NCBI GenBank assembly: GCA_021783355.1
Contig: JAJXTZ010000003.1
Coordinates: 1 to 41,018, forward strand
From: a bacterium
Lineage (GTDB): Bacteria > Elusimicrobiota > Elusimicrobia > UBA1565 > UBA9628
Direction: 5' to 3'
Length of the DNA stretch: 41,018 nt
A model generated the notes under the pieces. That model had not been told where the DNA came from and did no database searches. It was given only the letters and a program-made list of their open reading frames with translations. This document shows positions 1-41,018 of this stretch, in pieces; positions within the stretch are counted from its first letter, which is position 1, and each line of letters opens with the position of its first letter. A program made the translations under genes and the position numbers.

Positions 1-1052
1 CCGGGCTCGCCCAGCGAGCGGCGGACCGCCAGCAGGTCGGCGCGCGTGCGCGCGGCGTAGTCCGCGTCGTCCAGGAAACGCGCGGCCTCCGCGGCGGCTC
101 GCGCGGGCGTGGCCTCGCGCTGGATGAGTTCGGGCACGACGCCGCGGCCGGCCAGCAGGTTGGCCATCGCGATGTGGCGGACGCGGATCAGCGCGCGCGC
201 GATCGCGTAAGTGGGCCAGGAGAGGCGGTAGACCACCACCATCGGCACGCCCAGCAGCGCGTTCTCGAGCGTCGCCGTGCCCGACGAGCACAGCGCGACG
301 TCAAGCCGCCGTCGGAGGGCGTAATCGGACTCCCGCACGAGCTCCACGCCCTCCGGCGGCCGCCCGTACGCGGCGTCCTCCTGGCCCGATGCGGCGAACA
401 GGAAGCCTCTCGCCCCCGGATGGGTCTTGCGCAGGCGCTCGAACGCGGCGTAGAAGACGGGCAAGTGCCGCCTCAACTCCGAGGCGCGGCTCCCCGGCAG
501 GAGGCCGATCATCGGCGGCCGGCCCGGGGCCTTGGCGGCCGCGGGGGCCGGGATCAGGTCCAGCAGCGGGTGGCCGACGAACTCGACCGGCACCCCGGCC
601 TTCTCGTAGAGGTCTTTCTCGAACGGGAAGATGACCAGCATCTTGCGCACCAGGCGCTTGAGCACCTTCACGCGGCCCGGCCGGCTGGCCCAGACCTGCG
701 GGCTGACGAAGTAGAAGGCCGGGACGCCGGCGTCCTGGGCCAAGGAGAGCACGCGGCGGTTGAAGCCGTAGTAGTCCACGCAGACCAAGGCGTCCGGGCG
801 GCGTTCGGCCAGGAAGGCCTTCAGGCGGCGGCGCAGGTCCAGCAGGAGCGGGACCTTCAGCGCGGGCTCCAGAAAGCCGGTCACGCCGCGCGAGGCCAGG
901 TCTTCCAGGAACTCGTCGGCGACGGCGCGGCACAGAGGGCCGCCGACCGCGGCCGCGCGGGCCGAAGGGTCGCGGCGCTTGAGCGCCCGGATGAGGTTCG
1001 CGGCGTGGAGGTCCCCCGAGGGATCTCCGGCCACGACCAGCACGGTGGTCAA
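1..1052 (-). CDS. lpxB: Lipid-A-disaccharide synthase (3' end runs off the window)
   Basis: Translated by hand; not in the ORF track. TTG at 1052 overlaps the upstream stop (TTGA). N-terminus MTTVLVVAGDPSGDLHAANL, with LpxB motifs VDYYGFN, YFVSPQVWASR, LVIFPFE, FVGHPL, LLPGSR, SSGTATLE. Last visible gene of the lpx operon. Confidence 0.93.
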   Translation of the reverse strand, partial: MTTVLVVAGDPSGDLHAANLIRALKRRDPSARAAAVGGPLCRAVADEFLEDLASRGVTGFLEPALKVPLLLDLRRRLKAFLAERRPDALVCVDYYGFNRRVLSLAQDAGVPAFYFVSPQVWASRPGRVKVLKRLVRKMLVIFPFEKDLYEKAGVPVEFVGHPLLDLIPAPAAAKAPGRPPMIGLLPGSRASELRRHLPVFYAAFERLRKTHPGARGFLFAASGQEDAAYGRPPEGVELVRESDYALRRRLDVALCSSGTATLENALLGVPMVVVYRLSWPTYAIARALIRVRHIAMANLLAGRGVVPELIQREATPARAAAEAARFLDDADYAARTRADLLAVRRSLGEP

Positions 1053-2092
1053 CTTCGCAGGATGTCCTTGCCGACGGATTTGGCGAGCTTGCCCAGATCC
1101 TGGGCCCAGCTCGGCACCAGCGACCGGGAACCCGAGTGGCCGGAGAGCTGGTAGCGCTCCAATTCCTCGGAAATCTGCAGGGCCAGCTTCAACGCCTCGA
1201 CGCCGCGCTCGCCGCTGGGCCAGGGCTTGCGGTTGTGCCGGATGCAGTCCAGGAAGTGGGTCTGCTCGTTGCGCAGCGGATCCACGGTGGTCAGCTTCGG
1301 CGTCAGGATCTCCACGTCCTTGAGGCTCTTGATGACCGCGGTCTTCTTGCGGTAGACCTTGAGCGCGGTCCCGCCGTAGTCGAGGGAGACGTAGGAGTCC
1401 TTTTGGAACGCGCGCAGCTTGCGGCTCTTTCCCAGCGAGATGCGGCTGGCGGTCAGGTCGGCGATGCAGCCCGTCTTGAAGCGCACGCGCACGTTGGCGA
1501 TGTCCTCGTGGGAGCTGAGCAGGTGCGCGCCGAGCGCCTCCAGGCTCTCGACCTCCGAGCCCACCAGCGTCAGCAGGATGTCGAGGTCGTGGATCATCAG
1601 GTCGAGGACCACGCCGATGTGGCTCATGCGCGGGTCGTAGGGGCCGAGGCGCTCGACGGTGATGTAGCGCGGGTCGCGGATGTGGCGGACGGCCTCCAGG
1701 ACCGCCGGGTTGAAGCGCTCGATGTGGCCGACCTGCAGGACGAGCTTCTTCGCCTCGGAGAGGGCCAGGAGATCGCGCGCCTCCTCCACGGAGGAGGCCA
1801 GCGGCTTCTCGATGAGGACGTGCGCGCCGGCCTCCAGGGCGGCCCGGCCGACCTCGTGGTGCAGCGGGGTGGGGACCGCGACGATCACCGCGTCCACGCG
1901 GCCCAGCACGTCCTTGTAGTCGCGGACCGCCACGGTGTTGGACTGCCAGGCCGCGAGCTGGGCCTTCCAGACGTTCGTGTCGCAGACCCCGACCAGGTCT
2001 ACCTCGGGCGTCTTGCCCAGGAGCTTGGCGTGGTAGGTGCCCATCTTGCCGGCGCCGACGACGGCGACGCGGAGTTTCGAGGAGTCGGTCAT
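1049..2092 (-). CDS. Gfo/Idh/MocA NAD-dependent oxidoreductase, GnnA-like (putative UDP-GlcNAc 3-dehydrogenase)
   Basis: Motifs VVGAGKMG, HVLIEKP, QVGHIERFNPA, DLMIHDLD, TASRIS. Its position between lpxI and lpxB matches gnnA-type genes. Confidence 0.85.
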   Translation of the reverse strand: MTDSSKLRVAVVGAGKMGTYHAKLLGKTPEVDLVGVCDTNVWKAQLAAWQSNTVAVRDYKDVLGRVDAVIVAVPTPLHHEVGRAALEAGAHVLIEKPLASSVEEARDLLALSEAKKLVLQVGHIERFNPAVLEAVRHIRDPRYITVERLGPYDPRMSHIGVVLDLMIHDLDILLTLVGSEVESLEALGAHLLSSHEDIANVRVRFKTGCIADLTASRISLGKSRKLRAFQKDSYVSLDYGGTALKVYRKKTAVIKSLKDVEILTPKLTTVDPLRNEQTHFLDCIRHNRKPWPSGERGVEALKLALQISEELERYQLSGHSGSRSLVPSWAQDLGKLAKSVGKDILRS

Positions 2093-2925
2093 GGCGGGGG
2101 TCCCTCCGGGGGGAAGCCGGCGACGGCGAGGCCGGCCGCGTCGGCCTCGGCGGCGAAGCGTTCGCGGTCGAACACGAGAGTGGCGCCGGCCTCGAGGGCC
2201 AGGGCCTTGACGCCCGCGGCCTTGAAGCGAGCGAGCGAGTCCAGCCCGACGACGGGCAGGTCGAAGCGAAAATCCTGGCGCGGCTTGGCGACCTTCACGA
2301 CGACGAGCGCGGGCGCGCGGCCGTTGGCGCGGGCGAGCTCCGAGGCGCGGGCGACGCAGGCGTCGGTGCCCTCCATGCCTTCGACGGCGACGACCGCCCC
2401 GTCCTGGGCCACGACGGTCTGGCCGATGTCGAAGCCGGCCACGGCCTTGGCCGCCCGCCAGCCCAGCGCGGCGTCGGCGAGCTGGTCCTTGGCGAAGGCG
2501 CGCGCGGTGAGCGCGCCGATGGGGGCGAGCAGGTGCTCCAGGTAGAGCGCCGAGGAGACGAACTCCAGGCCGTCCTTGGCGAACTCGTCGACGACGGCCT
2601 TCAGGATCGTGTCGGTGCGCTTGTCCTTCAGCGTCAACAGGAGCTTTGCCGCGCGCCAGTCGGGCAGGACCCCTCCGAAGAGCGACACGTGCTGGACCTT
2701 GCCGGCCATCACGACCTTGCGCACGCCGGCGTCCTTGAGGGCTCTGATCGGCGCGTCGATCTGGCCCAGCTTGAACCAGCTCAGGCCTCCGGCGACGGAT
2801 TCGAGCGCCGGATCCGTCACGCCCGGGATGCCGAGCGCCACGACGGGCACGCCCCGGCGCCGCGCCTCCTCCGCCACGAGGATCGGGAAGCGCCCCGAGC
2901 CCGCGACGAGGCCGAGCGGCTCCAT
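2089..2925 (-). CDS. lpxI: UDP-2,3-diacylglucosamine pyrophosphatase LpxI
   Basis: Start taken at MEPLGLVAGSGRFP (2925) rather than 3510, which lies inside lpxA. Motifs VMAGKV, DIGQTVV, VEGMEGTD, VKVAKPRQDFRFDLPVVG. Confidence 0.92.
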   Translation of the reverse strand: MEPLGLVAGSGRFPILVAEEARRRGVPVVALGIPGVTDPALESVAGGLSWFKLGQIDAPIRALKDAGVRKVVMAGKVQHVSLFGGVLPDWRAAKLLLTLKDKRTDTILKAVVDEFAKDGLEFVSSALYLEHLLAPIGALTARAFAKDQLADAALGWRAAKAVAGFDIGQTVVAQDGAVVAVEGMEGTDACVARASELARANGRAPALVVVKVAKPRQDFRFDLPVVGLDSLARFKAAGVKALALEAGATLVFDRERFAAEADAAGLAVAGFPPEGPPP

Positions 2926-2948
2926 CAGAGGGTCGTCCGCATGCGCCG

Positions 2949-3758
2949 CTAGACCGAGGCTTCCTCGAGCTGGGACGCGCCGGCGGCCGGCCGCATCACG
3001 CCGCGCTTGCCCGCGGTCTCGATGAACCCGATCCACTCGGACACCTCGGCGCAGGGCGACGAGGACTTCAGTCGCGCGAGGGCGTCCTGCATGGCCATCC
3101 CGGAGAGGAACAGGGTCTTGTAGGCGTCCTTGACGGCGGACACGGCATCGCGCGAGAAGCCGCCGCGGCGCATCCCGAGGAGGTTCAGGCCGCGCAGGAC
3201 CGCGCGGTCGCCCTGGCAGGTGCCGAAGGGCAGGACGTCCTGGCCGACCATCGAGCCGCCGCCGAGCATCGCGTAGCGCCCGATGCGCACGTACTGGTGG
3301 ACGGCGGCCAGGCCGCCCAGGACAGCGTACGCGCCGACGTGGACGTGGCCGGCGAGGGCCACGGAGTTGACCAGGATCGCGCCGTCGCCGACCTCGCAGT
3401 CGTGGGCGACGTGCGAGTACGCCATGAATAGGCAGCCCGAGCCGATCTTGGTCAGGCCCCCGCCCTGGGCGGTGCCGCGGTTCATCGTCACGCACTCGCG
3501 GACCACGCACTTGTCGCCCATCACCAGGCGGGTCTTCTCGCCCGCGTACTTCAAGTCCTGCGGAGCGGTGCCGACGAAGCAGCCCGGGTGGAGGATGACG
3601 TCGGCGCCGAGCGTCGCGTGCTCGACGACGGCGTGCGCGCCCACCTTGGTGCGCGCTCCGATCACGGCCTCCGGTCCGACGATCGCGCCGGGCCCGATCT
3701 CGGCGGACGGGTCGATTCGGGCGGTCTTGTCGACGACGGCGGTTGGATGGATGGCCAT
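2949..3758 (-). CDS. lpxA: Acyl-ACP--UDP-N-acetylglucosamine O-acyltransferase
   Basis: IHPTAVV start, hexapeptide repeats, PQDLKY, RECVTMNRGT, MAYSHVAHDC, VHQYVRIG, GLNLLGMRR. Confidence 0.96.
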   Translation of the reverse strand: MAIHPTAVVDKTARIDPSAEIGPGAIVGPEAVIGARTKVGAHAVVEHATLGADVILHPGCFVGTAPQDLKYAGEKTRLVMGDKCVVRECVTMNRGTAQGGGLTKIGSGCLFMAYSHVAHDCEVGDGAILVNSVALAGHVHVGAYAVLGGLAAVHQYVRIGRYAMLGGGSMVGQDVLPFGTCQGDRAVLRGLNLLGMRRGGFSRDAVSAVKDAYKTLFLSGMAMQDALARLKSSSPCAEVSEWIGFIETAGKRGVMRPAAGASQLEEASV

Positions 3759-3762
3759 GGGG

Positions 3763-4251
3763 TCAGCTCTGGACCTTGTCCACCAGCGCGAAGGTCATCG
3801 TGGCCTCGGCGGCGAGCTTGCCGTCCACATACGCTTCGCCGCGGAACTTGCCGGCGCGGCCCAGGCGCAGGATCTCGATGTGGTGCTTAAGCACGCAGCC
3901 GGGCAGGACGGGGCTTCGGAACTTGGCCTCGTCGATGCCCATGAAGAAGGCGACCTTGCCCTCGATGCCGCCCTTGGAGAGCAGCATCGCGCAGGCGGTC
4001 TGCGCCATCGACTCCACGATCAGCACGCCCGGCATCACCGGCTGGCCGGGGAAGTGGCCCTCGAAGAAGTGCTCGTTGGCGGTCACCATCTTGGTGCCGA
4101 CGCAGTACTTGTCCTCCTGGATCACGTCGATCTTGTCGACGAGCAGGAACGGGTAGCGGTGCGGGATTGCCTTCTTGACGCCGGCTGTGTCCAGCGAGCG
4201 GACGGGGGCGGCGGCGAACGGATTCGTGGTCGCGGTGGTGTCGGTGCTCAT
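3763..4251 (-). CDS. fabZ: 3-hydroxyacyl-ACP dehydratase FabZ
   Basis: IPHRYPFLLVD, FFEGHFPGQPVMPGVLIVESMAQ, KFRSPVLPG. Confidence 0.96.
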   Translation of the reverse strand: MSTDTTATTNPFAAAPVRSLDTAGVKKAIPHRYPFLLVDKIDVIQEDKYCVGTKMVTANEHFFEGHFPGQPVMPGVLIVESMAQTACAMLLSKGGIEGKVAFFMGIDEAKFRSPVLPGCVLKHHIEILRLGRAGKFRGEAYVDGKLAAEATMTFALVDKVQS

Positions 4252-5138
4252 TTCGCCTCCAGGATTCGGGTTTTGGACTTGCGCAGCTTCTTGGCGGCCT
4301 CGTCGAGGCGCTTGGCGAACTCGACGTTGTGCGCGTGGCCGAGGCGCTCGGCCTCGATGCGCATCTTGAAGAGCGGGCGGCCGATCAGCGTCAGGTCGCC
4401 GATCAGATCCAGCATCTTATGGCGGACGAATTCGTCGGCGTAGCGCAGGCCCTCGGAGTTCGTGTGGAAGGTGTCCTTGCCGATCACGATCGCGTTGTCG
4501 AGGGAGCCGCCCTGCGCGAGGCCCTGTGACTTCAAGTAGGCGACCTCGTGCTCGAAGCAGAAGGTGCGGGCGCGGGCCACCTCGGCCAGGTAGCTCTCTC
4601 GGTCGACCGTCATTGACAGCGACATCTTCGGCATCATCGGGTGATCGTGGATCAGGGTCGCGACGATCTCGAACTTGTCGGATGGGACCGCGCGGTAGCG
4701 AGCGCCGTCCTTGGCTTCGTAGGCCACCTCGTGCGGCAGGTGCAGCCAGCGCTTCGGCGCGTCCAGGTCGGTCAGGCCCGCGCGCAGCAGGGCCTCCACG
4801 AACGGCAGCGCCGAGCCGTCCATGATCGGGGGCTCGTTGGCGGAGACGAGCACGTCCAGGTTGTCGATCCCGAGGCCGGTGCAGGCGGAGAGCACGTGCT
4901 CGACGGTGTGGACCTTGGCGTCGCCGAGGCCCAGGTTCGTCCCGCGCACGGTGGTCACGACGAAGCCGAGGCGGGCCGGGATCATAGGGATGCCGGGCAG
5001 GTCCGAGCGGAAGAAGCGGATGCCGGTGTTGGCCGGGGCGGGGCGGAAGACGAGCGCGGACTTGTTGCCGGTGTGGAGGCCGACGCCGTCGAGAGCGACC
5101 TCCTCCTTGATGGTGGTCTGCAGGGGGTGCTGGTTCAT
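4248..5138 (-). CDS. lpxC: UDP-3-O-acyl-N-acetylglucosamine deacetylase
   Basis: Start MNQHPLQTT (ATG 5138, ATGA overlap with the lpxD stop). Motifs [51 protein letters not shown]. Confidence 0.95.
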
Positions 5139-6214
5139 CGAGCCTTCTCCTGGGGGGCGGCCTCGCCGCCCGTCCCGAGCTTCTTTTCCAACGCCTTCAG
5201 GCGCTCGACGATCTCCGGGAGCCTCCCGTAGAGCGCCTGCAGCTTGAAGGCCTCGCGGTGAGGGCGGCCGGGAGAACCGAAGAGGGTGGTGCGCGGGGGC
5301 ACGTCGCTCATCACGCCGGTCTGGGCCGTGATGATCGCGCCGTCGCCGATGGTCAGGTGACCGGCGACGCCGGCCTGCCCGGCCAGGATCACGTTGTTGC
5401 CCACGGTCGTGGAGCCGGCGATGCCGGTCTGCGAAACGACGAGGCAGTCGCGGCCGATCTTCGCGTTGTGTCCGAGCTGGACCAGGTTGTCGATCTTGGC
5501 GCCGGGCCCGATCACCGTGGAGCCGAGGGTCGCGCGGTCGATGGTCACGTTGGCGCCGATCTCGACGTCGTCGTTGATCACCACGTTGCCGATCTGGGGG
5601 ATCTTCGTGTGGCGGCCCGTCTTGCGGTCGGTGGTGAAGCCGAACCCGTCGGAGCCGATCACCGTGCCGGAGTGGACGATCGCGCGGGCGCCGAGCACGC
5701 ACTCCTCGCGCACGACGACCTGTGGGTAGAGGAGCGCGTCGCGCCCGATCTTGGCGCCGCGGCCGACATAGACCTGGGGCAGCAGGGTCGCGCCGTCTCC
5801 GATCTCCGCTCCAGCCTCGACGACGCAGAAGTCGCCGACGCGCACGCCCTTGCCGAGGCGCGCTCCAGGGTGGACGGAGGCCTTCGCGCTGATCCCCGCG
5901 GGGATCTCGGCGCGCTGGGCGGCGTCCACCAGGCCCAGCAGGACCGCGAAGGCGGCCTGGGGGTCCGCCACGACGACTTTGGCCTTGGCCGCGCACGGGG
6001 CGTCGGCCGCCTGGGGCGGGACCAGCAGGCAGCCCGCGGGGACCTGCGCGGCGGCGGCCGCGTACTTCATGTTGTGCAGGGAGGCGGCGTCCTTCGGGCC
6101 GGCCCCGGCGACCTCGCTGACGGCCTCGATCACGAGGCTCTTGTCGCCGACGACGCGGCCGCCCACCAGCGCGGCGATCTCGGCGACGGTCTTGGGCTCG
6201 GGAAGCGGCATCAT
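5135..6214 (-). CDS. lpxD: UDP-3-O-(3-hydroxyacyl)glucosamine N-acyltransferase
   Basis: Hexapeptide repeats, [43 protein letters not shown]. Confidence 0.95.
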
Positions 6215-7086
6215 GGCGCGGGGCTCCGTTCCAGTTCGGCGAGGACCTTGTCGGTCAGGTCCATCGCGGGATGTCCGTAGAGCAGAGACGATTTGTCGAT
6301 GACGACGCTGACGCCCTCGCGCTTGGCGACCGCGCCGATGGCGCGGTAAAGGCGGGCGAGGACGCGGTCGGTCTTGCGTCCCTCGGCGGCGAGGAGATCC
6401 TTGTCGGCGCCGTCGTGGACCTGCGAGAGCTCGGTCTCCTTGGAGGCGATCTCCGCCTGCAGGGCCAGGATCTTGGCGTCGAGCGCGAGGAGCTGGTCGG
6501 CTTTGCCCTTCGGGGGGGCGGAGGCCGCGGGCGACGCGGCCGCGGCGCTGGAGACGGCGACGGGCGCCGCGGCGGCGGGCGCCGTCGCGCTGGACGCGGA
6601 CGGGGGCGCCATCGGCGCGGAGACGTCCGGGGTCATCCCCGGGAGGGCGAGGGCGCCGGTGGAGAGCGCGAGGGCGGGCGCGGAGGAGGCGGCGACGGCG
6701 TCGGGCGCGGCGGGCGTGGAGACGGACACATCTGCGGGAGCGGGCGCGGCGGCGGTGGAGGCGGCGATGGGAGCCGGAGCGGCCGGGACGGCCGGGGTCT
6801 CCGGGGCCGCGGCCAGGGCCGCGCGCTCGGCGCGGGAGGCGTCCAGCTCGCGCCCGAGTTTCAAGAGCTCGGCCTTGCGCAGGTTGACGCGCTCCTCGGC
6901 CTGGCGGATCAAGTCTTGAAAGCCCTCCTTGGCCTTCTGGGCGTCGGGACTGGAGTCGAAGAGGCGCTGCATGTCCACGAAGCCGACGCTGCCGCTCTCG
7001 GCGCGGTTCTCCTCCAGGGAGAGCTCGATGGCGCGCACCGGGGCGGCCAGGAGCAGGACGGCGAAGGCGGCGAGGATCGTTTTCAT
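6211..7086 (-). CDS. skp: OmpH/Skp-family periplasmic chaperone with a long Ala/Pro/Ser/Thr insertion
   Basis: Start MKTILAAF (ATG 7086, TGATG overlap with bamA). Signal peptide, [10 protein letters not shown], coiled coil and C-terminal [26 protein letters not shown]. Canonical position between bamA and lpxD. Confidence 0.85.
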
Positions 7087-9569
7087 CAGAAGAGAGGACC
7101 GAGGCCGAAGTTGATCTGGTAGAGCTTCTCGCCCGGGCGGTGATTGAGGCCGTAGCCGTAGTCGAGGCGGATGGGGAAGGCGGGCGTCACGAAGCGCAAG
7201 CCCAGGCCGACGTCCGACTTGAGGTCCCGGGTGTCTCCGCCCATGCGCAAGGTCATGTCGCCGGGCGTGTTCCAGGCGCCGCCGATGTCGAAGAACGCGA
7301 CCAGCTTGACGATGCTGCGGTGGTGCTCGCGCGCGAGCGGGGCGCCGAACTCGAGGTTGGCGACATCGTAGATCGTGCCGCCGTTCGGGAAGCCGGCCTC
7401 TCCGGACGGGGAGTAGCCGCGCAGGGAGTCCTGCCCGCCGATGTAGAAGCGGTCCTGGACCGCCACGCTCTTGGAGCGGCCGAACTCGGTGATGTAGCCG
7501 CCGCGGTTGAACATCGACAGCACGAACGGCCACTCGCCCCAGTTGAACATCGTCCAATGGGCCTGGTTCGACACGTATGGCTTGAAGAAGTCGATGTCGC
7601 CCATCAGCGGGCCGCCGGACAGCTGGACCCCGATGGAGTTGCGCGTGCCGTGGGTCGGGTCCCAGATGCTGTCGCGGGTGTCGCGCGCCAGCTCCGCGCC
7701 GAGCAGGGATTGGACGCTGGTCCCGGGCGTCAGCGCGCCCTGGAAGTCGACGTTCGGGTCGATGCCGTCGATGGCGATCTTCTGCAGGGTGTAGGTGAAG
7801 TTCAGCTGGTACTTGTCGTCCTGGAAGCGGGGCCCGACGCGGATGCTGCCGCCGGTCCGGTGCTCGGTGTAGGCGGCCAGGTCGCCCTGGAACGGGTTGA
7901 TGCGGCGGGTGTGGAACGCGTCGAAGCCGAGGCTGATGGGCTTGTCGTCCACCCAGGGGGTGGTCCAGCTCACCGAGTAGTCCTGCACGCGCTTGCCGAA
8001 CGACCACTGCAGGGACACGCGCTGGGCGCGGCCCAGGAAGTTCAGGTGCTGGACGGACAGGGTGCCGATCAGTCCGTCGATGGACGAGTAGGCCGCGCCG
8101 GCGGTCAGCATGCCGGGCTTGCCCTCGGTCACGTCGAAGTCCATGTCCACCTTGTTCGGGTCCTCGGCGGACGGCTGGAGGTCCACGTTGACCTCGTCCA
8201 TGAAGCCCAGGTTCATGATCTTCTCGCGGCTCTTGCGCACGCGCGCGGCCGAGAAGCGCTCGCCGGGCTTGACGATGATCTCGCGCTTGATCACGTAGGT
8301 CTTGGTGGCCTTGTTGCCGTCCACGTCCACGTGGTCCACATAGGAGACCGGGCCCTCGACGATGTCGAAGCGCACGTTCATGCGGTCGGTCTTGGGATCG
8401 AACGACTTCTCGGGGATCACGCGGGCGCGCAGCCGTCCCACGTCGGCGTAGAGCTCTTGGACCGAGCGGATGGTGTCGTCGAACTGGCCCTGGTTGAAGA
8501 CCTTGCCCGGCCGGTAGTCGACCGCGTGGTAGAGCTCGGAGGAGGTCAGGACCAGGTACCCGGAAAAAGTGGTCTCGCCGAACCGGTACGAGCGGCCCTC
8601 GTCGACGCCGAGGGCGATCGAGATCCGGGACTTGTCGGGAGAGAGGGTCACAAGCGGCGTGCTCACGCGCACGTCCAGATAGCCGTTGTTCTTGTACTCG
8701 TCCACGATCTTCTGGACGTCCTCGTCCAGGTCCTTCTGGACGTAGACCTTCTTGTAGCGGTTCTTCATCAGCCCCAGCAGCTTCTTGGGCTTGAAGGCCT
8801 TGACTCCGGAGATCTCGACCAGGGAGATGCGGGACTTGGGGCCTTCCTGGATCTTGAAGGTCAGGTCCGCCTTCGACGCCGCGGTGTCGATCGAGACCGA
8901 GAAGTCCACCGTCGCGTCCAGGAAGCCCCTCTCGCGGTACTTGTCCACCAGCTTCTGGCGCGCCTCGTCGGCCTTGAACTGGTCGTACGGGTCGTATTCC
9001 TTGATGGAGATCGCGTCGGCCAGGACGCCTTTGGAGATGCCCTTCTCGCCCTCGAAGAGGATCTTGCGCAGGATCGGCTTCTCCTTGACCATGAAGGTCA
9101 GGCGCACCTCGCGGTCGGTGCCGGCGGTCTTGAGGAGGCGCTCGGGAACGGGCTTGTCCAGCAGGGTGAGCTCGGCGCCCACGCGCTCGAATTGGCCCAA
9201 GCCGAGCAAGGATTGGATGTCGCGGTCGAGGTCCGGCCGGTCGTAGAGGTCGCCTTTGCGGGCCTTGATCTGTCCCCGGATCGTGGACATGCGCACGTTC
9301 TTGAGGCCTTTGGCGTCGATGTCGCCCAGCACCCAGGGGCGGGGCACGATCCCGGCGGGCAGGCTCTGCGGCGCGGGCGGCGACCAGGGCGCCGTGGACA
9401 GCCCGGGGAGGGCGGCGGGGGCGGAGGACATGGACGGCGCGCCCGCGAAAGCGGAGGTCGAGGCCGCGGGCGGGGCCGCGTCCGGGACCGGCCCCGACGA
9501 GACCGTCTGGGCTGAAGCCGAAGACGCCAAAACCACCGCGGCGAGAGCGCTCATGAGGAGCCTTTTCAC
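7086..9569 (-). CDS. bamA: Outer membrane protein assembly factor BamA
   Basis: Signal peptide, low-complexity linker, five POTRA-like repeats each ending near a V/I-x-E-G/K segment, barrel with [13 protein letters not shown] (VRGF-like motif), C-terminal Phe. Confidence 0.96.
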
Positions 9570-9579
9570 CGGAAGCTGG

Positions 9580-9588
9580 AGTATATCA
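9580..9588 (-). promoter_or_regulatory. Extended -10 promoter (TGaTATACT) for the bamA-lpx operon
   Basis: AT-rich TGnTATACT 10 nt upstream of the bamA GTG in otherwise very GC-rich DNA. No Shine-Dalgarno sequence in between. Confidence 0.6.
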
Positions 9589-9608
9589 AATCGGACGGCG
9601 TCCGAGCG

Positions 9609-9644
9609 GAAAAGAGGAGGGCCCCTTGCGGGGCCCGCCTTTCC
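9609..9644 (-). terminator. Rho-independent terminator downstream of ino1
   Basis: Minus strand reads GGAAAGGC-GGGCCCC-GCAA-GGGGCCC-TCCTCTTTTCC: a GC stem, GNRA loop and pyrimidine/U tail, about 35 nt after the ino1 stop. Confidence 0.75.
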
Positions 9645-9678
9645 TTATAACTTCACTGATGGCGGCGGACGGCCGGAC

Positions 9679-11073
9679 TCAGCGCGCCGATTTGGCCAGG
9701 GACTTCTTCTTCGCCGCCGGCTTGGGGGCCGCCGCCGTCACCGGAGTCCCCTTCTCGGCGTCGTAGTAATCCAGGCCGGAGTGGTCCAGGACTTCCTCCC
9801 CCATGAGGATGCGCAGGGTGTTCTTGAGCTTCATCTGCTGGATGAACAGGTCGTGCTCGGGCAGCAGGTCCTCGCGGCATTGCGGGGACTTGAAGAAGAA
9901 GGACAGCCACTCCTGGATCCCCTTGAGCCCCGCGCGCTTGGCCAGGTCCAGGAAGAGGACCAGGTCCATCGCGATGGGCGCCGCCAGGATGGAGTCCCGG
10001 CAGAGGAAGTTGATCTTGATCTGCATCGGCATGTCCATCCAGCCGCGGATGTCGATGTTGTCCCAGCCTTCCTTGGCGTCGCCGCGGGGCGGGTAATAGT
10101 CGATGCGGACCTTGTGGTGGAACTTGCCGTAGAGGTCCGGGTAGCGGCCGGGCTCCAGGATGGTGTCGAGCACCGACATCTTGCTCTTCTCCTTGGTCTT
10201 GAAGGAGCCCGGGTCGTCGAGGACCTCGCCATCCCGGTTGCCCAGGATGTTGGTCGAGTACCAGCCGGTCAGCCCCAGCATGCGGGCCTTCAGCATCGGC
10301 GCGATCGTGGTCTTCATCAGGGTCTGGCCGGTCTTGAAGTCCTTGCCGCAGATGGGGGAGCCGGTCTGCTCGGCCAGTTCCACCAGGGCCGGCACGTCGG
10401 CCGACAGGTTCGGCGCCCCGTTGCCGTACGCGATGCCCGACTTGATGGCCGCGTACGCGTAGATCATCGACGGCGGGATCGCGGGGTCGGAGTCCTTGAG
10501 GCCGCGCTCGAGGGCCTCGACATCCTCATGGCAGGCCGCGTGCTCGGGCAGGATCTCGGTGGACCCGCACCACAGCATCACGACGCGGTCGCAGCCGTTC
10601 TTCTTCTTGAACGACTCGATGTCGGCGATCACCTGCTGCGCGAGGTCCCACTTGGACTTGCCCGTCTTCGCGTGCGTGGCCTTCAGGTTCTTCAGGTACG
10701 CGGGGTCGAACACGGCCTTCATCGGCTTGACGGCTTCCAGCTCCTTGCGGACCGGAGCCAGACGGTGCTCGTCGAGGACGCCGGCCTTGAGCGCGGCCGT
10801 CCACATGTCGTCGGGGAACAGGTCCCAGCCGCCGAAGACCAAGGAGTCGATCGAGGCCAGCGGCACGAAATCCTTGATCAGCGGCGAGCGGTTCTCGTAG
10901 CGCTTGCCGAGACGGATGGTCTGCAGCTGGGTGACGGAGCCCACGGGCTTGCCGAGACCCTTCTTGACGAGCTCCACGCCCGCGATGAAAGTGCTGGAGA
11001 CCGCCCCCATGCCCGGGAGCAGGACGCCGAGCTTTCCTTTAGCGGGCGGGATGCGGTTGTCGTGCTTGTTCAT
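9679..11073 (-). CDS. ino1: Inositol-3-phosphate synthase (myo-inositol-1-phosphate synthase)
   Basis: GMGAVSST, FGGWD, WCGSTE, NGAPN, GKDFKTGQTLMKT, STNILGNRDG, DYYPPRGDAKEGWD, CRDSILAAP. AGGAG RBS upstream. Confidence 0.95.
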   Translation of the reverse strand: MNKHDNRIPPAKGKLGVLLPGMGAVSSTFIAGVELVKKGLGKPVGSVTQLQTIRLGKRYENRSPLIKDFVPLASIDSLVFGGWDLFPDDMWTAALKAGVLDEHRLAPVRKELEAVKPMKAVFDPAYLKNLKATHAKTGKSKWDLAQQVIADIESFKKKNGCDRVVMLWCGSTEILPEHAACHEDVEALERGLKDSDPAIPPSMIYAYAAIKSGIAYGNGAPNLSADVPALVELAEQTGSPICGKDFKTGQTLMKTTIAPMLKARMLGLTGWYSTNILGNRDGEVLDDPGSFKTKEKSKMSVLDTILEPGRYPDLYGKFHHKVRIDYYPPRGDAKEGWDNIDIRGWMDMPMQIKINFLCRDSILAAPIAMDLVLFLDLAKRAGLKGIQEWLSFFFKSPQCREDLLPEHDLFIQQMKLKNTLRILMGEEVLDHSGLDYYDAEKGTPVTAAAPKPAAKKKSLAKSAR

Positions 11074-12235
11074 GTTCGTTGACTCTCCTGAGGTACAGCA
11101 TGATCCCGAAATAGAGCAGCCCGCCGATCGCCGCGGCCCACAGGAACTCGTAGACGCAGTCCACGAAGGCGAGGAAAACCAGAAGATAGATGAAGTCGCG
11201 CTGGGCGAGCATGTTCTCGAGGCGGGCCAGCCGGGTCTCGAAGCCGCCGAGCGCGGGCTCCTCGGTGACGCCGGCCTCCGAGCGCGCGCCCGCGGCGCGG
11301 AGGGCCAGGCGGTGGCTCCAGGCGGTCCAGGCGGAGACGAAGACGCCGAGGTCGGCCACGGCGGCCAGCGCCAGCGTGTGCGGGCCGTTGCGGCCGAGCC
11401 AGAAGCCGACGCCCAGGCAGGTGAAGAGCGCGAGGTGGACGACGTTGTCGCCCCAGAAGTCGAGGTCGCTGCCCAGCGGGCTCTCTTGGAAGCGAACGCG
11501 GGCCAGCTCCCCGTCGCAGCCGTCCAGCACGGAGTGCAGCCAGACCAGCAGGGCGCCCGGCACGTACCACGCGCGCGACGGGCCCAGGAACAGGGCGGCC
11601 CCGATCAGGCCGAGCAGGGTGCTGAAGACCGTCATCGCGTTGGGGGTCACGCCGGTGTCGAGGAGGAGGCGCGAGACGGACAGCGAGATGTGACGGTCGA
11701 AGTTGCGGGCCATGAAGCCGTCCTGGCTCTTGGGGCCGGTGGCCATCAGCCAATCCACCGTCTCCTCCCCGCCGACCGGAGCCTCCAGGCGCCGGTAGGT
11801 CCCGGGGGCCAGGACCTGCTTGGACCGGGTCGTGCTCTCGTCGCGGGAGACGACCGCCTGGATCACGCCGAGGCCCGCGTCGTCCTCGTAGGAGACCGAC
11901 TGGCCGAAGGACTGGCGCGCGACGTGGGCGAGGGCGTCCACGCGCACGAAATGGTCGCCGGAGAGTCCCAGGTAGGGCGGCTCGCAGGCGACGAGCGCGT
12001 CGCCGTCCCGGGACACCCAATGCACCGTCAGGCCGGGCGGCACGCGCAGGCCGGCGCGCAGGGCGGGGTCGGGCTCGTGGGTGCCGACCCAGACGCTCGT
12101 GATCCCGGCGCGCGCGGCGGTGAAGAGCTGGCGCTCGAGCACGCCGAGGCCGCCCGCCTTCAGCCACATCAGGGACGGGTGGGGGACCCAGAGGATCGCG
12201 CGCGGGATGCGCGCCGGGGCCGCGGCCTCAGGCAT
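11039..12235 (-). CDS. CDP-alcohol phosphatidyltransferase family protein with a degenerate N-terminal nucleotidyltransferase-like domain (IPCT/DIPPS-like architecture)
   Basis: Signature LDGCDGELAR...GSDLDFWGD, TPNAMT and DGFMARNFDRHIS, followed by TM helices. The N-terminal KAGGLGVLERQLFTAARAGITSV resembles the NTP-transferase fold but lacks GxGxR. Overlaps ino1 by 35 nt. Confidence 0.85.
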   Translation of the reverse strand: MPEAAAPARIPRAILWVPHPSLMWLKAGGLGVLERQLFTAARAGITSVWVGTHEPDPALRAGLRVPPGLTVHWVSRDGDALVACEPPYLGLSGDHFVRVDALAHVARQSFGQSVSYEDDAGLGVIQAVVSRDESTTRSKQVLAPGTYRRLEAPVGGEETVDWLMATGPKSQDGFMARNFDRHISLSVSRLLLDTGVTPNAMTVFSTLLGLIGAALFLGPSRAWYVPGALLVWLHSVLDGCDGELARVRFQESPLGSDLDFWGDNVVHLALFTCLGVGFWLGRNGPHTLALAAVADLGVFVSAWTAWSHRLALRAAGARSEAGVTEEPALGGFETRLARLENMLAQRDFIYLLVFLAFVDCVYEFLWAAAIGGLLYFGIMLYLRRVNEHEQARQPHPAR

Positions 12236-13214
12236 GGGCCGCCTCCCGCGCGCCGTAGGCCGCGCGGATCGTCTCCAGGCAGAAGCCGGCCTCGTCGAGA
12301 TTGGCGCCGCGGTCCGCGCCGGCGCACTCGGCCGCGAAGGCGGGCCACATCGCCGCCAGCCAGTCGGGGTGGGCGGACCCTCCCGAGAGCCTCTCCGGGA
12401 AGCGGACCGTCTCCTCGTGCCCGCCGGAGCGCAGGATCAGCTCGTCGTCGCGCAATTCGGCGGCTCCCTTCTCGCCGACGACCAGCGCGGAGTTCGAGCG
12501 TTCGGCGGCCTTCCAGGTGAGGAAGATCGTGCCGCTCGCGCCGGGCGCTTCGAGCAGGACCGTCGCGGTCTCGTCGACGGAGTCCGCGGGGGTCAGGACG
12601 GCCGAGGACAGGCGGGCCCCGGCCCCCAGCAGGCGCCGCATCAAATACAGATTGTGCCAGCCGTGGTCCACCAGGATGCCGCCCCCGGCCACCGCCGGGT
12701 CCTTGCGCCAGTCCCCGGGCAGCGCCGAGACCGACGGCCGCGTGCGCAGGACGCGGATCTCGGCGTGGCGCACCGCGCCGAGGGCGCCGGAGGCCGCGGT
12801 CTTGAGCAGGAGCGACCACTGCGGAGAATGGGCCCAGTTGTTGACCGAGTAGGCGCAGACGCCGCGCTTGGCGGCCTCGGCGCGGATGGCGGCGTACGCC
12901 TCCGGGTCCAGAGTCAGCGGCTTCTCGCAGAGGACGTGCAGCCGCGCCTTGAGCCCGTCCAGCACGGCGCCGGCGTGGAACGACGGCGGGGTGGCGACGA
13001 TCAGGGCTTCCAGGCCCTTCTCCTTGGACAGGAGGTCCTTGTGGCCGGCGTGGACGCGGACTCCGGGCAGGAGCTTGGCCGCCGCCTGGCGGCGCGATTC
13101 CGTCGCCTCGGCGACCGCGACGATCTCGACCCCGAGCCCGCGCAGGGCGGGCAGATGGGCGTGCTCGGCGATCGCTCCGAAACCGACGAGGCCGACGCGG
13201 CGGGGACCGCTCAG
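12228..13214 (-). CDS. Gfo/Idh/MocA oxidoreductase (inositol-dehydrogenase-like), probable CTG start
   Basis: The frame is open upstream of the ORF-track start (12965) and encodes the Rossmann motif RVGLVGFGAIAEHAHLPAL, then VATPPSFH, HVLCEKPL, GGGILVDHGWH. The only plausible start is CTG 13214, with GGAGG 8 nt upstream. Confidence 0.85.
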   Translation of the reverse strand: MSGPRRVGLVGFGAIAEHAHLPALRGLGVEIVAVAEATESRRQAAAKLLPGVRVHAGHKDLLSKEKGLEALIVATPPSFHAGAVLDGLKARLHVLCEKPLTLDPEAYAAIRAEAAKRGVCAYSVNNWAHSPQWSLLLKTAASGALGAVRHAEIRVLRTRPSVSALPGDWRKDPAVAGGGILVDHGWHNLYLMRRLLGAGARLSSAVLTPADSVDETATVLLEAPGASGTIFLTWKAAERSNSALVVGEKGAAELRDDELILRSGGHEETVRFPERLSGGSAHPDWLAAMWPAFAAECAGADRGANLDEAGFCLETIRAAYGAREAAHA

Positions 13215-14554
13215 AGGCCGCGCCTCCGGCTCACGGCGTCGAGGGACTCGTCGAGAAGGGCCAGGCCCTTCAGGGCGTCCGTCTCGGAGATCACCAGCGG
13301 GGGGTTGATGCGCAGCGACGGGTTGTAGGCCATCGTGAGGACGCCGCGCTTGAGGCCCTCCTCGAAGATCTCGCGGCAGACCGCCTTGTCGAGCGGCTTG
13401 CCGTCCTTCGGGTTCACCAGGTCCACGCCGATCATCAGGCCTCGGCCGCGGACCGAGCCGATCGCCGGGCGCTTCGCCTTCATCTCGGTCAGGCGCTTGA
13501 GCATCGCGGCGCCGACCTTGGCGGCGTTGTCGACGAGCTTGTCGCGCAGGATCACCTGCAGCGTCGCGTCGCAGGCGGCGGAGGCCAGCGGGTTGCCGCC
13601 GTAGCTCGACGAGGAGCCCGAGGGGTTCGCCCAGGGCTTGGCGGAGGCGAGCTCGGTCGAGGCGACGACGCCGGAGACGGGGAAGCCCCCGCCGAAGCCC
13701 TTGCCGATCGTCATCATGTCGGGGATCACTCCCTCGTGGTCGCAGCCGAACATCTTCCCGGTGCGGCCGAAGCCGGTGATCATCTCGTCGGAGACGAACA
13801 CGGCGCCGATCTCCTTGGCGAGCTCACGCACGCCCTTGAAGAAGCCGGCCGGCGGGATCACGTTGCCGTTGGTGCCTTGGACCGGCTCCATGATGACCGC
13901 GGCGACCTGTCCGGTGGTCTCGCGCTTGATCTTCTCGCGCAGGAACTCCAGGCAGTGCGCGCCGCAGTCGTGCTCGCCCTTGGTCCCCAGCGGGCACTTG
14001 CGCGCGTCGGGGTACGGGGACAGGTGCAGGCCCGGCATCATCGCGCCGTAGTTGTTCTTGAAGCCGTCGTTCAGGAGGCCCATGACGCCCATCGTCTTGC
14101 CGTGGAAGCCGCCCCAGAACCCGATCACCTCGTACTTGCCGGTCTTGGACTTGGCCAGGCGCAGAGCGGCCTCGACGGCCTCGGCGCCGGAGCTGTAGAG
14201 CTGGCAGCGGTCGAGCCCCTTCGGGGTCACCGAGGCCAAGGTCTTCAGGAAGTTCAGGCGGTGCGCCGAGGTGAAGGAGCCCACCGCGGTCTTGGCGGCC
14301 TGCTCGGCGACGGCCTTGGCCCAGTCCGGGTGGCCGTAGCCCAGCGACGCCACGCCGATGCCGGCGACGAGGTCCAGGTAGGTCTTGCCGTCCAGGTCGC
14401 GGATCGTCGCGCCGGAGCCGGACTCGACGGCGATCTGCGCGTAGAGCGCGATCGTCTGCAGACCGGGGGCGATATACCCCTGCTCCTCGTCGAACAGGGC
14501 CTTCGATTTGGGTCCGGCGGAATAAGGCGTCTCGGCGAGAGTCTGCGGGGTCAT
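13211..14554 (-). CDS. Class III (ornithine/GABA-AT-like) PLP-dependent aminotransferase
   Basis: Start MTPQTLAE (ATG 14554). Motifs YLDLVAGIGVASLGYGH, SGAEAVEAAL, GFHGKT, MEPVQG, DEMITGFGRTG, PDMMTIGKGFGGG (PLP Lys), VRGRGLMIG. Confidence 0.93.
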   Translation of the reverse strand: MTPQTLAETPYSAGPKSKALFDEEQGYIAPGLQTIALYAQIAVESGSGATIRDLDGKTYLDLVAGIGVASLGYGHPDWAKAVAEQAAKTAVGSFTSAHRLNFLKTLASVTPKGLDRCQLYSSGAEAVEAALRLAKSKTGKYEVIGFWGGFHGKTMGVMGLLNDGFKNNYGAMMPGLHLSPYPDARKCPLGTKGEHDCGAHCLEFLREKIKRETTGQVAAVIMEPVQGTNGNVIPPAGFFKGVRELAKEIGAVFVSDEMITGFGRTGKMFGCDHEGVIPDMMTIGKGFGGGFPVSGVVASTELASAKPWANPSGSSSSYGGNPLASAACDATLQVILRDKLVDNAAKVGAAMLKRLTEMKAKRPAIGSVRGRGLMIGVDLVNPKDGKPLDKAVCREIFEEGLKRGVLTMAYNPSLRINPPLVISETDALKGLALLDESLDAVSRRRGL

Positions 14555-14556
14555 GG

Positions 14557-15399
14557 TCAGGCCTTCCTTGCGGCCGCCTGGCGCAGGCGGGCGCGCAGGC
14601 GGCGGGCGATCTGGACCGAGGCCTCGGCGCGCACGCGCGCGAAGCTCGGCCACGAGTTGATGTCGATGATATAAATCTTTCCATCGGGAGCGACGATCGC
14701 GTCGCCGCCGTAGACCTCCAGGCGGACGCACGAAGCGGCGAGCTCCGCCTGCGAGGCCAGGTCCTCCACCTCGAACGGCAGGCGGCGGGCGACGGAGGGG
14801 TCGTGATAGAACCAGGTGAACCACTGGCCCGGGCCGACGCCGTAGAACTTGATCAGGTCGCCGTCGATGTGGCGCTGAACGGCCATGTCCTTGATCTCGC
14901 GGCTCTCGAACTCGCGGCGGATCTCCCGCGCCTCGTCCCAGTCGGGCGCGAAGACGACGTCGTGAGTGCAGGTGTTGTGCACGTCGCCGCGCTTGAGCCA
15001 CCAGCCGCCCTCGGCGTCGAAGGCCGGGGGGCGGGCGTTGGCGTCGGCGGAGGTGCGCCGCACCTCGGTCGCGGGGTAGGACAGGCCGGGGGTCGCGGCG
15101 AAGGACTCCAGCATCCGGGTGCGGTAGCAGCCCAGGACCGAGTCCGCCGGGTTGACGAAGACGGCCCCGGTCTTGGGCTCCAGGGTCTTGAGCCGCATCA
15201 GGCGGGGGTAGGTCTCGCACATCGGCACGATGATGTCGAATCCGGCCAGGTCGGCCCCGTCGAACGCCTCCGGGGTCATCAGGACCGTCTCGGTCTTCAG
15301 GATCGAGAGCTGGTCCATCACGGCCTTGAGGATCAGGGCGTCGTCCGTCTCGCGGTTGGGCGAGTTCTGGACCTCACGGAAGATTCCGAGCGCTTTCAT
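14557..15399 (-). CDS. Uncharacterised ATP-grasp-like protein
   Basis: Start MKALGIFREVQNSPNRETDDALIL (ATG 15399). Motifs FVNPADSV, WWLKRGD, VQRHIDGDLIKFYGVG and YGGDAIV...YIIDINSWPSF resemble the RimK/ATP-grasp C-terminal D...(E/D)xN motif. Confidence 0.7.
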   Translation of the reverse strand: MKALGIFREVQNSPNRETDDALILKAVMDQLSILKTETVLMTPEAFDGADLAGFDIIVPMCETYPRLMRLKTLEPKTGAVFVNPADSVLGCYRTRMLESFAATPGLSYPATEVRRTSADANARPPAFDAEGGWWLKRGDVHNTCTHDVVFAPDWDEAREIRREFESREIKDMAVQRHIDGDLIKFYGVGPGQWFTWFYHDPSVARRLPFEVEDLASQAELAASCVRLEVYGGDAIVAPDGKIYIIDINSWPSFARVRAEASVQIARRLRARLRQAAARKA

Positions 15400-16106
15400 C
15401 GTGTCTTCTCCGTCGCCAGGTAGGCGTCCGCGGCCGCCACGTCCTCCGGGCGGTCCACGTCCAGCGTCTTGGACAACGCGACTCCGGCCACGCGCGTCCC
15501 CGAGGAGACGAGCGCGCGCCAGAAGTCGCGCAGCCGGCCGTGCGCCGCGGCCTCGGGGAGGCGCGCGGCGGCGGCGCGGGTCAGGTAGTAGAGCCCGCCG
15601 GTCACGCGGCGGCGGGTGCGGGCGTCGTCGCCCACGGCGGTCACCAATCCGGCCTCGTCGAGGTCCGCCCAGAGGGGCTTCTCGTCGTCGACGTGGTCCG
15701 TCAGGGCCAGGCCGGCCTCGGCGCGCGCGGCGCGGCACTCGTCCCAGAAGCGCCGGACGTCGGTGGCGGGCAGCAGAGCGTCCGCGGTGCTGACCATGAA
15801 ATCGTCGCCGCGCTCGGCCAGGCGCCGCGAGACCAGGCGGAAGCTCTCGAACGACGAGGCGGTGTCGGCGCTGACGAAGTCGAAGGCGAGGTCCGGGAAG
15901 GCGGCCGCCAGGCTGGGCGGGATCGCCCCGCCGTGTCCGTTGGTCAGGACGGTGAGCTCGCGCGCGCCCGCCGCGGCCAGGCCCGACGCGACCCAGTGGA
16001 TCAGCGGCCGCCCGGCGACCGGGACCAGGGGCTTGGGGAGGCCCGGATGGCTCGCGGCGAGGCGCGAGCCCCGGCCCGCGGCGATGACGCCGGCGCGCAG
16101 GCTCAT
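15396..16106 (-). CDS. Nucleotidyltransferase (NTP_transferase family), putative inositol-phosphate cytidylyltransferase
   Basis: Start MSLRAGVIAAGRGSRL (ATG 16106, ATGA overlap). Motifs PKPLVPVAGRPLI, DDEKPLW, TGGLY, DVDRPED. Confidence 0.88.
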   Translation of the reverse strand: MSLRAGVIAAGRGSRLAASHPGLPKPLVPVAGRPLIHWVASGLAAAGARELTVLTNGHGGAIPPSLAAAFPDLAFDFVSADTASSFESFRLVSRRLAERGDDFMVSTADALLPATDVRRFWDECRAARAEAGLALTDHVDDEKPLWADLDEAGLVTAVGDDARTRRRVTGGLYYLTRAAAARLPEAAAHGRLRDFWRALVSSGTRVAGVALSKTLDVDRPEDVAAADAYLATEKTR

Positions 16107-16768
16107 GAGAGGAGGGCCTCCAACTCGACGACGGAACGCACGGTCCAGTCCTGGCCTGCCGCGGGAGGCTCGGGATCGATGCTGACCAGGGCCGTTTTCA
16201 TGCCCGCCGCGACGGCGCCCCTCATGTCGCGCTTGACCGAGTCGCCAACCATCATGCACTCGGCGGGAGCGGCGTCCAAGGCGCGGGAGGCGTGGAGGAA
16301 TATCCCCGGCTCGGGCTTGACGACCCCGAGGACCCCGGAATCGGCCACCACGGAGAAAAGGTCGCGCAGGCCTTCGGCGCGAAGGATCCCGTCGAGGTTC
16401 CCGTAGAAATTCGACACGACCCCGAGCCGGTAGCGCGCCGTCAGGCGCTCGAGCACCGGGCGCAGGCGGCGGAACTGCCCGCGGCTGTCCGCGGCGAAGC
16501 GTCCGGCGATCGCGCCGGCCAGGGGCGCGCGCTGCGGCGCCAGCGCGGCCAGGACATCGCCGACCTGGAGGCGCAAGGTCTCTTCCAGGTCCAATCCGGC
16601 CAACGCGTGACGGGCGGGGAGGGCGTCGTCGGAATCGTAAAAGGCGCGGTCGAAGCGGTCGCGGGGGAGGTCCACGCCGTTCTCTTTATAGATCGGGTAG
16701 AAGCGTTCCAACCATGTGGACCCGTCGGCGTCCAGCGTCCCGCCGTAATCGAAGAGGACCGCCTTCAT
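16103..16768 (-). CDS. HAD-superfamily hydrolase (phosphatase)
   Basis: Motif I FDYGGTLD, motif II VVSN, motif III KPEPGIF, motif IV MVGDSVKRD. Confidence 0.92.
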   Translation of the reverse strand: MKAVLFDYGGTLDADGSTWLERFYPIYKENGVDLPRDRFDRAFYDSDDALPARHALAGLDLEETLRLQVGDVLAALAPQRAPLAGAIAGRFAADSRGQFRRLRPVLERLTARYRLGVVSNFYGNLDGILRAEGLRDLFSVVADSGVLGVVKPEPGIFLHASRALDAAPAECMMVGDSVKRDMRGAVAAGMKTALVSIDPEPPAAGQDWTVRSVVELEALLS

Positions 16769-16774
16769 CCAAAA

Positions 16775-16783
16775 ATTGTATCA
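16775..16783 (-). promoter_or_regulatory. Extended -10 promoter (TGaTACAAT) of the inositol operon; leaderless geometry
   Basis: TACAAT at 16780-16775 is followed by 6 nt and then the ATG at 16768. Confidence 0.7.
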
Positions 16784-16833
16784 CATCCTCGTCGGCGGGA
16801 GGACTCTGGTCTCGCCGGCGGGGAAGGGCAGGC

Positions 16834-16862
16834 TTGACAGGGCGGGGCGGGACTGTTATCAA
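16834..16862 (+). promoter_or_regulatory. Sigma70 promoter P1 of the pil operon (TTGACA-17-TATCAA, TGn extension)
   Basis: Perfect -35 at 16834-16839, 17-nt spacer, TGt-TATCAA with the hexamer at 16857-16862. Confidence 0.6.
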
Positions 16863-16915
16863 CAGGGCACGCGCAGGCCGGACGACGCGTTTCCCGCATG
16901 TTCACACGCGAGGTC

Positions 16916-16944
16916 TTGACAGTGCCGGGCAAACCTGTTATAAA
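16916..16944 (+). promoter_or_regulatory. Sigma70 promoter P2 of the pil operon (TTGACA-17-TATAAA, TGn extension)
   Basis: Perfect -35 at 16916-16921, 17-nt spacer, TGt-TATAAA with the hexamer at 16939-16944. Confidence 0.72.
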
Positions 16945-16964
16945 TCACTGCTTTACAAAAACAC

Positions 16965-17014
16965 GCGCCGAGTCCGACCCGCCGGGAAAAACGGCGGGGC
17001 GGCGGCGCTTTTTT
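16965..17014 (+). terminator. Terminator-like hairpin plus U6 in the pilM leader
   Basis: GCGCCG(16965-70) pairs with CGGCGC(17003-08). Inner CCCGCCG pairs with CGGCGGG around a GGAAAAA loop. TTTTTT (17009-14) follows, 1 nt before the ATG. Confidence 0.45.
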
Positions 17015-17015
17015 A

Positions 17016-18176
17016 ATGGCTGAATCGAAAACGAAGGCGAAAACGGACGCGCTGAAAGCGCGATTGGGCGCCCTGAAGGGTCTGGGGGAATTGTTCCTCG
17101 GTCCGCGGGACGTCGTGGCCGTCGACGTCGGGAGCTACGCGGTGAAGGTGGCGCTGCTGAAGCAGGAGGGCCCCTTCCTGCAGCTGAAAGCGTGGGGCCA
17201 TCTTCCCATCGGCGCCAAAGCCGAGGCGTCTCCCGACGAGCGCCGCGCCGCGGTCGTCAACTCCCTGCGGGCGTTCCTGATCGAGAAGGGCGTCAAAGTC
17301 CGCGAGGCCGCCACCTCCCTCTCCGGCAACGCGGTGATCGTGCGCTACGTGAAGTTCCCGCGCCTGACCCGGACCGAGCTGCAGGCCACGCTGGCCACCG
17401 AAGCCGAGCCCTTTATCCCTTTCGACATCAACGAAGTCCAGCTCGGCTTCCACATCCTCAGCGAGATCGTCGAGGAAGGCCAGAAAAAGATGGAGACCGT
17501 CCTGGTCGCCGCGAAGAAGGACCTGGTGTCCGCCCGCCTGGACGTCCTCCAGGGGGCGGGCTTCACTCCGGCGATCGTCGACGTGGACAGCTTCGCCCTG
17601 GAGAACGTCCACGAGAAGATCCGCGACCCCAAGGAGGGGCCGGGGGCGACCCTTTACCTTAATATCGGCCACATGGTGACCAATCTCTCCATCATCGAGA
17701 ACGGGGTGACGCGCGTCGTGCGCGACGTGTTCATCTCCGGGCAGACGATGACCAAGGCGATCGCCAAGGCCTTCCAGTGCGAGCCCGCGAAGGCCGACGA
17801 GCTCAAGAAGATCTTCGGCGTGATCGTGGACCCGGCCGAGAAGGAGAAGGCCCTGGCCGACGGCAACCGCGAGGCGCTCGGCGTCTCCCAGGCCATCGGG
17901 CAGGTCGCGCGCGACCTGGTCGGCGAGGTGCACCGTTCGGTGGATTTTTACCTGTCCCAGGGTCCGGACCGGGCGATCGGCCGCATCGTCCTGTCCGGGG
18001 GCTCGGCTCGGACCAAGAACCTGGACAAGCACCTGGCCGGGGAGCTCAAGGTCCCGGTGTCCGTCCTGGACCCGTTCTCGTTCGTTCGAGGCGCGGAGAC
18101 CGTTCCGGAGGAGCTCCGGTCCTCCTTCGGAGTGGCGGTGGGACTGGCCCTGCGCCGCAACCGGGATTGGGAATAG
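17016..18176 (+). CDS. pilM: Type IV pilus assembly protein PilM
   Basis: Actin-like fold: VAVDVGSYAVKV, EAEPFIPFDINEV, VLVAAKK, IVDVDSFAL, LNIGH, EVHRSVDFY, LSGGSA, AVGLALR. Confidence 0.95.
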   Translation: MAESKTKAKTDALKARLGALKGLGELFLGPRDVVAVDVGSYAVKVALLKQEGPFLQLKAWGHLPIGAKAEASPDERRAAVVNSLRAFLIEKGVKVREAATSLSGNAVIVRYVKFPRLTRTELQATLATEAEPFIPFDINEVQLGFHILSEIVEEGQKKMETVLVAAKKDLVSARLDVLQGAGFTPAIVDVDSFALENVHEKIRDPKEGPGATLYLNIGHMVTNLSIIENGVTRVVRDVFISGQTMTKAIAKAFQCEPAKADELKKIFGVIVDPAEKEKALADGNREALGVSQAIGQVARDLVGEVHRSVDFYLSQGPDRAIGRIVLSGGSARTKNLDKHLAGELKVPVSVLDPFSFVRGAETVPEELRSSFGVAVGLALRRNRDWE

Positions 18177-18179
18177 GCG

Positions 18180-18728
18180 ATGATCAAGGTCAACCTCGTC
18201 CCCGCGGAGATCCTGGCCAAGGCGCGCCAGCGGCAGCTCCTGCTCCAGGCTTCCCTGTTGGGCGGCCTGCTGGTCATCGCGATGGCGCTGGTCTCGGTCG
18301 GACATTGGTTCGGCCTGCACCAGCTCAACAACGAGTACAAATACAAGGAATCCACCCTGCAGAAGCTCTCGGCGATCGTGTCCAAGGTGGAGGAGCTCGA
18401 GAAGGCGTCCAGCGCGGTGCGCGCCCGGCTGGGCGTCATCGACAGCCTGCTCAAGGGGCGCGCGTTCTATCCCCTGTTCTTGTCGGAATTCGCCGGCACC
18501 GTGCCCCCGGGCGTGACCGTCACGAACGTGACGACGGCCGTCCAGCCCGACGGGTCCTTGACGCTGGCCATCACCGCGACCGCCGGCAACAACGACGACA
18601 TCGCCGCCTGGCTGAGGACCCTGGGCGCCGACACCCATTTCTCGAAAGTGGAACTAGGGGCCGTCCACGCCAGCGGCAAGGACCGCTACGGATTCTCCAT
18701 CGGCGTCGGCTACGCGCTCAAGCTCTGA
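18180..18728 (+). CDS. pilN: Type IV pilus assembly protein PilN
   Basis: MIKVNLVP (INLLP-like motif), TM helix, coiled coil. Follows pilM. Confidence 0.9.
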   Translation: MIKVNLVPAEILAKARQRQLLLQASLLGGLLVIAMALVSVGHWFGLHQLNNEYKYKESTLQKLSAIVSKVEELEKASSAVRARLGVIDSLLKGRAFYPLFLSEFAGTVPPGVTVTNVTTAVQPDGSLTLAITATAGNNDDIAAWLRTLGADTHFSKVELGAVHASGKDRYGFSIGVGYALKL

Positions 18729-18729
18729 C

Positions 18730-19275
18730 ATGGCCATCAAACTCACGAAGGAACAGCAGCAGTACGCGGGCGCGGGAGCGATCCTGTTCGCCATGCTGGG
18801 CTTCGTCTACGTGAAATTCTTCTGGCTGCCGATCTCCGAGAAGAAGGACGCCCTGACCGACCAGATCCAGCAGATCGACGGCAAGATCGCCAAAGCCAAG
18901 GCCGAGGCCTCCCGGCTCCAGCGCCTGCAGGACGAGCTTTCCACGCTGAACCGGCAGGCCGGCGAGGCCGAGAAGCGCCTGCCCAAGAGCAAGTCCGTGC
19001 CGGACATTCTGGTGTCCCTGTCGCGCTTGGCCGACCGCTACCACGTCTCGATCATCAGCTTCTCCCCGGGCCCCGAGAAGGCCCAGCAGTACTTCATCGA
19101 GCTCAGCTATCCGATGACTGTCCTGGGCACCTATCACGACGTCGGGCGCTTTCTGGCCGCGATCGCTTTGGAGGAGCGCATCTACAACGTGCGCGGCATC
19201 ACGCTCCCCGCCCCGGACTCCTCGGGCCGGATGACGGTGACGTTCACTCTCCTCTCTTACCAGTACAAAGGATGA
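18730..19275 (+). CDS. pilO: Type IV pilus assembly protein PilO
   Basis: TM helix and coiled coil, LPKSKSVPDIL, GTYHDVGRFL, LEERIYNV. Confidence 0.9.
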   Translation: MAIKLTKEQQQYAGAGAILFAMLGFVYVKFFWLPISEKKDALTDQIQQIDGKIAKAKAEASRLQRLQDELSTLNRQAGEAEKRLPKSKSVPDILVSLSRLADRYHVSIISFSPGPEKAQQYFIELSYPMTVLGTYHDVGRFLAAIALEERIYNVRGITLPAPDSSGRMTVTFTLLSYQYKG

Positions 19276-19754
19276 CCGCCCTCCTCGCCGCCGCCCTGCT
19301 CAGCGTCTCCGCCGCGGCCGCCGCGCCGGCGCCCCGGCCCGCGCCCGCGGGGCCGGTCGTCTCGACCCAGGCCCTCGCGGGCCTGAGCCTGAGCACCTAC
19401 ACGGTCTCGACCCTGTACACCGGGGACCGGTACCGCGACCCGTTCCTGGCGTCCTCCGCCGGCGGGGCCCGGGTCGCGCGCCGGACGGAGGGGCCGACGC
19501 AGGTGGACATCCACTCGCTGCAGCTCCACGGCATCATGCAGGACTCCTCCAGCGCGTTCGCCCTCTTCAGCGCGGACGACGGCACGACCTTGATCCTCCG
19601 CGGCGGCCGTCTGTACGACCCCGCGAACAAGCTCGTTCCCGGCATCACCGGCCACATCTGGATCAAGCGCAGGCGCGCCGACCTGATCACGGCCGACAAG
19701 GACGTTCAGATTTACAGCCTCGGCGCGGCCGACGGCGGCGACGAGGCGAAATGA
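19272..19754 (+). CDS. pilP: PilP-like pilus assembly protein
   Basis: RDPF motif and LQLHGIM beta-domain, located between pilO and pilQ. Has a signal peptide but no cysteine or lipobox. Confidence 0.7.
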   Translation: MTALLAAALLSVSAAAAAPAPRPAPAGPVVSTQALAGLSLSTYTVSTLYTGDRYRDPFLASSAGGARVARRTEGPTQVDIHSLQLHGIMQDSSSAFALFSADDGTTLILRGGRLYDPANKLVPGITGHIWIKRRRADLITADKDVQIYSLGAADGGDEAK

Positions 19755-19786
19755 ACCGAGCCAAGGACGGCCTGCGGGAGACGACC

Positions 19787-22045
19787 ATGACCACGCGTGA
19801 CCTTTTGAAGAAGACGACGGCGGCGCTGCTCGCGGCGGCGCTGCTCGTCCCGCAAGGGGCCGTCGCCGCGGCCGCGGCCGAGGCGGCCGCCCCGGTCAAG
19901 AGCGCCGCGAAGCCCGCGGCGGTCAAGGCCGGCCCGGTCCTTGCCGTCTACGACGGCGTCGCGGTGAGCGACGACTTCGTCGCCGTCCGTCTGAGCAGCG
20001 CGGTGCCCTACAACAGCTTCCTGACCCGCACCCCTCCCCGCCTGGTTCTGGAGCTCCTCGACACCAGGCACGCGGCGAGGGTCCGTTCCGTCCCCGGCAA
20101 GGGCAAGTACCTGCTCCGCGTCCGCTCGGCGCAGTTCGAGCGCTCGCCGCGCATGATCACCCGCGTCGTGCTGGACCTGGCCCGCCTGGCGGGCTACAAG
20201 GTCGAGGCGATGAAGGGCGGCCTCGGCGTCCGGCTGATCGGCGGCGCGGACGAGGCCTCCGCGCCCGCTGCGGCGGCGAAGACGGCGGCCGCCCCGGTCG
20301 CCGCGCCGGAACCGACGGCCGCATCGCGGCCGGCGTCCATCCTGACGAAGCCGGCGCCCCAGCCGGCCGTCGCCCGCGCGCCCGCTCCGGTCCCCGCCGC
20401 CAAGCCGACGGCGGCCGCTCCGGCGATCGCGCCCAAGCCCGTGGCCGCCGCTCCCAAGCCCAAGCCCGCGCCCGCCGTCGCCCGCGCGGCGGCTCCCGCG
20501 CGTCCCGTCGTGAAGATCCCGGCGCCGGTTCGGGAACCCGCGGCCGCGGCGCCCGCGCCGAAGCATCCTCGCGACGGATCCGCGATGGCGGCGTTCCGCC
20601 GCGCCGGTCTCGTCGGGCGCATGAACACCGAGCTGGCCGCGGCCGTCCAGGCCGAGGACGCCAGCAAGGGGGCGGTCAAGATCCCGGCCGGGGACGATTC
20701 CAGTTCCGAGGGCGAGCGCCGGCTCGGCGGCCGCATCTACCGCGACCTGCTCAGCCGCCTGCCGAAGGACCGGGTCTCCCTGGACTTCGACAACACCGAC
20801 ATCCGCGACGTCCTCAAGCTGATGGCGGCCAAGGCGCGCATCAACATCATCTACGGCCCGGACGTCACCGGAACGCTCTCCCTGCACCTGACGCGCGTCC
20901 CCTTCGACGACGCCTTCCGCACGGTCCTGTCCATGATGGGGCTGACCACCGACCAGGTGGGCAGCAGCGTCCTGCGCGTGATCACCCCCGCGGCCCTGAC
21001 CGCGCAGCGCACCTCCGGGAGCGCGATCACGAAGGTCATCCCGCTCAACTACGCGAAGGCCTCGGACGTGAAGACGACCATCGACCAGGTGCGCACGGCC
21101 GAGGGGCGCACCGGCTCCTCGAGCGTGGACGCGAAGACCAACTCGATCATCGTGACCGAGTCGCTGGAGGGGCTGGCCGCCACGCAGAACCTCATCGCCC
21201 AGCTCGACCAGCGGCCGCGCCAGGTCCTCATCGAGGCCAAGCTCATCGAGGTCAACGAGAACTCCGGCTTCAACTACGGCATCCAGTGGGACGCCTTCAG
21301 CCAGGAGTCGGGCGCGATCGGCGGCAAGCAGGGCACCACGCTGATCGGATCGTCCGCGGGCCTCATCGGCCCGGCGCTCAACAACCCGCTCAACGGGAAC
21401 GCGATCCAGACCAACGTGACCGCGGCCGGCGGCGTCGGGGCCGGCGGCCGGGGCACCGGCGTGAACCTGGCCGCGGACAAGATCTTCGGCGCGCTGACCT
21501 TGGGCCGGATCACCAACAACTACCTGCTCAACGCGACCATCACGGCCGCGGCCTCGGAGGGCAAGGCCAAGGTGCTCTCGGACCCGAAGATTACCACCCT
21601 CAACAACCAGGCGGCCAACATCAACGTCACCACGCAGATCCCGTACGTGACCTCGAACGTGGCCTCGACCGGGGTGACGACCCAGCAGGTCTCGTACGTG
21701 ACGACCGGCATCCAGCTGACGGTGACGCCCAGCATCAACGCCGACGGGCGCATCCTGCTGCAGATCAACCCGAACGTCAGCCAGCCGTCGGTCACCGCCG
21801 CGGGCAGCTCGCTCACCGGCGCGCCGGCCGTGGACTCGCGCAACGCCAACACCACGGTCCTCGTGCGCGACGGCGAGACCATCGTCATCGGCGGCTTGAT
21901 CAGCGACAGCCTGCAGGACACCATCGCGAAGATCCCGCTCCTCGGGGACATCCCGATCCTGGGCTGGCTCTTCAAGAAAAAGTCCAAGACTCGCGTGCGC
22001 AACGAGCTGCTGATCTTCGTCACGACGCGCATCCTCCCCGACTGA
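19787..22045 (+). CDS. pilQ: Type IV pilus secretin PilQ
   Basis: Signal peptide, AMIN-like domain (PPRLVLEL, RSAQF, TRVVLDL), Ala/Pro linker, VSLDFDNTDIRDVL, QVLIEAKLIEV, GETIVIGGL, KIPLLGDIPILGWLF, ELLIFVT. Start 19787 has a GGGAG RBS; an alternative ATG is at 19751. Confidence 0.96.
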   Translation: MTTRDLLKKTTAALLAAALLVPQGAVAAAAAEAAAPVKSAAKPAAVKAGPVLAVYDGVAVSDDFVAVRLSSAVPYNSFLTRTPPRLVLELLDTRHAARVRSVPGKGKYLLRVRSAQFERSPRMITRVVLDLARLAGYKVEAMKGGLGVRLIGGADEASAPAAAAKTAAAPVAAPEPTAASRPASILTKPAPQPAVARAPAPVPAAKPTAAAPAIAPKPVAAAPKPKPAPAVARAAAPARPVVKIPAPVREPAAAAPAPKHPRDGSAMAAFRRAGLVGRMNTELAAAVQAEDASKGAVKIPAGDDSSSEGERRLGGRIYRDLLSRLPKDRVSLDFDNTDIRDVLKLMAAKARINIIYGPDVTGTLSLHLTRVPFDDAFRTVLSMMGLTTDQVGSSVLRVITPAALTAQRTSGSAITKVIPLNYAKASDVKTTIDQVRTAEGRTGSSSVDAKTNSIIVTESLEGLAATQNLIAQLDQRPRQVLIEAKLIEVNENSGFNYGIQWDAFSQESGAIGGKQGTTLIGSSAGLIGPALNNPLNGNAIQTNVTAAGGVGAGGRGTGVNLAADKIFGALTLGRITNNYLLNATITAAASEGKAKVLSDPKITTLNNQAANINVTTQIPYVTSNVASTGVTTQQVSYVTTGIQLTVTPSINADGRILLQINPNVSQPSVTAAGSSLTGAPAVDSRNANTTVLVRDGETIVIGGLISDSLQDTIAKIPLLGDIPILGWLFKKKSKTRVRNELLIFVTTRILPD

Positions 22046-22049
22046 GCGC

Positions 22050-23516
22050 GTGCTCGCGGTCCTGGTCGGCGTCCAGCTGGCGGCGGGACTGCTGCTGCGG
22101 GGCGCCTGGGACCTGTGGGCGCAGTCGGCCGTCCTCCTCCTGCTGATCGCCGGGACGGCCGTCTGGCTGATGCTGGGCTTGGCGCGCGGGCGCGTCCCGC
22201 TGCCCTCCTCGCGGCCGGCGGCGTGGGCCGCCGCGTTGATCCTGCTGTCCCTCGTCTCGGCGCGCTTCGGCGCCGTCCCCGTCTACTCCCTGCCCGCCTG
22301 GGCCGCGGCGGCGGCGGGGCTGTGGCTGATCCCCGCGGCGACCCTCTTGTCGCCGCGCGACCGCGACTGGGTCGAGGAGGCGGTGCGCGCCGCCGCGTGG
22401 CTGCTGGTCCTTCTGGCCGTCTATCAGCGCCTGCACGGCGAGCCGCGTCCGCCGTCGGCTCTGCTCAATCAGAACGTCTTCGCCGGAGCGATCCTGCTCC
22501 TGCTCCCGGTCTCGGTGCGGCGGGGCGACGGCTTCCTCGCCGCGGGCCTGCTGCTCTGCCTGTGGTGGACCCGCTCGGTCGGGGCGTGGCTCGGGCTGGC
22601 GGGGGCGCTGCTCCTGCACCGCCGCGCGGTCGGGGCGGCGGCGTTCTGGGCCGGCGCGGCGGCCGGTCTCGCCGGCCTCATCGCGGCGTACGCCAAGCTC
22701 CAGTCCCCCGAGGTCCTCCATCGCCTGGCCTGGTGGTCCGCGGCCTGGCGGATGTCGGCGGGAGCGCCGTGGCTGGGCCTGGGACCCGGGTCCTACGCCT
22801 ATGCCCTGCCCGCCTTCGTCGCCGTGCGCCCGGAGCTGTATTCGCTGTTCGCCCATCAGCATTTTCTCGAGACCGCGGCCGAGCGGGGCTGGCCGTATCT
22901 TCTTCTCTGGGTCGCGGGGCTGGCCGCCCTCCTGCGCCGGGCGGAGCCCGGCAAGCGCTTCGGGCCGGTCGCGATCCTGATCCACGGCCTCTTCGACTAC
23001 GCCCTGAGCGTGCCCGGCGTCTTCTGGCTCTTCTGCCTGTCCTTGGCCTGGTCCCTGCCGCAGTCGAACGAGGCCGAGCCGCTGCGCGCCGGGCGCAAAT
23101 TGCCGGCGGCCGCGCTGACCCTCTTGCTCGCCGTCGGGGCGTCGTCGTGGGTGCTGGGCAACTGGCGCGCCGACCGCCTGCGCGCGCGCGCCGCGGCGGC
23201 CCTCTCGAGCGGAGGCGACCCCGCGGCGGCGGAGGCGGACCTGCGCGCCTCCGAGGCCGTGCGTCCGGACCCGGAGGCATCGCGCCTGCTCGCGATCCTG
23301 GCGCTGTCGCGCGCCGCGCGCAGCCCCGAGCCGCGCCGCGACTTGGAGAGCGCGGCCGGGGACTTGGAGCGCGCCGCGGCGCTGGATCCGTACCGCGCGT
23401 CCAATTGGAGCCTCCTGGAGGCCGTGTACCGCAAGATGGGCCGCCCGGGCGCCGCGCGCGAGGCCCTCGAGCGCGGCGCGCGCACCTGTCCGTCCCTGCG
23501 CGCGGAAGGGGCATGA
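22050..23516 (+). CDS. O-antigen ligase / O-oligosaccharyltransferase (Wzy_C) family membrane protein with C-terminal TPR-like helices
   Basis: Multiple TM helices, NQNVFAG, RLAWW..AWRM..APWLGLGPGSY and AHQHFLETAAERG (HxHN-like). TPR-like tail LERAAALDPY. Confidence 0.75.
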   Translation: MLAVLVGVQLAAGLLLRGAWDLWAQSAVLLLLIAGTAVWLMLGLARGRVPLPSSRPAAWAAALILLSLVSARFGAVPVYSLPAWAAAAAGLWLIPAATLLSPRDRDWVEEAVRAAAWLLVLLAVYQRLHGEPRPPSALLNQNVFAGAILLLLPVSVRRGDGFLAAGLLLCLWWTRSVGAWLGLAGALLLHRRAVGAAAFWAGAAAGLAGLIAAYAKLQSPEVLHRLAWWSAAWRMSAGAPWLGLGPGSYAYALPAFVAVRPELYSLFAHQHFLETAAERGWPYLLLWVAGLAALLRRAEPGKRFGPVAILIHGLFDYALSVPGVFWLFCLSLAWSLPQSNEAEPLRAGRKLPAAALTLLLAVGASSWVLGNWRADRLRARAAAALSSGGDPAAAEADLRASEAVRPDPEASRLLAILALSRAARSPEPRRDLESAAGDLERAAALDPYRASNWSLLEAVYRKMGRPGAAREALERGARTCPSLRAEGA

Positions 23517-25477
23517 GCCGCGAGGCCGGGCCCGGCCCGGAGGCCGTCGCGGCCGCGGCGCTGGCCGGGGCCGTCGCCCTCTTCTTCGCCCCGCTCTGGC
23601 TGGCCGGCCGCAGCCCGTTCTGGGGGGACCTGACCTACCTGCACCAGGCCTGGCGCGCGTCGCCGGCCCAGCAGATCCAGGCCGGGCGGCCGCCGCTGTG
23701 GGAGCCGTCCTTGTACCTGGGCATGCCGATGGCGGCCTCCCAGCAGGGCGGCCTGTTCTATCCGCTGACCGTGCTGTACTACCTCTTCGGCTTCGCGACG
23801 GCCACGGCTCTGTTCCAGGCCCTGCACTACTTCCTCGCCGCCTGGCTCACCGCGCTGTGGCTGCGCTCGCTGCGCCTGTCGTGGGGCGCCAGCGCCGGGG
23901 GCGGGCTCTCGCTCGCCTTCGGCGGGGTGATGATCAGCCGCCTGCCGTTCCTGAACCACCTGGCGGTCCTGGCCTGGGCGCCCGCGCTGGCCTTGCTCTT
24001 CCGCCGCCCGGCCGCTCTGGCCGGAGTCTTGTCGTTGATGTTCCTGGCGGGATATCCGGCGTTCCTGCCGGGCGCGGCGGCCGCGGCCTGGGGGCTGGCG
24101 CTGGCCCTGCGCGCGCGGGGCGCGCCAGGACCCGCGTCCTGGGCGCGGGCCTGGACCGGGGCCGCGGCGCTGGCTCTGGCGCTGTGCGCCGTCCAGCTCT
24201 GGCCCGCGCTGGAGCTGGCGCTGCGCTCGCACCGCGCGGCGGGGCTGGCTCCGGAGGAGATCCTGCGCTGGGGCTTCTCCCCGGCGGACCTGCGCCAATG
24301 GGTGTCTCCGTTCCTGGTTCCCCTCTCGCGCTTCCGCCCCGCCGTCGAGTGGTGGAAGTGCGTCTATCTCGGCCTCGCCGCTTCGGCCGCGGCCGCGTGG
24401 GGGCTGGCCCTCCTGCCGCGCCGCCGCGCGGCGGGACTGGCGCTCCTGCTGACGGCGACGGCCGTGCTCATCCTCGGCGGCTCCGACCCGCTCTCGCGTC
24501 TGCTGTGGACGGCGCCGGGCAGCCCCCTGCGCCTGGTGCGCTACCCGGGCAACCTGTCCTACCTGGCGCTGCTGCCGCTGGCCGCGCTCGTCGGCGCCGG
24601 GCTGTCGCGCGCGCGTCTCGCGCCGGCGTGGACCGCGCTGATGCTGGCGGAGTTGGCCGTGTTCGGCTGGCGCTCCACGCCGACCGCGCCGCGCGCCCTC
24701 TTCACCGACGCCGGGCCGCTGGTGCGCGACCTGCAGGCGCGCCAGGACGGAGCGCGCTACCTGATCTCCCCGCGCGCGCTGGAGGCCTCCCGCGGCCGCG
24801 GCGTCGCGGACTGGAAGACGCGCCTCTACGGCCTGACCAACGCGCCTTACCGCCTGCGTTCCGTCGGGAACTTCGGCGAGCCCTTGGTCCCGCAGTCGAA
24901 CTACGAGTTCATGGACCGCGTGTACCGCGCGCGGGACGCCGCGGAGGCGGCCGCGTGGATGCCGTGGGCGGGAGCCTCGCGCCTGCTCACCCCGGAGCCC
25001 CCGCCGCCCACGCCGCTGCTCGTCCCCGAGGGGCGCGAGCTCTGGAGCGTCTCGCGCTCCGCGCGTCCCGTCGCGCTGGCCTATCTGCTGTCCCCGGAGG
25101 CGGGCGCGGCCCTGCCCGCGGCCCTGCCCGCCGCCGCGCCGCGTCCCGAGGGCGCGCCGCTCGCCGAGGTCCGCCCGCGCGCGGACCGCTTTTCGGTCTC
25201 CGGGGAGGGCGCCGGCTGGGTCTTCCTCGCCGAGCCGCGCTATCCGGGCTGGCGGGCGACCCTCGAGACGCCGCGCGGCGAGGGTCGCGTCCGACCCCTG
25301 CCCGCCTTGGGGCCTTTCCAAAAAGTCCCCGTCCCCGAGGGGCCTTGGACCCTGCGCTTCCGGTACGATCCCGCGTCGTGGCGCGGCGGCGTCCTCGTCA
25401 CCCTGCTCGCGTTGCTGGCCTTCGGCGGGTATTGGTATGATGGCCTCGTTCGCGGCGACGCCGGCGCGATCATCTGA
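23513..25477 (+). CDS. YfhO-family (GT-C fold) membrane glycosyltransferase, copy 1
   Basis: Start MSREAGP (ATG 23513, ATGA overlap). GDLTY..GRPPLWEPSLYLGMP..FYP, many TM helices, C-terminal LAEPRYPGWRA..LRFRYDP. Confidence 0.75.
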   Translation: MSREAGPGPEAVAAAALAGAVALFFAPLWLAGRSPFWGDLTYLHQAWRASPAQQIQAGRPPLWEPSLYLGMPMAASQQGGLFYPLTVLYYLFGFATATALFQALHYFLAAWLTALWLRSLRLSWGASAGGGLSLAFGGVMISRLPFLNHLAVLAWAPALALLFRRPAALAGVLSLMFLAGYPAFLPGAAAAAWGLALALRARGAPGPASWARAWTGAAALALALCAVQLWPALELALRSHRAAGLAPEEILRWGFSPADLRQWVSPFLVPLSRFRPAVEWWKCVYLGLAASAAAAWGLALLPRRRAAGLALLLTATAVLILGGSDPLSRLLWTAPGSPLRLVRYPGNLSYLALLPLAALVGAGLSRARLAPAWTALMLAELAVFGWRSTPTAPRALFTDAGPLVRDLQARQDGARYLISPRALEASRGRGVADWKTRLYGLTNAPYRLRSVGNFGEPLVPQSNYEFMDRVYRARDAAEAAAWMPWAGASRLLTPEPPPPTPLLVPEGRELWSVSRSARPVALAYLLSPEAGAALPAALPAAAPRPEGAPLAEVRPRADRFSVSGEGAGWVFLAEPRYPGWRATLETPRGEGRVRPLPALGPFQKVPVPEGPWTLRFRYDPASWRGGVLVTLLALLAFGGYWYDGLVRGDAGAII

Positions 25478-25481
25478 CCAC

Positions 25482-27335
25482 ATGTCGCGCAACGACCTCC
25501 TCGTCCTCGGGCTGTGGTGCGCCGCGCTCCTGGCCTTGCTCTCGCCCGTCTGGGCCCGTCCCGGCGCGGTCTTCTTCAACCACGGCGACCTCTACACCTA
25601 TCACGTCCCGCTGCGCTCGGTGACCGCCGGCGCCCTGCAGTCCGGCCGCCTCCCGTTCTGGGACCCGTACATCCTGCTCGGCGTGCCGCAGGCGGCCAAC
25701 CCGCAGGCCGCGCTGTTCTACCCGGCGGCCCTGCTGGAGAGCCTTTTTCCCGTCGCGCGCGCGCTGGCCTGGGACCAGATCTTCCACCTGCTGTGGGCGG
25801 GCCTGGGCGTCTTCCTGCTGGCGCGCTCCCAGCGCCTCGACCGCGCGGGCGCGGCCGTGCTGGCCTCGGCCTACGCGCTGTCGCCGTTCCTCGTCTATCG
25901 CGTCACGGCCGGCATCCCCACCTTGCTGGCCGCGCTGGCCTGGGCGCCGTGGCTGTGGCTGGCCTGGCTCTCCGGCGGGGTCCTGATCCTGGCCGCGGCG
26001 CTCTCGCTCCAGCTCCTGTCCGGCCACGGGCAGTTCCTCGTCGTCAACCTGGCGGCGATGGGCGTCTGGGGGCTCCTGCACGACGGGCGCGGGGTCCTGC
26101 TCGGGCGCCTGGCCGCGGCGGGCGCGGCGGCGCTGGCGCTGACCGCGGCGCAGTGGATGCCGACGCTCCAGTACCTGCGCCACTCGGTGCGCTCGGACTG
26201 GGGGGGCGCGATGAGCGGCGCCTACGCCCTGCCGCCGGGCGCGCTCTGGTCCTGGCTGAACCCCGACGCGCTGGGCACGCCGCTCAACGGCGGCTGGCGC
26301 GACGCGATCAGCGTGTTCTACGAGACCTGCGGCGGGAACGTCGGCCCCATCGCGCTGGTCCTGGCCGCGTGGGGGCTGGTCCGCGGGCGGCGGCGGCTCG
26401 CCGCCGCGCTGCTGGCCGCGGCCGGGGTGCTGCTCGCGTTCGGGCCGCGCGGCCCGCTGTCGCGCGCCTTCCTCGGCTTCGCCGTGCTCTCGTACCTGCG
26501 CACGCCGTCGCGCTGGCTGTTCCTGTCCGTCTGGGCGGCGGTCCTGTTGGCGGGGACGGGCTGGGCCGCCTGGAGCGGCCTGCGCCGGCGGCCCGGCGCG
26601 CGCCTGCTCGCGGCCGTCGCCGGGTTCCTGACGCTCGCGTTCTGGGACGCGGGGTTCCTGCGTCCCCAGGACCCGGCGCCGTTCCTGGCGCCCCGCGCGC
26701 GGGTGGCCGAGGCCCTCGGGGGGCGCCCGATCCGCGTGCTGACCGACCCGGACCTCGCCAACCCGGACAAGACCGAGCTCTACCGCCTGCGCAACGTCAA
26801 CGGCTACGAGGCCTTCTACCCCGAGGGCGTGCCGGCCTGGGCCGCGCGCGCGCAGGGGGCGCCGGCCGCCGACGCCAGCCGCGTCTTCGTCTCGCGCTGG
26901 CCCTCTCCGGAGCTGGCGCGCGCGGGCGTCGCGGCGCGGCTCTCGCCGGCGGGGGTGGAGCGCGCGCCGGCCTGGGCGCTGGCGTCCTTCATCGACGCGC
27001 GGGGGCGGCGCGTCTTCCCGGACCCGCACCTGTTCCCGGAGAGCCCGGAGCGTTGGCGCGTCACCGGCGCCGTGCCGCGCGGCGCCGCCGCGGTCGCGCT
27101 CTCCGAGCCGGCCTACCCCGGCTGGCGCGCGTACGCGCAGGGCCGGGCGGCGGCGCTGGTGCCGTGGGACGGGGTGTTCCAGGCCGTGCCGCTGTCCCTG
27201 CCGGCCGGCGCGCGGCTGGACTTGACCCTGCAGTTCGCGCCCACGGGCTGGGCCTGGCTGGCGGCCTTCACCGCCGCGGCCTGGGCCTGGTGGCTGGCGG
27301 CGCTGTCGCGCGCGGCGCTGGGCGGGCTCGCGTGA
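25482..27335 (+). CDS. YfhO-family (GT-C fold) membrane glycosyltransferase, copy 2
   Basis: Start MSRNDLL (ATG 25482, 4 nt after the copy 1 stop). GDLYTY..GRLPFWDPYILLGVP..NPQAALFYP, LRTPSRW, NVNGYE, LSEPAYPGWRA. Confidence 0.75.
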   Translation: MSRNDLLVLGLWCAALLALLSPVWARPGAVFFNHGDLYTYHVPLRSVTAGALQSGRLPFWDPYILLGVPQAANPQAALFYPAALLESLFPVARALAWDQIFHLLWAGLGVFLLARSQRLDRAGAAVLASAYALSPFLVYRVTAGIPTLLAALAWAPWLWLAWLSGGVLILAAALSLQLLSGHGQFLVVNLAAMGVWGLLHDGRGVLLGRLAAAGAAALALTAAQWMPTLQYLRHSVRSDWGGAMSGAYALPPGALWSWLNPDALGTPLNGGWRDAISVFYETCGGNVGPIALVLAAWGLVRGRRRLAAALLAAAGVLLAFGPRGPLSRAFLGFAVLSYLRTPSRWLFLSVWAAVLLAGTGWAAWSGLRRRPGARLLAAVAGFLTLAFWDAGFLRPQDPAPFLAPRARVAEALGGRPIRVLTDPDLANPDKTELYRLRNVNGYEAFYPEGVPAWAARAQGAPAADASRVFVSRWPSPELARAGVAARLSPAGVERAPAWALASFIDARGRRVFPDPHLFPESPERWRVTGAVPRGAAAVALSEPAYPGWRAYAQGRAAALVPWDGVFQAVPLSLPAGARLDLTLQFAPTGWAWLAAFTAAAWAWWLAALSRAALGGLA

Positions 27336-28318
27336 GCAGGCGCCGGACGGCGTCCGTCGTCGTGGGGCTGGGCGGCACCGCCTTCTTCCTGTGGCTCGCG
27401 GTGCGCAAGGTGGACCTGCGCCTGCTCTGGGGCGCGCTGGCCCGGGCGCACTGGGCCTGGCTGGTCCCGATGGCCGCGATCGTCTTCCTGGACCTGATCG
27501 TGCGCGCCGAGCGCTGGCGCGTGCTCCTCTCGCGCGCGGCCCCCGCGGCCACCGCGCGTGAGCTCTTCCGCCTGGAGGCCATCGGACTGGCGGTCAACAA
27601 CGTCCTGTTCCTGCGCCTGGGGGAGTTCGCCCGCGCGGCGCTGGCCGCGCGGGAGCTCGGCATCCCGGTCCTGGCGGCGCTGGCCAGCGTCGTCGTCGAG
27701 CGCGCGCTGGACGTGGCGGCCCTGCTGACGATCTTCGTCGTCGCGGCCGGCGCGGCCCCCGGGTTCGTGCCGCCCTACGTGCGCACCGTCTCCGCCCTGG
27801 TGCTGGCCGGGGCCGTCGCGGCGCTGGCGATCCTGGCCCTGGCCGAGAGCGCGCTCGCCGAGGGCGGCTGGATCGAGCGCCTGCTGCGGCCGTGGCCGAA
27901 GGTGCACTCCCTCGTCGAGCAGCTGGCGCTGGGGGCCGCCGTCCTGCGCCAGCCGGCGGCGGCCCTGCAGGCGGTGCTGTGGAGCCTCCTCCTGTGGAGC
28001 GTCGACGCCGTGCTCTACTGGGCCGGCGCGCGCGCCCTGGGCCTGGGAGCGCTGATGGACTACCCGCGCGCGGTCCTGACCCTCTCCTGGGCGGGAGCCA
28101 GCTCGGCCCTGCCCGCGGCGCCGGGGGCGCTGGGCACCTTCGAGGCCGTCGTGCAGGACATCCTCGTCAAGTTCGGCGCCACCGCGGCGCAGGCCTTCGC
28201 CTATGCGCTCGTCTGCCACGTGGTGATGTTCCTGCTGGTCACGGTCACCGGCCTGGTCCTGCTCTACCGCGTGGGCTTGTCCCTGGCCGAGCTGCGCGGC
28301 CAGGTGGAGAAGCGATGA
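27332..28318 (+). CDS. Lysylphosphatidylglycerol-synthase-TM / UPF0104 flippase-like membrane protein
   Basis: GTG 27332 (GTGA overlap). RAERWRVLL, NNVLFLRLGEFAR, SVVVERALD, PAAPGALGTFE. Confidence 0.85.
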   Translation: MSRRRTASVVVGLGGTAFFLWLAVRKVDLRLLWGALARAHWAWLVPMAAIVFLDLIVRAERWRVLLSRAAPAATARELFRLEAIGLAVNNVLFLRLGEFARAALAARELGIPVLAALASVVVERALDVAALLTIFVVAAGAAPGFVPPYVRTVSALVLAGAVAALAILALAESALAEGGWIERLLRPWPKVHSLVEQLALGAAVLRQPAAALQAVLWSLLLWSVDAVLYWAGARALGLGALMDYPRAVLTLSWAGASSALPAAPGALGTFEAVVQDILVKFGATAAQAFAYALVCHVVMFLLVTVTGLVLLYRVGLSLAELRGQVEKR

Positions 28319-29337
28319 GGCTCGCGCTCCTGCCGCTCTTGGCCTGCCCGGTCTGCGGCGGCGACCTGCGCTTCGCCGAGGTGGAGACCCACCCGCGCCT
28401 GGACGACGACGTGCGCGAGGGGTCGCTGTCCTGCGCGGCCTGCCGCCGCGCCTACCCGATCCGCGCCGGCATCCCGCGCCTGCGCCCGCCGGAGGACGTC
28501 CCGGCCGACGCGGAGAAGACGCGCGAGAGCTTCGGCTGGGAGTGGCTGCGCTACCCGGGCTCGCGCCCCGGCGACGAGGCGGTGTTCCTCGAGGAGACGA
28601 TGATCCCGCGCGAGGCGTTCGCGGGCAAGCTCGTCCTCGACGCCGGCTGCGGGATGGGACGCTACAGCGCGGTCGCGCGCTCTCTCGGCGCGGAGGTCGT
28701 GGCCGCGGACATGTCGGACAGCCTGATCCGCGTGGCCGAGAAGGCGGCGTCCGACCCCAAGCTGCACCCGGTCGAGTGCGACCTGCTCAAGCCCCCGTTC
28801 AAGAAGGGCGTCTTCGACCTGGCCTACAGTCAGGGCGTGCTCCATCACACCGCGGACACGCGCCGCGCGTTCGCCGCCGTGGCCGCGCTGGTCAAGCCCG
28901 GCGGCCTCCTGTCGGTGTGGCTGTACGGCAAGGCCGGGCGCTACGCCGACTTCGCGACGAACCCGGTCCGGCCCGGCCGCGAGTGGATCGTCCGGCACCG
29001 GCGCCTGGCCTGGGCGGTGGTCCTGGTCCGCCACGGGCTCAGCGACCTCGTGCGGGCGTTCACCACGCGCCTGCCGGTGCGCGCGGTCTACGCGCTGTGC
29101 TACCCGCTGACCGTCCTGGGCGCGGTCCCCGGACTCAAGTACCTGACCTTCTCCGTGGACCCGGACTTCCAGGCGCGCCTGATCGAGAACTTCGACTGGG
29201 TCTCGCCGCCGTACCAGTGGCATCACACCAAGGAGGAGCTGGTCCGCTGGTTCGGCGAGGCGGGCTTCGCGGCGCTCAAGGTCCTGCCGCACGGCCTGGT
29301 GCCCAAGCCCGGCGTGCTGGGGCGGCGCCAGCGGTGA
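28315..29337 (+). CDS. Class I SAM-dependent methyltransferase with an N-terminal Trm112-like domain
   Basis: ATG 28315 (ATGA overlap). LACPVCGGDL..LSCAACRRAYPIRAGIPRL, SFGWEW, VLDAGCGMGR, GVLHHT, VKPGG. Confidence 0.85.
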   Translation: MRLALLPLLACPVCGGDLRFAEVETHPRLDDDVREGSLSCAACRRAYPIRAGIPRLRPPEDVPADAEKTRESFGWEWLRYPGSRPGDEAVFLEETMIPREAFAGKLVLDAGCGMGRYSAVARSLGAEVVAADMSDSLIRVAEKAASDPKLHPVECDLLKPPFKKGVFDLAYSQGVLHHTADTRRAFAAVAALVKPGGLLSVWLYGKAGRYADFATNPVRPGREWIVRHRRLAWAVVLVRHGLSDLVRAFTTRLPVRAVYALCYPLTVLGAVPGLKYLTFSVDPDFQARLIENFDWVSPPYQWHHTKEELVRWFGEAGFAALKVLPHGLVPKPGVLGRRQR

Positions 29338-30467
29338 GGCCGCTCTCGGTCGCGATGGTCAGCGCCGGCTTCTGGCCCGCGGTCGGCGGGGCGGAGCGCC
29401 AGGCGCTGGAGCTCTCCGCGGCGCTCGCCGCGCGCGGCGCGCGCGTGACGGTCCTGACCCGGCGGCTCGGCGGCCTGCCCGCGCGCGAGACGGTGCGCGG
29501 CGTGGAGGTCCGCCGCCTCCCGGTGGCCGGGCGCGGGACGCTCCAGGCGCTGGTCTTCATGGCCGGGGTCCTGGGCTGGCTGCTGCTGCACTGGACCGAG
29601 TGGGACGCGGTCCACGCGCACCTGGCCGGCTCCCCGGCGCTGGCCGCGGCCGCGGCCGGGCGCCTGCTCGGCCGGCCGGCGATCGTCAAGCTCGGCGGCG
29701 GGCGCGGGATCGGCGAGCTGGCGGCCTCGTCGCGGACCGCGTCGGGCCGCGCGAAGCTGCGCGCGCTGGGCCTCCTGCGCCCCCGCTTCCTGGCCGTCGC
29801 CGCGGACCTCGCCGACGAGGCGGGCGCGTTCCTGGGCCCGGCGCCCATCGAGGTCCTGCCCAACGGCGTGGACGCCGAACGCTTCGCTCCGGCGGACCCC
29901 GCGCGCAAGCGCGCCCTGCGGGCCGGGCTGGTCTGGGACGAGGACGCGTTCGTGTTCCTGTACGCGGGACGCTTCTCCGCCGAGAAGCGCCTACCGTGGT
30001 TCCTGGGCCTCTGGCGCGAGGCGGCGGGGGAGACGGCGCGCGCGGTCCTGGTCGGCGAGGGCCCGGAGCTCGCCGCCGTCGCGGCGGCCGCGGACGACGA
30101 CCCGCGGATCTCCGTCCTGGCCCCGCGCGAGGACCTGGCCGGACTCTACGCGGCCGCCGACGCCTTCTTCCTGCCCTCGACCTCCGAGGGCCTCTCCAAC
30201 GCGCTCCTCGAGGCGATGGCGTCCGGCCTGGCGGTCGTCGCCTCGCGCGTCGGCGGGACTCCGGAGGCGGCGGAGGACGGGCGCACCGCCCTGCTCTTCG
30301 CGCGCGACGACGAGGCCGGGGTCCAGGCTGCCGTGCGCCGGCTGGCCGGCGAGCCGGGGCTCGCCGCGCGGCTCGGCGCGGCAGGCCGCGCCCGCGCCCT
30401 GGAGCGCTTCTCCCTGCCGCGGGTCCTGGACCGCCTCGAGGCGCTCTACCGCGGGGAGGCCGCGTGA
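29334..30467 (+). CDS. Glycosyltransferase family 4
   Basis: GTG 29334 (GTGA overlap). PAVGGAERQ, PNGVD, YAGRFSAEK, PSTSEGLSNALLEAMASGLAVVASRVGG. Confidence 0.92.
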   Translation: MRPLSVAMVSAGFWPAVGGAERQALELSAALAARGARVTVLTRRLGGLPARETVRGVEVRRLPVAGRGTLQALVFMAGVLGWLLLHWTEWDAVHAHLAGSPALAAAAAGRLLGRPAIVKLGGGRGIGELAASSRTASGRAKLRALGLLRPRFLAVAADLADEAGAFLGPAPIEVLPNGVDAERFAPADPARKRALRAGLVWDEDAFVFLYAGRFSAEKRLPWFLGLWREAAGETARAVLVGEGPELAAVAAAADDDPRISVLAPREDLAGLYAAADAFFLPSTSEGLSNALLEAMASGLAVVASRVGGTPEAAEDGRTALLFARDDEAGVQAAVRRLAGEPGLAARLGAAGRARALERFSLPRVLDRLEALYRGEAA

Positions 30468-31969
30468 GCCGCTCCCGGCGCTTCGTCGCCGACGTCTCCT
30501 GGAGCCTCGGCGGCCAGATCACGCTGGCGCTGATCAATCTCGCCGTCATCCCCGTGATGGTGCGCGGCCTCGGCACCGAGGGCTACGGCCTCTACGTGAT
30601 GATGCACTCGGCGGCCTCGTACCTGCCGGCGCTGTGCCTGGGCGCCGGCGCGGCGCTGGTCAAGTTCCTCTCCGAGCACGACGCGGCCCGCGCCGGGCGC
30701 GCGGTGCGCGACGACCTGCGCGTCGCCGCCCTGATCCACGGCGGCGCGGCGCTGCTCGGCGGGGCGGTCCTGTGGGCGTTCGCCCCGGCCCTGGCCCGGG
30801 AGTTCCTGCGGGACCCCGGCACGCGCCTGGCCGACGCGGTGCTGGTCCTGCGCGCGGCCGCCGTCGGCGGCGCGTTCCTGTCCGGACTGCAGTGGGCGAT
30901 GTACTCGCTCCAGGGCCTGCGCCGCTTCGACCAGCAGAACGTGCTGGCCGTGGCCCAGGGCGCGCTGTTGCCCGCCGGCGCGCTCGCCCTGCTGGCCACC
31001 GGGCGCGGGATGGTGGAGATCGCCGTCTGGTATGCCGTCGTCAACGCGCTCTGTTTCGCGGCCGGCGTCGTCCTGGTCCTGCGGCGCGCCGCGTCCGTCC
31101 CCGACCGCGGGCCGCGCGCCGACGGCCGCGCGTTCGTCCTCTTCGGCCTCGGCGTCTGGCCGGGCTCGATGGCGTGGCTGGTCTGCAATCAGGTGGACAA
31201 GCTCTTCATCCTGCGCGTCCAGGAGCTGACCTCGCTGACCCTGTACGCGGTGCCGCTGGCCGCCCTGCAGCGCCTGCAGGTCCTGCCGGCCTCGGTGGCC
31301 GCCGTCCTCCTGCCCACGATCAGCGCCGCCGGCGGCCAGGACGCGACGGAGACCCTGCGCCGCATCTACCTGCGCGTGATGCGCGTCATGCTGGCCCTGC
31401 TCTGGCCCGCGTACGTGCTCCTCTTCGCGTTCATGCCCCAACTGCTGAGCCTGTGGCTGGGCGGGCGCTTCGGCGACGACTCGGTCTGGCCCGCGCGCCT
31501 GCTGGTCCTCGGCCAGGCGTTCGCCGTGCTCGCCTACGTGCCGAACACGGTGGCCCTCGGTCGCGGCCGCCCCGCGTTCTCGTCGGTCTTCGCGTGGAGC
31601 CAGGCGGGCCTCAGCGTCCTCCTGTGGATGGCGCTGGTCCCCCATTGGGGCATCCTCGGCGCGGCCGCGGGCGCGGCCGCGGGCCAGGCGCTGCCCGCCC
31701 TCGCCTACGCGGCCTTCGTGCAGACCCGCCTGCTCGGGCTCGGCTGGCGCAGCTACCTGTGGGACTGCCTCGCGCGGCCCTTCGTCAGCAGCGCGGCCCT
31801 GCTGGCCGCGGCGATGCTCCTGCACGCGCGCGGGACCTCGTGGCTCCTGCTCTTCGCGCTGTGCGGCGCGGGAGTGGCGCTCAGCTACGGCCTGTCGTGG
31901 CTCCTGCTCTCGGGCGACGACCGCGAGCTGGCGCTGGGGATCCTCAGGCGCCGGGCGCGGACGGGCTGA
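30464..31969 (+). CDS. Wzx-type oligosaccharide flippase (polysaccharide biosynthesis protein)
   Basis: GTG 30464 (GTGA overlap). GLGTEGYGLY, NQVDKLFI, LYAVP, LLPTIS, many TM helices, PHWGILGAA. Confidence 0.85.
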   Translation: MSRSRRFVADVSWSLGGQITLALINLAVIPVMVRGLGTEGYGLYVMMHSAASYLPALCLGAGAALVKFLSEHDAARAGRAVRDDLRVAALIHGGAALLGGAVLWAFAPALAREFLRDPGTRLADAVLVLRAAAVGGAFLSGLQWAMYSLQGLRRFDQQNVLAVAQGALLPAGALALLATGRGMVEIAVWYAVVNALCFAAGVVLVLRRAASVPDRGPRADGRAFVLFGLGVWPGSMAWLVCNQVDKLFILRVQELTSLTLYAVPLAALQRLQVLPASVAAVLLPTISAAGGQDATETLRRIYLRVMRVMLALLWPAYVLLFAFMPQLLSLWLGGRFGDDSVWPARLLVLGQAFAVLAYVPNTVALGRGRPAFSSVFAWSQAGLSVLLWMALVPHWGILGAAAGAAAGQALPALAYAAFVQTRLLGLGWRSYLWDCLARPFVSSAALLAAAMLLHARGTSWLLLFALCGAGVALSYGLSWLLLSGDDRELALGILRRRARTG

Positions 31970-32963
31970 CGGCGCCGGCGGGGGCGTCCACCGCGTCCGG
32001 GCGCCCGGCGCGCAGGCACTCCAGGTCCCAGCGGACCATGCCCTCGACGAGCGCGCGGAAGCCGACGCGCGGCGACCAGCCCAACAGGCGCCGGGCCTTC
32101 GCCGGGTCGCCGCGCCGCTCGACGGGCTCCGGCGGGCGGCGCCGGGACGCGTCGGCGACGACGTGCTCGCGCCAGTCCAGCCCGACGGCGGCGAAGGCGG
32201 TCTCCGCGAGCTCGCGCACGGAGCGGGTCTCGCCCGTGGCCAGCACGAAGTCGCCGGGCTTTTCGGCGTCCAGCGTGCGGAACATCGCCTCGACGAAGTC
32301 CCCGGCGTAGCCCCAGTCGCGGCGGGCGTCCAGGTCGCCCAGCGCGAGGGTCTTCGCGAGCCCCAGCTTGACGGCCGCCGCGCCCGAGGTGACGCGGCGC
32401 GTGACGAAGGACGGCCCGCGCCGGGGGGACTCGTGGTTGAAGGCGATGCCGCTGACGGCGAACAGGCCGTAGCGCTCGCGGTAGGCGTTCACCAGGTGGT
32501 GCGCGTAGACCTTGGCCGCGGCGTAGGGGCTCCGGGGCGCGAGCGGCGTGCGCTCGTCCTGCGGGGCGCGCTCCGGCAGCCCGAAGAGCTCCGCGGAGGA
32601 GGATTGGTAGAAGCGCGCCTTCGGGGCGAGCCGGCGCAGGGCCTCGAGCAGGCGCGCCGCCCCCAGGCCCGCGACGTCGCCGGTGCGCACCGGGTCGTCC
32701 CAGGAGGTCGGCATGAAGGACTGCGACGCGAGGTTGTAGACGTGGTCGGGCGCGGAGCGCTCGACGGCCGCGTCCACGGCGGCCTGGTCGGAGACGTCGC
32801 CCGCGTGGAGCCGCACGCGCTCGCGCACGGACTTCAGGCGCGGGCAGTCGTCGACCTGACGGGGGAGGACCAGCCCGTGGACCTCCCAGCCGCGCGCGAG
32901 CAGGAGCTCGGCCAGGTAGGAGCCATCCTGGCCCGCCGCGCCGACGATCAAGGCCCTGGGCAT
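31944..32963 (-). CDS. gmd: GDP-mannose 4,6-dehydratase
   Basis: GAAGQDGSYLAELL, YNLASQSF, FYQSSSAELFG, PRSPYAAAK, FNHESPRRG..FVTR, LGDLDARRDWGYAGD. Confidence 0.88.
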   Translation of the reverse strand: MPRALIVGAAGQDGSYLAELLLARGWEVHGLVLPRQVDDCPRLKSVRERVRLHAGDVSDQAAVDAAVERSAPDHVYNLASQSFMPTSWDDPVRTGDVAGLGAARLLEALRRLAPKARFYQSSSAELFGLPERAPQDERTPLAPRSPYAAAKVYAHHLVNAYRERYGLFAVSGIAFNHESPRRGPSFVTRRVTSGAAAVKLGLAKTLALGDLDARRDWGYAGDFVEAMFRTLDAEKPGDFVLATGETRSVRELAETAFAAVGLDWREHVVADASRRRPPEPVERRGDPAKARRLLGWSPRVGFRALVEGMVRWDLECLRAGRPDAVDAPAGAVSPSAPGA

Positions 32964-32969
32964 CGGCGC

Positions 32970-33019
32970 AGTATAACAAAAGGCCTGCGCCGGGGGCCGC
33001 GGCCCCCTTTTGCTATAAT
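32970..33019. promoter_or_regulatory. Divergent pair of extended -10 promoters (gmd / C-methyltransferase)
   Basis: Minus strand: TGt-TATACT (32975-32970), 6 nt before the gmd ATG. Plus strand: TGc-TATAAT (33014-33019), 9 nt before ATG 33029. Confidence 0.75.
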
Positions 33020-33028
33020 CCGCGCGCG

Positions 33029-34288
33029 ATGGCCTCCTACCGGGACGTCGAGCGCTGCCGCGTCTGCGGGAACGACGAGCTCGTCCCCCTGCTCTCGCTG
33101 GGCGTGCAGGCCCTGACCGGGGTCTTCCCCCGCGCGCGCGGCGAGCGCGTGACCGCGGGGCCGGTGGACCTCCTGAAGTGCGCCGAGCGCCGGGACGGCT
33201 CGTCCTGCGGCCTGGTCCAGCTCAAGCAGTCGTACGACAAGTCCGAGATGTACGGCTCCGGCTACGGCTACCACTCGGGCCTGAACCAGTCCATGGTCCG
33301 CCACCTGCGCGCGAAGGCCGCCGCGATCCAGGCCCTCGCGCCGCTGCGCCCGGGCGACCTCGTGATCGACATCGGCTCCAACGACGGGACCCTGCTGGGC
33401 GCCTATCCGGCGGACGCCGGCGCGACGCTCGTGGGCATCGACCCGACCGGGGAGAAGTTCCGCAAGTACTACGCGCCGCACGTCCAGCTGATCCCCGAGT
33501 TCTTCTCCGCGAAGTTGGTGCGGGACCGCTTCCCCGGGCGGCGCGCGAAAGTCGTCACCTCGATCGCGATGTTCTACGACCTCGACGCGCCGCTGGAGTT
33601 CATCGCGGAAGTCCGCTCCCTGCTGGCCGACGACGGCGTGTGGACCCTCGAGCAGAGCTACCTGCCGGCGATGATCGAGATGAACGCCTACGACACGATC
33701 TGCCACGAGCATCTCGAGTACTACGGCGCGCGCCAGATGCGCTGGATGCTGGAGCGCTCGGGCCTGAAGGTCGTCGCCGTCGAGCGCAACGCGGTCAACG
33801 GGGGCAGCTTCTCGCTGAGCGTCGCGCGCGCGGAGGCCCCGTATCCCGAGGCGTCGGACGCGTTCGGCGCCCTGCTGAAGGCCGAGGAGGCGTACGCGAC
33901 GCCGGCCCCGTACCGCGCGTTCGCCGCCGCCGTCGCGCGGCACCGCGAGGAGCTTGTCGCCCTGGTCCGCGGCGAGGCCGCCGCGGGCCGGACGATCCTG
34001 GGCTACGGGGCGTCGACGAAGGGCAACGTGATCCTCCAGTACTGCGGGCTGGGGGAGAAGGACATCCCCTGCATCGGCGAGGTCAACGCGGACAAGTTCG
34101 GGGCGTTCACGCCCGGCACGCTGATCCCGATCGTCCCCGAGGCCGAGGTGCGCGCGCGCAAGCCGGACTCCCTCCTGGTCCTGCCCTGGCACTTCAAGGA
34201 CTTCATCGTCGAGAAGGAGTCCGCCTACCTGCGCTCCGGCGGGAAGCTGGTCTTCCCGCTGCCCCGGCTCCACGCCGTCACCGCGTGA
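33029..34288 (+). CDS. NDP-hexose C-methyltransferase (TylC3/NovU-like: Zn-binding + SAM + C-terminal domains)
   Basis: CRVC..C..CGLVQL, DIGSNDGTLL, IAMFYDL, EQSYL, YDTICHEHLEYY, NGGS, GYGASTKGNVILQY, VLPWHF. Confidence 0.88.
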   Translation: MASYRDVERCRVCGNDELVPLLSLGVQALTGVFPRARGERVTAGPVDLLKCAERRDGSSCGLVQLKQSYDKSEMYGSGYGYHSGLNQSMVRHLRAKAAAIQALAPLRPGDLVIDIGSNDGTLLGAYPADAGATLVGIDPTGEKFRKYYAPHVQLIPEFFSAKLVRDRFPGRRAKVVTSIAMFYDLDAPLEFIAEVRSLLADDGVWTLEQSYLPAMIEMNAYDTICHEHLEYYGARQMRWMLERSGLKVVAVERNAVNGGSFSLSVARAEAPYPEASDAFGALLKAEEAYATPAPYRAFAAAVARHREELVALVRGEAAAGRTILGYGASTKGNVILQYCGLGEKDIPCIGEVNADKFGAFTPGTLIPIVPEAEVRARKPDSLLVLPWHFKDFIVEKESAYLRSGGKLVFPLPRLHAVTA

Positions 34289-35085
34289 GGGAGCTGCTCA
34301 AGCGCTGGGTGCCCCGGACCCTGCGCGAGAGGACCTATCCGCTGCGCGAGCGCCTCGGCCGCGTCCCGGTCCACGCCCGCGCCGACGTCCGCCGCTGGCG
34401 CGCGCGGCGCTCCGGCCTCCCGGTCTCGGACTTGACCCTCTTCGAGAAGCGCTACTCGTCGCAGAACGGCGAGGATGGCATCCTCGAGGCGGTCTTCGCG
34501 CTCGTCGGGACGACGAACCGGTACTTCGTCGAGTTCGGCGTGGAGGACGGCCGGGTCTGCAACACCGCGCGCCTGCGCGCGCGCGGCTGGAGCGGGCTGC
34601 AGATGGACCCGCGCGACCCTCCCGGCCCGGGCGTCGCGCGCGAGTTCGTCACCGCCGAGAACATCGAGAGCCTCCTCGAGAAGCACGGCGTGCCGCCGGT
34701 CTTCGACCTTCTGTCCATCGACATCGACGGCAACGACTACTGGGTCTGGAAGGCCATCCGCGCGCGCCGCGCGCGCGTGGTCGTGATCGAGTACAACGCC
34801 ACGGTCCCGCCGTCCGAGAGCCGCACGATCTCCTACGACCCGGCGTTCCGCTGGGACGGGACCGACTACTTCGGCGCGGGCCTGCGCGCGCTGGAGAAGC
34901 TCGGCCGCGAGAAGGGCTATGCGCTCGTCGGCTGCGACAGCCGCGGCGTCAACGCGTTCTTCGTGGACGCCGCGCTGGCCGCGGGGCGCTTCGCGCCGCC
35001 GCCGCTGGAGGCGATGTGCCGCCCGTTCGGTCCGCCCCACGTCGCGCCGCGGCGCGCGCCGGGCCGCGCCTGGGTGGAGGTCTGA
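34285..35085 (+). CDS. FkbM-like / methyltransferase-fold conserved protein
   Basis: GTG 34285 (GTGA overlap). SQNGEDGIL, FVEFGVEDG, FVTAENI, DLLSIDIDGNDYWVW, VIEYN, GVNAFFV. Confidence 0.72.
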   Translation: MRELLKRWVPRTLRERTYPLRERLGRVPVHARADVRRWRARRSGLPVSDLTLFEKRYSSQNGEDGILEAVFALVGTTNRYFVEFGVEDGRVCNTARLRARGWSGLQMDPRDPPGPGVAREFVTAENIESLLEKHGVPPVFDLLSIDIDGNDYWVWKAIRARRARVVVIEYNATVPPSESRTISYDPAFRWDGTDYFGAGLRALEKLGREKGYALVGCDSRGVNAFFVDAALAAGRFAPPPLEAMCRPFGPPHVAPRRAPGRAWVEV

Positions 35086-36272
35086 TGGCCGCGCCGCTGT
35101 CGATCGCCCTGGAGCTGGGACTCTACGTCGAGTTCAAGCGCGGCATCGACTACTACGTGGACAACGTCGTCGAGGCGCTGGCCGGCGCCGACGCGCGCAA
35201 CCGCTACCTGCTCTTCTCCTATTTCTTCCGCGACCACGCGCGCAAGGCGGCGCGCCTGCCGCACCCGCCCGCCGCGAACTTCGGGACCCTGTACCGGCGC
35301 TTCCCGGAGTCGCTGGTGCGCGCGCTCGACCTGGAGCGCGGCCTGCCGCTCGTCGAGAAGGGCCTGCTCGCCGGGCGGGGCTTCGACGTGTACCACGTGC
35401 TCGCCGGCGGGCGCCTGCCGCACGTGCGCGGCGCCAAGACCGTCGTGACCTTCTTCGACCTGGCCCCCGAGGCCTTCCCGGTCGACGGCTCCGCGCCGGA
35501 CCCCGGGAGGAAGATCTCCTCCCCGAGCACCTGGGACACCGCGCGTCGCGCCGACCGGCTGGTGGCCACCGGCGACTACACGAAGAACGACCTGATCCGC
35601 TACTACGGCCTGCCGGAGGAGAAGATCGCGGTGATCCCGACCGGGGTCAACCTGAAGGTCTTCCGCGAGCCGTCGGCGGAGGAGCGCGCGCGGGCGCGGG
35701 CGCGCTACGCCCTGCCCGAGAGCTACTTCATGGTGATCGGCCCGTTCGTGCCGCCGCGCCGGACCAACGCGGAGAGCACCGTGCGCGCCTTCGCCGCCCT
35801 GAACCGCGCGGGACGCCTCGCCGGGCGCCGCCTGGTGTTCGTCGGCGCGCGCAACGCGCACCTGGAGGGCCTGCTCGCGCTCGCCGCGGAGCTGGGCGTC
35901 GGGGAGCTCTGCGCGGCGACCGGCTACGCGGCGCTGGAGGACCTGCCCGCGCTCTACGCCCTGTCGGACGGCGTCGTGCATCCGACCAGCGTCGAGGGCT
36001 TCGGGTACGGGCTCGAGGTGCTGGCGTGCGGCGCGCCGTTTCTGACCTCCGACCTGCCGGGGGTGCTGGAGTCCGTCGGCGACGCCGCGCTCGCGGTGAC
36101 GCCCAACGACGTGCCCGCGCTCGTGGAGGCGATGGGCGCGCTGATCGAGGAGCCCGCGCTGCGCGCCGGGCTGCGCGCGAAGGGTCCGGCGCGGGCGGCG
36201 CGCTACTCGTACGCGCGCATCGCCGAGCGGCTCGTCGCGCTCTACGAGAGCCTGGGCCGGGGGGGACGCTGA
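35085..36272 (+). CDS. Glycosyltransferase family 4 (MtfB/WbaZ-like)
   Basis: ATG 35085 (TGATG overlap). GIDYY, VVTFFDL, TKNDLIRYYG..EKIAVIPTGV, EDLPALY, EGFG..EVLACG, EPALRAGL..G. Confidence 0.85.
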   Translation: MAAPLSIALELGLYVEFKRGIDYYVDNVVEALAGADARNRYLLFSYFFRDHARKAARLPHPPAANFGTLYRRFPESLVRALDLERGLPLVEKGLLAGRGFDVYHVLAGGRLPHVRGAKTVVTFFDLAPEAFPVDGSAPDPGRKISSPSTWDTARRADRLVATGDYTKNDLIRYYGLPEEKIAVIPTGVNLKVFREPSAEERARARARYALPESYFMVIGPFVPPRRTNAESTVRAFAALNRAGRLAGRRLVFVGARNAHLEGLLALAAELGVGELCAATGYAALEDLPALYALSDGVVHPTSVEGFGYGLEVLACGAPFLTSDLPGVLESVGDAALAVTPNDVPALVEAMGALIEEPALRAGLRAKGPARAARYSYARIAERLVALYESLGRGGR

Positions 36273-36273
36273 C

Positions 36274-38196
36274 ATGTGCGGCATCTGCGGCGTGGTGCGC
36301 GGCGGGAGCGGAGCCCCGGACCCCGCGCGCTTGAAGGCGGCCAACGATATGATCCGGCACCGCGGCCCGGACGATGAGGGCTTCTTCGTCGACGGCCCCG
36401 TCGGCCTGGCGATGCGCCGCCTGTCCATCATCGACCTGAGCACCGGCCATCAGCCGCTGTCCTACGCGGACGGGCGCTATTGGATCGTCTTCAACGGCGA
36501 GATCTACAACTACCGCGAGCTGCGCGCCGAGCTGGAGTCGCGCGGGCACCGTTTCAAGACCAAGTCCGACACCGAGGCGATCCTGGCGCTTTACCAGGAG
36601 ATGGGTGGGCGCTGCGTCGAGCGCCTGCGCGGGATGTTCGCCTTCGCGATCTGGGACAAGGGGACGAGGAGGCTCTTCCTCGCGCGCGACCGCATCGGCA
36701 AGAAGCCGCTGGTCTACGCCGAGCGCCCGGACGGGAGCCTGCTGTTCGGCTCGGAGCTGAGGTGCCTGTTCGCGCTGGACCCGGGCCTGCCGCGCGAGAC
36801 CGACCCGGCCGCGATCGACCTGTACCTGTCGCTGCAGTACATCCCCTCCCCGAAGACCGCGTACCGCGGGGTCAAGAAGCTCCCGCCGGGCCACGCGCTG
36901 ACCTGGGAGAGCGGCCGGACGACGGTCGAGCGCTACTGGGACCTGCCGCTGGGCGCCCCGCCGGTCACGCGCGATTACGAGGAGGCCAAGCGCCTGCTGC
37001 GCGAGAAGCTGACCGAGGCGGTCCGCCTGCGCATGATCTCGGACGTGCCGCTGGGCGCGTTCCTGTCGGGCGGGGTGGACTCGTCGATCATCGTCGCGCT
37101 GATGAGCCGCCTGTCGGACAAGCCGGTCAAGACCTTCTCGATCGGTTTCGACGACAAGAAGTTCTCCGAGACGCACTACGCGAAGCTGGTGGCCGACCGC
37201 TACAAGACCGACCACACCGAGTTCGTCGTCAAGCCCGAGATGGCCGACGTCCTGCCCAAGCTCGCCTGGCACTACGGCGAGCCCTACGCCGACGCCTCGG
37301 CCCTGCCCACCTACTACGTGTCGCGCGAGACCCGCCGGTTCGTCACCGTGGCCCTCAACGGCGACGGCGGCGACGAGAACTTCGGCGGCTACCTGCGCTA
37401 CTTCGCGATGAAGGCCGCGCGCGTCGCGGACCTGCTGCCGGGGCCGGCGCTGGCCGCGCTGAAGGCGGGCACCGAGCTGCTCCCCGAGCGCGACGCCCCG
37501 TTCGGGACGATCTGGCGCGCGAAGCGCTTCCTGCGCTCCGCGCTCCTCAACGACCTGCCCGGGCGGCACCTGAAGATGATCGGCTACTTCCACGAGGACG
37601 ACAAGCCTCCGCTGTACGCGCCGGAGTTCGTCGCCGCGCTGGGGGCCGACATGGGCTCGGCCAAGGAGTACATGGCGCGCGCGTTCGACGCCTGCAAGGG
37701 CGAGGACTTCCTCAACCGCCTGCTCTACGTGGACTTCAAGACCTACCTGCCCGAGTGCCTGATGGCCAAGGTGGACATCGCCACGATGGCCTGCTCGCTG
37801 GAGGGGCGCTCGCCGCTGCTCGACCACGAGTTCGTCGAGCTCGCGTTCCGGATGCCCGGCGAGTGGAAGCTCAAGGGCCTGCGCGGCCACAAGCACATCT
37901 TCAAGGACGCCTTCCGCGACCTCCTGCCCGACGAGATCCTCGCGCGCGGCAAGATGGGCTTCGGCATCCCGCTGGGGTCCTGGTTCCGCGGCCCGCTGCG
38001 CGACTACTGGGAGGGCCACTGCCTGTCGCGCGAGGCGCTGGGGCGCGGCTACTTCACGGAGAAAGGCCTGCGCGCGCTCTGGGACGAGCACCAGTCCGGA
38101 CGCCGCGACCAGGGCTACCGGCTCTGGGCGCTCCTGATGCTCGAGCTCTGGCACCGCCACGCGGCGGCCGGCGCGGAGCCGGGCGCCTCCTGCTGA
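36274..38196 (+). CDS. asnB: Asparagine synthase (glutamine-hydrolysing) family amidotransferase, probably glycan-modifying
   Basis: MCGICG, HRGPD, RRLSIIDL, FNGEIYNY, SDTE, LRGMFAFA, ARDRIGKKPL, LSGGVDSS, GDGGDENFGGY, KVDIATM..SLEGRSPLLD, KMGFGIP. Confidence 0.93.
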   Translation: MCGICGVVRGGSGAPDPARLKAANDMIRHRGPDDEGFFVDGPVGLAMRRLSIIDLSTGHQPLSYADGRYWIVFNGEIYNYRELRAELESRGHRFKTKSDTEAILALYQEMGGRCVERLRGMFAFAIWDKGTRRLFLARDRIGKKPLVYAERPDGSLLFGSELRCLFALDPGLPRETDPAAIDLYLSLQYIPSPKTAYRGVKKLPPGHALTWESGRTTVERYWDLPLGAPPVTRDYEEAKRLLREKLTEAVRLRMISDVPLGAFLSGGVDSSIIVALMSRLSDKPVKTFSIGFDDKKFSETHYAKLVADRYKTDHTEFVVKPEMADVLPKLAWHYGEPYADASALPTYYVSRETRRFVTVALNGDGGDENFGGYLRYFAMKAARVADLLPGPALAALKAGTELLPERDAPFGTIWRAKRFLRSALLNDLPGRHLKMIGYFHEDDKPPLYAPEFVAALGADMGSAKEYMARAFDACKGEDFLNRLLYVDFKTYLPECLMAKVDIATMACSLEGRSPLLDHEFVELAFRMPGEWKLKGLRGHKHIFKDAFRDLLPDEILARGKMGFGIPLGSWFRGPLRDYWEGHCLSREALGRGYFTEKGLRALWDEHQSGRRDQGYRLWALLMLELWHRHAAAGAEPGASC

Positions 38197-38197
38197 C

Positions 38198-39010
38198 CTA
38201 GGACGGGCGGGACGCCTCGAGGATCGCGCTCCCCGGGGCCTCGGAGACCAGGCGGCAGGAGAACCCCAGCGCCTCCAGCCGGCGGCGGACCTCGGCCGGG
38301 TCCACGCGCGGCGGGTGGACCTCCAGCACGACGCGGCGCGTCCGGGCCAGGGTCTCGGGGGCGCCGTCCATCACGCTCAGCTCGGCTCCCTCCACGTCGA
38401 TCTTCAGATGGTCCACGGGGCCGACTCCCTCCTCCTCGAGGACGTCGTCGAGGCGGCGCACGCGCACGGGGACGGCGGCGCGCCCGGCGGACGCGTGCAG
38501 GGTGTCGGCGGCGGGGTTGTCCGCGGCGTCGTCGGCGACGAAGAGCTCGGCGCGGCCCTCGGCGCCGGCCAGCGCGCAGTCGCGGCGGCTCACCCAGGGG
38601 ACGGCGTTGGCCGCCAGGTTGCGGTCCAGAAGCTCGCGCGTGCGCGGCGAGGGCTCGAAGCAGACCACGCGGCCCGTCGGCCCCACGCGGCGCGCGGCCA
38701 TCAGCGTGAAGGCCCCGATGTGGGCGCCGGCGTCCACGACCGTCTGGCCGGGGAGGATCTCGGCGCCGGAATAGGCGCCGCGCTCGTAGACCTCGTCGAC
38801 GATGCACTGGTCGTGCGGGCGGACCAGCAGGACCGTCCCGTCGGGCATGCGCCGGCGCGTCAGCCAGGTCCGGCTCTTGAGCCCGCGCAGGCCGGTGAGC
38901 CCGACGAGCCGGTCGAAGCGCTCCCGGCCCAGGACCGCGCGGCCCGCGGCCCGCAGCGCGGTCCAGACGCCCTGCGCCGCGGCGAAGAGCGCGACTTTCA
39001 GGCTCTCCAT
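38198..39010 (-). CDS. FkbM-family methyltransferase
   Basis: VVDAGAHIGAFT, VVCFEP, VRRLDD, HLKIDVEGAELSVMDG, VLEVH. Confidence 0.9.
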   Translation of the reverse strand: MESLKVALFAAAQGVWTALRAAGRAVLGRERFDRLVGLTGLRGLKSRTWLTRRRMPDGTVLLVRPHDQCIVDEVYERGAYSGAEILPGQTVVDAGAHIGAFTLMAARRVGPTGRVVCFEPSPRTRELLDRNLAANAVPWVSRRDCALAGAEGRAELFVADDAADNPAADTLHASAGRAAVPVRVRRLDDVLEEEGVGPVDHLKIDVEGAELSVMDGAPETLARTRRVVLEVHPPRVDPAEVRRRLEALGFSCRLVSEAPGSAILEASRPS

Positions 39011-39014
39011 GCGC

Positions 39015-39764
39015 CTAGGCGCGGGTCCCGGTCCGCCGGGCCCGGAAGATCAGGTTCGGGGTCAGCAGGGCGCCCTCGTGCGCGTAGGACTCGGCGAAGA
39101 GGTAGAGGCGCAGCGCGGCGCGCAGGGGCTTCCACAGCAGCCAGCGCAGGAGGCTGCGCGCGCCGGTGACGACGGGCTCCTCGGCGCGGACCTCGATCGC
39201 GTCGAAGCCGGCGGCGCGCAAGGCCTGGCGCAGGCTGTTCGCCGTGAACGCGAGCTCGTGCGTGAGGTCGCCGTAGCGGACGCGCCCCCAGGCCACGCCG
39301 TCCGCGTTGGGCACGCGGCCGACGAACGCGGAGTCCGGCCCGGGGACCAGCGCCGCGGCGACCAGGTCCAGCAGGGGAAAGAGCTCGTCCTTGCGGAAAT
39401 GCTCGAGGAAGTCGACGGCGACGACGCAGGCGCAGGACCCGGGGCGCGCGCGCAGCGCCTCGACGGCGTCGCCGCGGACCGCCTCGACGGTCCCGCGCGC
39501 CCGCGCGGCGGCCAGCGAGCCCTCGTCCCGCTCGACGCCCTCGATCGCGCGATGCCCGCGCGCGCGCAGGAAGCGCAGGAAGGCGCCCGCGCCGCAGCCG
39601 AGCTCCAGGATCCTCGCGCCGCGGTCCTCCGGAAGGAATCGCCCGAAGTGGCTCTCGAGGACGCGCGGGTCGGGGTCCGCCGCGGTCGCGTCCGGAGCGG
39701 CCGCCCCGTGGGTGCGGGAGTAGTCGCGGTAGAGCCGTTCGCGGTAGTCTTCGTGGAGGGGCAT
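39015..39764 (-). CDS. Class I SAM-dependent methyltransferase
   Basis: ILELGCGAGAFL, DFLEHF, RVPNA, YGDLTHELAFT..SLRQ. Confidence 0.88.
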   Translation of the reverse strand: MPLHEDYRERLYRDYSRTHGAAAPDATAADPDPRVLESHFGRFLPEDRGARILELGCGAGAFLRFLRARGHRAIEGVERDEGSLAAARARGTVEAVRGDAVEALRARPGSCACVVAVDFLEHFRKDELFPLLDLVAAALVPGPDSAFVGRVPNADGVAWGRVRYGDLTHELAFTANSLRQALRAAGFDAIEVRAEEPVVTGARSLLRWLLWKPLRAALRLYLFAESYAHEGALLTPNLIFRARRTGTRA

Positions 39765-39779
39765 GAGGCCGGGCCGCCG

Positions 39780-40391
39780 TCAGCCGATCTTGAGCGCCGA
39801 GAGGATGAACTGCACGCCGATCGCGGCCAGCAGGAGGCCCATCAGGCGCGTGACGATGTTCAGGAAGATCGGGGAGAGCTTCTTGGCGCTCTCGGCGGCC
39901 AGGGTCAGCGTCCAGTAGCTGGCGAGGGCGACCAGCGCGATCAGCGCGAAGAACACCGCCTTGTGGGCGAGCGTCGTCGCGCGTCCGGCCAGCACGATGG
40001 AGGTGGTGATCGCGCCGGGGCCCGCCAGCAGGGGGACGGCGAGCGGCGTGATCGCGATGTCCTCCTTGCTCATGCCCTCGGCGACTTCCTCGGGCGTCTC
40101 CTTCAGCGGCGACTTCTGCGCGCGCAGCATGTCCAGCGCCGAGAGCAGCAGGACCAGCCCGCCCGCGATCTGGAACGCGCTGAGCGTGATGCCGAACAGA
40201 TGAAAGATCGACGGGCCCAGCAGGGCGAAGGCCGCCAGCACGCCCGCCGTCGTGATGCACGCGGTGCGGGCCATGCGGCGCCGCGCGCCGGGGGGGTCGT
40301 TGGAGGTCATCGCCAGGAAGGTGGGGATGGCCGCGAACGGGTCCACGATCGCGAACAGCGAGCCGAAGGTCAGGAACGCGTACTCGAGCAT
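39780..40391 (-). CDS. MarC-family membrane protein
   Basis: LFAIVDPFAAIPTFL, FGITLSAFQIAGGLVL, ITPLAVPLLAGPGAIT, RLMGLLLAAIGVQF. Start placed at MLEYAF (40391) because the ATG at 40400 overlaps the TAGAAT -10 box. Confidence 0.93.
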   Translation of the reverse strand: MLEYAFLTFGSLFAIVDPFAAIPTFLAMTSNDPPGARRRMARTACITTAGVLAAFALLGPSIFHLFGITLSAFQIAGGLVLLLSALDMLRAQKSPLKETPEEVAEGMSKEDIAITPLAVPLLAGPGAITTSIVLAGRATTLAHKAVFFALIALVALASYWTLTLAAESAKKLSPIFLNIVTRLMGLLLAAIGVQFILSALKIG

Positions 40392-40398
40392 CGCGCGC

Positions 40399-40447
40399 AT
40401 TCTAGCTTTTTTGCCGGGCGCGGCCCCGCGCCGCGCTTTGATACGAT
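40399..40447. promoter_or_regulatory. Divergent -10 elements (marC / GT9)
   Basis: Minus strand: TAGAAT (40404-40399), 7 nt before ATG 40391. Plus strand: TGa-TACGAT (40442-40447), 6 nt before GTG 40454. Confidence 0.65.
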
Positions 40448-40453
40448 AGGGCC

Positions 40454-41018
40454 GTGAGGCCGCTCGAGCACGCGCAGAACCTGCCGACCGCCGTCCTCGC
40501 CGCCCTGCGGCCGCGCCCGGCCCCGCGCCCGGTCCGGCGGGTCCTGGTGCTCGGCTACGGCGGCATCGGGGACACGGTGTTCTTCCTCCCGGCGCTCGAG
40601 CTCCTGCGCCGCGCCCACCCGGAGGCCCGCCTCGTCTGGCTCTCGAACCCCATCCCCGTCGGGACCGAACTGATCCCGGCCGCGGGGCTGGCCGACGAGG
40701 TCTGGCTCTGGGAGCCGGACGGGGCCGTCGCGGCCGGGCGCGCGGCGATCAACGCCCGGATTGCCGCGGCGGATTTCGATCTCGCGGTGCTTTCTCCGGG
40801 CGCTCCGGCCCACGACTTCCTTCCAGGCCTGTCGCGCGTGCCCGTCGTCGTCGGGCACCGGCGGCCGTGGCGGGGGCTCAAGCGCTGGCTCGTGGTCGGC
40901 GACTACGCGCGCCGGCTCGCGGTCACCCTCCCGGTCCCGGCGGTGCCCGGGGAGCACGCGCTCGCGCGCGCCCTGCGCCTGAGCGCCGCGCTGGGCCTGG
41001 CCGCCCCGGAGCCCGCGC
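40454..41018 (+). CDS. Glycosyltransferase family 9 (heptosyltransferase-like), runs off the window
   Basis: Translated by hand; not in the ORF track. MRPLEHAQNLP...RRVLVLGYGGIGDTVFFLPALELLRRAHPEARLVWL matches the GT9 IGD..L.P.L..L....P.A N-terminal motif. Confidence 0.85.
   Translation, partial: MRPLEHAQNLPTAVLAALRPRPAPRPVRRVLVLGYGGIGDTVFFLPALELLRRAHPEARLVWLSNPIPVGTELIPAAGLADEVWLWEPDGAVAAGRAAINARIAAADFDLAVLSPGAPAHDFLPGLSRVPVVVGHRRPWRGLKRWLVVGDYARRLAVTLPVPAVPGEHALARALRLSAALGLAAPEPA

Follow-up and report, generated by a model that had tools for sequence, protein, structure and literature searches.

In the window analysed here, a stretch of bacterial DNA 41,018 nucleotides in length, one gene encodes a 280-residue ATP-grasp protein that belongs to a real, widespread and unannotated family, which is a core enzyme of a published, though predicted, pathway for inositol lipids and whose members are most likely cyclitol kinases. 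In the specific form of this proposal, the protein would use ATP to phosphorylate the free inositol ring, here an amino-inositol, and so feed CDP activation, a reading that is given about an even chance of being correct. The kinase reading draws on co-inheritance with an NTP transferase, on gene fusions, on the neighbouring genes, on kinase-type residues, on a reduced number of phosphate anchors, and on a gap in the literature where a kinase is missing.

The gene is the third of a seven-gene run whose junctions mostly overlap or almost touch, and which reads, 5' to 3', HAD, NTP transferase, ATP-grasp, class III aminotransferase, Gfo/Idh/MocA dehydrogenase, CDP-alcohol phosphotransferase and myo-inositol-phosphate synthase (MIPS). 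It is present in one copy in the window's genome, and GC at its three codon positions (0.65/0.47/0.95) follows a coding-type pattern. The first-pass annotation had described an open reading frame of about 280 residues coupled to the NTP-transferase gene, and this description was borne out: the motifs WWLKRGD (residues 133-139), QRHIDGD (175-181), GGDAIV (231-236) and IIDINSWPSF (244-253) are all in place, the start codon overlaps the NTP-transferase stop in an ATGA, and the aminotransferase ATG lies 2 nt past the ATP-grasp stop. The features of the run are as follows:

16103..16768, minus strand: HAD-IA hydrolase, first gene of the operon, a putative inositol-phosphate phosphatase (profile searches)
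15396..16106, minus strand: NTP transferase, a putative cyclitol-phosphate cytidylyltransferase, with an ATGA overlap at either side (profile search, junctions, fusions)
14557..15399, minus strand: ATP-grasp protein of an unnamed family, a predicted cyclitol kinase, 280 aa (open reading frame, fold, residues)
14983..15003, minus strand: WWLKRGD, with invariant K136, the ATP-binding lysine of ATP-grasp proteins (ITPK1 K157)
14839..14859, minus strand: DLIKFYG, with invariant K184, which aligns with ITPK1 K199 and with an Arg in RimK/MptN ligases
14641..14670, minus strand: IIDINSWPSF, the D246-x-N248 metal/phosphate motif, which aligns with ITPK1 D295/N297 and with E-x-N in RimK
13211..14554, minus strand: class III aminotransferase, optional module (profile search, neighbourhood counts)
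12228..13214, minus strand: Gfo/Idh/MocA dehydrogenase, an optional gene that comes and goes with the aminotransferase and probably begins at CTG 13214 (profile search, neighbourhood counts)
11039..12235, minus strand: CDP-alcohol phosphotransferase with an N-terminal extension (profile search; nearest solved relative AF2299, E 1.3e-23)
9679..11073, minus strand: MIPS (profile search)
9619..9636, minus strand: terminator-like hairpin of 7 G-C pairs, 43 nt past the MIPS stop and ahead of bamA (a consensus match, from a scan that found 6 sites against 3.0 +/- 1.8 in shuffles)

The start of the dehydrogenase is unusual, since no ATG, GTG or TTG precedes its Rossmann motif (window 13214-13200, minus strand); a CTG that overlaps the aminotransferase stop (CTGA) and has GGAGG 8 nt upstream is the likely start, and ORF callers shorten the gene to 245 aa. 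PDB searches with the NTP transferase, the dehydrogenase and the aminotransferase did not pin down their substrates, and a complex prediction for the NTP transferase with the ATP-grasp protein scored 0.00, a value that counts neither for nor against a contact.

From the gene, its fold, residues, neighbourhood, co-occurrence and fusions, all of which are observed, we infer every chemical step, ring position and product of the following route. MIPS would generate inositol 3-phosphate, the HAD enzyme would strip its phosphate, and the dehydrogenase and aminotransferase would replace one hydroxyl with an amine; the ATP-grasp protein would then re-phosphorylate the ring, the NTP transferase would generate a CDP-cyclitol, and the CDP-alcohol phosphotransferase would join the cyclitol to a lipid. 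In the Bacteroidales, where the amination pair is missing, plain myo-inositol would take the place of the amino-inositol as substrate, and the phosphatase-kinase pair would shift the phosphate to another ring position and/or permit the use of imported inositol. The predicted logic of kinase, CDP activation and CDP-alcohol transfer is that of Kennedy-type routes, which employ choline kinase, a cytidylyltransferase and a phosphotransferase. Known myo-inositol kinases, such as TK2285, belong to the ribokinase family, not to the ATP-grasp proteins, and those inositol kinases that do adopt the ATP-grasp fold are known from eukaryotes and Asgard archaea, according to PMC6900528 and PMC8024741. The CDP-inositol route of Rhodothermus, which proceeds through IPCT and BEPIS, differs in having no kinase or HAD gene in the summary given in PMC4587543. 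Since a direct path from MIPS to CDP-inositol needs neither a kinase nor a phosphatase, yet the cluster keeps both a soluble HAD and an ATP-grasp protein, the simplest reading would be dephosphorylation, optional oxidation and amination of the free ring, and re-phosphorylation immediately ahead of CDP activation; relocation of the phosphate to the 1-position would explain the HAD.

The protein had at first been called an orphan, a label that no longer holds: 1165 of 4491 candidates are homologues, 875 clusters at 50% identity match the protein, and the close homologues that bear names come from Elusimicrobiota. Pfam and NCBIfam searches with the protein gave no family at cut-off, the best single-sequence matches being TTL in Pfam (E 0.071) and one at E 0.32 in the PDB, and in the open-licence PMC and bioRxiv literature no publication was found that treats the family or describes an ATP-grasp inositol kinase from bacteria. 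The ATP-grasp nature proposed from the motifs is confirmed by an AlphaFold2 model (pLDDT 96.8) that displays the three-domain ATP-grasp fold, and every one of the 50 matches listed by VIA-align is a protein of this fold, with ArgX at the top (Z 21.9, rmsd 2.8 A, 251 residues aligned) and with RimK (21.5), PPIP5K2 (19.6), potato ITPK1 (19.6) and human ITPK1 (19.4) among the others. Foldseek returned ArgX (E 7.7e-15) and the same mix of ligase and kinase families. The global fold cannot separate kinase from ligase and thus leaves the function undecided.

In a diverse alignment of 123 members, K136, G180, K184, Y186, G231, G232, D233, D246, N248 and P251 are invariant, and the basic linker residue R93 is present in 122, so that the catalytic features listed for ATP-grasp proteins in PMC4431377 (R93, K136, D233, D246, N248) are all present; positions so nearly unchanging argue for a working enzyme. 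The motif pattern is matched by 144 of 150 representatives, all 144 with D instead of E, and the aspartate at the usual glutamate position, which had been remarked upon in the window protein, is a real and invariant trait (123/123).

The active site was compared with 20 eukaryotic ITPK sequences from a motif scan (3 checked with Pfam and 1 tied to human numbering) and with 20 RimK/MptN sequences. The profile alignment pairs R93, K136, K184, D233, D246 and N248 with ITPK1 R106, K157, K199, D281, D295 and N297, and K184 and D246-x-N248 are each found in all 123 members. RimK, in contrast, has R189 at the place of K184 and E260 at that of D246, as well as an R211-x-N213 loop that lacks a counterpart in the family; the Arg in question marks most amide-forming ATP-grasps, as stated in Burroughs 2015 (PMC4431377). 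The RimK/LysX/ArgX/MptN glutamate ligases (TIGR00768, PF08443) nevertheless provide the best overall fold and profile matches and share the size and domain layout of the family. A profile of the C-terminal half, built from 56 of the available sequences, places five ITPK chains of the PDB first (E 2e-4 to 2e-3), with 7drm (6e-3) and RimK (0.78) behind them; the full-length profile ranks the ligase 7drm first, whole-length hhalign finds RimK slightly nearer (E 2.1e-13 vs 8.9e-11 for ITPK), and 96 of the 123 members score higher on a purpose-built RimK HMM. In an atlas of protein clusters, the named clusters closest to the family include one of Asgard ITPKs (score 0.95, rank 9 of 30), with RimK clusters at 0.96-0.97.

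Established profiles place the family outside each of these groups. The window protein is unmatched at cut-off by PF05770, which detects 9 of the 123 members at E<=0.05 (best 0.0022), and the PF17927 N-domain does not figure among the 25 families listed, out of 26, for the 123 members. On TIGR00768 the protein scores 11.8 bits against a cut-off of 143.4, and RimK-type profiles pick up 12 of the 123 at E<=0.05, with 0.0021 as the best value, and leave the window protein unmatched in a search of its own genome. In a quick tree of 41 rows, from which Asgard rows are absent, the 19 family, 11 eukaryotic ITPK and 9 RimK/MptN rows each fall on their own side of a branch (SH-aLRT 99, 100 and 98), the support being for the groups and not for their order. 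The CDC123/R2K clade has D/E-x-N, lacks the linker Lys and carries the first-strand Arg; the family shares only the D-x-N with it, having the linker residue R93 and a first-strand Lys, and R2K_3 matches 2 of 123 members (best 0.0017). CDC123 also carries D-x-N (PMC4431377) and is not known as a kinase, and D-x-N thus counts against as well as for a free-ring kinase. Resemblance to ITPK1 (PF05770 plus PF17927, including the Asgard LcIK) extends over the fold (Z 19.4-19.6, with 256 residues aligned at an rmsd of about 3 A), the matched ligands D281, D295 and N297 together with K199, and the association with MIPS; differences lie in the sub-threshold Pfam scores, identity of about 14%, and a lipid head-group operon. 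By its catalytic residues, the family would be a kinase-type ATP-grasp, but it does not belong to ITPK1.

In ITPK1, H167 and R212 (the most conserved) and K59 contact the inositol phosphate, in the account of PMC6900528. The equivalent of K59 is M60 in 119 of 123 members, that of R212 is mostly Y198, and the H167 column is variable (G 35, E 28 and D 19 of 123), with H146 in the window protein only, in a mapping taken from a profile alignment that has gaps near R212. Fewer phosphate anchors than in ITPK1 would fit a less phosphorylated substrate. The ITPK1-like inositol-phosphate kinase that had been suggested for this gene therefore survives in part: its catalytic motif is ITPK1-like and the kinase branch is favoured, while the loss of the three anchors and the separate clade make an enzyme of the ITPK1 type improbable.

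Several points weigh against the free-ring kinase, among them the indecisive fold, the slightly higher whole-length similarity to RimK, the scores above the ITPK Pfam cut-off that RimK-like proteins from other bacterial loci attain, and the conserved residues R8, R137 and R257, which could bind a substrate phosphate. In addition, recombinant ITPK1s are reported in PMC6900528 not to phosphorylate free inositol, which keeps alive the unlikely alternative of an ITPK1-like inositol monophosphate kinase. Such an enzyme would convert the MIPS product to a bisphosphate, whose new phosphate would be activated by the NTP transferase and whose old phosphate would later be removed by the HAD, with amination taking place on the phosphorylated or CDP-bound ring. 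The shared catalytic residues, the three arginines, which could hold one phosphate, and the nearby Asgard cluster of the atlas agree with this scheme, as do the activity of ITPK1 on I(3)P1 and I(1)P1, which does not extend to free inositol, and the Asgard ITPK genes that flank MIPS genes (both from PMC6900528). Against it stand the lost equivalents of K59, H167 and R212, the equal or higher scores of the RimK atlas clusters, and the further kinase that a lipid made from imported free inositol would need.

The genomic context links the free-ring kinase reading to the CDP-activation step. Among 11 relatives of the window, 10 have the ATP-grasp gene right after the NTP transferase, and 6 preserve the order of all seven genes. 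GTDB genomes were scanned as well, with 594 loci confirmed and the best 80 analysed, which span Bacteroidota, Ignavibacteria, Acidobacteriota, Verrucomicrobiota, Methylomirabilota, deltaproteobacteria and others. The flanks of these best 80 of 594 hold a CDP-alcohol transferase in 70, an NTP transferase in 68, a HAD in 67, MIPS in 44, an aminotransferase in 38 and a dehydrogenase in 34, counts from neighbour HMMs that may also catch paralogues; in the 52 of them with at least 5 kb on either side, the first four are found in 50, 46, 49 and 31 loci, respectively. Clustering of the neighbours also detected PfkB-like genes in six of the best 80 of 594 loci, and such a PfkB-family kinase could perform salvage, a further point against the free-ring kinase. 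Fusions tell of the same partner: 14 of 15 long homologues are joined to an NTP-transferase domain and 1 to a class III aminotransferase, and among seven long representatives six are fused to an NTP transferase (one also to a HAD) and one to a CDP-alcohol transferase, two long proteins being common to the two lists. In 101 genomes of the family to which Phocaeicola vulgatus belongs, 63 carry the ATP-grasp gene, and those very 63 also carry the NTP transferase, although these genomes are kin and the counts are not independent trials. MIPS is present in 74 of the 101, including 57 of the 63 ATP-grasp carriers, and a PIP synthase of the BT_1523 type (B. thetaiotaomicron) in 18, only 2 of which carry the ATP-grasp gene. 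Within the window's class, a full-length ATP-grasp match turns up in 33 of 81 genomes, and 29 of these 33 have an NTP transferase at E<=1e-35; the four other carriers belong to one family, in which G064 has a diverged NTP transferase directly upstream.

The frequent NTP-transferase fusion would also suit some other ATP- or ADP-dependent step of the pathway, such as a reversible phosphotransferase that shifts phosphate between ring positions by way of ADP/ATP, a ligase forming an ester with the head group, or a protein that senses nucleotides as partner to the NTP transferase. This is considered improbable, despite the precedents of ITPKs, which are described as reversible phosphotransferases in PMC10765375, and of CDC123, in which a D-x-N ATP-grasp is found outside the kinases; the canonical catalytic positions (R93 in 122 and K136, D233 and D246/N248 in 123 of 123) suggest a working enzyme, and the neighbours of the ATP-grasp loci include no conserved acyl-donor gene.

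The other half of the initial suggestion, an amide ligase that would acylate the amino-inositol produced by the dehydrogenase and aminotransferase, fares worst and is very improbable: although the gene sits immediately upstream of the aminotransferase in all 11 window relatives and in 37 of 80 wider loci (best 80 of 594), one fusion is to a class III aminotransferase, and ligases give the top fold and whole-profile matches, the family has neither the ligase Arg nor E-x-N nor the R211-x-N213 loop, and the aminotransferase and dehydrogenase are jointly absent from 31 of the 52 well-covered loci (and jointly present in 21; at least 5 kb of flank, from the best 80 of 594). When an aminotransferase orthologue was sought in five genomes whose loci lack the pair, none was detected in P. 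vulgatus and three others, while the fifth has the pair elsewhere in its genome; the core residues of the ATP-grasp pocket are identical with and without the pair. Bacteroidales have no amine to acylate, and the lipid reported for P. vulgatus is plain PI-DHC (PMC9246714), so that acylation of an inosamine cannot be the family-wide task. The ATP-grasp gene belongs to the core of the cluster and is tied by its context to the CDP-activation step, and the amination pair is an add-on. Position 62 was also considered as a substrate switch and set aside: where the aminotransferase is absent, 33 of 35 loci have Arg there, and where it is present, 49 of 49 have Glu/Gln, but only two changes occur on the tree and a single origin is possible, so that it is not independent evidence.

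The published pathway referred to above corresponds to what Heaver et al. (2022, PMC9246714) call the 'alternative' cluster, for CDP-inositol lipids, in Phocaeicola (Bacteroides) vulgatus and Prevotella. Its MIPS, NTP transferase, CDP-alcohol phosphotransferase and HAD all recur in the window's operon, which differs by the addition of the dehydrogenase and aminotransferase. In P. vulgatus ATCC 8482, a homologue 33% identical to the window protein (L091:7992-8843) lies in the order NTP transferase, ATP-grasp, CDP-alcohol transferase, LPG-synthase-like, HAD, MFS transporter, PfkB kinase (opposite strand) and MIPS, and would correspond to BVU_RS13100 if the numbering of its neighbours is followed. 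That study reads the HAD as a PI-DHC synthase, and reports PI-DHC for P. vulgatus and P. veroralis; the ATP-grasp gene is unmentioned in the article text, eight supplement files and the preprint text. For any organism, the alternative-cluster pathway is itself a prediction. What emerges is that the commoner inositol-lipid route of the sample (63 vs 18 of the 101 genomes) was drawn without its ATP-grasp gene. If a kinase does operate in this route, the HAD has to be read as a phosphatase and free inositol may be able to enter, and phosphorylation of the free ring by a bacterial ATP-grasp kinase would add an activity new to the fold. A homologue is at hand in P. vulgatus, a cultured and common gut species. 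Inositol lipids influence the fitness of gut Bacteroides and their resistance to antimicrobial peptides, and hardly any outside inositol is taken up by B. thetaiotaomicron, a species with the PIP route (both from PMC9246714).

A place for such a kinase exists in the published account of Tannerella forsythia, which, according to Megson et al. (PMC4587543), has no MIPS and builds its inositol-phosphodihydroceramide solely from imported myo-inositol; the same authors describe a BEPIS-like CDP-alcohol transferase of the CDP-inositol type and report neither an inositol kinase candidate nor an IPCT. The ATP-grasp family is a candidate that would fill this gap. Among the 120 matches listed and 9 clusters, none bears the name Tannerella, and Parabacteroides is present. 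Six of the 63 ATP-grasp carriers (G176, G184, G192, G206, G240, G248) lack MIPS, which is within expectation for incomplete assemblies. In G176 and G206 the ATP-grasp gene accompanies a PIP-type cluster whose usual MIPS position is empty, a combination that would suit a 3-kinase; G231 speaks against this, as its PIP cluster is also without MIPS but the ATP-grasp gene was not found in that genome. The PIP-type clusters (PAP2, PIP synthase, GtrA, PgpA) of these three genomes are located in G176:C24, G206:C8 and G231:C53 (L106, L113, L259), with no MIPS found genome-wide, and G176 holds both inositol lipid clusters side by side.

A broader scenario may be sketched tentatively, and is rather more doubtful than the kinase itself. 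The family would be a bacterial myo-inositol kinase on the ATP-grasp rather than the ribokinase fold, completing a Kennedy-type CDP-inositol route in roughly 60% of the sampled Bacteroidaceae species and letting organisms such as T. forsythia use dietary or host inositol for sphingolipids. In Elusimicrobiota and several other phyla it would phosphorylate an amino-inositol for an undescribed cationic head group, and it would represent a bacterial offshoot of the ligase-to-kinase transition that gave ITPK1.

Other bacterial ATP-grasp proteins of related type were observed. At L166 (599-1438 and 1386-2513, plus strand), a D-x-N ATP-grasp of 279 aa, whose gene overlaps the start of a MIPS gene, scores 43 bits on PF05770, above cut-off, and 42 bits on RimK, and is nearer to the present family by hhalign (E 5.6e-16) than ITPK or RimK are; it may represent a second ITPK-like lineage of bacteria with a link to inositol. 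A similar D-x-N ATP-grasp is fused to an APH-family phosphotransferase domain at L118:563-2626 (plus strand). In G054 (L258:3593-8612, minus strand), three RimK-like ATP-grasp genes above the PF05770 cut-off surround a mannitol-dehydrogenase-family gene and are followed by a transporter-like membrane gene; all three have Lys at the place of the ligase Arg, two are of the D type and one has E-x-N, and they perhaps form a polyol kinase cluster.

On other contigs of the window's genome, CDP-alcohol transferase is matched a second time, with 149 bits (G000 C173:13782-14519), and a membrane protein resembling LPG synthase scores 200 bits (C17:7032-8054); an LPG-synthase-like gene lies inside the cluster in 36 of 80 loci (best 80 of 594). 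Directly downstream of the operon, an outer-membrane run (window 1049-9569, minus strand) encodes BamA, Skp/OmpH, LpxD, LpxC, FabZ, an LpxA-like protein, LpxI and a second Gfo/Idh/MocA protein, which, beside lipid A genes, we presume may be GnnA-like; BamA follows the inositol operon in 6 of 11 relatives. Divergent from the operon is a run led by PilM (window 17016-22045, plus strand), by sequence a type IV pilus pilMNOPQ set, and PilM is likewise near the operon in 6 of 11 relatives.
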